Shown here one piece after another: positions 1-64,000 of a stretch of DNA of 64,000 nucleotides. The notes under the pieces were generated by a model. That model was not told the origin of the DNA and did no database searches. It saw only the letters and a list, made by a program, of their open reading frames with translations. The position numbers were made by a program, and so were the translations under genes. The stretch's first letter is position 1, and each line of letters begins with the position of its first letter. The stretch comes from Rebecca billardiae RCC1528 (taxonomy: Eukaryota; Protista; Haptophyta): positions 1,178,001-1,242,000 of the forward strand of contig OZ251226.1 of assembly GCA_965240325.2 (NCBI GenBank). Reading direction: 5' to 3'.

Positions 1-1404
1 CGGAAAATCCGGCTGCTCAGATCTGACCGGACCGGGACCCGGACAGCACAGTATCTAGGGACCAGACACTTTTACATCTTCGTTCTCTTCGGATTTGAGC
101 ATGGGGCGGCGCCCCATTTGCACAGTCAAAAGACCGCGGGTGTAAAAGCAACCGTTGTCGAGTTCGATGTAGCGGCTGGGCGAATTAGTGAATTAAAAAA
201 CAATTCACGAGACACTTGCGCCCACGGCCGCGATGGCGTGCGCCGTCCACCCACGACGGAGTCGTGGACGGACATCGCTACACAGCCTACGCGACAGGCG
301 TTGTCGTGATCGAGGTGCCCGTGCGCGTTGTCGATAGCCAAACGATTGGCACGACGACCTGGCACCACATCCGCGTCAAGCACGGCGAGGCCGTGGTCCA
401 GCGCGTGTGCGGCAAGCCGGCCGATGTGCGGACGGCGTCGGGTGGCGCAGGGGCTCCTGCCGATGCTACCTGGCGGCTGCTGCGGGGCCTGCTGCCGTGG
501 TCGAACCTGAGGCAGAGGGTGAGTCAACCGCGGAGCAGCTCAACGCTTCCGAGATCGAGCTGCGCGCGGTCGGACCAGATGACGGCCCGCGGCCGTCCAA
601 GCGCACACGCAAGGACGCCTGAGCACACGCGTTCAGTCCGAGCAAAGCCTGGTCGGCGTACGAGCGCGAGCCAGCTCAGACACGGCACGAGCGCACGCGT
701 GACGGCTCGTACGATGAGCTCGTCGGCTTGGTCATCGGGCTGCTGTCGCTCGTCGCCTCACTTGTCACGTCACACTCAGCTGAGCAGAGACATCACTCCC
801 GCCGTTCAGCTGATCGACGAGGACGAGGCGGCCAAGGCGGCGGCGGCTCAAACGCCTGGAGGAGGAGCGCAGGAGGAGGATGAGCTCCCAGCGCTGAGCC
901 TGTGGGGCCGCGCCGAGGCCAGGCACCGTGGCCAGCGGCTGCAGTCGCGGGTGGCTGCCGGACAGCAGCTCGGCGGCACACGCTCACTCTTAGTCTTACG
1001 TCGATCCTCTTGCTCGAGAGTCAAGGCGGCGGGCAAGGTGCAGGCCGCACGCGAGCTTGCTGAGCGTGCGCAGGCCGAGCCGCAGCTGAGCCCCGAGGGT
1101 GCTCGGGACGCCGCGTGCGCAAGCAGGCCGCCTCGCAGCAGATGGTGCTTCGCATAGTAACTACGCTGATACTACCGGACCCGAAAAAATTTCTTCGCAC
1201 TGCGTGCGCTTTATTCCCTTTATTATTATTTTGTTTCTTATTCGCGTATTAAATGCCGCTTTTCCGCCTCCCCAGTGCTTGCGGAAGTGCGCCAGAAAAT
1301 GGGAATTCCACCCGACTGACTACTGCTAGGCAGCATCATGAAAACGTACAGACGACTTCATGCGCGCGTTCGTCGCCGTCGGCCCCCGCCGCGGACTCCG
1401 GTCG

Positions 1405-2532
1405 TCAACCGGCAAGGTAGTTGTGTATCGAAGGTGTGCGGTACGGCGAGATGCGCAGCGACGATCGCCGCCGGTCGTGATTGATGTGGCTCCGGCGCAT
1501 GATGCGGATGAGCGCGTTGTTGAAGGGGTCGAAGAAGTGATCGAGCTGCTGCCGCGACTCGGCGGAGAGGACTTCAACCGCCTCGTGCGCGTTCTCGTGC
1601 GCCGCCGCGACCGAGATGGCGGGTGGCTTCGCGCCATGACCGAGCACGAAGCTCACGAGGTCTTGCCGCACCGTCGCGGGGTCTGCGATGAAGCCCGCAA
1701 ACGAGATGATCAGGAACTGCGACGCATCGAAGGTGCTCAGCCAGTGCTTGAGCTGCGGGGCATACAGCCCGCCTTGCAGCGCCTGGAGGTTGCCCCCTCC
1801 GAGCCCGTGCGCACTGCACGGCATCAGCCAGATCGCGTCAGAGTCGAGCGGGGTGTGCGACCGGCGGGCGCACTGCCTGCAGGCCTCCATCGTCAGCGCG
1901 ACAAACCGGTTGAGGTGCGGCCTGTCCTCGGCCCCGTGGTGCTGCTGGTGTTGTCTCCGCGCCGCCGAGCTCGCCAGCTGCGCTCCGCAAGGACGGGGGT
2001 GGCCGCGCGAAAGTAATGAGTGCTGGCTGCGGTGCCGCTGGGTCGCGAGTGCCGGGCGCACGCGCGCGCGCACGATCTGGTAGAACCACGACTGGACGCG
2101 GGTGGTGGGATTGCGCACGGAGAGGACGAAGCGGAGCTTCCTGCTCAGGGCGTGGCCATACATGTGCGCGATCAACTTCGGCACGGCGGGCGCGCGAATG
2201 TATTTGGGAGTGTAGTCGATGGCACTCACGCTGAGCTCCGTGCGATTGTGCCCGCACGTCCCAAAGCGACTGACGTAGGAGAGCATGGTCGGGTTATCCT
2301 GATTCTCGGGCTTGTCGAAGAAGTGCGTCTCATACAGGCGGTGGGTCACGCCCCTCTGCGCCCAGATGTCGAAGACGTCGTGCAGCTCCTGCGAGAGGCT
2401 CGAGGTGCCCGCCTTCATTGCGCCGATCAGCATAACAGTCGGCACGTTGTACCCCGCAAAGCACCAGCGCTGGCGTCCATACTCGCTCACGGCCGCTGGC
2501 GCGAGCACATGGGGCACCAGCGCCGCCGCCAT
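1405..2532 (-). CDS. Sulfotransferase (Sulfotransfer_1; heparan sulfate 3-O/N-sulfotransferase-like)
   Basis: 5'-PSB motif LIGAMKAGTSSL, ETHFFD, DYTPKY, 3'-PB motif VRNPTTRVQSWFY, GLYAPQLKHWL. Probable in-frame 96-nt intron at 1978-2073 (GTGCGC...GCAG). The start could instead be the ATG at 2604. Confidence 0.85.
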   Translation of the reverse strand: MAAALVPHVLAPAAVSEYGRQRWCFAGYNVPTVMLIGAMKAGTSSLSQELHDVFDIWAQRGVTHRLYETHFFDKPENQDNPTMLSYVSRFGTCGHNRTELSVSAIDYTPKYIRAPAVPKLIAHMYGHALSRKLRFVLSVRNPTTRVQSWFYQIVRARVRPALATQRHRSQHSLLSRGHPRPCGAQLASSAARRQHQQHHGAEDRPHLNRFVALTMEACRQCARRSHTPLDSDAIWLMPCSAHGLGGGNLQALQGGLYAPQLKHWLSTFDASQFLIISFAGFIADPATVRQDLVSFVLGHGAKPPAISVAAAHENAHEAVEVLSAESRQQLDHFFDPFNNALIRIMRRSHINHDRRRSSLRISPYRTPSIHNYLAG

Positions 2533-2970
2533 GGAGGCTACTCGCCACCGCCACAGCCGCCGACAATGGATGCGATTACAAGGGGCGTTCCCCGCACTGG
2601 TCATACGCCATTACGCCAAATCGAACCGCGTTCCTATTGAAATTGGCTTCCTCTATTTCAAGCGGGTACATTTGATTACGGCCCGCGCCAGTCCGGTAGC
2701 AATGCCCCCCCCAGGGGCCGGGGGGGGCATTGCTTTCAGGAGCGTGTGGCAGGATCCCGGGAACGCCCTTGAACATTTGTAATGATCGGCTGCGGCGCTA
2801 CCATCGGCGACGGCTTCATGGGCGGTGACAGTTGGCGGGCGTCAATCTCGCCTGCCTGAGCTGTGTGCGTCTCTTATTCTTAGTAAACTGTACGCCGAGC
2901 ACGGCCCTGCTTTGTCATCGTAAGCGCTGCCACGTTATTACTACATCCAGCCCAGGCAGACAATGCGGCA

Positions 2971-3036
2971 CAGGGTAGGGCTGGAGGCTTCGGCCGCCAG
3001 TCTGATCACCCGGAGCCCGTTATAAAGGGGAATTTA
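2971..3036 (+). mobile_element. 66-nt 3'-end stub of the non-LTR retroelement at 31.1-33.0 kb
   Basis: Matches 32817-32882 except for one C>T at 3001. Contains the GGC-TTCG-GCC stem-loop. Confidence 0.85.
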
Positions 3037-3066
3037 GACTGCTGTCGCTGTCTTATCTGTATTAAC

Positions 3067-5100
3067 TTATCTGCCGTCGTCGCCCACGTCCCAGCTGTCC
3101 CACGCAGACCAGCCATCGCCACCGTCGTCCTCCTCCTCCGCCGCCGCCTCCTCCTCCTCTGCGTCTTCCGACCCCCGATCGGGCGCCCGCGGAGCGAGCT
3201 CGTCCGGCAGCACCGACGCTGCGAGCGCCGCCCACAGCGCGCGCAGCTCGGCCGCGCGCGGCGGCTGCTCGGCGCCCTCGTCCGCGGAGTAGCGCGGCGG
3301 CCTCGACCCCGTCGACTCGTCGAGGATCCGCCGCGCCGCGCGCCGGCCCGACGTGTACGCGCCGTCGACAAAGCCGTGCCGCAGCGTCGACGTGTGCTCG
3401 CCCGCAAAGTACAGCCGCCCGCCGAGCGGCTCAGCGAGCTGGAGCGGCGCGTGCAGGTCGGCGTCGAGCGGGACGTAGGAGTAGCTCCCGCGCGCGAGCG
3501 GGTCGACCCCCCAGCGCGTGCGCACCATCTCCACCGGCCGAGGCAGCGGGCGCGTCGCGTTCGGGAAGAGCCGGCCGAGCGAGGCGAGCAGTGCCGCCTC
3601 GAGCGCCGCGTCGTCGAGCGCGTCGAGCGCGCGCGCCTCGACGCCGGCGGGCGTGGCGAGGAGCACGGCCGGCCGCGCGCAGCGCGCCGGCGCGGGCGCG
3701 CAGTACCCTGCGCGCAGGTTGCGCAGGTTGTACCATCCCAGCCTCGCGCCGCGCCGGCCGAGCCCGAGCGCGCCGAGCGCGGGCGGCGCGGGCGCGGGCA
3801 CGAGCGCGTCCTGCGTGCCGCCGTGCGCCTCCCACCACGCGTTCGGCCAGCGCAGGTAGACCTTCTCGAGGTGGCCAACCCGGTACTGCCAGATCGCGCG
3901 CACCTTCCACGCGGGCAGCGCCGGCTCGAACGCCACGCCCGCCCCCCCCTGCCGCTGCTGCAGCACGCCGAGCGGCACGCTCAGCACCGCCACCGACGCG
4001 GACCATGCGCGCCCGTCGGCCGCGGCCGCGACGACGCCGCCGCGGCCGCGCGAGAGGCGCACGACGCGCGCGCCGAGGTGCGTGAGCACGCGCGTCCCGC
4101 GCAGCCGCCGCGCCAGCGCGCGCACGATCGCGCCCATTCCCTCTCGCCCCGCCATCCACTCCTTGCCGCGCTCAAACTCTCTGAATACGGACGTGCCGCC
4201 GCCGACCGCGCTCGGCTCCGCGCCCTCGTCCGCGAGCGACCAGAGGCCCTCGAACGCGTCTAGCCGCTCCGCGAGCGGCAGCGGCGGCGCCGAGGGCGCA
4301 ACGCCACCCGCCGCCGCCGCCGCCGCCGCCGCCGCTGCCTCGCTGTCCACAAAGGCGTTGGCCCAGAAGCCGGTCGGCAGGTCGCGCACGGGGGCGGGGC
4401 GGCCGTCGCGCATGGCGGCGAGGTACGCTGTGAGGTTGGAGCGCCTCGCCGCGTACGCGTAGTACCGCTCGCGCAGCGCGAACCCCGGCCGCGCCGCGCC
4501 CGGCGGGCCGGCGGCTGCGTCGAACACGCGCGCCGCGCCGCTGCGCTCGCCCACGACCCGGTACGTGCGCGGCAGCCATTGCGTCGAGAGGAGCGGCGGG
4601 TGCGCGGCGTGCACGAGGCGCCAGATCGGGTTGTCCTCGCCGCCGTGGATCCAGTTCGCGCCGTGCTCCACCGTCCACGCGCCGCCCTCGCCCGCCGGCG
4701 CCAGCCGCACCTCCGAGTGCACACGGCCGCCCAGCCGGCCGCGCGCCTCCAGCAGTGTCACGCGCCAGCCCGCGCGGCCGAGGGTGGCGGCGGCAGCGAG
4801 GCCGGAGACGCCGCCGCCGATCACGATGGCCGAGCGCGAGCGCGCCGTGAGCAGCAGCTCTCGGCACGCGAGCCACGCCCCGACCGCCGCGCCGAGCGCG
4901 ACGCACACACCGAGCGCGACGCACGCCGCGCGACGCACGCGGCGCGCGCGCTTGCGCGGCCGCGCGGCTCCGACGGCGGGCCCGGGCTGCCCACAGGGGT
5001 CGTCCTCATCCTCATCCAACTCGCTGTACCGCACCCCGGCCATCGCGCCGCCGTCGCCGCCACCGCCCCGGCTCGAGCCGCCCGGCTCGGCGACGGCCAT
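3067..5100 (-). CDS. Flavin-containing amine oxidase (polyamine oxidase-like) with N-terminal membrane anchor
   Basis: IVIGGGVSGLAAA dinucleotide-binding motif, LEARGRLGGRV, EHGANWIHG, TRWGVDPLARGSYS, YFAGEHT, GFVDGAYTSGRRAA. Confidence 0.92.
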   Translation of the reverse strand: MAVAEPGGSSRGGGGDGGAMAGVRYSELDEDEDDPCGQPGPAVGAARPRKRARRVRRAACVALGVCVALGAAVGAWLACRELLLTARSRSAIVIGGGVSGLAAAATLGRAGWRVTLLEARGRLGGRVHSEVRLAPAGEGGAWTVEHGANWIHGGEDNPIWRLVHAAHPPLLSTQWLPRTYRVVGERSGAARVFDAAAGPPGAARPGFALRERYYAYAARRSNLTAYLAAMRDGRPAPVRDLPTGFWANAFVDSEAAAAAAAAAAGGVAPSAPPLPLAERLDAFEGLWSLADEGAEPSAVGGGTSVFREFERGKEWMAGREGMGAIVRALARRLRGTRVLTHLGARVVRLSRGRGGVVAAAADGRAWSASVAVLSVPLGVLQQRQGGAGVAFEPALPAWKVRAIWQYRVGHLEKVYLRWPNAWWEAHGGTQDALVPAPAPPALGALGLGRRGARLGWYNLRNLRAGYCAPAPARCARPAVLLATPAGVEARALDALDDAALEAALLASLGRLFPNATRPLPRPVEMVRTRWGVDPLARGSYSYVPLDADLHAPLQLAEPLGGRLYFAGEHTSTLRHGFVDGAYTSGRRAARRILDESTGSRPPRYSADEGAEQPPRAAELRALWAALAASVLPDELAPRAPDRGSEDAEEEEAAAEEEDDGGDGWSAWDSWDVGDDGR

Positions 5101-5346
5101 CGCGGATTAATAGCGGGCGGAGCAGGCCGTCTTCACCGACGAAATAAAAATAAATCCAGGATTGAAGGTCTGGGGAGGATCTCCGCTGCACTGGTGCAAG
5201 GGCCCCGGTGCCACTGGTGGGGAGGATGTCACTCCTCCCCGCTCGCCACGGCTGGGGAGGATGACATCTGTCAGGGGACGGCTGGCGATCCCCTGACAGA
5301 TGTGTCGTGATGGCGCCTGGCATCATGGTGCCTCCATCTGTCACCA

Positions 5347-6294
5347 CTACGCCTCGGTCGTACCCTGCTGGTTCAACCTCGTCGCATTCTGATTCTTGAT
5401 CGCCGTTGCGGACTGCCGCGCCTTTGCAAGCTGTCCGTCCGTGAGGCCGAGGAGGTGCATGGTGCTTGGGGACGGCTCGTCGCGCTCGTCGAACTGCGCG
5501 GGCCGCCCCCAGTGGAGCGTCGCCGCATTGCTCGAGGAGTACGAGTACGGGCGCGAGCGGAACTGCGGCTTGCCAGCGGGCCTGTACGCCGAGGTGACCG
5601 CCTGCAGCACGAGCGACTGCGCGCGGTTGAGGTGCTCCGGCGGCATGCCGTCGCCCGCGTCAGGCACGAGTGCCCTCACCGGCACCTGACCCGCGACCAT
5701 CTTGGAGAAATCGTCCTTGCGCGGCGCGAGCGTGGGCCATATGCTTGATGCGGAAGTGTGCCCGGCGAGGGTCGGGTCAGGCGGCTGCCGAAGCTGAGAG
5801 AGTCGGATCTCGAGCTCGCGCGTGTCCAGCCGCCTCTGCTCGAGCATCAGCTCGAGTGTGTCCACGCGCTCCTGCTGCGCGCGCGCGGCGTGGCCTTGGC
5901 CGCGGCTGGCGCGGAGCTTGCGCGCTCCGCGCGGGTCGAGCTGCAGCAGAGCCGCGTCAGGGTAGGCCTCGTGCTTCTTCCGGATCTCGTCGATGTGGTT
6001 CGAGGTCCGAGGCACATCACGCAGCCGCTGGTTGAGCGTGATCCAATTCGCCGGCTTTGGCGGCGGGGGCTCGTAGTACCGCCGCGGCTTCTGGCGTACG
6101 ATCGGCTCGAGATTGGAGGCGGAGCGCACCGGATCGCCCGTGTTCGTCAGATCGGAGGGCAAGGGCAAACTCTGTCGCTCCGGCGGGAGCGCGCCCACCG
6201 GGACGCCCGCTTTGACGTACTGCCCGTCGGCGGCGATTGGCGGGTGCTTGGGCCGCTGGCTCTCGAGGTGAGCCATCATGTCGAGGAACGACAT
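5347..6294 (-). CDS. Hypothetical protein with a short coiled coil
   Basis: About 315-aa ORF from MSFLDMM with protein-like composition; no recognised domain. Confidence 0.6.
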   Translation of the reverse strand: MSFLDMMAHLESQRPKHPPIAADGQYVKAGVPVGALPPERQSLPLPSDLTNTGDPVRSASNLEPIVRQKPRRYYEPPPPKPANWITLNQRLRDVPRTSNHIDEIRKKHEAYPDAALLQLDPRGARKLRASRGQGHAARAQQERVDTLELMLEQRRLDTRELEIRLSQLRQPPDPTLAGHTSASSIWPTLAPRKDDFSKMVAGQVPVRALVPDAGDGMPPEHLNRAQSLVLQAVTSAYRPAGKPQFRSRPYSYSSSNAATLHWGRPAQFDERDEPSPSTMHLLGLTDGQLAKARQSATAIKNQNATRLNQQGTTEA

Positions 6295-6764
6295 GGCTAT
6301 CGCAGTGCCGCGGAACAGCCCTCCCGAGCAGCGCCAACGCACGCACGCCCGCAGTCCCGTCGCAAGCCACACGGCACGGGTGCGCTCGCGCGATGGGTGA
6401 GTAACTAAATGTAACAGCAGAAAAACTTCGCCTCAGCCATGCTGCAGACCTGGTGTTTTTGCTCATGGCTCAGTGAGTGACTGAGTCATCCACCAGCTGC
6501 TGACCAAGAACAGGCTACACCATCGTCCACCATGACCTGCCACTGACCAAGTAGGCGACGACATCATCCGCACCAGCTGCTGACCAAGTAGGGGACGGCC
6601 TGGCCGACGCCAACATGCTCACTCGCCTTTGACGATTTCGTACCCATGCACTTCCTGGTGGGCCTGACGACGTCCGGACGACGACAACAACGACATCCGC
6701 CATGGGGACCAACATCAACGCGCTCACACCACTGCCACTGCTGCAAGCTTCGACCAGTACCACT

Positions 6765-6823
6765 ACAGACGAATCAGGAGAGCTGCGCCCTCGTGCCTGT
6801 GTCTTTAAATCATAGAATTAGTC
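6765..6823 (+). repeat. 59-nt dispersed repeat, copy 1 (putative element 3' end)
   Basis: Identical to 63608-63666: ACAGACGAATCAGGAGAGCTGCGCCCTCGTGCCTGTGTCTTTAAATCATAGAATTAGTC. Confidence 0.85.
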
Positions 6824-8644
6824 ACTGAGTGAGTCACTGAGTGAGTCTGACTGAGTGAGCGCAAGGGCCCTTGGTGAGAGCAAAGTAATCAACCCCCAGT
6901 GACGAGCATCGACTCGTCGTACTTGACGTACTTGTACGGTACTCGACGGCCGCCTGCAGCACGTAACAACCCGCCAACTACTCAGTCGATGATGTCCACT
7001 GCACATAGCACGGAGCTAAATAAGCGCCGTGTGTCACTTTTACGATAGCTAGCTTACCGTATTCGAGTGGCTGCCAGCAGTGTCATGTACTTACACAGTA
7101 GTAACATTCTGTAGTGCAGGACTGTACATTGAGACTAACGGCCAGCGACCCTGTAGTAGCCACAGACGTCTGTCGTCTGACATAGGATTCTGACGAAGTT
7201 ACCGGTAACGGAGACTGGAGTGACTCCACTCCTCAGTCTCAGTCAGACGTCGTCATACTGTTTGTGAGGTCGCCGCGACTTTGACGCATACAGTCATCAA
7301 CGCCGGCATCGGACTCGTGGGCGCGCACCGACGAAGAAGAGCCTCCCTCGGGAGGATGCGACCTGCTGGCTGCACTGCGGCGCGGCCCCGCGCCGATGCG
7401 CCCGTCACCCTGGCAGGCGTCTTCTGGCCTGAGCCTCACAAGCCAGCATTCGTCAGAGGGCAGCTAAGTAGCTGAGAAATCGCCGCACACTGTAGTACGT
7501 TTACTGCCTGTAGCAGCTCTCCTGCGCATCAGCAATTAGGCGCCACACGTGTGACGTGAGGGTGCTGGAAACCAGTTTTTAGCCTTATTTTAGGGACGCC
7601 AGCCGACTCGCGGCCGGTCGTGAGCCGGGCGGTTCTCCAGACGCTGTGCCAGGGGCGCAAGCGATGGCGCTCTATCTGCGAGCGCGGCGGAGGGTCTCCG
7701 CCTAACGACGACACGAGCACACGTCTGACCGAGACGGAGGGCACGCTGCGAAAAGAGCAATGACTGGCCCGCCTGCACGCCTGCCGAGCCGACCCGCACG
7801 CCCCGCGCTGTGTGTGACGCCGGGTGTGTCCCGGAATGTGGCCTGTGCACCCTAACTAGCGCAAAGCCGTAAACCGGAGGCGGGGGGAGGGGGGGGGGGG
7901 GCACCTTGCCGTCCGCACCAGCCCGCGGCCACCTGATGCCAGCTCGCGGAACACGCGTCAATCGCGCGGCTCGCGCGCAGCTAGGCGGCCCCGGGCGCGC
8001 GGCGGAGGGCGGCTGTCTAGTGTCTACGCGCTTGGCGGCTTAGACACAGGCCTGACCGCCGCATGTGCCGCTTCACCCACCGCACGCGAGCCGCTCGTCG
8101 CGCGCAGTGTAGCTCGAGCACTCCGCTGCCCCCGAGCCGGCGCCACACACTCGCGCTTGTGCTCTGAGGCGGCGCCGCCCGAGCGGGCGCGTTCGTAGGT
8201 GAAGCTATGATGATAGTTTCGTTCGCGAATCTTCGTCGTCGGCTCGTCGAGCGAAAGGCGACGAATCGCGAATGGTGAGCGTATCATATTTATCATACAT
8301 ATATATATGTATGACAAGGTCAACGATTCGTGCTAGCTATCATCAAATTCGCGATGTGTCGCATGGGTACCATGAATATGATGGTGAAACAGGGCGGGTG
8401 CCGGCAGTCAAACATCATAGACAGGGATTCGAGGACGAAGCTCAGCGGGTAGCCGCGTCAAAAAACATTAGTATTGAAGTCGTTCCATCGGTTCGGTCGC
8501 GTTTCATGTCCGAATATGGAGCATTGGTCTCCCGGTTATGCGTTGCAAGAGCGTTATAACGGGCTCGTCATCCGTTTTCCGGCCCGGCCGTCTCTGGGCG
8601 TACGAGCGTAACTGACGTGTACGCAAGAGGCGCGACGCGCACCA

Positions 8645-10011
8645 ATGCCGAACGCCGCGTCGGTCGCACGGGTGCTCATCCACACGCTTGTGTTCTGGCC
8701 AGTTGCAGCTCAGGTCGTGAGCTCTGAGACGTGGGACGACGGGCTGTCCGGGAGCGGCCTCACGATCTCCAATGGCGACCAGACGGTCTTGCGCGGTACC
8801 GTTTCGAACTGGCGCGCTGCCTACGGTAGTGGCACGTACACCTCGGGGAAAGTGGCTTGGATTGTCACCGTCGACACCTTATCCGTCGGAGGCGGCACCA
8901 TGATGATTGGCGCCACCCACGATCCCAGCATGGGGGAAGGGCCGACCGGCTTCACGACCGGGCAGAAAGGCTACGGGTACATGGACCACGCAGTTTCGGT
9001 TGACGGTGCGGCTTCCGCGGCGTATGGAACGAGTTATGGCGCCGGCGATGAGATCAAAGTGGAGCTCGACATCGACGCACTGACGATCGGCTTCTACGTG
9101 AACGGCGCTTACCAGGGTACTTCCCACACTGGTTTGCCTGCCTCCAAGACGTGGCAGTTGGCAATCAGCATCTTGACCAATGGCGATGGCGCAACCATCA
9201 CTGCAGCGTCGCCGCCGCCCTCGCCGCCCGCGTCGCCGCCCGCGCCCCCCTCCCCGCCGCCATCGCCGCCTCCATCGCCTCCGCCATCGCTGCCGCCTTC
9301 CCCGCCGCCCTCCCCTCCACCGCCCTCGCCGCCACCCTCGCCGCCACCCTCGCCCCCGCCCTCGCCGCCACCGCCCTCGCCGCCGCCCTCCCCGCCGCCA
9401 TCGCCGCCACCATCGCCACCTCCACCCTCGCCACCACCGCCGCCACCGCCGCCACCACCGTCGCCGCCACCGTCGCCGCCGCCACCCTCGCCACCACCAC
9501 CGCCGCCGCCACCACCACCGTCGCCGCCACCCTCGCCGCCGCCACCCTCGCCACCACCGCCACCACCACCGCCGCCCTCGCCGCCGCCATCGCCGCCGCC
9601 ACCCTCGCCACCACCGCCGCCGCCACCGCCCTCGCCGCCGCCCTCGCCGCCGCCCACGCCGCCACCATCACCGCCTCCATCGCCGCCGCCCTCGCCGCCG
9701 CCCTCGTCCCCACCCTCGCCCCCACCCTCTCCGCCATCGCCCCCGCCCCCTATCGACTGCTACTGCCCACCGAAGACACGCAGAGCCAACTATCGCTGGT
9801 TGCCGAAAGCACGCCGTAAGTGCTTCGCGCGTGTGCGGCCGCGCACCCGCATGCTGCCGCGATCAGGGCCCACACATGCGTACGCCCTCCTGACTGACTC
9901 TCCGCACCCCACCCACCCGCGCCATGCTTGGTGACGATTGCCTTCCAAAACACAGGATTGCTTTTTGGAGGCCTCGTGTCCACCCTCCCACCGTGCGACG
10001 TTTGTCCATGA
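8645..10011 (+). CDS. Secreted SPRY/B30.2-domain protein with a long Ser-Pro(n) stalk and Cys-containing tail
   Basis: Signal peptide; SPRY-like segments SGKVAW...YGAGDEIKVELDIDALTIGFYVNG; SPPP repeats at about 9208-9750. Predicted intron 9816-9955 (GTAAGT...ACAG) gives the ending RRLLFGGLVSTLPPCDVCP*. Confidence 0.8.
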
Positions 10012-10329
10012 GTGCCTCCTTCAAGGATCTTCATCATCAAGAATCAAGTGTCATAATGCACATGCGCATTTGCGTCCACCGGCCTCATCAGCGTCTTTGC
10101 ATATCAAGTCGCCGGCACGCACAGCTCGGGGCGATGCCAGCTAAGCTTATCCAACCATGACGGGGCGAGACTATCGATCAAGGGGGGTGAATGCCATTCA
10201 TACGCCGGTCGTCTGTTTTGTGGCGGTGTCTTTGTGCAGTGTTGGATGGCGTCAATCACGCCTTAACCAAGTGTGCACGTTAAAACATAGTAAACTGTAA
10301 GCGCATCATCTTCCCCCCTCCTAAAATTA

Positions 10330-10466
10330 CAAAATCCCCACCATCAGTCTAATCACACGCGCCATTATCTATTTTATTATTTTGATTTTGCAGAGCACGT
10401 GCGCCGCCCCCCCCCCCGGCTTTCGCTCACGCTCAGACCTTTCGGGGGGGGGGGGGCATAATAACA
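10330..10466 (-). mobile_element. Isolated, degenerate 5' terminus of the Helitron2-like family (copy C)
   Basis: TTTGATTTTGCAGAGCACGTGCGCCG(C)nGGCTTTCGCTCACGCTCAGACCTTTC(G)n matches about 40435-40506. The terminal inverted repeat is eroded. Confidence 0.8.
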
Positions 10467-10715
10467 TCATGTAAACGAGAGGCCCACTACTCATCACTAG
10501 TCACGTCGAGTTACCGGCTGACACTGATCGATGCGGCCCACGATTATAACCATAAACCAGGTAACCCGAGGTCAAGGCAGCTACGGCTTAGACTAAGTTA
10601 CAAGACTTAGCATCAGCGACGTGAGCCTCAGACAATGTACCCAGCCCTTCGACAGGCTCAGCTCAGCTCAGCGGCGAACGAGCAGCATGTGCTCCCAATC
10701 AGAGGCTCGCAGAGC

Positions 10716-11318
10716 TCACTCGCCCTTGCATGCGTTAAGCCGCCTCCTGAGCTCGTCCGTGCCCAGGGAGCGCAGGTGGGCCTTGTTGCGCGTCAGCAGG
10801 CCAAGCGCCCCAGGACCGCCGTGCTGTGTGGCCCACGAGTGACGAGCAGCATCGACGTCTTCCGCACGCAGCAGCTGCAGCGTCGGCCAAGGCGCGCGCA
10901 CCGTGTAGTGCCCCGGGTCGTCAGGGTCTTCTGGCCTGCAGCCAATACCACCATCTATCCGTGTCGGATGGAAAGCGAGAAGGACAAAACGGGGCCCACC
11001 ATTGCGCGCGACAGCAGCGAGATCCTGCTCAACCGCGACCCAGAGCTCGGCGAATCGCCCGACCTCCCCGAAACGCTCGTCGGTGTACACGCACAGCGTC
11101 GTCGGCGCCTGGGCTTGCGCGTGCGGATGCCGGTTCGATGCGAGCAGCATGGCCTGCCTCCTGACGTACGCCACGAGGGCATCGTCGTGCGCATCGAGGC
11201 ACGGTGCGACGACTACGAGCGAGGCAGAGGTGACAGCCCACGGGCAGAGCTTGAGCCCCGCTACGAACGACGTGATCCATGCTATGGTCGCCTCGTGCGC
11301 GAGCCTGGCGCCGGCCAT
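10716..11318 (-). CDS. DUF1415 family protein
   Basis: WITSFVAGLKLCPWA, LLAFHP, YTVRAPWPTLQLLR and RNKAHLRSLG match the family pattern. Confidence 0.82.
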   Translation of the reverse strand: MAGARLAHEATIAWITSFVAGLKLCPWAVTSASLVVVAPCLDAHDDALVAYVRRQAMLLASNRHPHAQAQAPTTLCVYTDERFGEVGRFAELWVAVEQDLAAVARNGGPRFVLLAFHPTRIDGGIGCRPEDPDDPGHYTVRAPWPTLQLLRAEDVDAARHSWATQHGGPGALGLLTRNKAHLRSLGTDELRRRLNACKGE

Positions 11319-11387
11319 CGTGCCGCAGTCCACCACCCGGCCGCTCGGTCTGGGCGTGAGTTCGCTCGCAACCCCAGCCGGGCGGCG

Positions 11388-12845
11388 ATGGCGGACTCGG
11401 CACTTGGCGTCACACTCCATGCACTCGATGCGGACGAATGGGACTACCTGTCGGAGGGCTCAGTCCACCTGGTGCTCAAGCATCGCGAGCCTGGGCGCAC
11501 GATTGTGCTGCGTCTGCGCAAGGCGGCTCGCGCCGGCCGAGTCGACGCTGTGCCCTCAGATGCGTACGCACGCGCTGTGCTTGCGCCGCTCGTTGGGATG
11601 CAGTACGTCCACACCGGTCGGCCTGTGGCGCTGACTCGGGCATTCGTGCAGGCGGTGAGCTCGCGCTTGCTACAAGCCCGTGCTCAGAGCGGCGTGCGCG
11701 CCGATCCGCTGGACCTGGAGGCGGACACCGGCTGGATGGAGCGCGATCACACTCGGCTGCAACACGCGCCGACCATGCGGACTGAGTGTGCGCAGAGCCA
11801 GCCGACCGTTTGCTTCGAGCTCAAGCCCAAGGCGGCTCTTCTCCGTCCGCCCAGCACGGACGGGTCGAGCCAGTGGCCTGCCCACGTCTGCCACTTCTGC
11901 GGGCTGCAGCTCGCCAAGTGGCGCGCCGCCGGCGCCCAATCGGGCGCAGCCCACCCGCCGGCACACGAGCGCTCGGCCTTCTGTCCGCTCGACCTCTTCT
12001 CCGGCGAGCGTGCGCGCGTGCGCGTGGCGCTCGAGCGGCTCGTGCGCACGCCGCACAACAATCTCGCGGTGTTCGTCGACGGCGTGCACGTCTACGGCAA
12101 GGGCGAGCACGATCCGTCCCGCCTGCTGCACGCGCTCGGCGCGGCGCGTTCGGGCAGCGCACGAAGGGGAGCCGGCGCACACGCGAGCCGCGCCGCGGCG
12201 CTGCAGCCGTACCTGCGCGCCGTGGAGGAGATCCTGCTGCACGAGCCACTCCTGCCACGTCTCCGCGCGGCCCAGGCTGCCGCCGATCCGCACGGCACGG
12301 CCTCCGCTGCTAGCGCACTTACCGAGCTGGCCCGCCGCGTCGGCTGCGCCGGGGCGGGGAGCCTCGGAGCTCCCAGTGACGCTGAGCTGGCCGCAGCCCA
12401 GGCGGCCGTTCATGCGCACGTGCGCGCGCTGTGCGCGCCCCACGCACGCGCCGCCCGCGCGAGTGGCGAGGGCAGCGCCGGCCCCAAGTCGACGCCAGCT
12501 GCTCTCGAGCCCGCCTCCGCCGCATTGGCAGGGCGCGTGCACGGCTTCTTGCTCGCGCTCACGCTGCGCGACTGCAGCGTCATGATCCCCATGCGCCGCC
12601 TCTCGAGCGGCGGCGGCGACGGCGGCGTGCAGGGCCCGCTCGGGGCGCGCAAGACGGCGTGCGGCTGCGAGTACGACGTCGCGCTCGTCGACCTTGATCA
12701 AAAGCCAGCGAGCAAAGTGTACAAGCACGTCGCTGAAGAGGCGCGCATCGGCACCGCCCTGCGCGACCACCTACGGGCGGGGCCACCAGGTGCCGCCGTG
12801 CAAGGTGACGCGCTCGAGTCGTGGTGGCCACAGTGCCACATCTAG
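11388..12845 (+). CDS. IPK1: Inositol-pentakisphosphate 2-kinase
   Basis: YLSEGSVHLV, FELKPK, FCPLDLFSG, HNNLAVF, TLRDCSVMI and VDLDQKP motifs. The ORF extension upstream of 11388 is the antisense of the DUF1415 gene. Confidence 0.9.
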   Translation: MADSALGVTLHALDADEWDYLSEGSVHLVLKHREPGRTIVLRLRKAARAGRVDAVPSDAYARAVLAPLVGMQYVHTGRPVALTRAFVQAVSSRLLQARAQSGVRADPLDLEADTGWMERDHTRLQHAPTMRTECAQSQPTVCFELKPKAALLRPPSTDGSSQWPAHVCHFCGLQLAKWRAAGAQSGAAHPPAHERSAFCPLDLFSGERARVRVALERLVRTPHNNLAVFVDGVHVYGKGEHDPSRLLHALGAARSGSARRGAGAHASRAAALQPYLRAVEEILLHEPLLPRLRAAQAAADPHGTASAASALTELARRVGCAGAGSLGAPSDAELAAAQAAVHAHVRALCAPHARAARASGEGSAGPKSTPAALEPASAALAGRVHGFLLALTLRDCSVMIPMRRLSSGGGDGGVQGPLGARKTACGCEYDVALVDLDQKPASKVYKHVAEEARIGTALRDHLRAGPPGAAVQGDALESWWPQCHI

Positions 12846-13144
12846 CCAGCGCGGCAGGCCGCGGGCTAGCCTACCTGCGGACATGCGTGCGCCCGCATGA
12901 AACGCGCCATGTCACTGCTCATGTATGTACACAGAGACCGACGCAACTCCGATTGGGCGCAGCCTCAGCACCCACGACCGCGGTGAAACAGTGGGCCGGC
13001 GGCAGGGAAGCCAGGAAGTTTCCGGCCACGTCCGTGTAACTTGCGCGGCCGGAGTGCCCTTCCGGACTGCGAAACGGCTCGCAAAACGCGGACACAACTT
13101 GGACGGTGGCTCACGACCGCGAGACGCCCCTTCCGAGACACGAC

Positions 13145-14764
13145 ATGACGGACGAGAGCCAGGCCTGCGGCGAGGCTGGCGCTCGAGCACTCGACGATCT
13201 TCCCGATGGGGTGCTTACTGAAGTGTTCGCCCATGTGCTCGGCACTTCACTCGCAGAGTGGCACACGCAGCGATCTGCATCGGGTCGAGCGAGCGCGCGG
13301 CTCGTGTGCTTGCGCTGGGCTGCGCTGATCGACGGCTGCGCAGACGCATATGTGGATGCCGTGTGTCACTTCAACCGTTGGGGCTCAGATGAGCGCAAGG
13401 CCATCAGCGCCGTGCGCAAGTTCGCGCCGAACGCCCCATTCCGCCGCCTCGAGCTCGAGGGCATAGACGAGGCCGGCCTGCAATCGCTGATGGATGTGCA
13501 TGCGGTCGCGCGAGCCGAGACGCACGCCGCGTGTGCCACAGCGTGCGGCCTGGGAACGCTGCGATTGCCCATGGGCTCTTTCATCTCCGCCCCACTGTTT
13601 GGATCCAACCTCGTTGACGTCGACCTCGGCGGCTGCCATGCGATCGGCGACGAGGCGCTGGGCTTGCTGTGCGCGCAAGCCGTGCGTCTGCGAGCGCTCA
13701 AGGTGACAGCCAACGGTGTACTCCAGTGCCCGCACGTGTGCGGGGTCGAGCTGCGCGAGGTGAACCTCTCGCTGTGCGCGGCGCTCTGTGACACCGCTGT
13801 CGACGCCTTGTGCGCCGGCTGCCCGCGGCTCGTCGAGCTGCAGCTGTGGCGCTGCTCCATGCTCGTCGCGCCGCGCATCGTCGGGCGCGAGCTGCGCACT
13901 GTCAACCTGAGCGACTGCGAGGGCGTGGTCGACAGCGCCATCGACGCCATGTGCGACGGGCGCGCGTGCCCTCGGCTGCGCTCGCTGTCGATTGGGAACT
14001 GCCTCGCCCTCCTCGAGGCGCGCATCCACAGCGCCTCGCTCGAGCTGCTCGACGCGTCTGGCTGTGCCAAGCTCTCCGACTCGGCGCTGAGCGACGCGTG
14101 CGCGGCGAGCGTGCGCCTGCGCAAGCTGTACGTGCCGCGCTGCGCCGCGCTGTGCCAGCCGGCGCTGGCTGGCGAGGCGCTTGAGGCGCTCAACCTCTCC
14201 GGCTGCGCCGACCTGTGCGACGCCGCCGTCGGCGCGCTCTGCGCGGCGTGCCCCTTGCTCGCGCGGCTGTGCCTCGCTATGTGCACCGCGCTCGTGGACC
14301 CGAGCATCGGCGGCGAGCAGCTCAGCGAGCTGGTGCTCTCGGGCTGCTCGGCGCTGGGCGACGCGGCCATCGGTCGGATGTGCGTGGCGTGCCCGCGGCT
14401 GCGCAAGCTCAACCTCTCGCACTGCACCGCTCTCTGCAGCCCCCAGCTCAGCTCGGCCTCGCTGCGCAGGCTGCTGCTCACCCACTGCCGCGAGCTGCGC
14501 GAGCCTCGCATCAGCGGCGCTGCACTCAGCGAGGTGTCGCTCTCGTGCTGCGCCAACGTGACCGATGAGATGGCGGAGGCCCTCTGCCGCGCGTGCCCCG
14601 CGCTGACCAAGCTCTCGCTCGCCTGGTGTGCCTCGATTCGCGCGCCACGCCTCGAGCACGCGCAGCTGGCTGTGGTCTCGCTCGTCGGCTGCGCCGAGCT
14701 CAACGACGAGCGCCTCGCGCAGATCCGTGCGCGCTGCCCGCAGCTGACCAAGCTCAAGCAGTGA
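13145..14764 (+). CDS. F-box/leucine-rich repeat protein
   Basis: F-box LDDLPDGVLTEVF...RLVCLRW, followed by many Cys-containing LRRs (LxLSxCxxLxD...CPxLxxL). Confidence 0.9.
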   Translation: MTDESQACGEAGARALDDLPDGVLTEVFAHVLGTSLAEWHTQRSASGRASARLVCLRWAALIDGCADAYVDAVCHFNRWGSDERKAISAVRKFAPNAPFRRLELEGIDEAGLQSLMDVHAVARAETHAACATACGLGTLRLPMGSFISAPLFGSNLVDVDLGGCHAIGDEALGLLCAQAVRLRALKVTANGVLQCPHVCGVELREVNLSLCAALCDTAVDALCAGCPRLVELQLWRCSMLVAPRIVGRELRTVNLSDCEGVVDSAIDAMCDGRACPRLRSLSIGNCLALLEARIHSASLELLDASGCAKLSDSALSDACAASVRLRKLYVPRCAALCQPALAGEALEALNLSGCADLCDAAVGALCAACPLLARLCLAMCTALVDPSIGGEQLSELVLSGCSALGDAAIGRMCVACPRLRKLNLSHCTALCSPQLSSASLRRLLLTHCRELREPRISGAALSEVSLSCCANVTDEMAEALCRACPALTKLSLAWCASIRAPRLEHAQLAVVSLVGCAELNDERLAQIRARCPQLTKLKQ

Positions 14765-15988
14765 GACGAGACGATGCGTGCCCCCGCCCCGTTTAGAACA
14801 CGCCGCTGGAGTTGCGTGAGCGCATGCACAGGTGCGGTACCCGCGCCCAAAACCCCGCCAGCGCAGGCCCAGACAGATTTGCTTCTGCGCCCACGGCGTG
14901 CGCAAGGAACGCCATGACGACTGACCCACCCCGCGCCTCCTCCCGCCCCTGCCCGCGCGCCCAACCGCCCTGCTCGTGTGGTCGACCTGCATTCGCGAAC
15001 TACGCGCCATGGTCCCCGTTCTGCATGCTGTCGATGGTGAGCTTCTTCACGACGACGCTATTCTCAACATCAACCTCTTCTGCTGTCCCGACGGCGTCGC
15101 GGCATCGAGCCTACCGAGCCAAACCTCACTCACGGCTGGCACACGGGGTCCAAGAGCACTCGCGGCGGGAGGAAATCGGGCGGTAACTCACTTGTATGTC
15201 CGCTTTGCATTTCAAGCGTGCGCTTGATCTGCGCTCGCAGCGGCTGCGCGCGTCTCTGGCGAGTGGGCGACGGCTCCGCGCACTCCCGCTCATCCGGCCA
15301 TGTGTGCCAGTTCGGGCCCAGCTGTACCGGGGACGACATGCCCGCGCATGCGCCTCTCCACGCTATTCGGCAGCAACAACGAGCACGCTGGCGCAGTCCC
15401 GCTCTGCTGGCCACTGAGCCTCTCGGGGCATCAATGCCAGCCAGGCATCACCGAGCCCGTGGCGCAAGACTAAGAGTATCGGACGGTGCTCTCCGCCGCA
15501 GTGCGCGCGGCGGCCCGCTGCAATTCTGTGGCTCGCGTCTGACACGACGATCGAGCCTACAGTCGGTAACTGTCGGTACGAGTCAATTGAGATTTGACTG
15601 TAGGACCGTATTCGTACTGTCAGCGGGACGTCAGTCACATCACGCAGTCTCATCAGTACTATCAGATTTCAGAGCCAGACTGATGTGTGGTCTTGATCAG
15701 GCAGTGACCGTTTGCAGGTGGTCTGCCGCGGCCGCGGGCGCGCGGCCTGCCGCTGGGGGAACAGTCTTCCAGTCCGGAGATGCATCCAAGGGAAACCAAG
15801 GCTTCCGCATCGGCAACGCCGGAAACAGGCTTGCGCCCGCCGCCGTCTCGCGGAAGGACAGCTGCACGAGCTGAGCAGCTGCCGCCGCCGCCGTCGCCCC
15901 AGGCCCCGGCCTTTCGGCGCACTAGCCTGGCCGCCGGCCACGGCCGCCCAGGCTTGTCCAAGCGGGCTGGGTGGGTGACACACTCACC

Positions 15989-18900
15989 ATGTTCAGCAGG
16001 CGCAAGTCCGAATCCTCCGTGGGCACGCGCAGGCTGAGCGAGCCCTCCCTTGGGGCCAGGAGGCCGAGCGGCGCGCAGCAGCACCTGCAGATGGGCCAGC
16101 ACCTCGGCGAGGTGGTCGCCAGGCAGGCGATCACCATCGCCGAGCTAGAGGAGCAGATCAGCTCGCTTCGTACGGCGCGAGCCGGCACGACGGCGGCACA
16201 GTCGGGCATACCGGAGGTGGAGGAGGACTCGGTCGAGCTGGAGAGCGTGCGCGCGCAGCTGCTCGATGCACGGCAGCAGGTCACGCACCTCGAGCAGGAG
16301 ATTGCTCGGGGCGAGGCACAGACGGACACGGCTGACGAGCGCATGGATGCGCTCGAGGCGCGTGCGGCGGAGCTCCGCACGCGCGGTGACGAGCTGGACG
16401 CTCGCGAGGCGTCGTTTTCGTCGCGCGAGCGCGAGACAGCTCAGCGGGAGAAGGCGGTGGCGACGCTCGAGGCGGAGGTCACCGCTCGCAGTGCCGCGCT
16501 CGAGGCTCGTGCCACGGAGGTGGCGACGCGCGACACTGCGCTCGCGGAGCGCGAGGCAGAGCTCGAGAACGAGCTCGTGCGCGCTCGCCAGCTGGGTGCC
16601 AGCGGTGACGCTCCCGCCGCGGTTCACATGCACACCTCTGGTGACGCGAATGAGGCAGCTGCCGCCGTGGACGAAGGTGCGGCCGCTCTGCACACGCGAA
16701 CGAGCGCGCTCGAGGCGCGCGAGGCGGACGCGCAGCGCCTGCTGGCCGAGCTCGATGCCCGCGAGGCCGCACTCGCCGCACGGGAGGCGGAGGTGGTGGA
16801 GATGGAGGGGAGATTGGACGGGCTCGCCTCTGAGCGCGAGCGGCTGCTGCAGCAGCTCGAGCAGCAGCAAGCTGGGCAGCGCGAGGCTGCGGCGGCACTC
16901 GCCGCACGAGAGGCGGAGGTGGTGGAGATGGAGGGGAGATTGGACGGGCTCGCCTCTGAGCGCGAGCGGCTGCTGCAGCAGCTCGAGCAGCAGCAAGCTG
17001 GGCAGCGCGAGGCTGCGGCCGCACTCGCAGCTCGGGAGGCGGAGGTGGCGGCGCAGGCCGCGGCACTCGACGCGCGAGGCGATGAGATCGCCGCTCGCGA
17101 GGCCGCGGCGGCGGCACTCGCAGCTCGGGAGGCGGAGGTGGCGGCGCAGGCCGCGGCACTCGACGCGCGAGGCGATGAGATCGCCGCTCGCGAGGCCGCG
17201 GCGGCGGCACTCGCAGCTCGGGAGGCGGAGGTGGCGGCGCAGGCCGCTGCACTCGACGCGCGAGGCGATGAGATCGCCGCTCGCGAGGCCGCGGCGGCGG
17301 CACTCGCAGCTCGGGAGGCGGAGGTGGCGGCGCAGGCCGCGGCACTCGACGCGCGAGGCGATGAGATCGCCGCTCGCGAGGCCGCGGCGGCGGCACTCGC
17401 AGCTCGGGAGGCGGAGGTGGCGGCGCAGGCCGCGGCACTCGACGCGCGAGGCGATGAGATCGCCGCTCGCGAGGCCGCGGCGGCGGCACTCGCAGCTCGG
17501 GAGGCGGAGGTGGCGGCGCAGGCCGCGGCACTCGACGCGCGAGGCGATGAGATCGCCGCTCGCGAGGCCGCGGCGGCGGCACTCGCAGCTCGGGAGGCGG
17601 AGGTGGCGGCGCAGGCCGCGGCACTCGACGCGCGAGGCGATGAGATCGCCGCTCGCGAGGCCGCGGCGGCGGCACTCGCAGCTCGGGAGGCGGAGGTGGC
17701 GGCGCAGGCCGCGGCACTCGACGCGCGAGGCGATGAGATCGCCGCTCGCGAGGCCGCGGCGGCGGCACTCGCAGCTCGGGAGGCGGAGGTGGCGGCGCAG
17801 GCCGCGGCACTCGACGCGCGAGGCGATGAGATCGCCGCTCGCGAGGCCGCGGCGGCGGCACTCGCAGCTCGGGAGGCGGAGGTGGCGGCGCAGGCCGCGG
17901 CACTCGACGCGCGAGGCGATGAGATCGCCGCTCGCGAGGCCGCGGCGGCGGCACTCGCAGCTCGGGAGGCGGAGGTGGCGGCGCAGGCCGCTGCACTCGA
18001 CGCGCGAGGCGATGAGATCGCCGCTCGCGAGGCCGCGGCGGCGGCACTCGCAGCTCGGGAGGCGGAGGTGGCGGCGCAGGCCGCGGCACTCGACGCGCGA
18101 GGCGATGAGATCGCCGCTCGCGAGGCCGCGGCGGCCGCACTCGCAGCTCGGGAGGCGGAGGTGGCGGCGCAGGCCGCGGCACTCGACGCGCGAGGCGATG
18201 AGATCGCCGCTCGCGAGGCCGCGGCGGCCGCACTCGCAGCTCGGGAGGCGGAGGTGGCGGCGCAGGCCGCGGCACTCGACGCGCGAGGCGATGAGATCGC
18301 CGCTCGCGAGGCCGCGGCGGCGGCACTCGCAGCTCGGGAGGCGGAGGTGGCGGCGCAGGCCGCGGCACTCGACGCGCGAGGCGATGAGATCGCCGCTCGC
18401 GAGGCCGCGGCGGCGGCACTCGCAGCTCGGGAGGCGGAGGTGGCGGCGCAGGCCGCGGCACTCGACGCGCGAGGCGATGAGATCGCCGCTCGCGAGGCCG
18501 CGGCGGCGGCACTCGCAGCTCGGGAGGCGGAGGTGGCGGCGCAGGCCGCGGCACTCGACGCGCGAGGCGATGAGATCGCCGCTCGCGAGGCCGCGGCGGC
18601 GGCACTCGCAGCTCGGGAGGCGGAGGTGGCGGCGCAGGCCGCGGCACTCGACGCGCGAGGCGATGAGATCGCCGCTCGCGAGGCCGCGGCGGCGGCACTC
18701 GCAGCTCGGGAGGCGGAGGTGGCGGCGCAGGCCGCTGCACTCGACGCGCGAGGCGATGAGATCGCCGCTCGCGAGGCCGCGGCGGCGGCACTCGCAGCTC
18801 GGGAGGCGGAGGTGGCGGCGCAGGCCGCGGCACTCGACGCGCGAGGCGATGAGATCGCCGCTCGCGAGGCCGCGGCGGCCGCACTCGCAGCTCGGGAGGC

Positions 18901-21364
18901 GGAGGTGGCGGCGCAGGCCGCGGCACTCGACGCGCGAGGCGATGAGATCGCCGCTCGCGAGGCCGCGGCGGCGGCACTCGCAGCTCGGGAGGCGGAGGTG
19001 GCGGCGCAGGCCGCGGCACTCGACGCGCGAGGCGATGAGATCGCCGCTCGCGAGGCCGCGGTGGCGGCTGCGCGCGCAGAGCTCGCCGAGGCGCGCAGCT
19101 CGAGCGAGCGGCAGCACCGCGCCGAGCTGAGGACCGTCGTGAGTGCCCTCGCGGTCGCTGAGGCGGAGGTGAGCGAGGCCGCGGCCGCGCTGAGTGCGTC
19201 CGCGCGAGACGTGAGTGACGCGGCCGCGCAGGCTGACACCGGCCCGTCGCCGGAGGAGGTCGAGGCGGAGCGGGCGCAGGCCGCGGCCGCACACGAGGCG
19301 GCCGCGCGCGCCGCCTCGCTGGAGCTCGAGCACGCGCGCGCGGCCGAGCAGATGGCGCGCGCGGATGCGCGGGCGCTGAGGGCGACGGTGGATGCGGCGG
19401 CCGACGCGCTGCGCGCCGAGATGGCGTCTGCGCTCGAGACCTCCGAGGCGTCGCACTCTGAGCTGATGCAGCGCACGGCCAAGCGGCTGCGCGCGCAGGC
19501 GGAAGCGCACGCGCAGTTGGTGGGCAGTGTGCAGCGCCGCCGCATCCAGCGCGCCGAGGGCATGCTCGAGCGGGCGACCTCGGAGCACGCCGCGGTGACG
19601 CCCGTGCGCGCCTCGCCCAGGGCGCACACGCGCGAGACGTCGCCCATGATGCTCAGCAGCCGGCGGTCCACGCCTCACAATCGCGCAGCGACGCCTGAGC
19701 CGCGCGTGCGCCGCCCGTGGGCGGACTCGGAGCAGCGCTCGCCGCGTCCGGAGCGCCACTTCGGAGACGGCGGCGGGGCCGGGGCCGAGCAGCCCATGTG
19801 GCCGCACGTGGCCCCGCCGCCGCCACCGCTCCGCCGCTCGGACTCCACCGACACAGCCGAGCCGAGGTGGCACTTCACGGTGCACGGCTCTCGCCCTGTG
19901 ACTCGCCCCAACACGCGCCGGGCGAGCGCATGGACCATCGCCGCCATCGCGCACATGGCTCCGGTCCCGGAGCCGCCCGAAGCAGCCGAGCTGACGAGGC
20001 GCGAGGAGCAGGCGCGTGCGAACGGCCTGGCGCGCATCGGGCCCACGCCGCCTCAGTGCACTCCGCCGCTGCCGCCGAGCGCTGCCGCGCGCCTCGCTGC
20101 GATGCCACCAGAGCTGCTGCCGCCGGCGGCGGCCGCGTCAGCCGACGCTGCATCTGCAAGCGGCCCCGTGGCTGCTGCGGCGCCCCAGAATCGACCGGCG
20201 CCGTCGGAGTGCCCGCTCCCGCCGCCGCACGCATCGCCCTTGCCGCCGACGGCGCGGCACGCGCCGCCGGCGCTTTCACAGCGGCCTCATGCGCCGACAG
20301 CCCCACCACCGCCGCCCCACTATCCCGTGCCCCCGCCCCGGCCAGCGGCGCTGCCCGCGCCCGCGGCGCACGCCCAGCGGCCGCCGCCGCCGCCGCCGCT
20401 GCCGGCCGTCGCACCGGTGACGCACGTGAGCAAGGCATCGCAGGCCTGTGCCATGCACTTTGCGCCCTCCATGCCGCCGCTGCCCTCCGCGCTCCTCGAC
20501 CTCGACATCGAGGCGGAGAACGCGGCGCTGGCGCGCATGCTGTCGTCCGTGCGGCTCTGGCGGAAGGGTGCTGAGGTGGATGGGCCGCTGCTGCACGCGC
20601 AGCCGTCCGAGCACGCGAAGCCCAGCCCGGCGGGGAGGCATAGCGAGGGCGCCGAGCGCTCGGCTCCGAGCGCTCGCTCCCGCGCTGCGGTGGCGGGCGA
20701 GCCCGGGGCAACGCGCTCCACGCCGACGACAGCCGAGCGCCCGGTCGCGTTCCCAGCGTTCAGCGTAAGCCACCGCAGCGTGGGCTGCGGCACGCCGCCC
20801 ACGCAGGCCTGTTCGCCGCTGGGTGCTGCGACTGCCGAGCTGCTCGGAGGTGGCGCGCGCTCGCCGACGCACCAGAACGAGCACTTCTTGCGCGCGCCGA
20901 TCATGTCGGCGGGCCGCCAGTCGACGAGCGCGGCTGAGCAGGGCAGCATGGTCGCCGCTTACCAGCGCAAGCTGCACGAGCAGTCGCTCACGCTCGACGC
21001 GCTGGGCGAGCACCTTCGTGGCCGCTGCGATCTCGCCGCGGCTGATGCGCGGGGTTCGGGCTCACCGGCCGCCGGCAGCCCAAGCCACGACAAGGACGCC
21101 GCGCTGCACGCCGTCCTGGAGCACGTCGTCTCGGAGCGTGCGCGGCTGAGCATGCTCACCAAGCAGCTCGCCAGGGCGCACGCGTGCATGCCGAGTGCGT
21201 TCGCAGCCCCAATCGGTGGCGGCGCAGGGTATGCGCAGCGGGGCGCGAGTAACGGCAACCACTGCGCACCTCACGGTGGTGCGCGCTGCGAGCTCAGCTC
21301 GGAGGCGTCGCCGCAGACCTCGCACAGCGCGGACGGCGCGGCAGCCCTTTCTACCTCCAGTTGA
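15989..21364 (+). CDS. Large coiled-coil protein with 31-aa tandem repeats and a Pro-rich C-terminal half
   Basis: About 1790-aa ORF; Ala/Glu/Arg-rich helical sequence flanks and includes the repeat array. Confidence 0.75.
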   Translation: MFSRRKSESSVGTRRLSEPSLGARRPSGAQQHLQMGQHLGEVVARQAITIAELEEQISSLRTARAGTTAAQSGIPEVEEDSVELESVRAQLLDARQQVTHLEQEIARGEAQTDTADERMDALEARAAELRTRGDELDAREASFSSRERETAQREKAVATLEAEVTARSAALEARATEVATRDTALAEREAELENELVRARQLGASGDAPAAVHMHTSGDANEAAAAVDEGAAALHTRTSALEAREADAQRLLAELDAREAALAAREAEVVEMEGRLDGLASERERLLQQLEQQQAGQREAAAALAAREAEVVEMEGRLDGLASERERLLQQLEQQQAGQREAAAALAAREAEVAAQAAALDARGDEIAAREAAAAALAAREAEVAAQAAALDARGDEIAAREAAAAALAAREAEVAAQAAALDARGDEIAAREAAAAALAAREAEVAAQAAALDARGDEIAAREAAAAALAAREAEVAAQAAALDARGDEIAAREAAAAALAAREAEVAAQAAALDARGDEIAAREAAAAALAAREAEVAAQAAALDARGDEIAAREAAAAALAAREAEVAAQAAALDARGDEIAAREAAAAALAAREAEVAAQAAALDARGDEIAAREAAAAALAAREAEVAAQAAALDARGDEIAAREAAAAALAAREAEVAAQAAALDARGDEIAAREAAAAALAAREAEVAAQAAALDARGDEIAAREAAAAALAAREAEVAAQAAALDARGDEIAAREAAAAALAAREAEVAAQAAALDARGDEIAAREAAAAALAAREAEVAAQAAALDARGDEIAAREAAAAALAAREAEVAAQAAALDARGDEIAAREAAAAALAAREAEVAAQAAALDARGDEIAAREAAAAALAAREAEVAAQAAALDARGDEIAAREAAAAALAAREAEVAAQAAALDARGDEIAAREAAAAALAAREAEVAAQAAALDARGDEIAAREAAAAALAAREAEVAAQAAALDARGDEIAAREAAAAALAAREAEVAAQAAALDARGDEIAAREAAVAAARAELAEARSSSERQHRAELRTVVSALAVAEAEVSEAAAALSASARDVSDAAAQADTGPSPEEVEAERAQAAAAHEAAARAASLELEHARAAEQMARADARALRATVDAAADALRAEMASALETSEASHSELMQRTAKRLRAQAEAHAQLVGSVQRRRIQRAEGMLERATSEHAAVTPVRASPRAHTRETSPMMLSSRRSTPHNRAATPEPRVRRPWADSEQRSPRPERHFGDGGGAGAEQPMWPHVAPPPPPLRRSDSTDTAEPRWHFTVHGSRPVTRPNTRRASAWTIAAIAHMAPVPEPPEAAELTRREEQARANGLARIGPTPPQCTPPLPPSAAARLAAMPPELLPPAAAASADAASASGPVAAAAPQNRPAPSECPLPPPHASPLPPTARHAPPALSQRPHAPTAPPPPPHYPVPPPRPAALPAPAAHAQRPPPPPPLPAVAPVTHVSKASQACAMHFAPSMPPLPSALLDLDIEAENAALARMLSSVRLWRKGAEVDGPLLHAQPSEHAKPSPAGRHSEGAERSAPSARSRAAVAGEPGATRSTPTTAERPVAFPAFSVSHRSVGCGTPPTQACSPLGAATAELLGGGARSPTHQNEHFLRAPIMSAGRQSTSAAEQGSMVAAYQRKLHEQSLTLDALGEHLRGRCDLAAADARGSGSPAAGSPSHDKDAALHAVLEHVVSERARLSMLTKQLARAHACMPSAFAAPIGGGAGYAQRGASNGNHCAPHGGARCELSSEASPQTSHSADGAAALSTSS
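16769..19060 (+). repeat. Coding tandem repeats: 2x126 bp followed by 22x93 bp
   Basis: 126-bp units start at 16769 and 16895. 93-bp units start at 17021+93n (last at 18974) and encode ALAAREAEVAAQAAALDARGDEIAAREAAAA. Confidence 0.95.
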
Positions 21365-21822
21365 AAGCCGCCGGTGACGACAGGTTCTAGCCGCATGCTA
21401 GTGCGAGACAGGCGCGCGGCGATGGGTCGGGTGCTAGTAGCATCGCAGCCCTTGTGTAAGTGTCTCTGCTACGTTTCAGTCGTGTGGGCACCAAGTGATG
21501 GTGCCACCTGCAAAGGCGGCCGTGGGCGGCCGCCATTATTTGTCGTCGTCACTGCCAAACGGCCCGGATCCTTCTGCGACACGTCGCAGCCGGGCGGGCG
21601 GCCGGACGGCGGAGGCACGCTCCACTCAGCCGGAGACGTACGCGTGGCGGTTAAAAACAGGGGTGCCGTGACAGAAGGCCGCCCGGATCCGTCAGATATC
21701 GCGGTGGATGCCCACAAAGAGGGCCGAGCAAAAAGCAAGAAGGGCAGAAGGCGGTGCGTTGCCCCGCGCGCTGTGAGCGCTCTCGTCGACCGCTCGGCTC
21801 GGGGCGCACGTGGCACGTGCCA

Positions 21823-23002
21823 ATGCCGTACGACGCGAATGGCAAGGCGCAAGATGTCGCTAAGAGCGCGCACGAGCTGTCCCGTCACTGTGGCGCGGAG
21901 CCGCCGTACAACCCATCGTTTGTCGGCACGGTCTCAGCATTCCTTGTCCTTTGTCCCACATACTACGCGCTGATGGTTCCGTGTGCGCATTGGGTATGGG
22001 TGGTGGTGCCAAGTGCGCTGCTTGCAGTTGCCATCCCCTCGTGGATTTTCGTGGTCGGGTCCAACCCGGTCGACTTCTACTGCAGAGCAAACACGCAGGT
22101 GACGGGCGACAACATCAAATGGTGCAACCACTGCGCGTGCTACACATCACGGGATGTGCGCACAAAGCACTGCTACGACTGCCGGAAGTGCGTTCCAGGT
22201 ACGCCTGCGCACAGAGGCTCGCCCACCCCCTCGCTCCGTGCTCGCGCACGCGCGCGCGCCCCGCGCGCGGGTTGTGGTTGGTGGCTGAAGCGTCGTCGTG
22301 ACCGCCGCCGCGCGCCTCGCTGCCTCAGGCTTCGACCATCACTGCACGTACTTGCAGACATGCATCGGCAAGCACAACTACCCGGTGTTCTTCACGCTTC
22401 TCTCGACTGTGTGGCTGTGGGCGCTGACCATGACGATCTGCGATGTGCTCAACGCGCTGCCGATCGGCACCGCCGCTGTGGGCTCGCCTTTCAACCAGTG
22501 CAGCGCAGGCGTCTTCAGGTGAGCCCGCGTGCTCGCCGCGCGGCCGTGCGTGGGCGAGCGTGGGTGCCGCCGGACGACGCGACGCGTCCCATCTCACCCG
22601 GAGCTGATCGCTCCCGGTGCGCCCTCGCCCTCGCGCCGCGCCAGGACATGGTACCTGGCGCTGCTCTCGTTGCACGCACTGGGCTCGTGCGGTGGGTTTG
22701 CGGTCGTGACGTCGCTCCTCTCCTTCCACGTGATGATCTGCTTGAAGAAGCAGACGACGTACGAGTGGCTGGTGGAGGACATTCAGAAAAAGAAGCAGCG
22801 CGAGAGGAACGGGTACAAGTCTCCCTCGGAGCGAGCAAAGCTGTACGTGGCCGGTATCTTCGCCAAGGCGCGTGCCCCGAGAAGTACGTCCACGCGCACA
22901 GGCGGCACGAAGACGGTCGGCATCAGCGCAGCGCCGCCGCCGGAGGGTACGGGCCTCAAGGACGTTGCCATCGAGATGAACCACAACGGTGGCCAGAACT
23001 GA
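21823..23002 (+). CDS. DHHC protein S-acyltransferase (palmitoyltransferase)
   Basis: Splicing out 22199-22328 and 22519-22644 gives CNHC...[31 protein letters not shown] and TTYEW, plus TM helices. Confidence 0.92.
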
Positions 23003-23824
23003 GGGGTTCGTGCAGAGCCGTGCACCTGCGCACCTGCCGACGAGCGGGGAGCCGTTCGTCGATGCTATTCGTTCGTCGATCATAAGACATCATTATCTAT
23101 CGAGGCCCGAGTCGGGCGCTGCCAAGTGCCAGCCGACGCCGGCCGGCAGCCCCAGGCCCAGGGCCAGGCGACTTCACTGAGCTCAGCCCCGTTCACCCGC
23201 CTCCACCGCTGGCAGCACTGCTGGCTGGTTATTGGTCCGCGCCACTGCATGACTGTGACTGACTGAGGCTGAGCTGCTCCGTCACTCAGTCAGCAGGTTA
23301 GCATCGATGACGGTCCGACGACAGAGAGCGTCCTAGACTAGCCCGCCAGACCTAGAGCCTAGAGGAGTGCTAGACTCAGAGTAGACTCCTACTGGGGCTG
23401 GACTTGGAGTAGTCACTGATGAGTCTCCTACTCCTCACTCTCAGTATTCAGAGTCAAGTACTCTGTACTGTCTTAAAGGGCAAGGCTGGAACTTAAAATC
23501 TTAAATCTTAATTAAAAGGCTAAGTCGTAGTAAGTCGCTGAGACTAAGTAGACTGCCGCCGGGATCTTGACTGGCCAACGTCTGCGGACTGAGGAGTGAG
23601 TCGGGCTGAGTGAGCTCACTGAGCAGACAGCGACAGCAGACACCGCGTGGGGCCCGCAGACCCGCAGACCGGAGTCACTCGTCAGACTCGAAGTCAGGCG
23701 CCGCAGGGCGTGGGCGGACCCGCGCTGGGGCGCGCGGCCCGACAGCCTCGTGCCCGGCCGGCGCTGGAGAGCAGCCCGGTCGTACGACGAGCCGCTTCGA
23801 CCCAGCTGACGACCTAGCCCGCCT

Positions 23825-24986
23825 CTACCGGTTTCTGGTCTCCAAGTACTTGATCCATGCGTACCAGAAGCTCGAGATGAGTCCGATGAAGAGCCCGATC
23901 AGGTTGACCGTCGTGTACGTGGTGTTCACGAAGAGGAAAAGGCCAAGCGTCATCGTCACGAGCTTGGACATCTGCCCGGTGATCGAGGTGGTCACGCCTG
24001 AGTTGAGCGTCGTGCACAGGAACGTGGCGTAGTTCAAGATGAACGCCTACGGAGGGTGGGTGGTGCGCAAGGCGCGCGCGGATCGGTAAGTCCGCGAGGG
24101 CGGGCGGCAGCGAGGGCTGGGCCGAGGGGGTGCGCGCGCGGGCGGCGAACGTGGCGAATGCCATCACCTGAATGCACGAGCAGAAGAGGACGAGCAAGAA
24201 CTGCCAGTTCTTGATGTGCTCGTAGTCGAAGACCGCGCGCGAGTCGAAGTAGAGGTACGCCATGAGAAGGAACGGAAAGGAGCACAGGTTCATCAGGTAG
24301 AGTAGCTGCAAGTTGGACACCTGCAGCTGCGACTTTGTGACCTGGATGAGCAGCAGGTAGCCAGCGGTGCACAGGTTGTTGATGGTGACGCACGCGTACC
24401 CGATCGGGTTGAACTCGAGGTCGCTGACACCCGCGATGAGCGCCCCGGTCGTCATAACGAGCACCGAGGCCCACACGGGCCGAGACGCGTACTTGCGCAG
24501 CAGCGTGTGCTCACCAATCAGCACGATGAGCGTCGTCAGCCGGCGCAGCGTCGAGAACATCGGGATCGACATGTACTCGAGGGTGAAGATGCCCGAGAGC
24601 ACGTTGAGGCACCAGAATATGGCGAGTGGTAGCGCCACCGTCAGTATTCTTGCCGAGATGGCCGGCAGCTGCAGCGTGCCATGCGCGCCAATCAGCCGGA
24701 AGAGAATGAGCGAGCTCGTCACCTGCATGAGGGAGATCGTGATTGGATAGTCGAAGTGCCAGACGAAGAAGACGGCCTTGTTGAAGAAGGTGATGGTGAT
24801 GGATGTACCGCCATACAGCATGGCCGCGAGCAGCCCGCTCCGCCTGCTCTGCTCGGTGCTACTCGCCGCGGTGCGGTCGGCATGCGGCGATTTGGCCACG
24901 GGCGAGAACTCGCGCCCAGAATCGATGTCATCGGTCGACGAGAGAAGGCCCTGCGACTCGAGATCTTGGTCGGCTTGCTTGCGCAT
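23825..24986 (-). CDS. Nucleotide-sugar transporter, SLC35D/TPT-like
   Basis: ITFFNKAVF, MSIPMFSTLRR, TTLNSGVTTSITGQMSK; multiple TM helices; intron 24047-24167. Confidence 0.9.
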
Positions 24987-25258
24987 CCTCGACACCTTCC
25001 ACGCGCTCGAGGCACCGCCGTGCCTCTCTTCCTCGGCCGGGGCGCTGATGTTGCCGGGCGTTGACGCACCAGCGCTGCGCCTGTCTCTTGCGGAGGTCAA
25101 CCAGCGCGCACAGATGCGACTCGGGCGCCCGGACTCTCTCACCCGAGTACGACGTGCCGGCGCAGGACTTTCAACTTGCCAGCTCAGCGCAACGCCGCCG
25201 CCGGCGCGGACTTCGCAGTCGGGACCCAACTACCGCGGCCGCGACAAGCACACGTACT

Positions 25259-26189
25259 ATGCGGACCATCGTGTTTCTCGGCGCGATCGCGCTCGCGCGC
25301 GCGGGTGAGGTGACGGTGCTCACGGAGAAGACGTTCGACTCCACGGTGTACGAGTCTGGCAAGAGTGTCTTTGTGCGCGCTCGCTCTCGTGCCCCACCTC
25401 TGCCGGCAGCCGGTCATTCCGACTGCCCCCTGCTCGCCCAACCAAGTGGCCGCGGGGGCGCGCGCACGCGCGGCTGACGGGTCCTCGGTGCGCGCCCATC
25501 CCGCCGCCCCCCTTGCTGCAATGCAGGTCAAGTTCTACGCCCCATGGTGCGTTCAAGAGACTTGCGCGCCGCCACGCCTGCGCGGCGCGCGCGGCCTGGA
25601 GGCGTTGCGCGAGCACACGCATGGGCTCTGCTGACGACTCGCGTGTGCTTCGCCCTCCGCCCACGTGCGCAGGTGTGGTCACTGCAAGGCGATGAAGCCT
25701 GCATGGGACCAGCTCGGTGGTGAGTTCACTGATCATGCGAACGTGGTGGTCGCCGACATCGACTGCACCGTCGAGAAGTCGCTGTGCTCCAAGCACGGCG
25801 TCAAGGGCTACCCGACCGTCAAGTACTACATGCAGGACGACGGCACGGACTACAAGGGCGGGCGCGACTTCGACACGCTCAAGAAGTTCACGGAGGAGAC
25901 GCTGACCAAGCCGATCTGCAACTCGGACAACAAGTCCGCGTGCACGCCGGAGGACCTTGCTGAGCTCGAGAAGTACGAGAAGATGAGCCCGGAGGAGCGC
26001 AAGGCTGAGGTCGATCGGATCGAGAAGGAGGTGAAGGCGGCGAACGATGCGCACGAGAGCCTGCTGGAGAGCCTGCAAAAGCAGTACGAGGAGAGCAAGA
26101 AGGAGACGGAGGAGACCACCGCCACGCTCTCGAAGCCGCTCCGGTACCTCAAGAAGATTAAGGATGGGAGCGGGAAGGACGAGCTCTGA
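25259..26189 (+). CDS. Single-thioredoxin-domain protein disulfide isomerase-like ER protein
   Basis: Signal peptide. Exons 25259-25372, 25527-25546 and 25673-26189 give VFVKFYAPWCGHCK and GVKGYPT, then a helical tail ending in KDEL. Confidence 0.93.
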
Positions 26190-27137
26190 GCAGCTCGAGT
26201 TGGGGCTGACGTGACAGCACAGCGCTGAGGGCTGCCACGCTGGCATGGCCGTGCTCTGCGCAGACGGGCTACTCGTGCATCGCGCACAGCCGGTCTGACT
26301 TGAACGAGAGCCGGTCACGGGGTTCACTCAGGCGGTTGCGACCGAGCACCGGCGTCACTGCACCGTCGATTGTCGATTGACCGCCCACGGCTCAACTAAA
26401 TGGCCGCGTGCGCGCGCACCATCTGACGACATATCTGTCGTCCATCATCCATCCCATGTATACTGATGATGACATCAATATGCCGTGACAGTCGATCCGT
26501 CACTGTCTGTACTTTCACTTTTCAGCAGTTTCAGCTAGTCGCATTAAAGTGGCTTACACTTACAGTTACCGTAGTTACTGTGACTGTCACTGGCAGTGTC
26601 AGTTAATACTATAATACTGCTGCTAAGGCTGAGGGACTAAGCGGTAAGTGAGCCGGGTAAGCCTACCGTGCTCGGACCGGGGCACCGGACCGATACAGTC
26701 GACGATAAAGTCCGATTATTGCCGGATGATTAATCAGCCGCATCGTATCGTCAATGACAATGGTCAACTGACACTCTGACAGCGCCTTGATTTTCTGATT
26801 TAGGGCATTTAGCAGCCGCGTAGTCATCACGGCGTTAGTCGCGTGACACCATTCATCACATAAATTATGATGAGTATGCTGTATGATGTACGGTCAACCA
26901 TCATGAGTTGGACCATCATCCGCCGATGACTTCGTATTCGGAGTCTTCGGACCGGAGTCCGGACCGGCGACGGCCCGCGGCGGGACGGAGACCGAGACGC
27001 CAGACGTGAGACGGCCGTCCCGGAGACTCGGAGTGCCAGGCAAGGGCGCCCGTTAGTTTTCGTCACCGTCTACTTTCAGTGATGGCCGAGCCTTGACCTT
27101 TATCAACTGTGACGATATATATACGTAGTCTGATTGA

Positions 27138-28529
27138 TCATGGGTCGCCGTTGGCGGTTGCCAGAACGACCGACGAGCTCGATTTGCTCGTCATCGACGT
27201 GATGATCATCATAGGCGGCAGTGCCACACCTGCTGGCAGCGGTTGCCCACGCACACCGGTCCTCGAAGGCGATTCACGTCCCTGGCGGCTCCAGCCCGAG
27301 CGGCCCCTGTGCGAGCTGTCCTCCTCGCGCCAGTGAACAATGGGCACCATCTCGGCGGAGGACATGGGGCCCGTACCAGCTGTTGATCTTGCGTTGGATG
27401 CCTCGGCCCCGCGCCATCCATGGGAGAGACACCCAACCCAACCACCTGTTGCGTTAGCGCAGCAAGGGCTGTCGCCCGCGCCGTGCATGAGTGCACGGAC
27501 CTGCGCGTGATAGAAGCCACCCAGTGAGACGAGGACGAGACTCATGCCGAATTTGAAGAAGACACTTGCGCTCGACGGTGTGCACAGCGCAATGATGACC
27601 ATGGAGCCGGCATGGGAGTAGAGGGCGGCGATGTTGGACATGAATTTGAACGTGACGCTGATCAGGATGCCACTCACCGACTGCGTCAAGAGCACACCCC
27701 ACGCGAGGCGGTCGTCCCACGGGAAGAAGGCGCTCGTGCCCGCCGATGCATCCGGCATGAGCACCGTGCGGCGCACGAGCAGCACGAGCGCGTTCAGGGC
27801 GAATCCCCAGCAGTAGAGCACGACGTTCTGGCAGTAGAGCGATGCGCTCGAGCCGGCCCGTAGCCCCTTGAGCAGCTTCTCCTCGACGACGTTCGCTCCG
27901 CTCGTGAGTGAGCACGCGAAGAGCGTGCACGCCAGGCCGAGCGCGAGGCTGGGGTTGCTCTCCAGCAGTGCGCACGCCTCCTCGTCGCACACCTCCTGCA
28001 CGGAGCCGCTGAAGCTGAGCTCGAGCAGATCCCAGCGCGAGACCGTCACGCCAACAGCAAGCAGGAAGAGTGCGCCCCACTGCTCCGGCCCGAGCATGCG
28101 CTTGAGCACGAGCCGCAGCATGACGGCGGTGATGAGGATCTTCACGTTCCACACCACGGCCAGCGTGGCTGCGTCGATGTATCGCAGGATGACGAAGACG
28201 AAGTTGTTCTCCACGCAGTACAGGATGGCGGGCAGCGCGAAGAGAGCGCTCTCACGCCGACTCGGCCACGAACGAGACGGTAGCGCGCTTGCCAAGATGC
28301 AAGAGAGTGCCAGTTTTGAGAGCTCGACAAGCATGATGAGCGAGAAGGTCGAGTACTGCAGCCGGCCGTCGACGGCGACGGCGACAGCCTGGGCCTGTAT
28401 CAAGCTCTTCGCCGCAGTGACGCTGGCCAGGCAGGTGCACACGCCAAAGGCCACCGGACATGCGAGCTGAGCAGGAGTGGCAGGCTTGCTCGATGCCGGC
28501 GCCGCAGTGCTGCCGCCGCCATCGTCCAT
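27138..28529 (-). CDS. Nucleotide-sugar transporter, SLC35A (CMP-sialic acid/UDP-Gal-like)
   Basis: VELSKL, FALPAILYCVENNFVF, NVKILITA, QWGALFLL, ANVVEEKLLK, QNVVLY. Confidence 0.88.
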   Translation of the reverse strand: MDDGGGSTAAPASSKPATPAQLACPVAFGVCTCLASVTAAKSLIQAQAVAVAVDGRLQYSTFSLIMLVELSKLALSCILASALPSRSWPSRRESALFALPAILYCVENNFVFVILRYIDAATLAVVWNVKILITAVMLRLVLKRMLGPEQWGALFLLAVGVTVSRWDLLELSFSGSVQEVCDEEACALLESNPSLALGLACTLFACSLTSGANVVEEKLLKGLRAGSSASLYCQNVVLYCWGFALNALVLLVRRTVLMPDASAGTSAFFPWDDRLAWGVLLTQSVSGILISVTFKFMSNIAALYSHAGSMVIIALCTPSSASVFFKFGMSLVLVSLGGFYHAQVRALMHGAGDSPCCANATGGWVGCLSHGWRGAEASNARSTAGTGPMSSAEMVPIVHWREEDSSHRGRSGWSRQGRESPSRTGVRGQPLPAGVALPPMMIITSMTSKSSSSVVLATANGDP

Positions 28530-28728
28530 TGATGCGCACGTTTGATCAGCTGTTGGGCTTGAGGAGCTCCGAATCCGGATGAGTTTCAAGCTGTCCGGCC
28601 AGGAACATGCCATCGACTTTTCCCAATCGGGCAATCGGCATATTTTTAGCGTGCAGTTTGGCCGTTTATCCATCAAGGTCTCGTCAGTCGTCACTGTCAG
28701 CCATCAACCGCCGGTGCGTCGTGACGGC

Positions 28729-30951
28729 ATGGAGACAGCCGGCGATGCCGAGCACGGGGCGGAGAAGGAGGTGCTCTTGAAGCTGCTTGCCCACCTGCGC
28801 AAGAAGGCCAAGCGGGACAAGGACACGGCCGCCGCCAAGCAGGGCGAGCTCGTCGCCATCGTGCGCATCCTTGCCGACGAGCTGAGAACGGCCGATTCCG
28901 AGCACGTGCGCGCGACTGCAGCGGTGCCGCCACCCAACCCTTCTCCAGCCCCCCAGGGCGTCGTGCGGGCGGCGAGCGCGGGCGTGGTCAACTCTCCGCG
29001 CGAGATGCGGGCGGATGACCTCATACCTGACGCCCTCGCGGCGGCCGAGAACAAGCCCAAGGGCCGGCCGAAGATTGTGTACGTGAAGCGCACGCGCGAC
29101 ACGTACGCGCGCGCGGTCGACGTTGACGAGGTGGAGCGCCTGCGCCGCGAGGCGCAGGCGCGGGACCTCGAGCTCGCGGAGGCACGCTCGCGCGCGGAAG
29201 CGGCCGAGGCCGCCAGGCGAGACCTATCGTCCGAGCTTACGTCCGCGCGCGCGCTCGCAGATCACTCGCGCGCCGAGCTCGCGGAGGCGCGCGCACGCCT
29301 CGACACGGCGGAGGCGGCCCGGCGGGAGCTGTCGTCCGAGCTCGAGTCCGGGCGCAAGCTCTCGGAGCGCGCGCGCGCGGCGGAGGCCGAGGCCAAGCGC
29401 CAGCTCGTGCTGCTCTCGCACGCACACGCGGCGGAGCTGGAGACGCAGCGGCGCGAGTTGAGCGCCGAGCTGGGCGCGAGGCAGGACACAGAGCTCGCGC
29501 GCGCGCGCGCCGAGCTCGAGCGTGCAAGGGCGCGCGCGGCGGAGGCTGAGCGCGCGTCGAGCGAGGCAGCGGCGGCGCGCGTCGTCGCAGCCGCCGCCGT
29601 GGGCACGCAGGCGGCGATCTGCGTGGCGGACGAGGCGTGCGGCCCCGACGGCGCCGAGTCGGCCTCGGCGGACGCGCACGCAGCCGCCGCGGCGCGCGCT
29701 GCGCTGGAGGCGACACAGGCTGAGCTGCAGTGCTGCCAGTCGCAGCTGGGGCGCTTCGAGCTGCAAGCCGCGAACGCCGAGGCGCGCGTCGAGGCGGTGC
29801 GCTCCGAGTGCGCCGTGCGCGAGCGCCGCGCCGCGGGCGAGCTCGAGCAGACTAAGGCGGACGCTGCGAGCGCGGCGCGCGCGGCCGAGACGCGCGAGGC
29901 GCAAATCCGCGAGCTCCGACGCCGGCTGGACAACTCTCTGCTGGAGCGCGACCGTTTCGCCGAGGCGAACACCGAGCTGCAGACGCGGCTGGCGACGGTC
30001 GACGCGCAGTGCACGCTGCTGCGCTCGACGATGGCGCGCTCGCGCTCGTTCGGGGAGCAGCGCGCGGCACCGCCCGCCCCCAAGCCCTCGGTCGGCACGT
30101 CAGCGGACTTGGGCGCCGAGGCTGATGCGGCGCGTGCGCTCCGGCTGCTGCGCCAGCAGTCGAGTGCGCACGAGGTGCAGCTGGGGCTGCTCGCCGCGGA
30201 GCTGGCGCGCGGAGAGCGCGCCGCGAGTGAGCGGGCGTCCGCTGCGCCGGTCGCCTCGGCGCCAGCCGCGACACCCGCTCACGCCCCGCCGCCGGCCGTG
30301 GCGGTGCACGAGGTCGCAACCTCCTCAGGCGACCTGCATCTCGATCTCGATCTCGATCTGGAGATGCGACCGCCGGCGGCGGCAGCGCTCCGGGTGTCGT
30401 GCGGCGCGCCGCACGCGTGCCAGGCGGCGTGGCCCTCGCCGCCGGCGCGCACGAGCTCGGCGAGGGAGGAGCCTACCCCGCCGCCGGTGCCCGCGCCACC
30501 CCTGCGCTCCTGCTCCGCAACGGAGAGCTCGCCTCCGCCGCCGGCCCACGCGCCGGCCAGCGCGCACCGCCACGATCGTGTGGAGCGGTTTGCGGCGCGC
30601 CGCGCGGCGGCAGCCGCCGCCGCGGAGCGTGCCGTGCGGGCCGACCGCGAGGGAGATCTCCACGGCAGCTGCTCGTCGAGCCAGGCGCTCCAAGCCACTC
30701 GCGTCGGCGAGGCAGCCTACGAGCCTGTCGCCGTGGCCGATGCCAAGGTGCGGCCGCGCTGTGCCCGCGCGCGGGCCACCGCCCTCCGTGGCTCAACCCG
30801 CGCGTGCCCGCCCCGCGCCGCCCGTCACTGGCAGGTGGGCGCCGGAGCAGTCACATCCGCTGCAGGGCCCGCGGCAATCCACACGGCAACGCGCCGACCG
30901 GGACGTGGCGGCCTGCTTTCGAGCATCGCTTCTTTCTTCTCGCGCAAGTAG
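28729..30951 (+). CDS. Coiled-coil protein of unknown function
   Basis: Long Ala/Glu/Arg heptad region; probable in-frame 87-nt intron at 30748-30834. Confidence 0.7.
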   Translation: METAGDAEHGAEKEVLLKLLAHLRKKAKRDKDTAAAKQGELVAIVRILADELRTADSEHVRATAAVPPPNPSPAPQGVVRAASAGVVNSPREMRADDLIPDALAAAENKPKGRPKIVYVKRTRDTYARAVDVDEVERLRREAQARDLELAEARSRAEAAEAARRDLSSELTSARALADHSRAELAEARARLDTAEAARRELSSELESGRKLSERARAAEAEAKRQLVLLSHAHAAELETQRRELSAELGARQDTELARARAELERARARAAEAERASSEAAAARVVAAAAVGTQAAICVADEACGPDGAESASADAHAAAAARAALEATQAELQCCQSQLGRFELQAANAEARVEAVRSECAVRERRAAGELEQTKADAASAARAAETREAQIRELRRRLDNSLLERDRFAEANTELQTRLATVDAQCTLLRSTMARSRSFGEQRAAPPAPKPSVGTSADLGAEADAARALRLLRQQSSAHEVQLGLLAAELARGERAASERASAAPVASAPAATPAHAPPPAVAVHEVATSSGDLHLDLDLDLEMRPPAAAALRVSCGAPHACQAAWPSPPARTSSAREEPTPPPVPAPPLRSCSATESSPPPPAHAPASAHRHDRVERFAARRAAAAAAAERAVRADREGDLHGSCSSSQALQATRVGEAAYEPVAVADAKVRPRCARARATALRGSTRACPPRAARHWQVGAGAVTSAAGPAAIHTATRRPGRGGLLSSIASFFSRK

Positions 30952-31130
30952 TACCCCCATAGCCTCGTCCGGAGATGAGGCTGGGCCGGGGGGAGAGCCG
31001 GAGACGGCGCCGCCGACTCCATTGTGACAATGTGACTCAGTCCATTGTGCCCGGTGCCGCCCGTCCGCGTCCGGTTGACGAACGGACCTGGGCGTGAATT
31101 CTGATTGCTTGCCCCTGCGCACAAGCGCTG

Positions 31131-33026
31131 ATGCACAATGGTCCAGAGGCCTCCACTGGCGTACTACGGACCTGGCAGGCCAACACTGTGCCTGCCTACT
31201 ACATACTCCACCACGGATATGAGTTCCTGCAGCCTGCTGCCTTGCGAGACCCGACGTTGCTCTCTGTGCGATTCCAGTCGGGGGCGGCATTTAGCGATGC
31301 CTGCCCCCTCTGCGATCATGCTCCACTGCTACATCCAGCGCCAGATACTGAGCACCGCCTCTTCTCTGAGTGCCCTGAGGTCGATGCCTACCGAATGGCT
31401 GCTGCCAGAAGCGTATCGCATGTAATTGAGCCATTCATGCAGGGACAGGCTGCAGCATGGAACTTGGCACGTCACGTGTGCTCTGGGGCTGCTCTCATGG
31501 GCAGGGTGCCCAGCACACTGAAGACCACTGTGGGGGGCAACGTGCATCTCGGCAGGACCATGCACGTGGCCTTACTGAAGGCAGGGCTAGGCATCATGCA
31601 GGCCCGCAAGGACGTGGACTCCCAGCTGTCGAAGGCAGGACGTCTCCTTCGACATGCCAGGGAGCTTCGGCCGCCGCCTGGGCACGGCCCAGGGGGGCAG
31701 CCCCCACCCCCACAGGCACAGGCAGGCCCAGGAGGGGCGATTGCCATGAATAATCAGTTGCAAGGACCACCTGTCATCCAGCAGCAACCCCCTGCCCAGG
31801 CTGGCCAGGGCTGGCAGGCAGGCGCGGGGCAGGCCAACCTGCACCAGCCCATAGCGCGCGGTCACCACGTGCGCCCCCAGTCACTCTCGCAGGCGTGGCC
31901 CCTTCAGCGTGCTCGCCCCCTCCCTATGGTGATTGCGTGGCCTCTGCAGCCTGCCACACCTCTTGTGGCATGGCCGCTCCAATATGCCACCCCGCTGGCT
32001 CGCAGCAATGTGGGTCCGCCGGACAATATGTTGACACATGGGGGCCCTGAGATGGAGGCAGACCCGGCTGCTGGCAGTCACACTGGTAACGGAGCTCACA
32101 GCGACCTTACACAGTCAGACACTGGACAGCAGGCCGCACAGCCGCCTGCTGGCTCTGCCAGGCCACCGGCAGCCCCCAGGCGCGGGCTGCCTCCTCCTAG
32201 TCAAGCGCAGCAGGACAGCCCCCCGCCCAAACGACACTGCCCACCCCACCAGGCAAATGTGCCGCAGCGGAGCACGCTACCCCCTGCACAGCGCAGCAGG
32301 AAGAGGCGAGCGAACGACACCTCCCCAGGCGTATTAGCCATCGCCACCACTTTGCTTGCTTCCTACAGCGGCCCACGCCCGGACTTGATGCCCGATGTAG
32401 CACACATGTCTGACATGACCCCCTCTGCCTCCATAGCTGCACGAGTGAAATACAGGCGCCTCGCTGCCAGGGCCAGTGGCCCAGACCCCTGCCCAGCTAC
32501 TGGGCTCGATGACAGTCCCCTCAGCTCCCTTCCCCGCGCAGGGATCGGCTAGTGGCTGGCCCTCTGCCCACACTGGGGCACCCTAGGGGGTGCCCCTGCT
32601 GCCGACTCGGCTCAAACTCGATGATCTTGAATTGCAAGGCCGTACACTGCTTGTACCTGGGACCACCCCACAGTGTTGGGCTCGTATGCTGTTGGCAATG
32701 GCATACCCCCGCCCCCTCTGGAGGCGGGCTGTCCACAGTGGAGTGGTGTCAAGACACTAGGTGTCTCGGTCAGTGGTTTGAGGTTGGGTGAGGGTGGTGG
32801 TTGGTTGGGGGCTGGCCAGGGTAGGGCTGGAGGCTTCGGCCGCCAGCCTGATCACCCGGAGCCCGTTATAAAGGGGAATTTAAAATAAAAAAGGTACTAG
32901 TAGTTGTCTCGGTCAGTGGTTTGAGGTTGGGTGAGGGTGGTGGTTGGTTGGGGGCTGGCCAGGGTAGGGCTGGAGGCTTCGGCCGCCAGCCTGATCACCC
33001 GGAGCCCGTTATAAAGGGGAATTTAA
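31131..33026 (+). mobile_element. 5'-truncated non-LTR retrotransposon (ORF2 C-terminus plus 3' UTR) with a tandem second 3' end
   Basis: CPLC-x13-H-x5-C knuckle (CPLC...DTEHRLFSECP) typical of LINE ORF2 C-termini; visibly CpG-poorer than the host genes; G-rich 3' UTR, stem-loop and A-rich tail; 32762-32883 is repeated at 32905-33026. No RT domain is present and the 5' boundary is uncertain. Confidence 0.7.
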
Positions 33027-33231
33027 TAATAGTAGCAATCTTTTACTCATGTACATAACTTTTATAAGTATTGTACCCGCAAATGACGGCAGGTCACCTC
33101 ACTACCAGCAAGCTACCAGTGTACGGATCATCACAGCCCCAAACCGAAAGGGCCGCACCCAGCCCAGTACGATACGGCTCACAGGAAGGGGGGCGCGCCC
33201 GTGCTCTTTCCGTGCGCGCACCGCGGGGCGC

Positions 33232-34419
33232 ATGTTCGCCCAGGTACCCTTCTTCGGCCGCGGGGGCTCTGCGCGGACACCCGCGGAGGCGACACCGTCG
33301 AGCGAGGCACCCGTGGAGGACGCGCCGCCCCTCGTCACCCCGGAGGGTCCGGCGCCACGCGTCGTCGTCATCGGTGCTGGGCGCATGGGCCAGCTCATTG
33401 CTGGCCACCTCGCCGTTCGCGGCGCGGTGTCTGTGGTGCTCCACGACCGCAGCGACTTCACGCGTGACCGTGCGCTCGCCGCAGTCCGTGCCTCCCTCCA
33501 GGAGCACGAGACAGATGGCCTGCTCGTGCCTGGCACGACGCGCGAAACACTTGACCGCATCTCGGTGTCCGCCAGTCTCGAGGCTGCGCTCGAGGCAGAC
33601 CTGGTCATCGAAGCCGTGCCGGAGGAGCTCGAGCTCAAGCGGGCCATCTTCACCTCGGTGGACCAGCTCATCGCCGAGCGGTGCAAGCCGGGCGAGGGCC
33701 CGCTCCTCTGCTCGAACTCCATCAGCCTCGCCCCGGCCGACATCTTTGCAAAGATCAAGCATAGGAAGTGCGGCACCGACCGCTGCGCCGCGCCGGGCAC
33801 GCCCGCGCCCCCTCGCGCGCGCAAGAGCTCACGGCCGTGTCGCCCCGCCCGCCCGCTCCTCCCCGCCCGGCGCGTCGCCGCGCCGCTCGGCAGGTGGTGC
33901 AACATGCGCTTCCTCTCGCCCGTCTACTTTGTGGACGAGGTCGAGCTGATCGGCGACGACGCCAACAGCCGCACCGCGCGCGCGGTGCTCAAGGCGCTCG
34001 GGATGAGCTCGATCCCGAAGATGACGGGCGAAAAGCTGTTGGACAAGGAGCGCGTGAACAAGTACTACGATAGGCAGCGCGAGCTCGTGGCGAAGGGCCC
34101 GCAGAAGAAGGCGGCCAGCGCCCGCACCCCCGCTTCGGAGACGCCCAAGGACCTGCCCGACTGCTGCGTCTGCCTCACGCGCACTTCGGGCGCGCTCATC
34201 CTGCCGTGCGGCCACACGAACACCTGCCACGACTGCGCGCTCATGCTGGTCACCTTGCGCAATCGCGGCGAGCACCGATGCCCCATCTGCAGAGGCTACA
34301 TCGAGAAGGTGCTCCAGGCCGACTGCCCCACAAAGGCGGAGCACTACGTCGTCGACGGCGGCACGGCGAACAGCACGGCCCCCACATGGACCCCCAACTT
34401 CAACTTCCTCACGCGCTAG
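33232..34419 (+). CDS. 3-hydroxyacyl-CoA dehydrogenase NAD-binding domain fused to a C3HC4 RING
   Basis: VIGAGRMG, DLVIEAVPEELELK, CSNSISL; RING CCVC...ILPCGHTNTCHDCA...CPICR; in-frame intron 33768-33893. Confidence 0.88.
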   Translation: MFAQVPFFGRGGSARTPAEATPSSEAPVEDAPPLVTPEGPAPRVVVIGAGRMGQLIAGHLAVRGAVSVVLHDRSDFTRDRALAAVRASLQEHETDGLLVPGTTRETLDRISVSASLEAALEADLVIEAVPEELELKRAIFTSVDQLIAERCKPGEGPLLCSNSISLAPADIFAKIKHRKCGTDRCAAPGTPAPPRARKSSRPCRPARPLLPARRVAAPLGRWCNMRFLSPVYFVDEVELIGDDANSRTARAVLKALGMSSIPKMTGEKLLDKERVNKYYDRQRELVAKGPQKKAASARTPASETPKDLPDCCVCLTRTSGALILPCGHTNTCHDCALMLVTLRNRGEHRCPICRGYIEKVLQADCPTKAEHYVVDGGTANSTAPTWTPNFNFLTR

Positions 34420-34489
34420 GGCGTGAGCTCAGCTTGGAGGGGAGGTTCAGCGCCTCAGGCTGCAGTCTCGCGTCCGCAAGAGCGCGCTG

Positions 34490-34608
34490 CACGATGCACA
34501 CGCCCACGGGGCAGCACGCCTGGGCCCTAGTGCACGCCGGCCAGCGCCACACGATGCACACGCCCACGGGGCAGCACGCCTGGGCCCTAGTGCACGCCGG
34601 CCAGCGCC
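34490..34608. repeat. 2x60-bp tandem duplication in the 3' UTR region
   Basis: Units start at 34490 and 34550 and are essentially identical. Confidence 0.9.
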
Positions 34609-35894
34609 GCCACGGACTGCTAAGCTGGGAACCGACGGTCTAGCTGTCGTCGAACAGCGTGGCTGCTGCGTGCCAAGTGACATGCGGGCTGGCTGGCGCG
34701 CCAATCCGCTGAGTCCAATTCAGCCAGACGAATTTTAGCATTTATTATTGTATATAATTATTTTTTAAAATAATAAAAATATGTTTCGATTTAATAATAC
34801 AAGCCGTATGACATATAATCATTTGCTGCTAGTCGTCCGATCCGAGGCCGATCGAGCGCTGGCAGGAAACTTGTGACTGATGATTTCCGCCCGCAGTCTT
34901 CACCGTCGTCATTGATGATCATGATAACTACTCATACTGAATCATCATCATGCAGTAGCCTACTCACTTATTTCATTACGACCGTAAATGTAATGATGAT
35001 GATGTAGTTTTATTGTCTTCAAGCAAGTACGTTTCAAAACGGTTTTAAGTTATACGACTAGCAGCTAGCTCACTACTAGCTGCAAGTTGACTGTCACTAC
35101 TGTCAGTGCCGAGTGCGGAGTGGCGAGTCCGCCGAGTAACCTCAGCGGTGACGAGCGGGCTCACAGACAGTGTGAGACAGCCGACAGGAGTCAGGACGAC
35201 GCGGGATCCAGACCACGCGGTGTCGATCATCGAGCGCTAGACTATGAATTAACACGGTCACGCAGCCGCGCCGGTCAACGAATGAGTCACACTGATCACA
35301 GCAACAATTTCCGAATCAAGGTCGGCATCGTAACGTACGTATGGGGGTAGCTATCTGCGGGCTTATATTATGGAATACTAAGTTAATAAAAGAGTAGTGA
35401 CGATGAGTTCCGACTTCCGTCACTCATTACTCAGCCGCTGTATGGTAGCCCGGACTAAGAGTATAGTTAATTATGCTACTGAGCTAGCCCGAGATAGCTA
35501 GACGAGCTGACGACGAGCATCAGCAGCAGTGGCGGCCTGTGCCCCTGCTGTTCGAATAATAAGACAGGCGGACTCTCGTCTGCTACTGTAGTAAACTGTA
35601 GCATAATTAGCAGGCAGGCTCCGGACCGCCGAGCGGGCACTTTTAGACGGTTCCGGGCCGTCGTGGCACTGATGCATACTCTCTATACTGGCTCCGCGCG
35701 GCACACAGACTCTCAGTGACACAGACTTAACTCCGTAGCAGTATCGTGACGACTTATAATATATATGCTGATTCAACTTCATCCGTAGTGCGTGGACTGA
35801 ATAACAATTTCCAGGCGGCCTGTATGTCGTGCTTACAGACTGCAGCACAGTCTTGGACGGACCCTGATCGAGTGCACTCTCGACTGCCCGTGGC

Positions 35895-36815
35895 TTATGC
35901 CGAGTCCGGCTGGTCGTCACCCTCATGCCGCCGCCGTCCTCGAGCCGATGAGACGAAGTGCGCTGCGTCACGCTCGAGCCAGTCCAAGGCGCGCTCAAGC
36001 CCGCCGAATGCGAAGACGTGCAGGCCAAGCTCGAGGTCTGCGATGCCTGCGGGCTTTGGCATCGCTGCCGCCAGCTCTTGTACGAGCTGCTCGTGAGGTC
36101 GGATGACCCCAGCTGGCGGCGGCGGCACATTACAGACCTGGCAAAACTTCACGAGCTGCTTCGCAGGCGTGGGACCGGGTACACCGACGGACAGTCGGCT
36201 GATGCCGATGCCCGGCAGGGTGCCGGCCAGCTGCAGGATGTCCGGCGCATCGAAGCAGAACTGAGTCACTGCCTCCACCGCAATGCCCTGCTGGGAAAGA
36301 GCGCTTGCCTTGTCTGAGAGTGCCTGGTGGAGGAGAGATGGGGCAACCGCCGGGAGGCCCTGCGGGTGCGCGGCCACCCCGACAGAACGTACGCCATGCT
36401 CCGCGAGCAGGCCAGACTGTATGAAGTCGAGAGCAGAATTGAACGCCGAGCCCGACACGGACGCTGCGGGCGTGCCTGCGGGCGCATCGTCGAGCCGCTG
36501 CGGCACCTCTTCACCCCCGATGAGGAGCACCTCGAGGTGATTCCCATCGACGAGCGTGGAGCGCAAGGCCATGAGAGCGTCATTCGCCTCGCTCGCCGCC
36601 GTCCACCTCCGGGCAGCAACGTGGGGCACAGGCTGCAGGCCGAGCGCCTGCACGCGCGACGCCGCATCGACGACATCGGAGAACGGTGACCCGGGGAGGT
36701 GCGGCAAAAAGACGCGTGTCCTGGATGGCACGCGGCGCATGAGCGCGCTGTTCGCGTCATTCAGCACGAATCGAGGCAGCAGCTCCAGCGACACGGGCCA
36801 CAGCATGGGCCCCAT
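35895..36815 (-). CDS. Methylenetetrahydrofolate reductase-like protein (short, bacterial MetF-like)
   Basis: PVPHVAARR, LLIGGE, GVAAHPQG, VTQFCFDA, VGVPGP, LHVFAFGG; no eukaryotic SAM-regulatory domain; no intron seen. Confidence 0.82.
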   Translation of the reverse strand: MGPMLWPVSLELLPRFVLNDANSALMRRVPSRTRVFLPHLPGSPFSDVVDAASRVQALGLQPVPHVAARRWTAASEANDALMALRSTLVDGNHLEVLLIGGEEVPQRLDDAPAGTPAASVSGSAFNSALDFIQSGLLAEHGVRSVGVAAHPQGLPAVAPSLLHQALSDKASALSQQGIAVEAVTQFCFDAPDILQLAGTLPGIGISRLSVGVPGPTPAKQLVKFCQVCNVPPPPAGVIRPHEQLVQELAAAMPKPAGIADLELGLHVFAFGGLERALDWLERDAAHFVSSARGRRRHEGDDQPDSA

Positions 36816-37029
36816 CGCCGACGCCGCACTCACCGGGCGCGACTGACGCGACGGACCGGGCGTGACTTGTCGAGGAGCGCGCAAAAAGGACCTGCTGCTA
36901 CCGCGCGATCTGAGGGCTTGAGATCGTATTGGCGACAGGTTTCGTGATTTCCCACGCTAATCTGCGGCGGACGGCGGCGGAGCCGGAACCGGCTCATCCC
37001 GAGAAGCGACGCCCGCGTCGCTCCTGACC

Positions 37030-38193
37030 ATGCCCGTCTTCCAACCCATCGGCCAGAAGCGGCTGACCAACATCGCGGTAGTGCGGCTCAAGAAGGGCGG
37101 CCACCGCTTCGAAGTAGCCTGCTTCCCCAACAAGGTGCTCAACTGGCGCAACGGCGTCGAGAAGGATCTCGACGAGGTGCTGCAATCGCGCCAGATCTTT
37201 GCAAACGTGTCGAAGGGCGTGCTCGCCAAGGGCGACGACCTGCTTGCGGCCTTCAACACCGAGGACGAGGACAAGATCTGCGTCGAGGTGCTCAGCCGTG
37301 GTGACTACCAGGTCTCGGACAAGGAGCGTCACCTGCAGATCGACTCGCTTTTCCACGAGATCGCCACGATTGTGGCTGACAAGTGCGTGGACGCGACCAC
37401 GGGCAGGCCGCTCACGGTGAGCCTCATCGAGCGGGGGATGCAAACCCTGCACTACTCGGTCTCGACCACCCGCACGGCAAAGCAGCAGGCGCTCGATGTG
37501 ATCAAGCTCCTGGAGCAGAGCGACATGGGCATCATGCGCGCACAGATGCGCCTGCGCGTGCGAGCGGCCGCGGACATGGAATCCGAGCTGCGCGCTCTGC
37601 TTGAGCAGCTCGAGGGCACCAAGCTCGAGCGCGAGGAGAAGGTGAGCGGCACGTGCGAGATCGTCTGCCTCGTCAACCCGGGCTCGTTCCGGGAGCTCAG
37701 CAACCCGGCGAACAGCTCGATCGCAGGCCTCACAGTCGAGGTGCTGGACGCCAAGGCCGTGCGGATGGACGCCGACGCTGCCCACGGCGGCAGCAGCAGC
37801 GCACCCGCGGGCGGGGCCGTGGACACCTCGGCTGGAGCGGCGGTAGACAAGCCGGGTGCGTCGACGGGCGCCGATGGCAGCGCGTCTGAGGCGCTCCCGC
37901 CATCCCGCAAGCTGCCCGCAGCCGTGGCTGGTGCGGAGGGGGCGCGGAGCGGCGCTGGCGATGCGACCACCGCTGCTGCGGCGGAGCGGACGTTTGCGTG
38001 CAAGTCGTGCCCGGGTGCGCAGTTCGCGGACGCGCATGCCCACCGCGAGCATTTCAAGTCCGAATGGCACAAGTTCAACCTGTCGCGTAAGACCCGCGGC
38101 GCGGCGCCGCTCAGCGAGGAGGAGTTTGCCGAGGCCGAGGAGGAGTTGAAAGCCGCGGGTGCGGGTGGCGGGGACGACGATTTTTTCAAGTGA
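37030..38193 (+). CDS. SBDS: Ribosome maturation factor SBDS/Sdo1 with C-terminal C2H2 zinc finger
   Basis: QKRLTNIAVVRLKKGGHRFEVACFPNKV, IFANVSKG, AKQQALDVIK, RAQMRLR, CKSC...HREHFKSEWHKFNL. Confidence 0.97.
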   Translation: MPVFQPIGQKRLTNIAVVRLKKGGHRFEVACFPNKVLNWRNGVEKDLDEVLQSRQIFANVSKGVLAKGDDLLAAFNTEDEDKICVEVLSRGDYQVSDKERHLQIDSLFHEIATIVADKCVDATTGRPLTVSLIERGMQTLHYSVSTTRTAKQQALDVIKLLEQSDMGIMRAQMRLRVRAAADMESELRALLEQLEGTKLEREEKVSGTCEIVCLVNPGSFRELSNPANSSIAGLTVEVLDAKAVRMDADAAHGGSSSAPAGGAVDTSAGAAVDKPGASTGADGSASEALPPSRKLPAAVAGAEGARSGAGDATTAAAAERTFACKSCPGAQFADAHAHREHFKSEWHKFNLSRKTRGAAPLSEEEFAEAEEELKAAGAGGGDDDFFK

Positions 38194-38444
38194 GAAGGAC
38201 AGAGCCAGATGCAAGTCTTGGTCGAAGCTGGCATCCTTTGGGGTCTGGCCTACTTCATTTGCGCCGTACGGGCGTACATCAGTACGACATAGTCAACACT
38301 GTTACATGCGATGCGCCACATATCATCGGCGAATTATTATCCGGATAATTTATTATTAATAAATTGGATTCAGTCGTCTGCGTCGGATCATGGACATGAT
38401 GCACTGCTGACCCCGTGACGGTTAATCACGCAGTAGTTAGTGTG

Positions 38445-40520
38445 TATATATATATATGATCGGCTACGCCGATCTTCGGGTAGTAAACAACGAAGTTGAG
38501 GGCGCACGGCCCTGGTAGTTGTCGCGTTCTTCACCGAATCACGATGCGCGCGCCCGGCGCGCCTCGCCGTGCAGGAGGCGCGGGCGCGAGTAATCGACGC
38601 GATCGACGGCCTCGGGGGGCTGCGCCGTGTCGCGGCTCTTCACGCAGCCGGCGTGCCCCTCGAGCGCGCGCACGCACTCGGCGGTGTCCACGCCCACAGC
38701 CGCACGACCGCGTCGCTGTCGTCGCCCGCGCTCGCCGCGACGCGCCCGTCGGCCGAGAGTGCGACCGCCTCCACCCAGCCGGCGTGCGCTACCAGCACTC
38801 GCGCGCAGTGCTCGCGCCCGCGCGCCCAGCTGGCGCGGGCGGCCGGGTGCGCGGCGCGCGGCGCGCGCCGCGCTCACGCGGACTCGGCCTCGGGGGGCTG
38901 CGCCGTGTCGCGGCTCTTCACGCAGCCGGCGTGCCCCTCGAGCGCGCGCACGCACTCGGCGGTGTCCCACGCCCACAGCCGCACGACCGCGTCGCTGTCG
39001 TCGCCCGCGCTCGCCGCGACGCGCCCGTCGGCCGAGAGTGCGACCGCCTCCACCCAGCCGGCGTGCGCTAGCAGCACAGCCTCGCACGGCCCGCGCGCGG
39101 CGAGCAGGGGCGCTCGCGCGCAGTGCTCGCGCCCGCGCGCCCAGCTGGCGCGGGCGGCCGGGTGCGCGGCGCGCGGCGCGCGCCGCGCCCACGCGGACTC
39201 GTGCGGCGCCGAGCCAACCGGCTGCTCGAGGCACAGCGCGAGGCAGCGGCCCGGCGCCGCGGCGGCGGCGGAGGCGCTCAGCCGCGCGAGCTGCAGTCAG
39301 TCCGCGACGCGCGCGCGCAGCGCCGCAGCCTCCGCGCGCGCGGCCGCGCCCGGCTCGCCGCCGCCGCCGCCGCGCGCGTCGGCGTCGGCGAGCGCCGCGG
39401 CCGTGTCCGCGAGGTCGCGCACGTACTCGGTCTCGAGGCCGTGCCGCGCGCGCGCCTCCCACCCGTCCGCGCCCGCGTCGGTGAGCTCGCGCGCCGCGTC
39501 GGCCGCACGCCCGGCCGCGAGCAGCGCTTGCACTAGCTCCTCGCACCGGCGCACATTGAGCACGGCGGCGTCGCGGCCGGCGAGGCCGAGGCGCGCGGCG
39601 GAGAGGAGCAGGGGCTGCGGCGCGACGCGCCGCCGCCCGTCCTCGCCGCCGGTGGCCTTCGGGTGGCGCAGCGGCTTGGCGGCCTCGCCCGCCCACGTGC
39701 TCCGCCGCCGCGTCGGCGAGCAGCACGGCGTGCAGCGCGCTCGGCGCCTCTCCGAGTGCCGAGCGCACCGCCTCGGCCTGCCGCGTTCGTGTGGCCAAGC
39801 TACTAGCTAGGCAGCGCCTTTTGTCATCGCGCGAAGCCGTGTGGAGCAGTATTCATCAACGGGACGAGATAACTATCAGAAGGGGGGGGGCCTTGCTCCT
39901 TACAACGTGGATCCTTGCTCGTTAGATCTCAGAAATAAGGATACGGTTATGAATCGCGCGCGGGAACGCCCTCGGGCTACCCGCGTCAATGATATCTCGT
40001 CGCCCGCGAGGGTTCGTGCGAAACGGTGCGAATACGTCGTGCTATAATACTTCCCTTCGCGGGCCACCCGGCTTTAAGAGATATTACCCGTGTATGAATC
40101 TTAACCTGATGATATCCGCCCCTGAGAAGCGACGGTTCATGACTTCAGATGCCGGCATAATACTTTACTTCAAGCGACATAAAAGCCGACCCAACCTCTC
40201 AGTCTCTTTTCTATGGTTGGCGAGCTGTTTCAGGCCCTTACAATTCAGCCATCTTACTTTGACGGAATGTTCGAACACACGGCTGGTATTATGTGCTATT
40301 CCACCCTGCTTTCCCCTAAGTGTTACTATCGTTAAAATTAAGGGGCAGTACAAACGCAATCATTGCGGCAGCGATATCCACTCATACGCGGTGGCCACCT
40401 AGCGAAAAATCCCCAAAATCCTGCGCGCATCCTCTTTTTGATTTTGCGGAGCACGTGCGCCGCCCCCCCCGGCTTTCGCTCACGCTCAGACCTTTCGGGG
40501 GGGGGGCGTGCGCCATAACA
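38445..40520 (-). mobile_element. Non-autonomous Helitron2/Helentron-like element, complete copy A, carrying WD40 pseudogene cargo
   Basis: (TA)n at 38445-38457; hairpin GATCGGC-TAC-GCCGATC at 38458-38474; inverted repeat GGCGCACGGCCC at 38501-38512 pairs with GGGGCGTGCGCC at 40503-40514 (one mismatch). Both ends match copy B in reverse complement. The repeat itself is directly visible; the superfamily assignment is inferred. Confidence 0.75.
38580..39800 (-). pseudogene. Fragmented WD40-repeat gene piece inside element copy A
   Basis: LLAHAGWVEAVALSADGRVAASAGDDSDAVVRLW..DTAECVRALEGHAG occurs twice (offset about 278 bp, 1-nt indel); in-frame TGA at 39297-39299; frameshifts. Confidence 0.75.
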
Positions 40521-41258
40521 GGTAGCAGTGCCGGTGACTTGATTGACTTACCGAGGTACAATACTGTCGTCGATATCTGCCACTGACTGATTCTACTCGG
40601 AATCTACCGTGATCGCGGCCGGGGCCCGCGTCATTATGACACCGGTCACTCGAAGCCTCTCAGTCTCAGAGATACAACCTGACTGATTCTGAATCGTCAG
40701 CCGGCTCACTAGCTAGCGCCGCAGGCGGCGGAAGCGTATTGTTCTTTAGCATTGAGGTCTTAACAGAGATTCGAGCCTGCAATGATTCGAGAGACGTGAG
40801 AAGACTCGACAGACTCACCACTCGGGTGTATTCCCGAGTGTAACACTGTAAGACGACTGACGAATATAAGCGGCCGGGCATTGACTGCAGCATATGTCAG
40901 TGTCAGACGAGTTATCGGCCAACTAGCTTTAGCTTAAGCCAGCTAGCAGCTTATTTTAAAATTAAAAGCTACGACTCTATGCTGATGATTGATGAGCTGA
41001 GGTGCTAGCTAGTAGCTACTGTAGTCTGTACTGACTCCAGTTACTGAGCGCTAGTCTGCACTACGGTTGTCTCGGAGTGTGTTATGACCCCGCAGGCCGA
41101 GCCTCAGTACGGGTTGACTAGCTGCTAGCTGTCTAGCTTATCTCGTCAGGAGTATCGGTAGGCTATGCTTACACTTACGGGCCTGCTGAGCACAGACTCA
41201 GAGTCACGGACTCGGGGCAGGCCGGCTTGGACAGATAAGTTTACAGAAGTACGCAGTA

Positions 41259-42011
41259 CTATGACACCAATGGTGCACCATTGTCAATGTCGAACAGGCC
41301 GTCCGGGAGCACGCGAACATTGAAGACCAGATAGCACCAGGCACCCCAGTCGTATAGCAAGCGGAAGAGGACGAGCTGGCTGCGTCCTGAGAGCTTCACA
41401 TCGAGCACGTATTCAACCACCCAGCCACGATCCTCGGGTGTGGCCGCCTCGGAGACGGATGTTGACTCTCGGGCGAATCGCCACACATCGCATTCGATGA
41501 GCAGCGCATATTCCTCGCGGATGAGCTGAGAGAAAGTGTCGAGATCCAGCGCCTCGCCAGACACATAGCGGTTGATCAGCTTTCCGTGCTTCCATGAGAC
41601 CCTCGGTGTCTTTGTGCTGACCCCGTGCACAAATGACTGTGTGCCCGCAGAAGGCGAAGTGAAGCGGAACGCTTCGGCGATGCCCTCCTCCCCGCGATGC
41701 TGCAAGGACAGCATGACGTACTCCACGACCTTATGCGGGCTCTTGAAGGCCGAAGGGCCGTCCGCTTCCAGCTCCTCCATCGCGTTGAGCAGACCGCGCT
41801 TGCGTCGCTCGCGCTCCAGGCTGACCTCGATGTCGTCACCGTCTGGCTCGCTCGAATCACAAGCTCGAACATTGCGCAGTCGGTGTGCTCGCGTGAGGTG
41901 CGCACTGCGCAGCGGCCGGAGGATCTGTCCGCGGCTGAGGCCGTGACACGCACCCATGAGCGCAAACATACATGCTGCGGCACCGATGGGGCGGGCCGAG
42001 TCCGCCATCAT
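41259..42011 (-). CDS. Hypothetical protein, probable signal plus transit peptide (possibly plastid-targeted)
   Basis: Hydrophobic N-terminus, then an Arg-rich segment; globular core SPHKVVEYVMLSLQ...GIAEAFRFTSP. Confidence 0.7.
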   Translation of the reverse strand: MMADSARPIGAAACMFALMGACHGLSRGQILRPLRSAHLTRAHRLRNVRACDSSEPDGDDIEVSLERERRKRGLLNAMEELEADGPSAFKSPHKVVEYVMLSLQHRGEEGIAEAFRFTSPSAGTQSFVHGVSTKTPRVSWKHGKLINRYVSGEALDLDTFSQLIREEYALLIECDVWRFARESTSVSEAATPEDRGWVVEYVLDVKLSGRSQLVLFRLLYDWGAWCYLVFNVRVLPDGLFDIDNGAPLVS

Positions 42012-42172
42012 TGGCCGGGCGGGGGCCGGGGGTGGGCGGTTAGTCCTCACCACCAAGGGCGGTATCACCACCATCCCCTCAGCCTGGTCAAGAAGCTCGG
42101 CGCAGGTTTGGTCGGTTTGACCAGTGGCAGTAGTGGACGCGCTGGCTGTGTGTGTGCACGGCGCAGCGGGAC

Positions 42173-45100
42173 ATGCCCTCCGCGGAGCGGGAGGAGGTGC
42201 GGGCGCGCGTGTGGCTGCCGTCCGCCAACGGCGATGACTTCCGCGCGGCGGTCATCGTCTCGGAGGAGCCGCTCGTGGTGCAGCTCGAAGAGTCTGGCGA
42301 GAAGCTGGAGCTCGCGCCCTCCGCCAGGCGGCTGTGGCCTCGGAACGAGGCACACCTCGTCGGCACCGACGACCTGATCCGGCTGCCTCACCTGGACGAG
42401 CCGAACATCCTTCACTCCCTCGCGACGCGCTTTGGGACGGATGCGATCTACACGTACACCGGGCCGATCCTGATCGCGCTCAACCCGTGGAAGCGGCTGC
42501 CGCTGTACGGCGCTGACGCGGTGGACCGATTCTTGCGCGCGGGCGACGCCGTGCGCGCGCCCGACTCGACGCTGCCGCCGCACGCCTTCGCGATCGCGTC
42601 GGCAGCGTACTATGGCATGCGACGCACCGGCAACAACCAGTCGGTTCTCGTTTCCGGCGAGTCAGGCGCCGGTGCGCGCGCATCCGCGGCCCGCGCGGCC
42701 CGTGCGCATGCATGCGCGCCCGTCCACCGCGAGCGCTCGGCGACGGCGTCGCCGGCCGACTGATCCGGCGCGCTGCGCCCCCTGCAGGCAAGACGGAGAC
42801 CACCAAGTTCCTCCTGCAGTTCCTCGCGGCCCTCTCCGGTCCCGCCGCCGCCCATTCCGGCGCGAGCGAGGCGGTGTCGATCGAGCAGCGGCTCCTCGAG
42901 TCCAATCCAATCCTCGAGTCGTTCGGGAATGCCAAGACGCTGCGCAACGACAACTCCTCGCGCTTCGGCAAGTTCATCGAGGTGCGCTTCGCCGCCGAGA
43001 GCGGCGCGATCTGCGCCGGCGAGATCTCGACGTACCTTCTCGAGAAGGTGCGCGTCGCGCACCAGGACGCGGGCGAGCGCAACTTTCACGCCTTCTATCA
43101 GCTGCTCGCGGCGAGCGAGCGCGGCGAGCACGCGCTCTTCAGCGGGCCGGACGCGCTCGCGCTGCTGCTCCGGCCCGTCTCGGAGCACACGTACGCGCAC
43201 GGCGGGCAGTGCGTGCGGATCGACGGCATCGACGACGCGGAGCAGCACGCGCGCACGCTCGACGCGATGGCGCAGATGGGACTCGAGCGCGACGAGCTGC
43301 GCGACGTGTGGTCGCTCGTCGCGGCGATCCTGCACCTCGGCGACGTCTGCTTCGAGGAGTCGGCGGCGAGGGCGGGCGAGGACGAGGCGGGCGGCGGCGT
43401 GCAGTCGGACGGCTCCGCCGTGCGCGCGGACGCGCGCGAGGCGCTCACGGTCGCCGCCAACCTGCTCGGCCTCGATCCGGACGCCGTCTCGTTTGCGCTG
43501 CGCCACCGGCACGTCGAGGCTCGCGGCGAGACCTTCATGGTCCCGCAGACGCCCGACCAGGCGTCGGACGCGCGCGACGCGCTCGCCAAGGCCATCTACG
43601 GCCAGCTCTTCGCGGCGCTCGTGCGCCTGATCAACGACCACCTGCACACGAACCTCGGCACGCCCGCCACGGGCGCGAGGCGGGGCTCGTCCGGCGCGCG
43701 CGACTCGGCCCATCCGGCCGGCACAAGGATGATTGGCGTGCTGGACATCTTTGGCTTCGAGCGGTTCGAGCACAACTCGTTCGAGCAGCTGTGCATCAAC
43801 TACGCGAACGAGCGGCTGCAGCAGCAGTTCAACCACGTCGTCTTCCAGCTCGAGCAGGAGGAGTACGTGCGCGAGGGCATCGACTGGACGCACGTCGAGT
43901 TCATCGACAACGCGCAGACGCTCGAGCTGATAGACGGCCGGGCCGGCATCATCCGGCTGCTCGACGGGCAGTGCCTGCTGCCCGCCGGCTCGGACGAGGC
44001 GTTCGTCGAGCAGCTGCGCTCGACGTGCGACAAGCACCCGTCGTTCGTGCGCGCGCGCTTCGCGGCGCGCACGGCCTTCGGCATCGCGCACTACGCGGGC
44101 GAGGTGCTGTACGAGGCGTCTGGCTTTGTGGACAAGAACCGCGACACGCTGCCGTCCAACCTGCGCGCGCTGCTCGTCGCGCCCACGCGCGAGGACAGCC
44201 CGCTGCGCTTCGCGACGGACGTGCCCACGTCGGCGCTGCTCGCCGAGCTCGCGAGCGCCACGCCGAGCGCCGGCGGCAGCTTCCGCGCGGGCAAGGCCTC
44301 GCTCGCCGCGCAGTTTTACAAGCAGCTGAACGAGCTGATGGCGCTGGTGTCGGCGACGACGACGCATTACGTGCGGTGCATCAACCCGAACGGGCGCAAG
44401 GCTGCGGGCGAGCTGGAGCTGCGCTCGGTGCTGCACCAGCTGCGCTGCGGTGGCGTGATGGACGCCGTGCGCGTCTGCCGCAGCGGCTTCCCGACGCGGT
44501 ACACCCACGCCGAGTTCGCGCGGCGCTATCGCTGCCTGTGCGCGCGCAGCGGGGCGGCGCCAGCCTCGGCGAGCGCGCGCGCGGCGAGTGAGGAGGTCCT
44601 TCGCGCGAGCGGCATCGGCACGGCCGACTGCGCGCTCGGCGCGACGAAGGTCTTCCTGCGGATGGGGCGCGCGGAGGTGCTCGAGTCGCGGCGCACCGAG
44701 ACGATGCTGCGTGCGAGCGTGCGCGTGCAGTCGGCCGCGCGCAGGCGGGCGTGCCGCGGCGCGTTCACGGCGCTGCGTGCGTCGAGCGTCGCCGTGCAGT
44801 CGGCCGCGCGAGCGCGCGCGGCGCGGTTTGAGGCGCAGCGCCGTCGCGAGGGTCGCGCAGCGCTGCGGCTGCAAGCGCGCGCTCGCAGCGCGCTCGCCGC
44901 GCGCCTGCTCGGCCGAGCGCGTGTGGCCGCCACGCGCCTCGCCGCCGCGTGGCGCGGCGCGTGCGCACAGCGCGCATTTCATGAGAACCTTCTCCGCCGA
45001 GCGGCCGTGCGCGCGCAGGCGCTGCTGCGGACTGCGTTGTGCCGACGCGCCTTCCTGGCCCAACGGCGCGCGGCGGTTGCCATCGAGTGCGCCGCGCGGC

Positions 45101-47258
45101 GGCGCAGCGCGCGGCTCGAGCGGAAGCGCCTCTTCGTCGCGCGGCACGACGCGGCGCAGCTGCAGCACAGCCTGCACGAGGCGGCGCACGACCGCACGCG
45201 CCTCGCATTCGATCTCGGCGTGCTGGCGGCTGAGCTCGGCCGCGCCGAGGCGGATCGTGTGCCCGAGCCCGAGCCCGGGTCTGGCGTGTTCGCGCAGGAG
45301 CTCGCCGAGCGATGCACGGCTCTCGAGGCGGAGCGCGACGCTGCACACGCAGCCTCGCGCGCGCTCGCCGCCGAGCTCGCCGCCCTCCGCGCTCGCGGGG
45401 GCCCGGCCCGAAGCCAGCACGGCGGTGGCCCGGTCGATGGCGCCGCAAGGGCGGCGGCGTGGAGCGGCACCGACGCAGCCGTGGCCGCACCTCTCCACGA
45501 CGCCACGAACCTGCCGTCTGGCACGCAGCTGCGCGAGCTGCGCGTGCGCGAGGCTGCGCTGGCCGAGGCGGAGTCGCAGCTCGAGGCGGAGGCGCGCAAG
45601 CGCGCCCGGCTCGAGAAGATCGTGCACAAGCTGATGAAGGAGCTGCGCGCCACCAAGGCGGAGGCGAGCGACGGGCGCGCTGCGGCGCTCGGCGCGCTGC
45701 GCGAGGTGGGCGCCGAGGTGCGCGCGGCGGTGGACGGCGCGGAGGCGTCGCTCCGCCGCGGGCACGAGCTGACGCAGCAGTCGCTCGAGCGCGTGGGCGA
45801 GCGCGTGCGCGCGGAGGTGGTCGAGGCGAGTGTCGAGCGCGCGGCGGCGGAGGTGCAGCCGCTGCACGAGCAGCTGCTCGCGGCGCGCGCAGAAGCGTGG
45901 CGCAAGGAGGAGCAGCTCGAGCTGCTGAAGGGCACGCTGAGCGCGCTCAAGGCCGAGCTCGAGCGCAAGTCGCAGGTGAGCGCGGGCGTGCGCGCCCGTG
46001 CACACCCTCGCGTGCGACCCGCGCCCTGCGCGCTCGGCGCCCTGCTCGGCACTTCACACCTCGCGCGCGCGCGTGACGGTGCCATCGCATGCGCACGCCG
46101 ACTCGCGCAGCTACTGACACACGCGCTGGGCACGGACGGTGCCAACGAGTCCGGGACAGCGGCGACAGGTGGCGGCGGGTGCAACGAGAAGCTTGGCGAC
46201 GGGCCGCCCACGCGCGGCTCGGTGCTCAGCGCCATCCTCGGCCGCACCTTCCACGCGGCCGCGAGTGCGACGGTTGCGCGCGCGCCCGTTGCGCCCGCGC
46301 CGGACGGCGCGGCCGCGCCTCTGGCCGCTGTGTCGGTGCACGCGCTGCTCGAGGAGGCGCTTCTCGAGCTGCTCCGACTGCGCGCGAGCGAGTCCGGTGG
46401 CGAGAGCACCGCCGTGCGCGCGGGCGCCTCCGGCGCAGCGCACGCCGACGAGCTGCGCGCGGAGACGCAGCGGCGCCAGCTCCAAGCGGCACTGACCGAC
46501 GCTTCGACACGGCTCGAGGCGGAGGCGCGCAAGCGCGCCCGGCTCGAGAAGATCGTGCACAAGCTGATGAAGGAGCTGCGCGCCACCAAGGCGGAGGCGA
46601 GCGACGGGCGCGCTGCGGCGCTCGGCGCACTGCGCGAGGTGGGCGCCGAGGTGCGCGCCGCGATGGACGGCGCGGAGGCGTCGCTCCGCCGCGCGCACGA
46701 GCTGACGCAGCAGTCGCTCGAGCGCGTGGGCGAGCGCGTGCGCGCGGAGGTGGTCGAGGCGAGTGTCGAGCGCGCGGCGGCGGAGGTGCAGCCGCTGCAC
46801 GAGCAGCTGCTCGCGGCGCGCGCAGAAGCGTGGCGCAAGGAGGAGCAGCTCGAGCTGCTGAAGGGCACGCTGAGCGCGCTCAAGGCCGAGCTCGAGCGCA
46901 AGTCGCAGGTGAGCGCGGGCGTGCGCGCGCGTGCGGACGCGCGTGCGGGGGCATGCTGCACAGGCGCAACGCTGCACCCACTCGGAGGCCTTGTCTGGGA
47001 CTGACCTTCAGCACTCCCTCTCGCGCGCGCCCTTCCGCGCAGCTGATCGACAAAGGCCTTGGACACGGGTCTGATGGAGCAGTCCCGCACGGCGGCCTGC
47101 TCAACGCCGTGTTTGCCAGCGGCAGCGCGCCTCGTAGTCGCCCGCCGGCCGGCAGCGGCGAGAACGGTGGGATCACGCGCCGGGTGCTCGAGGCGTCCCT
47201 GCTTGAGCTCCTCTCGCTTCGCGAGCAGCTCAAGCGGCCACAGGAGGTGGTGGCGTGA
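42173..47258 (+). CDS. Myosin heavy chain (motor, IQ-like neck, duplicated coiled-coil tail)
   Basis: IYTYTGPILIALNP, P-loop GESGAGKTE across intron 42672-42787, FGNAKTLRNDNSSRFGK, DIFGFE, NSFEQLCINYANE. Further predicted introns at 45976-46110 and 46909-47042. Confidence 0.96.
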
Positions 47259-47535
47259 CGTCTTTGACGAGTAGATGAGGAAGCTTGACAACCGCTCACA
47301 GAGCTTGACAGAGCGTAGGACCTCGCGGCCCTTGAGGCGATCCGACGCCATGCCTGGAGTTCACTGATCACGAAACACGACGACGAGCCTGTCCAGCCTG
47401 ACATCATCGCGCGAGGAAAGATGAGATCGTCATTTATGATCTGTCGAATCTTGAGCATTATCACGCAATAACCAGGTTGACGAACCTCATCGTCGGGTCG
47501 TTGTGGAGGGGACGGGCGGACTGGGGTTGATAAAA

Positions 47536-48075
47536 ATGGCGCTAATCGAGACGAGCATTCCTGCACACGAGCGTCGGCTGCGTATTGGGCCGGGCGGCGA
47601 CATACTCGTGCTACCACCCGTCGCACTGTTTGCTGCGCTCGGTGCTGGTGGCCTCGTTGAAGCTCTGGTCCACGCGACAGGCGCAGCCGTGCCACTGTTG
47701 CCCACGCGCGCATTCCCGTTTCTCCTTCGAGGAGCGATTTTTGCCGTTGCTGTCTTTGCGGCGATTGCCCTTGGTGTCACAAGTCACTCCGCGCTGGCTG
47801 CAGTCAACACGCAGCCAGAGTTCACACCCGTGAACGGGCTCGCCAAGACAGGCATCTATCGTCTGACGAGGAATCCAATCTACGCGGCATTCGTCACGAT
47901 CCACTTGGGCGTCGCCATCTTTGCAAACTCCATTCCGGTCTTAATCATGCTCCTACCTTTGCTTCTCTATCTTCACGGTACAATAGTCAAGGAGGAGGAG
48001 CTCCTCGCGCGACTCTTCGGCACCGAGTACGACGAGTTCAAGAGCAAGGTCCCGCGCTGGGCTCTCTGCTGCTGA
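47536..48075 (+). CDS. ICMT/PEMT-family membrane methyltransferase
   Basis: TM helices, TGIYRLTRNPIY, EEELLARLFGTEYDEFKSKVPRW. Confidence 0.88.
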   Translation: MALIETSIPAHERRLRIGPGGDILVLPPVALFAALGAGGLVEALVHATGAAVPLLPTRAFPFLLRGAIFAVAVFAAIALGVTSHSALAAVNTQPEFTPVNGLAKTGIYRLTRNPIYAAFVTIHLGVAIFANSIPVLIMLLPLLLYLHGTIVKEEELLARLFGTEYDEFKSKVPRWALCC

Positions 48076-48630
48076 TGACCCATTGCGGATCGCGCATGCA
48101 CGGCACAGCGCAAGCTGGGGCGATGCGGCGTCGCGCTCTCCACGCAGGCCACACTAATGTCCCGGGAGAAGCCTGGAGCTCGCGGACGCGAGCACGTGCC
48201 GGGGGCTATGGCCGCGTCGCCACTGGTGCAGCGGCGCGGTCGTGTCGCTGGTACCTATAGACGGGGACGCCCGCGCCCGCAGCGGCGGGGAGGCGCGCTT
48301 CCGTTCCGAGGTGGGCGCACGATGGGCGCACGGACAGCTTCGGCTGATGACAGTGCGCACCGTGCTGCACGGCACGCGCACACTACATGGGCTCGGGACA
48401 GTCGGGCGCCGGCCCGGACGGGAATTCTGAAAGGCAGAATGAGATGCTGACCAACGGTACAGTTGACTAGCTACTGTATAAGAATAAGAGACGCACACAG
48501 CTCAGGCAGGCGAGATTGACGCCCGCAGTAATTCCGACCGAAAAAATGTCGCGTGACGATTCCAACCTGAAAATAGCATATACGAATTCGACGATGGCGG
48601 CGAAGGGCGGACCAGCGAGGACGGTTTGAC

Positions 48631-51291
48631 ATGCGTCCGGCCATGTCGTCGTTTCTGTGCTGCGTGCTCGCCGTTGCGCTCGTTGGGCAGCTCGACGCCG
48701 CCCCGAGCGCGCGCCCCGTGGGAAGTCGCACCGAGCCGTGCGGCAACGTGGGCCGCGTCGCCGCCCTCCTCATCGGCTACGTGTCCACGAGCGACTCGCG
48801 GATGCGCCTGCTGGACAGGGCGCTCACCGCGCTCGCGGAGAACGTGGTCGGGCACCTCGGGGCGGACGTGCACGCAGTGTACCAGGCACAGAAAGCGTGC
48901 GCGCCGAGCGCACCGAGCGACGCGTGCGCCCGCGCGCAGCAGCAGCACGAGGCTCTCCTCGAGGGCGCGCTGAGCCGTCGGCTGCAGCCGCGCCTCCGCT
49001 CAGTCGGAGTCGTGCTCGATCCAAGCTGGACGGCGGAGCGGCTGCGCGCGCTGGGCCCAAGTGCCGCGGCGTCAGGCGTGCACCACGAGCGCATCCTTGA
49101 GCTCCTGTACAAGGGCGAGGCCTTCAAGGCCTTCGACGCGCGGTACGCGACAGGCACGACCCGTCAGTGGTTCAAGTTGCGAGAGGCGTGGCGGCTGATG
49201 CAGGCGCACGAGGCGCGGGAGGGCGCGGCGTACGACGTGGTGATCAAGCTGCGGATGGACGCCGTGCCGCTCCCGCGCTGGCGCCTCTGCCCCGCGCGCG
49301 ACGCGCTGCGGCCGGGCGACCCGCCCGTGGTGCACGCGCTCACAGACATAGTGTTCTGGGGCCGGCGTGACGCCATGCAAATTGCGGCCGATCTCTTCGA
49401 CAATCTCGCCTACTTTGAGCGGGCGGAGTACGCGCCGCCGCCGGCGGCGGCGCGCGTGGGGCCCGACGGCGTCGCGCGAGCGCCCGCCGCGCCGCCCGGC
49501 CCGCCGACGCGGCGGCGCGGCCGGCCGGCACTCGGCTCGCGGCCGGTGGCCGTGACGCCGACGCTGGTTGCCGTGCGCTCGCTGCCGGCGCGCGCGTTCT
49601 CAGACTGGACCCTCTACCAGAAGATTGGGCACGTGAACGTGCCGAACGTGTCGGTGGCGGCGTCGGCGGGGTCGGGGGTGCGGTATAAGCCCGGCCACGC
49701 GCCGCGCCACCTCGAGCGCGCCGCCGCGCAGATGGTGGACAGCCTGCGCGCCGCAAAGCGCCAGGGCTTGGAATGGGTAGATCCTCTCGCACCGCGGCCG
49801 GGCGCGCCGGGCGTGCGCGCGCTCGTCGTGTGCGGCGGTCGGTGCGTCGGCTCGCGCGACGGGGTGTTCGTGACGGAGCGCGACTTCATCGTGTGGCTCC
49901 TCGTGCACAACGTGACGGTGTGCGACATGGGCGCGGAGACGAGCTCGCTCCTGTCCAAGACCGGCATGGTCGTGCGCCGCCCCGCGTTCAACGGCTGTGC
50001 GTTTGAACAGCACAGCGGCGGCGGTGGCGGCGACCGCGGCGGCGGCATTGGCGGAGGCAGCGGTGCTGGCGGCGGCGGCGGCGGCGGTGGCGACAGGGGC
50101 GGCTCGTCGGCGGGTGATGCCAGTGCGGGCCGGGCGGGCACATCGGTCAGCACCGGTGCTGCGCACGCACTCGCCTTTGGAGCGCGCCCGGGCGCGGCGG
50201 CTTCCGCATCGACCACTGCCTCGGGCGCGACACGCACCGCGCGCGCGCGGACGCCTAGCGTGGCGCCCAAGCCGCCCCGCGCGGCCGGGGCCGCGCCCAG
50301 GTGCCCCCCAGAGGGAGGGACGTACTCCGCCGGGGACGCGGGCGCGCTTGGCGCACGCACCGCCGTTCGGCACGTCGCCCTTGCCTTCCACGGCCAGTTC
50401 CTGCACCACCGGTCAGCCGTGAAGGCGGTGACGCAGGTGTTGCCCGCGCAGTGGGCGGCCTTCCTGCCGGCCAAGGGCAAGGTTCGGCCAGCACACGCCG
50501 GCGCGGCGGGGCCGGCGGACGTGCCGGCGGACGCGCCGGCGCCTGTCGAGTTCGACACGTTCGTCGCGACGTCGTCGCAGCACCTCGAGCTCAAGCCGTG
50601 CGACGCGCTCGACGGCCCCGCCCTCTGCGCCAACTTGCACAACGCCGGCCGCTTCCGCTACGCCGAGTGCGAGCTTCGGCCGTACAACGGCACGGCGCAG
50701 ATCGCTCGCGCGGTGCAGCTCGGCCTGCCGTTTCGGGACGCGGCCAAGTACTCACTCTTCCCGCACCGCGTGCTCTCGGACTACTCCACGATCGCGCGCG
50801 CGATGCGGCTGCTGCGCGCGCACGAGGCGCGCGCGGGCGCGCAGTACGACCTGGTCGCGCTCAGCCGGATCGACATTTTCTTTTACTTTGTGCGCACGGT
50901 GCCACCCGCCGCGCCGCCCAGCTGGTACGCGCGCGTGCACGGCGCGCGCGTGGTCGGCCGGCGGCGCGCGCACAAGCCGCTGTGGGAGGACCGCTTCATC
51001 ATCGGCCGGCGCGCCGAGATGCTCTCGCTCGAGCGCCTCGCCGACGAGTTCACGCCCAACTTTGTGCAGCTGGGGAACCAGTCGTACCCGGAGGCTCAGA
51101 TCTGGCTGCACTTCAAGCGCGTGCTGGGGCTCGGCCGGCACGCGCCCACCGCCGCGCCGTCCTTCGAGGCGTTCCTCAGCATCGAGGGGTTTCGGCAGAA
51201 CAAGAAGAAGTTCAACAAATACTTCATCGAGCCTCCAGCCGCGCTCGTGCCCGATCCGCGCTTTCGTCGCCCAAGGAAGCCGCCGCATTGA
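48631..51291 (+). CDS. Secretory-pathway protein with two related glycosyltransferase-like modules
   Basis: Signal/anchor; two copies of the pattern AxRLxxAHEARxGAxYDxVxxxRxD followed by D-x-(V/F)-x-x-GRR; Gly-rich linker. The function is inferred. Confidence 0.7.
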   Translation: MRPAMSSFLCCVLAVALVGQLDAAPSARPVGSRTEPCGNVGRVAALLIGYVSTSDSRMRLLDRALTALAENVVGHLGADVHAVYQAQKACAPSAPSDACARAQQQHEALLEGALSRRLQPRLRSVGVVLDPSWTAERLRALGPSAAASGVHHERILELLYKGEAFKAFDARYATGTTRQWFKLREAWRLMQAHEAREGAAYDVVIKLRMDAVPLPRWRLCPARDALRPGDPPVVHALTDIVFWGRRDAMQIAADLFDNLAYFERAEYAPPPAAARVGPDGVARAPAAPPGPPTRRRGRPALGSRPVAVTPTLVAVRSLPARAFSDWTLYQKIGHVNVPNVSVAASAGSGVRYKPGHAPRHLERAAAQMVDSLRAAKRQGLEWVDPLAPRPGAPGVRALVVCGGRCVGSRDGVFVTERDFIVWLLVHNVTVCDMGAETSSLLSKTGMVVRRPAFNGCAFEQHSGGGGGDRGGGIGGGSGAGGGGGGGGDRGGSSAGDASAGRAGTSVSTGAAHALAFGARPGAAASASTTASGATRTARARTPSVAPKPPRAAGAAPRCPPEGGTYSAGDAGALGARTAVRHVALAFHGQFLHHRSAVKAVTQVLPAQWAAFLPAKGKVRPAHAGAAGPADVPADAPAPVEFDTFVATSSQHLELKPCDALDGPALCANLHNAGRFRYAECELRPYNGTAQIARAVQLGLPFRDAAKYSLFPHRVLSDYSTIARAMRLLRAHEARAGAQYDLVALSRIDIFFYFVRTVPPAAPPSWYARVHGARVVGRRRAHKPLWEDRFIIGRRAEMLSLERLADEFTPNFVQLGNQSYPEAQIWLHFKRVLGLGRHAPTAAPSFEAFLSIEGFRQNKKKFNKYFIEPPAALVPDPRFRRPRKPPH

Positions 51292-53203
51292 ACTTTGACT
51301 TTATTCGCATCATCAGACGAAGGCTGGGCGCTTGCCGCACGCGCGTGATTTGCACGACGATGACGTGTAGTCATTGTCGAATACGTAGTAGTAGCATTGT
51401 ATCAGCGCAGTCCTAGTCCGTGTGTTGGCGGCCGTTGCTGTTATTAGTTATGGCGCACGGCCCCCCCGAAAGGTCTGAGCGTGAGCGAAAGCCGGGGGGG
51501 GCGGCGCACGTGCTCCGCAAAATCAAAAAAGAGGATGCGCGCGCAGGATTTGGGGGATTTTTGTATAGGTGGATTTAGGTGTGAAACCGCAGCATGTGTC
51601 TCTATATCGCTGCTCATGATTGCGTTTGTACTGCTCCTTAATCCTTGGATAGTAAGTAATAGAAGAAATCGGAATCAAATAGGACGAAGTCATCTCTGAT
51701 ACCATTCTGATAGTCAAGATTCGTGTGTTGAACTGACCATAAAAAGGTGAGATATCGAACTAATTCTCTGGATAGCTGTTCACTCCTCAGATTCTGACAT
51801 CAAAGCGACGCGATATGGTATTGCGCGGGTAGCTTGAATCGACGTTCCCGCGCGCCCTGGCCTTAGTCTTGGCCTAATGTGGGTGGCATTCGACGTACCT
51901 CTATCTGCGAGGATTAACAGCTCTCTAAAAACGAGTGTGTCCTGGACGGCACGGCGCAGATCGCTCGCGCGGTGCAGCTCGGCCTGCCGTTTCGGGACGC
52001 GGCCAAGTACTCACTCTTCCCGCACCGCGTGCTCTCGGACTACTCCACGATCGCGCGCGCGATGCGGCTGCTGCGCGCGCACGAGGCGCGCGCGGGCGCG
52101 CAGTACGACCTGGTCGCGCTCAGCCGGATCGACATTTTCTTTTACTTTGTGCGCACGGTGCCACCCGCCGCGCCGCCCAGCTGGTACGCGCGCGTGCACG
52201 GCGCGCGCGTGGTCGGCCGGCGGCGCGCGCACAAGCCGCTGTGGGAGGACCGCTTCATCATCGGCCGGCGCGCCGAGATGCTCTCGCTCGAGCGCCTCGC
52301 CGACGAGTTCACGCCCAACTTTGTGCAGCTGGGGAACCAGTCGTACCCGGAGGCTCAGATCTGGCTGCACTTCAAGCGCGTGCTGGGGCTCGGCCGGCAC
52401 GCGCCCACCGCCGCGCCGTCCTTCGAGGCGTTCCTCAGCATCGAGGGGTTTCGGCAGAACAAGAAGAAGTTCAACAAATACTTCATCGAGCCTCCAGCCG
52501 CGCTCGTGCCCGATCCGCGCTTTCGTCGCCCAAGGAAGCCGCCGCATTGAACTTTGACTTTATTCGCATCATCAGACGAAGGCTGGGCGCTTGCCGCACG
52601 CGCGTGATTTGCACGACGATGACGTGTAGTCATTGTCGAATACGTAGTAGTAGCATTGTATCAGCGCAGTCCTAGTCCGTGTGTTGGCGGCCGTTGCTGT
52701 TATTAGTTATGGCGCACGGCCCCCCCGAAAGGTCTGAGCGTGAGCGAAAGCCGGGGGGGGCGGCGCACGTGCTCCGCAAAATCAAAAAAGAGGATGCGCG
52801 CGCAGGATTTGGGGGATTTTTGTATAGGTGGATTTAGGTGTGAAACCGCAGCATGTGTCTCTATATCGCTGCTCATGATTGCGTTTGTACTGCTCCTTAA
52901 TCCTTGGATAGTAAGTAATAGAAGAAATCGGAATCAAATAGGACGAAGTCATCTCTGATACCATTCTGATAGTCAAGATTCGTGTGTTGAACTGACCATA
53001 AAAAGGTGAGATATCGAACTAATTCTCTGGATAGCTGTTCACTCCTCAGATTCTGCATCAAAGCGACGCGATATGGTATTGCGCGGGTAGCTTGAATCGA
53101 CGTTCCCGCGCGCCCTGGCCTTAGTCTTGGCCTAATGTGGGTGGCATTCGACGTACCTCTATCTGCGAGGATTAACAGCTCTCTAAAAACGAGTGTGTCC
53201 TGG
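50687..53203 (+). repeat. About 1259-bp direct tandem duplication (50687-51945 / 51946-53203)
   Basis: The copies appear identical except for one extra A near 51797; AC microhomology at the junction. The unit includes the gene 3' end and the first about 500 bp of the element. Confidence 0.93.
51946..52550 (+). pseudogene. Duplicated 3' fragment of the 48631-51291 gene
   Basis: Same sequence as 50687-51291, with no own start or signal peptide. Confidence 0.8.
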
Positions 53204-54451
53204 ACAGCTTGAAAGGGGAAATCCAAATTTTGCGGTTTTAACCCAATAAGATTCTCATGCCCATATTCAGCATGAGTAGTCATAGGACAATTCATCGGTG
53301 AACAGAATCAAGAAGCCTGGCTTCTTGATATCGAGATCCGATTCACAAAGCCAATCAGCGTGGTCTCCAACTGGCTTGTTAATCACCTGAAAATGGTAAC
53401 GGTGATTAGTGATCACCCGCGTGTCGATGTGATTATTGTGACGAGCAGCCTGAAACCATAATAATAAGCGCGAGTTGCGAGTCGTGAACCGTCACTTTTA
53501 AAATCGGACCCCCGTGCGAGGCGTCGCGCCGCGGACGGCGGCGCCCGGCGTGAGTGACGGCGTCCGCCGGGCCGCCGTGGGCGATGGCGCGCGGCGCGTG
53601 ACCCGACGTCGCTCGCGCGGCTATGGACTCGCTCGAGGGAGCGCTGTGCGCGCTCGCCGAGCCGCCGCTGCCCGCCGCCGCCGCAAGCCGCAGGCCGCTC
53701 GCGCGCCGCGGCCGCGGCGAGGCGCGCCGGCGGCGGCGGCGTGGCGCGCTGCGGAGGCGCCGCTGCTGCCGCCGCGCGCGGCGCAGCGGCTTCTCGCGCA
53801 GTGGTCGGGCGCGGCGCTGTGGCTCGCACCACTGCACCGCGCCCTCGTGGCGGACGGCGGCGCACGCGGCCGCGGCCGTGTGGGCGATGGCGCGCGGCGC
53901 GCGACCCGCGGCGCTCGGCCGTGCGGGCGCGCTCGCGCGGCTATGGACTCGCTCGAGGGAGCGCTGTGCGCGCTCGCCGAGCCGCCGCTGCCCGCCGCCG
54001 CCGCAAGCCGCAAGCCGCTCGCGCGCCGTGGTCCTGGCTGAGGCGGGCGGCGGCGGCGCGGCGCGCGCCGCGGAGGCGCCGCTGCTCGGCCGCCGCGCGC
54101 GGCGCCGAGCGGCTTCTGCCTTCTCGCGAAGTGGTCGGGCGCGGCGCTGTGGCTGCTCTGCGCGCAGCGCGGCTGCGCACACAACGCGCGTGCGAGCTCG
54201 CGTGCACCCCCGGCGCCGCCGCCCGGCTGTCGGATCTTATTGCGCGCCGCTCTGCCTCAGCTGCGTCGCCGTTCACACTGAGCCGAGCACTTGGCAGTCG
54301 GCTGACTCGCCAGTGTGACTCGGCTGCACGGCGCATGCACCGTCCGACCGTCCGACCGTGTCGTCACAAGCCGGCTGCTAGGGCCGTGCGCCCTCAACTT
54401 CGTTGTTCACTACCCGAAGATCGGCGTAGCCGATCATATATATATATATAT
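52706..54451 (+). mobile_element. Non-autonomous Helitron2/Helentron-like element, complete copy B (truncated duplicate at 51447-51945)
   Basis: GTTAT + GGCGCACGGCCC (52711-52722) within a C-run/G-run hairpin; GGGCCGTGCGCC at 54381-54392; hairpin at 54419-54435; (AT)n at 54436-54451; GC-rich cargo at about 53510-54300. Confidence 0.75.
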
Positions 54452-56031
54452 GTATTAATGTGGTTGATGATATGCCATCATGCTGCTCTCCGCTAGCCGC
54501 TAGGTCGGCGGGCGGCGACATCGATTACGACCTCACCCTCATCCAAGTGCTCCGAAAGGCGCTCGGCCGCGGCGGCATCTGCCGTCGCCGCTGCGTGCCC
54601 CAGGCCGAGGCGGTGCTCCATCCCGGCCCCGCTGGCCGCTCCCGTAGAGGGGCAGGGCTCCGGGTGGCGCACTGCCTGCCACCTGGTCGGAAGGCGCGGA
54701 CGCATTCTATGTGTAGTCTGCTGCACTTTGAGCCTGACGCTTGCCCGTTGCATGCCACGTCGTTAAATTAATATATAGAGAGAGGATATATATACTATAT
54801 ATATAGTAGCTATGCCTATAGACTGTAGCTAACTGACCGGTATATATCATTGTTGCTGCTGAGTAGTTAGTGCTGCTATAAATTATTGCTATGTTTTATG
54901 ATGAGCAGTACAGGCAATCGCGGGCAATAAGGAGCTGTCACGTTAAGAAACTGGGGCTTGCTATCTGCGGATCTGGCCTAGAAACTGAGACTAGCGATTG
55001 GCTGGTTCGCTATACGCATAGTCACACTAAGAAACCGGGACTACGTCGTCCCGGCTGACGAGTGGTCCGCCGAGGGCGAGGCGCAGTCGGCCCGCGTCGG
55101 GGACGCGGCGCGCGGCCCGACTACGAGTACAGGCCAAGTCCCGACTTCTCCTGATGACTGACTCCTGGCCAGTGCACCGCAGCATCCATGCAACATCATG
55201 CCAGACTTGCTCCAAAAAGGCCCAAAATTTTCTTCGGCCTCGCCGGCCGGGCCTAAAGACTCAGCGGGGGGCTCTGCTGCGCGGCGGGCGGACCTAGCTA
55301 AGAAACTGAGACTCCGTAGGCGCTCGGGCTACCGAACGGCTAAGAAACCGAGGCTAGCCGTGAGATCTCTGACTTCTTATTGCCCGCGATTGCCTGTAGT
55401 CATGTCAGTGCTGCGCTAACGATCGTCATCAATAAGCGTGCGCATGATGCATGACCCGTATTACGACCGTACACTACTGCTCTGAAGACTACTCTAATCA
55501 GACGGACTGAAGTCTGATAATCTGACTGATATCGATGATGATGATTCTTGATCGGAAGAGTGAGCGAAGACGCTTGGCTCCCCTGTATGTAGTACGCGGC
55601 TTATATCGGCAGCATCCCGATATGTCGCGATGCGATGATGATGATGATATATCGTTGATGCGTGCATCATCACACCATCATGCGTCGTGGGGGCTTTTGC
55701 GTGTCCGAGTGGTTAAGGACTCGGCTCAAAAGCTTAACACATCATCATCAATTCATCATCGTCATCATCAGTGATGACTTCTCATCAGTCGTCTTCTACA
55801 TCAGACATCATCATTGCGTCATAGCATCATTATTCATCATCATCAGCACTTCGTCATCATATCGTCGGGACGACGAGTCGGCGGTCGGGCCAGTACAGAC
55901 TACAGGCGAAGTCATATTCAGAATCATATATCGTGATCGTCATCACATCACTGCGCTCATCAGTGATCGTTGCCATCAATCAGAGTCATCATGCGCGCTG
56001 CCGATATGAGCGTGATGATGTAGTGGCGTCA

Positions 56032-57327
56032 TCAGAATGAAGTCTCAGACGACAGATCGAATGACATCACGGTCCAACGGTCGTCGTCAGATTCAGCGTG
56101 TGTGTCACCGTGTGGCGGTTGCATTCGGCAACCTGCCCCGTTGCCTCTTTCGAGTCTGGACTCTCCGGGGCTGTGGTAACGCGCTTCTGAGCCACCAGCA
56201 TCGACCCAGGCCCTCCTCGCCATCACCACAGGTACGACTTGCGGTTGCTGCCGTCGTGCTCCCGCCGCCATCGATGATGATGGTAGACCTGGTATCTCAT
56301 TGACCACCCCGCCATCAACCGAATGGATTGCGCCATCTGGCGAGCGCCAGCGGACGATGCTGACTGCGACCAGCGGCGGCGGCGGTGAGGGCAGCTGCGG
56401 GGCGGCGTCCGACACAGCCGCAATGCGGCTGGAATGTTTGTGCCGTCGCTTCGCGGCGCGCATGCCCTGGTCGCCGGTGCCATGCTCCAGCCTGCGCTTG
56501 GGGGAGTCAAGCTGACTGCCCACCATGCAGGCCAGCTTGTGCGTAGCGCACCGGCTGGCGCGCGCGTCACCCGGCATGCGGAATGAAGGCTCCTTGGTGC
56601 AGCCCGCGTGATCACACCTGGTGTGCACCACGTCGACCATGCTGGCCAGCTTGTGCGCAGCGCACCGGCTGGCGCGCGCGTCACCCGGCATGCCGAATGA
56701 AGGCTCCTTGGTGCAGCCCGCGTGATCACACCTGGTGTGCACCACGTCGACCATGCTGGCCAGCTTGTGCGCAGCGCACCGGCTGGCGCGCGCGTCGCCC
56801 GGCATGCCGAATGAAGGCCGTGTGGTGCAGCCCGCGTGATCACACATGCGGCTCCTCAAGCCGACCATGCCGGCCAGCTTGTGCGTAGCGCACCGGCTGC
56901 ACGCGTCGCCTGGCATGCGGAATGAAGGCTGCGTGGTGCAGCCCGCGTGATCACACGTGCGGCTCCTCACGCCGACCATGCCGGCCAGCTTGTGCGTAGC
57001 GCACCGGCTGGCGCGCGCATCGCCCGGCATGCGGAATGAAGGCTCCTTGGTGCAGCCCGCGTGATCACACCTACACCTGGTGTGCACCACGTCGACCATG
57101 CTGGCCAGCTTGTGCGCAGCGCACCGGCTGGCGCGCGCGTCGCCCGGCATGCCGAACGAAGCCCGTGTGGTGCAGCCCGCGTGATCACACTTGCGGCTCC
57201 TCACGTCGACCATGCCGACCAGCTTGTGGGCAGCGCACCGGCTGGCGCGCGCGTCGCCTGGCATGCCGAATGAAGGCTGCGTGTTGCAGGTCGGGTGATC
57301 ACACTTGGGGCGCTTCACGTCGACCAT
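56032..57327 (-). CDS. EsV-1-7-type cysteine-rich repeat protein, possibly 5'-truncated
   Basis: Seven repeats of about 38 aa, CDHAGCTxxPSFxMPGDARASRCAxHKLxxMVDV, plus a partial repeat upstream of the ATG; NLS-like PKRR and AKRR. Confidence 0.8.
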   Translation of the reverse strand: MVDVKRPKCDHPTCNTQPSFGMPGDARASRCAAHKLVGMVDVRSRKCDHAGCTTRASFGMPGDARASRCAAHKLASMVDVVHTRCRCDHAGCTKEPSFRMPGDARASRCATHKLAGMVGVRSRTCDHAGCTTQPSFRMPGDACSRCATHKLAGMVGLRSRMCDHAGCTTRPSFGMPGDARASRCAAHKLASMVDVVHTRCDHAGCTKEPSFGMPGDARASRCAAHKLASMVDVVHTRCDHAGCTKEPSFRMPGDARASRCATHKLACMVGSQLDSPKRRLEHGTGDQGMRAAKRRHKHSSRIAAVSDAAPQLPSPPPPLVAVSIVRWRSPDGAIHSVDGGVVNEIPGLPSSSMAAGARRQQPQVVPVVMARRAWVDAGGSEARYHSPGESRLERGNGAGCRMQPPHGDTHAESDDDRWTVMSFDLSSETSF

Positions 57328-57560
57328 GCCGGCCAGCTTGTGCGTAGCGCACCGGCTGGCACGCGCGTCGCCCGCGGCTTAGCCCGGGCGGGCGCGCGAT
57401 GAGGTGAAGAGCTCGGGCGCCCAGCCGTGTCGTCGCGTCGGCAGCGAATCTGCTTGATGGGCGCCTCCGCCGCTGGTTCTTCGCACGCGTGCGCTTCCAT
57501 CTGCTGCTGCAACTGCGCCGGGATGGCTGCTCTGGCTGGCGCGGCGGCGTCGCCTGCCGG

Positions 57561-58565
57561 ATGAGACCGCCCTCGGTGGTGTGGGCCGGTGGTCGGACCG
57601 TGTGCCGCATCCTGGGCGTGTGCGGGCTCCTCTTCGCGCCGAAGCCCGAGCTCGACGCGGACACCCTCGCCGTCGGCCCCAGCTACCCCGCGCCGCACGT
57701 GCTGCTCACGGTCGAGACTCCTGATGCTATCTGGGTGCACTGCTCCGTGCCCAAGAGCGGCTCGGCCAGCATGGGGCGGCTGGTGCGCGACAAGGCGATC
57801 GTGCGGATGGGCGACACGGAGAGCTCGAAGAACGTCAGCCGATGCGCGCCCGCCGCGCCCTCCGCCGAGTGCCCGTGCACGTGGGTGTCGTGCCCGGGCA
57901 AGCAGCTACTCGGCAAGGAGCTGCTGCGGACGACGCTCGTGCGCAACCCATACGCGCGCTTCCTCTCGGCGTACACCGAGAAGTTCGAGCGGCACAAGGG
58001 CGCGCTGCGCCGCTGGGCGCGCGAGATCCCGGCCGGGCAGCCCATCCGCCTCGACCCGCTCACGCTGCAGCACACAAAGGTCCGGGACGGCGTCATGGCG
58101 CTCGTGAGCTCGGGCGTGCGAGCCAACGAGCTCCTGCCGACGCTGCTCGAGCTGAGTCCGGTGGCGGTGGCGGAGGCGATGGTCTGGGCGCTGCGCCGCG
58201 CGCCGCAGCACGCGCGCACGATGGACCGGCACGTCCGCCCCTTCGTCTTCGAGTGCCACCTCGACCAGCTTGTCCCGGACTATGTGGGGCGGCTTGAGCG
58301 GATGGCCGACCTCGCGCGCATGCTCTCGCTCCGCGGCGTCCTCGCGCTCAACGGCACGTCGGCGGCGGTGTTCGCGCGCAAGTACCACCGGAATCGGAGC
58401 CGAGGCGTGCCTGGCGAGGCGCTGCCGCCCGCGCACGTGTGCGAGGAGTACCCCGCCGGGCTGCGCGCGCTCGTCGACGAGCTGTACGCCGTGGACTTTG
58501 CGTACATCTCTCGGTGGGGCCTCTACACCGAGGACGAGCTGTGGCCGTGCGCGCGGAGGGCGTGA
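57561..58565 (+). CDS. Carbohydrate sulfotransferase (Sulfotransfer_2/CHST-like)
   Basis: VPKSGSAS, VRNPYARFLSAY, DRHVRP, DYVGRLE, LYAVDF; N-terminal anchor. Confidence 0.88.
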   Translation: MRPPSVVWAGGRTVCRILGVCGLLFAPKPELDADTLAVGPSYPAPHVLLTVETPDAIWVHCSVPKSGSASMGRLVRDKAIVRMGDTESSKNVSRCAPAAPSAECPCTWVSCPGKQLLGKELLRTTLVRNPYARFLSAYTEKFERHKGALRRWAREIPAGQPIRLDPLTLQHTKVRDGVMALVSSGVRANELLPTLLELSPVAVAEAMVWALRRAPQHARTMDRHVRPFVFECHLDQLVPDYVGRLERMADLARMLSLRGVLALNGTSAAVFARKYHRNRSRGVPGEALPPAHVCEEYPAGLRALVDELYAVDFAYISRWGLYTEDELWPCARRA

Positions 58566-59115
58566 GCCCGCCGCCGCAGCGGGGGCTGCAGGCGGGTGCG
58601 CGGGGCCGTGGGGCGGCACGGGTGGTGCGCCAGGGTGCGCCTCTCCGACGACTGGGTGGGCGATCCGTGCACGCTCGAACGCTGCCGGTCTGCTGTCAGG
58701 CGCGTCGCACGTGTTGCCACCTCAGGTCCGAGGACCGAGTCCGCGAGTCGTACGGTAGTCCGACTCCGTCTCCGAGACCGAGTCGGGCTACTCACCTACT
58801 ACTAACTAGCAGCCTCAGACTAGCATGTGAGTGACTCGCTACTTATTCGATTCTACTGCGCCTTGGTAATTACCGCTGGAGCGCAACGTTGCATGATGTG
58901 CAGCCGCACGCGTGCAGCAGACGAATTATAACGTGCGCGTCTAGGTGCGTCGGCCGCGCGCAGGCCGGAGCCATTCAGCCAGGACGGGCGCGCGAGCCGA
59001 ATCCCGTGGCGCAGCGCGCCGCGACCGGCATCCGGACGAGGGCTGCCACGTGCACCGTCGGCGCTCCTTCCTTGTCGCATCATCATCAACGGCGGCGCGC
59101 AGCCGACGAGCGCTG

Positions 59116-61270
59116 CTAGTGCTCCCCCTGCCAGCCGGCCATGAGCGCCATGACCTTGGCCACGGCATCGATCTCTGATGCTGTGCGAGCAGCAGCACTC
59201 GTCGCGCCGCCGACGATGGCAGCGTGCTCGGGAGCTGCCACGAGTGCTGCTGATGGCTGCGCACCGCCACCCTCGTCGAGCCGCTGCCGCTTCGCCGCGC
59301 GGCCGTGCTCCGCGCGGTACTTATCCACGAGCTTGCGCACCTGCGAGACGCACGGCGGGGCGCGTCACGCAGCGTAGGTCAGCGGGCGTGCCACCGCCCA
59401 GCCTCAGCCCCTCCCACCCGCCACCACGGACAGCGCGCACCGTCCAGTTGGGCTGGAGCGCGGCCGAGTCGATGCGCTGGTTAGTGAGCGGCGACCTGGG
59501 CGTCGGGCCACACCGCCACAGCCAGTGCTCCACCGCCACCTTGGAGTACGTGTGACCGTCGCCGAACAGGACGACGGCCTCATCGAAAAGCTCGAGCGTG
59601 ATCGGGCACACCAGTTCCTCGGGCAGCGGGGCATGCGCGCCCGACACGCGCCGCATGCGCGTGGCGAGTTCAGTCTTGAGCCGCGCACGCACCGCCTGGT
59701 GGCGCTCGCACACGGCGTGCAGCGCACCGCCGGTGTCGATCAGCCGCTCGAGCTGCGTGAAGCTGAGCTGCGCGAGGTCGAGCGCGGCGAGCACGGCGGC
59801 CGCGTCCTCCTCCGCGTTGGCCAGCATCCACGGCGCGAGCGCGCACACGACCGCCTCCTCATCCTCCGCGTGCAGATCGGTGCGCGCCACGAGCCGCTCA
59901 AGCGCGGCGCGCGGAAGCTCCGAGTACGCCGGCAGCGTGTGCAGCGAGGTGATGGCGTGCGCGGCGCGGCGCAGCAGCACCTCGCCGATCGTGCTGTCGA
60001 GCACGCTCGGATCGTCCGGCTGTGCGGCAGCTGCCGCGAGCAGGCGGCACAGCTGCGGTGCACACGGGCCCTTCGCCACAGCGGACGGCACACCGCGCCG
60101 GTGCGCGAGCCACTGAGCGATTGCGTCGAGCTGCAGCGACGTGCACGGCCTGCGCACGGTGACCGTGAGCTGCACCACGTCGTCATCAGCATTGAGCACG
60201 CCTCGGTTGCGCAGCGCAGCCACGGTCCAGGCATGCTCGAAGCCCCAGTCGGGCACGCCATTATAAGCAGCGTTCCAGGCTTCGACATTAACCATGCCTG
60301 ATGAGGCGGTGCGCTCTCCACTGCTCCCTCGCGCTGTGAAGCAGAACTCGGCACTGACAGGCCGCCGCAGGTTGAGCGGAGCAAGGTAGGCGCCGATGCC
60401 GATGCAATGCAGGTCAGCGTTCATACTGCTCTTCAACCGCAGTTTCCAGCGACAGGTCTTGCCGAGGTCATCGACGAGGGCTGCGAAGTCGAGATCGCAC
60501 CAATCGACTGCGCCCACTTCGAGATTCAGCGGCGGGCTGGTGGCGTCTGGCTGCGCGTCGAGCACATCCGCAGGCAGCAGCTCGAACAGCTGGCCGAAGG
60601 CCCGAGCTCCGAGCGCAAGTGTTCCTGGTGCGTGCAGCAAGCTGTTGATCTGGATGGAAAATGGCTTCTCCACGTGCGATTGCCACATCGCTTGGCACAC
60701 CAACTTGCGCAAGTCGTAGCTGCGAGCCAGCACGCGCGGGCTGGTCGCGAGCTCGAGCAGGCGGCAGCATGCCCCGTGGCCCATCTGCCTGAGGCACCGC
60801 AGCACATGACCCACCGCTGAGTGCGCGAGCCATTCCATGTCCAGCTCCAGCGCGAGCTCGAGCAGCTCGACGTACGCGTTGCCGCCATCCGCTGACGCAG
60901 AGGCCTCGCCGAGAGCGGGCAGCTCCTTCGTCTCGAGCGCGTGCGCGAAGAGGTGCATCGCGAGCATGCCGCACTGGACCGGCAGCTTGCAAACGCCGTC
61001 CGAGTGGGCCGCGTCGTTCACGAGTGCCCGAAGCGGCTCGGGCTCGCCTGTGAACCATGCGCGGCGCACAGGTACACGGCACGCCATCTCCAGGCGCGCA
61101 TGCAGAACGCGCTTGTCGCCGTCCGTCTGCGCCATCGCCTTCGCAAGCGCGTCACGCAGCTGCTCACGTGTGGCTGTGGCATCCACGCGCGGCGCGAGCC
61201 ACAGCTCGGGCGGGTTGAATGTGCTCGCCGCCAGAGCGCCGGCGGGAGGCGTCGTCGGTGGGCGTGCCAT
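59116..61270 (-). CDS. U-box protein with MATH-like, BACK-like and possible SAP-like regions
   Basis: U-box PEELVCPITLELF...DGHTYS...SPLTN...PNWTVRKLV across intron 59341-59440; BACK-like LVARTDLHAEDEEAVVCALAPW; MATH-like WKLRL...AYL...DWGF...LTVTV. Confidence 0.82.
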
Positions 61271-61547
61271 CGAGTTGAAAGTCGTTGGCCAAGTCCCGCT
61301 CGCCAACCACCCTTGCGCTCGCCAGCACGGCTCGGTCCTGGTCATGAATGCACCCGGTGCCGGCCGGCGGATCTGAAAGCGGCGCTGATTAAAACATTTG
61401 ATCCGGACCGGACAAGGTGACGACGATGAAGCGCTTTTCCTCGGACTCTTGGTAGAAGGGGCAGAAAATCCACGCGCCCGTCCGCACGCGTCCGAAGGCG
61501 CGGCCCGAACAAGACCTAGACCCGGCCGGCGCCCCCGTCGACGCGGA

Positions 61548-62219
61548 ATGACAAAGTACGCGGTGCTCGGCAGCGGGATGGTGGGCCAAGAGCTCGGAGC
61601 AAAGCTTGTCTCGCTCGGCCACGAAGTGTGGATGGGCTCGCGCACCGCTGACAACGAGGCTGGCGCCGGGTTCGTCAAGGAGGCAGGCGCGCCGCTGGCG
61701 CATCAGGCAACGTTTGCTGACGCATGCGGCGCTGCCGAGATTGCCATCCTCGCGGTGAAGGGGGACATCGCCATGGTTGTCCTTGATTCGATCGGCTCAG
61801 CTCTTGACGGGAAGATCCTCATCGATCTCACCAACCCGCTCGACTTTTCGAAGGGGTTTCCGCCCACGCTCTTCCACTGCAACGACGACTCACTCGGCGA
61901 GCGCGTTCAGAAGAAGCTGCCGAATGTCAAGGTAGTCAAGACGCTCAACACGTGCACGGCGTCCATCATGGTGGACCCGGGCAAGCTGAGCGAGCCGACC
62001 GACCTCTTCATCTCTGGGAACGACGCCGACGCGAAGGCGACCGTGGTGAAGCTGCTCAAGGCGTTTGGCCACAGCGATCCGATCGATCTCGGAGATATCT
62101 CCCAGGCGCGCGGGCAGGAGGCGTGGCTGCTGCTGTGGACGCGGCTGTACGGGGTGCTTGGCACGGGCGAGTTCAACCTCAAGCTCGTGCGCACGGCGAA
62201 TGCAAAGGCCTCGACATGA
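61548..62219 (+). CDS. NADP oxidoreductase, F420_oxidored family
   Basis: AVLGSGMVG, GKILIDLTNPL, SLGERVQ, VVKTLNT, ISGNDADAK, IDLGDI; no intron seen. Confidence 0.92.
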   Translation: MTKYAVLGSGMVGQELGAKLVSLGHEVWMGSRTADNEAGAGFVKEAGAPLAHQATFADACGAAEIAILAVKGDIAMVVLDSIGSALDGKILIDLTNPLDFSKGFPPTLFHCNDDSLGERVQKKLPNVKVVKTLNTCTASIMVDPGKLSEPTDLFISGNDADAKATVVKLLKAFGHSDPIDLGDISQARGQEAWLLLWTRLYGVLGTGEFNLKLVRTANAKAST

Positions 62220-62485
62220 GACGCTCGCGCTGGCGATAGGACACTCAGCGGAGACTGAAACGCAGTCGCCGGAGGCCAGTGGCGCTGTAAGGCGAGGCAA
62301 ACTGTCAGACGCGAGAAGTCACCGCCGAGCGGCTCCGCATCGCCCTGCTCTATACTCGTAATAGTGTGGCGGTGCTCTCTGAGTGAGGCTGAGCCGCCCT
62401 GTCAAGATCAATTGGTTCCTTTGCTGGCAATCGGCGGGCCGGGCGGGCGGATGCACCGGCCGACCTCGCAACCCAGGCGAAGGAC

Positions 62486-63666
62486 GTGCCCCTCACGCTC
62501 CCGATTAGCCCCACGATGACGCCCGTGCAGTTCCACAGGGCCCTCTACGAGCAGATCGTGCCCGACATCAACAAGTACGTGACCAACGGTGAGCACGTCG
62601 AGACCAACATCTACGCCGGCGGTGTGAACCTGATCTTCCTCCGCCTGCGTTTCATGCCCATCGACCCCGAGCGCCCCATCTTCTTCGCGCCGCTCAAGCC
62701 GAGCCGCCGCATCGCCGGCGCCGCCCGCGTCCCGCACAACCGTTGGGGCGTGCCGCCCGCGCCGCCCGCGCCGCCCGCCGCTGCGCGCCGCCCTGCTCCT
62801 CAGCCGGCCGACCAACAGGCGGCGGACCCCGCCGGCCCGGAGGCGGAGGAGTCCGAGGGGGGGGTTTCCGACGGTGCCATCCCGCCACCCCAGCCGCCAA
62901 CCGCGGCCGCGCCGTCGGACGGGCCCGAGGTGCAACAGGCCAGGCCGGTGCTCGGGGAGTCCAACAACCGCTTGGTGCTGCTCCCCGGCGCCGCGGCGGC
63001 TGGCAAGCGCGCGGTGGCCGAGCCGTCCACGCCGGCGGTGGAGGGTGGGCCTCCCTCCGCCGGCGGGGGCGACGCCAAGCTGCCCAAGCAGGCCCGCACC
63101 GACCCCCCCGGCGCCGCCCCCCGTGCTCTGGCTGCTGCCGCGCCGTTGTCGCTGGCCTAGAGCCGCGCGCGGCGCTGGCGCGCCAGGTGCGCCCAGCCGG
63201 GCAGGGCAGGCATCCTGATCGTCAGCGGCCAGGGCGACGACATCCTCAACGGCAAGGGCGACGACTTCCTCTGCGGCCAGGGCGACGACTTCCTCAACGG
63301 CAAGGACGACGACTTCCTCAACGGCAAGGGCGACTACTCCCTCAACTCGGCAAGGCCACTAGGCCGCGCACACCGGCCCGGGCGACCACACCCACTACCT
63401 GCACTACGGCATCAGTGACTTGAACAGCCTCGGTCGACGACGCGGGCAACTACATGATGACCAAGGCCGACGACGACTGCAAAACAGCGGCATCCCCGGG
63501 CGCCTACTACCTCAGTGACCATGTGCTCAGCATCGGATACGACGACTCCCTCACTCCCGCGGCCAACGCGCTCCGACATCCTCCATTGAACTCCATTCAG
63601 TACTTCGACAGACGAATCAGGAGAGCTGCGCCCTCGTGCCTGTGTCTTTAAATCATAGAATTAGTC
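62486..63666 (+). other. Probable degenerate mobile-element fragment ending in the shared 59-nt motif
   Basis: ORF 62486-63160 begins at GTG; the same frame continues past TAG into 24-nt repeats (about 63226-63345); ends with 63608-63666, identical to 6765-6823. Confidence 0.45.
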
Positions 63667-63832
63667 TCCGAGTGCTTCCGGCCTTGATCTGCATGCCGAG
63701 TTGATATCACAGTCAAAAAAGTGCTCGACTTTGGCCAAAAGTTTGATAGTCAGATACTGGAGCGCGGTTCGAATTTGGGCCGCCGCGCGATGCACGCGCA
63801 GTCCAAATCACGCGCGATCAGCAGGGCGGCCA

Positions 63833-64000
63833 ATGTTCGCCCAGCAGGCGGCAACGGCCTCGCTGCGCGCCGGACATGACGACGAGGACGCGGCGCACGC
63901 CAACGGCGCGCGGTACGTTGCGCTTTCACACGGCCGAGAGGGCGCGCGCGTGCTCCTCACCGCGCGGCAGAACTACCACGGCGAGCAGGGCACGCGTGGG
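63833..64000 (+). CDS. Possible start of a hypothetical protein truncated by the window edge
   Basis: ATG at 63833 with an open frame to the end (MFAQQAATASLRAG...). Confidence 0.3.
   Translation, partial: MFAQQAATASLRAGHDDEDAAHANGARYVALSHGREGARVLLTARQNYHGEQGTRG

Follow-up and report, generated by a model that had tools for sequence, protein, structure and literature searches.

A recently mobile, cargo-carrying family of non-autonomous elements with Helitron2/Helentron-like ends in a haptophyte-like alga

The window analysed here, a 64-kb stretch of DNA from a GC-rich, intron-poor haptophyte-like alga, holds two insertions of 1.7-2.1 kb, copies A and B, which have both ends in common (Table 1). 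The unit that they represent is mobile, as observed in the presence/absence polymorphism of copy A at precisely the termini that the two copies share. With a probability of roughly 0.6, we take A and B to be non-autonomous members of one Helitron2/Helentron-type (HLE2) rolling-circle family; the family is probably new, but of an already known kind of element.

The Shared Ends of Copies A and B

Sequence is conserved between the copies only over some 230 bp of the 5' terminus and some 70 bp (69 bp aligned) of the 3' terminus. The 5' modules are 92.2% identical over 128 bp (blastn; 40519-40395 on the minus strand against 52706-52831), or 78.7% over 244 bp in a looser alignment, and the 3' modules agree at 68 of 69 positions (38513-38445 against 54380-54448). 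A and B sit in unrelated flanks, and their interiors are unrelated too apart from AT-rich patches, as opposed to ends that are 92-99% identical. The alignments bear out the first-pass annotation, in which the sharing of both ends, the patchy homology of the AT-rich interior and the unrelated GC-rich remainder had all been described. The paired termini have the same relative orientation in both copies (n = 2 in the 64-kb window); since the two full copies are homologous, any architecture common to A and B counts as one observation.

Table 1. Features of the element family in the 64-kb window (positions of the window).
Feature	Position	Strand	Details and evidence
Copy A, entire inserted unit	38453..40517	-	2065 bp under T|T partition; empty-site contigs
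Copy A, conserved 5' module	40293..40517	-	nhmmer E 1.6e-74, alignments
Copy A, 5' fold-back	40454..40514	-	ssDNA fold -26.3 kcal/mol, z -2.8
Copy A, 5' subterminal inverted repeat GGCGCACGCCCC	40503..40514	-	11/12 vs 3' partner
Copy A, AT-rich interior	39800..40292	-	46-58% GC, non-coding; only patchy similarity to copy B
Copy A, GC-rich cargo	38514..39799	-	73-90% GC; internal near-tandem duplication, spacing 278-315 bp
Cargo A, helical-linker fragment of NWD1-like STAND gene	39300..39692	-	47% identity to P0005 residues 638-724
Cargo A, single WD40 repeat fragment	38877..39113	-	PF00400, 29.9 bits, E 7.7e-7
Copy A, 3' subterminal inverted repeat GGGCCGTGCGCC	38501..38512	-	
Copy A, 3' stem-loop GATCGGC-GTA-GCCGATC	38458..38474	-	motif count, fold
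Copy A, (AT)n past hairpin	38445..38457	-	~5 nt element tail + host (TA)4 target; comparison with empty allele
Copy B, entire unit	52708..54440	+	1733 bp, partition as for A; alignments, profile search
Copy B, 5' fold-back	52711..52769	+	fold -23.7 kcal/mol, z -2.3
Copy B, 5' subterminal inverted repeat GGCGCACGGCCC	52711..52722	+	12/12
Copy B, AT-rich interior	52946..53500	+	~36-55% GC, non-coding
Copy B, GC-rich segment	53501..54381	+	internal 324-bp duplication (88%)
Copy B, 3' subterminal inverted repeat GGGCCGTGCGCC	54383..54394	+	
Copy B, 3' twin stem-loops CTTCG-N12-CGAAG, GATCGGC-GTA-GCCGATC	54395..54435	+	fold -16.9 kcal/mol, z -3.0
Copy B, (AT)8	54436..54451	+	element tail + host (TA)n
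Copy of B's first 500 bp	51449..51947	+	product of local tandem duplication
1260-bp x2 tandem duplication	50687..53205	+	99.9%; units 50687-51946 / 51946-53205
Solo 5'-module fragment	10380..10463	-	84 bp; nhmmer E 2.8e-30

An Empty Site and the Target

It had been proposed early on that the family is mobilised, and that empty sites should be compared. Run on contigs from other sequencing runs, this comparison gave a precise empty allele for copy A: each of three runs supplied a short-read Logan contig (L002, L003 and L004, two distinct haplotypes) in which the flanks of copy A are joined precisely, connecting position 38450 of the window to 40515 with an overlap of 3 nt. The empty site reads CCTGT-TATATATA-CAC and the filled site CCTGT-TAT[core]ATATATATATATA-CACAC, where the core, GGCGCACG...GCCGATC, covers 38458-40514 (2057 bp). 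Because copy A is precisely missing in three other sequencing runs, the unit is mobile, just as had been supposed, and has moved recently. The same allele corrects a detail of the first-pass annotation, in which GTTAT was read as the end of the element; it is host sequence, because it is found in the empty allele.

The element inserts at (G)TTAT^A, on the border of a (TA)n tract, the empty allele being TTAT^ATATA. The 5' flanks of copy A, copy B and a solo 5' fragment are all GTTAT, with A as the next host base (three junctions, with an ambiguous cut point), and a T|T partition (GT^TAT) fits these junctions too. Target duplications of 0, 1, 2 or 3 bp all fit and longer ones are excluded, as judged from the single empty site of copy A, where the TA repeat masks the exact cut points together with any 1-3 bp duplication and lets the limits of the copy shift by up to 3 nt. 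What took place is the insertion of the whole unit in one orientation, with a target duplication of at most 3 bp.

A cut-and-paste (DDE) element of the Pack type, with a TA or TAT target duplication, would be compatible with this as far as the TA/TAT on both flanks goes (2-3 bp), and such elements are known to carry gene-fragment cargo. It is nevertheless a very unlikely explanation: the very ends, TATGGCGCAC... and ...GCCGATCATATA, do not complement each other, no fixed-length duplication fits, and the sole inverted repeat has its 3' member set back by >40 nt from the terminus, the offset part having been inserted with the element.

The TA tract is 8 nt long in the empty allele and 3 + 13 = 16 nt in the filled allele. 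Such an additive count is expected where an 8-nt circle junction meets an 8-nt target, that is, where a circle is integrated by a tyrosine or serine recombinase (Crypton-/IS607-like) or by host recombination in a crossover of the (TA)4 at its joined ends with genomic (TA)n, and Crypton-/IS607-like elements have neither terminal inverted repeats nor target duplications. We consider this origin improbable, as A, B and the solo fragment have one and the same 5' junction (GT-TAT-), which points to a fixed cut and not to a crossover anywhere in the tract, the inverted repeats are asymmetric about the TA core, and the window holds no recombinase gene.

One might even do without a transposon altogether, if the copies were what is left of a segmental duplication and the "empty" allele had lost the segment by deletion between TA microhomologies; the TA tracts around copy A could mediate such an event, and the window is rich in local duplications. 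The idea is hardly credible. The deletion would have to match both limits of the A/B similarity to the base, unrelated interiors and unrelated flanks would have to be reconciled with ends that are nearly identical, and a third 5' junction, that of the solo fragment, carries the same flank motif.

Architecture of the Termini

The complementary 12-mer recognised at the two ends in the first reading, GGCGCACGGCCC / GGGCCGTGCGCC, is perfect in copy B (12/12) and matches at 11/12 positions in copy A; when placed at random in the window, the first 20 nt have a perfect 12-nt reverse-complement match in the last 100 nt in about 5.5e-4 of placements. Its 5' member sits 0-3 nt from the 5' terminus, the boundary before GGCGCACG being set by the empty site. 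In the predicted single-stranded fold of both copies, GCGC and a C-run pair with a downstream G-run and GCGC. The order in copy A is GGCGCACG, C10, a loop with the CCGAAAGG and GCGAAAGC mini-hairpins, G8 and a second direct GGCGCACG; copy B likewise has two GAAA mini-hairpins, with direct GGCGCACG repeats on either side. The solo fragment, laid out as TAT-TATG-C13-loop-G11-CGGCGCACG...CAAAATCAAAA, has the GT|TAT flank of A and B, lacks the 3' module and the first GGCGCACG, and is predicted to form only the C-run/G-run stem. The fold-back enclosing CCGAAAGG and GCGAAAGC is present in every copy of the 5' module, in line with its first description, and the direct GGCGCACG repeat is restricted to the 5' end. 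The predicted 5' folds of A, B and the solo fragment reach -20 to -26 kcal/mol (z -2.3 to -2.8), and the z-scores of the predicted hairpins are modest overall (-2.3 to -3.3).

At the other end, the 3' repeat lies 48 nt from the 3' terminus (43-51 nt by partition) and is followed in turn by 26 nt of spacer, which form a 5-bp stem-loop of their own, by a perfect hairpin of 17 nt and by the AT tail. The hairpin GATCGGC-GTA-GCCGATC, whose place before the (AT)n had been spotted at the outset, occurs exactly twice in the window, once in each copy, where 0.03 occurrences are expected. The conserved 3' block opens 3 nt upstream of the 3' repeat (from 54380 in copy B), which fits the rule for HINEs that the functional signals lie in the last ~60 bp.

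A stem-loop followed by a simple repeat also calls to mind the stringent-type or microsatellite-specific LINE/SINE pairs, which combine a conserved 3' stem-loop and a simple-repeat tail with insertion into the same repeat. The 3' stem-loop and (AT)n tail of A and B, lying in a TA repeat, match this layout, as if they belonged to a LINE-dependent retroposon whose 3' end is read by a microsatellite-targeting reverse transcriptase. We find this quite improbable: there is no variable-length target duplication, the shortened copy retains the 5' end without the 3' end, the reverse of 5' truncation by reverse transcription, and the 5'/3' inverted repeat has no function in retroposition. A search for tRNA and other RNA families gave no match to the element.

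Interiors and Cargo

The interior of the element is interchangeable. The cargo of copy A is a decayed (dead), collinear fragment of a cellular gene of the NWD1-like STAND/WD40 kind. Its helical-linker fragment is in sense orientation, with host-like codon usage and a terminal stop, and has a coding score of 20-25 as compared with ~30 in real genes; its WD40 fragment is 40-50% identical to the WD40 repeats of P0005, and a second copy of this fragment (~38600-38800) comes from the internal duplication of the cargo. Sense-oriented gene-fragment cargo of this sort is typical of Helitron2/Helentron-type elements. The suggestion that the family carries pieces of host genes holds at least for copy A. 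In the GC-rich segment of copy B, no domain was found and the coding score is weak.

Other Copies of the 5' Module

A profile search of the window returned four 5' modules, starting at 40517, 51449, 52708 and 10463, and only two 3' modules; the same four 5' ends, one of them owed to a local duplication, had been counted in the first-pass annotation. Each 1260-bp unit of that duplication joins 760 bp from the host (gene 3' end plus flank) to 499 bp of the element's 5' part, and a Logan contig (L005) crosses 50687 unbroken. Local duplications are common in the window. Rep, helicase and transposase domains are absent from all scanned ORFs of the window, in agreement with the initial statement that no Rep or helicase is encoded there, and neither module had an exact match in the viral and metagenome collections scanned.

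Comparison with Known Systems

The end layout, likened to Helitron2 and Helentrons from the start, agrees closely with the way in which Helitron2, Helentron/HINE and FoHeli elements have been defined in the literature. HLE2 elements have a short asymmetric or subterminal inverted repeat of about 8-18 nt, here 12 nt; its 5' member is 0-4 nt from the 5' terminus, here 0-3 nt, and within a 5' hairpin, as in our predicted fold; its 3' member is 20-60 nt from the 3' terminus, here 43-51 nt, and a stem-loop follows. Insertion is orientation-specific at T^T or, in FoHeli1/2, at TNAT^A, which agrees with our three junctions and their ambiguous cut point. HLE2 families are multicopy, with termini paired in fixed orientation, and their autonomous partners have the same termini and encode RepHel, a Y2 HUH protein with a Pif1-like helicase. 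Canonical Helitrons (HLE1), with 5' TC, 3' CTRR after the hairpin and insertion between A and T, are contradicted by the ends: the allowed partitions start with TATGG, ATGG, TGG or GG, never TC, and there is no CTRR end.

In a Helitron2/Helentron-type mechanism, a Rep/helicase (Y2 HUH) transposase encoded elsewhere would bind the GGCGCACG repeats and the hairpins on ssDNA and cut one strand at the 5' end; the strand would be displaced as far as the 3' stem-loops, circularised, and then inserted at a new TTAT^A site. Foreign sequence may have been taken up earlier through end-bypass or template switching.

The closest match in layout is FoHeli1/FoHeli2, elements of Helitron2 type from Fusarium oxysporum (PMC5148889). 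Like A and B, they have an asymmetric inverted repeat of 12 bp, a hairpin at either end, a GAA-type loop in the 5' mini-hairpin, a 3' repeat 38-51 bp from the AT-rich 3' terminus, and insertion between TNAT (here TTAT) and A; they make no target duplication, and 0-3 bp fits copy A. However, FoHeli elements are 5-6 kb long with RepHel, whereas copies A and B, at 1.7-2.1 kb, encode nothing, and sequence similarity is absent. The long C-run/G-run fold-back, the two GAAA mini-hairpins and the direct 8-mer repeat set A and B apart, as do the (AT)n at the 3' end in place of ATATTTT and the algal instead of fungal host.

The Helitron2 elements of Chlamydomonas reinhardtii and other species (Helitron-1N1_CRe etc.; PMC3627910) also resemble A and B in their short asymmetric terminal inverted repeats (8-15 bp in Helitron2), of which the 5' repeat, within a 5' hairpin, is 0-2 bp from the terminus, in the 3' hairpin, in the favoured T as first base, in site-specific insertion, and in non-autonomous derivatives with only the ends in common; their insertion leaves no duplication, and 0-3 bp fits copy A. 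Their 3' repeat is 20-30 bp from the end and directly upstream of the hairpin, whereas that of A and B is 43-51 bp away, with the 26-nt spacer forming its own stem-loop; the target is TTTT^T/C in the former and TTAT^A in a TA tract in the latter. HINEs, or DINE-1 (PMC4067079), have, like Helentrons, subterminal repeats 12-15 bp long, set 2-4 nt in from the 5' end and 38-60 bp in from the 3' end. They resemble A and B in these repeats, in the 3' palindrome, in microsatellite content, in gene-fragment capture and in a subfamily defined by the last 60 bp; HINEs and Helentrons leave the target unmodified, and a duplication of 0-3 bp fits copy A. HINEs use T-rich sites with T runs at the boundaries, where for A and B a T|T reading is possible but not unique, and their autonomous partner has an AP-endonuclease domain.

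The 5' fold-back of A and B, with its 26-nt loop and pair of GAAA mini-hairpins, has a more elaborate structure than those of the described Helitron2/Helentron members. It is conceivable, if unlikely, that the copies belong to a so far undescribed system specific to the edges of (TA)n tracts, such as a new haptophyte HUH or recombinase lineage and not a Helitron-type RepHel, which would recognise the GAAA mini-hairpins and the 8-mer iteron and form a circular intermediate that integrates via its own TA junction.

Replitrons (PMC10288648) are eukaryotic elements of algae, are presumed to move by single-strand copy-and-paste, have a right-end hairpin and, in most families, no target duplication, and have been tentatively detected in haptophytes; their non-autonomous relatives have ~50 bp in common at each end. 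The 5'-terminal direct repeats of GGCGCACG are also reminiscent of Rep-binding iterons, which would suit a non-autonomous element of another HUH group such as this one, mobilised by a helicase-less Y1 Rep; hairpins and insertion in one orientation with no target duplication would then be used all the same. We doubt it strongly. Besides the Y1 Rep, Replitrons are defined by a short direct repeat at both termini (~6 bp, e.g. TAAAGG), whereas only TAT is common to the termini of A and B, as part of the TA tract; A and B have an asymmetric inverted repeat instead, which is not among the described Replitron features (PMC10288648).

Uses of the Copies and Their Modules

Our literature search found no paper describing Helitron2-like elements in a haptophyte-like lineage; copies A and B document, for such an alga, a Helitron2-like family that is recently active and polymorphic between samples. 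The filled and empty alleles of copy A offer a clean natural case for studying TTAT^A/(TA)n site choice, the end structures required and the pickup of gene fragments, here from a STAND/NWD1-type gene family. The 5' and 3' modules also account for the breaks in short-read contigs at their positions, and are markers for the annotation of repeats and structural variants in this genome.

Insertion Polymorphism of Copy A

That copy A, the minus-strand member of the two full copies in the window, is a mobile insertion was established from its empty site. Exact look-up of the SBDS protein, which is encoded just left of copy A, retrieved three Logan short-read contigs (runs ERR14847148, ERR14847150 and ERR14847151), all of which match the window to 38450 and pick up again at 40515, with an overlap of 3 nt. 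They represent two haplotypes, 0.6% apart. In the orientation of the element, the empty allele reads CCTGT-TATATATA-CAC and the filled allele CCTGT-TAT-[GGCGCACG ... GCCGATC]-ATATATATATATA-CACAC. The unit of presence or absence comprises a core of 2057 bp and 8 nt of TA tract, and its edges coincide exactly with the end of the similarity between copies A and B; it is this coincidence, together with the joint presence or absence of core and tract, that identifies a mobile insertion. [quoted passage not shown] Since the mobile unit includes the 3' spacer and hairpin, the 3' inverted repeat is truly offset from the end.

The empty allele also corrects one boundary, as the GTTAT that the first-pass annotation took for the end of the element is host target sequence. 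No target duplication longer than 3 bp (TAT) fits the two alleles. Since the insertion lies in a TA repeat, three cut points are compatible with them, namely GT^TAT, TTA^T and TTAT^A; the limits of both copies in the table follow the T|T placement, under which the host (TA)4 of copy A stays unaltered. The TA count is additive, with 8 nt in the target and 8 nt with the element. Integration of a circular intermediate, driven by a recombinase or by homology, may be considered here, as an additive count is equally expected from a circle with a (TA)4 junction; however, the GT-TAT flank at the 5' junction is invariant in copy A, copy B and the solo fragment, an isolated piece of the 5' module, which argues for a fixed cut. 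The insertion was in one piece, oriented and site-selective, with a duplication of 0-3 bp. The evidence comprises two full copies, mutually homologous, and one empty site.

For copy B, exact look-ups of flanking and internal ORFs recovered no empty site, and no near-identical allele emerged when the neighbouring EsV-1-7 protein was used for a homology search. The Logan contigs break at the modules: L001 begins in the G-run of the solo fragment, and L005 ends 29 bp short of the 5' junction of copy B. Where the three empty-site contigs and L005 (three runs) align to the window, at 34797-42975 and 48498-51418, they diverge from it by 0.1-2.8%, including (TA)n and (CA)n indels. The samples thus contain other haplotypes or strains, a useful source of further presence/absence variants.

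Shared Ends and Unrelated Interiors

As had been noticed from the sequence alone, copies A and B share their ends and differ in their GC-rich remainder. Identity between the 5' modules is 92% over 128 bp (79% over about 240 bp in a looser alignment), and the 3' modules agree at 68 of 69 positions, the lone mismatch being a loop position. The interior consists of an AT-rich stretch of 500-600 bp per copy, in which similarity is patchy only, and beyond it a GC-rich stretch of 0.9-1.3 kb (70-90% GC) that is unrelated between the two; a tblastx comparison of the interiors was set aside, being dominated by GC-rich low-complexity matches. The AT-rich interiors gave no Pfam domain in their ORFs and no RNA-family match, and Rfam returned nothing credible at the gathering threshold on the whole window or at an E-value threshold on both copies. 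Conservation is confined to the two structured ends, and the content is replaceable.

The 5' end runs (TAT)-GGCGCACG-G/C-C7-10, a 26-nt loop containing CC-GAAA-GG and GC-GAAA-GC, and G8-C-GGCGCACG; standing on both sides of the C-run and G-run, the 8-mer is a direct repeat flanking the fold-back. The 3' end consists of the 12-mer complement, CTTCG-N12-CGAAG, the hairpin GATCGGC-GTA-GCCGATC and an AT tail, and the conserved block starts 3 nt ahead of the 12-mer. Chance would predict 0.03 occurrences of the 17-nt hairpin in the window, where there are exactly two. The 12-nt inverted repeat between the ends is matched at 12/12 positions in copy B and 11/12 in copy A; among random placements in the window, about 5.5e-4 give a perfect 12-mer there. 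The outermost bases of the two ends do not form an inverted repeat. Predicted single-stranded DNA folds of the end regions are more stable than shuffled controls (z of -2.3 to -3.3).

In the window, a profile search (nhmmer) detected the 5' module four times and the 3' module twice, with no more diverged examples, which bears out the earlier count of four 5' ends, one of them due to a local duplication. Neither the 25-mer of the 5' loop nor the 3' hairpin had an exact match in the viral contigs and JGI metagenome contigs scanned (0 hits).

Table. Positions of the element copies and of other repeats and features in the window
Feature	Position	Strand	Description
Copy A	38453-40517	minus	2065 bp
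Copy B	52708-54440	plus	1733 bp
Solo fragment	10380-10463	minus	84 bp of 5' module
Duplicated 5' module	51449-51947		part of the tandem duplication
Tandem duplication	50687-53205		1260 bp, 99.9% identity, one indel; takes in the first 500 bp of copy B, plus the last 200 codons and the 3' flank of an upstream gene of 886 residues
Perfect palindrome	2695-2735		GCAATG-C8-AGGGGCC-G8-CATTGC
Block of roughly 65 bp	2967-3036; 32814-32882; 32957-33025		97% conserved; GC hairpin (GGCTGGAGGCTTCGGCCGCCAGCC) then GTTATAAAGGGGAATTTA
Second short dispersed repeat	6755-6831; 63598-63674		93.5% over 77 bp, terminating in TTTAAATCATAGAATTAGTC
Internal repeat array	9200-9750
ORF with tandem array	15971-21361		1797 residues; no Pfam match
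Array of 93-bp repeats	17006-19068		98-99% identical
Myosin tail repeat	45579-46001; 46512-46934		423 bp
Internal repeat array	56520-57375		EsV-1-7 cysteine-rich repeats
GC island	54475-54650		70-78% GC

Cargo

Coding potential was scored by codon usage, trained on the window's own genes. The GC-rich part of copy A carries a host-like signal on the sense strand of the element (20-25 per 150 nt, where real genes score about 30). One of its stop-free pieces has a WD40 repeat (PF00400, 29.9 bits), and the piece upstream is 47% identical to residues 638-724 of P0005, an nSTAND1/NWD1-like protein of 1403 residues and 14 WD40 repeats, in which the matched region directly precedes the repeats. On these two matches, the cargo of copy A derives, by sequence similarity, from a STAND/WD40 gene, of which it is a truncated, collinear piece broken by stops and duplicated internally. 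Its parent gene was not found; the best representatives are 41-47% identical and come from other samples. The idea that the family carries pieces of cellular genes is supported for copy A. The GC-rich part of copy B has only a weak coding signal and yielded nothing in Pfam.

Comparison with Known Elements

The inverted repeats of Helitron2 elements are asymmetric and 8-15 bp long, the 5' repeat lying within a 5' hairpin at 0-2 bp from the end and the 3' repeat upstream of a 3' hairpin; the first base of these elements is T, and insertion is site-specific without duplication (PMC3627910). In Helentrons, the Helentron-associated HINE and DINE-1, the repeats are subterminal and measure 12-15 bp, set back by 2-4 nt at the 5' end and by 38-60 bp at the 3' end; these elements also show a 3' palindrome, an unmodified target, microsatellites and gene-fragment capture (PMC4067079; PMC11417382). 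FoHeli1/2 of Fusarium combine a repeat of 12 bp with a 5' mini-hairpin whose loop is GAA. Their 3' repeat lies 38-51 bp short of an AT-rich terminus, and they insert between TNAT and A, although the figure legend of the same paper has 'T' for 'A' (PMC5148889). The layout of copies A and B fits all of these descriptions, and most closely that of FoHeli1/2, in its 12-nt repeat, its GAAA mini-hairpins, its TTAT^A site and its offset of 43-51 nt. It differs from the published layouts in the 26-nt spacer between the 3' repeat and the terminal hairpin, in a far larger 5' fold-back, and in having the edge of a TA microsatellite as its target.

Several other classes were rejected: a canonical Helitron, because the TC...CTRR signatures are missing under every partition; a DDE Pack-type element, because there are no DDE-type terminal inverted repeats; and a SINE or LINE, because the truncated solo copy retains the 5' end and the target duplication is not variable. 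Neither copy has the short direct repeat at each terminus that is the hallmark of Replitrons.

Judged against published descriptions, copies A and B probably represent, at a likelihood of roughly 0.6, a new family of the known Helitron2/Helentron kind, non-autonomous and active in the recent past. The first-pass assignment to this type of mobile family is partly supported; it gained from both the empty site and the end layout, and GTTAT as the terminus had to be given up. Transposition would be of a single-strand, rolling-circle type, carried out in trans by a RepHel, the Rep/helicase transposase of Helitrons. This protein would bind the 8-mer repeats and the hairpins, and cargo could be gained through end-bypass or template switching. 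Domain scans detected no Rep, helicase, transposase, recombinase or reverse transcriptase in any ORF within the window, in agreement with the initial reading that no Rep/helicase is encoded here.

Additional 5' Modules and Surrounding Sequence

The tandem duplication places a piece of host gene between two successive 5' ends of the element, and such an arrangement might in principle move as new cargo. Contig L005 runs unbroken across 50687, so the duplication may be missing from that sample or be an assembly artefact. The solo fragment lacks the first GGCGCACG and ends after CAAAATCAAAA. The palindrome near the start of the window has a C-run and G-run in the style of the 5' fold-back and is otherwise unrelated to it; the solo copy likewise reads ...ATG-C13.

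The window is eukaryotic and GC-rich (about 66%), with long ORFs, mostly without interruption, that include inositol-pentakisphosphate 2-kinase, SBDS, myosin, sugar transporters and an EsV-1-7 repeat protein. The sole named relative found for one of its proteins is from the haptophyte Diacronema lutheri (42% identity), which makes a haptophyte-like alga the probable host. Internal repeats occur in several places, the array of 93-bp units being a long one. One copy of the roughly 65-bp block stands directly upstream of an ATG at 33049; the block is possibly a promoter module, or else a small family of repeats. Adjoining the 3' end of copy B, the GC island has a modest coding-like signal and is surrounded by an AT-rich intergenic region.
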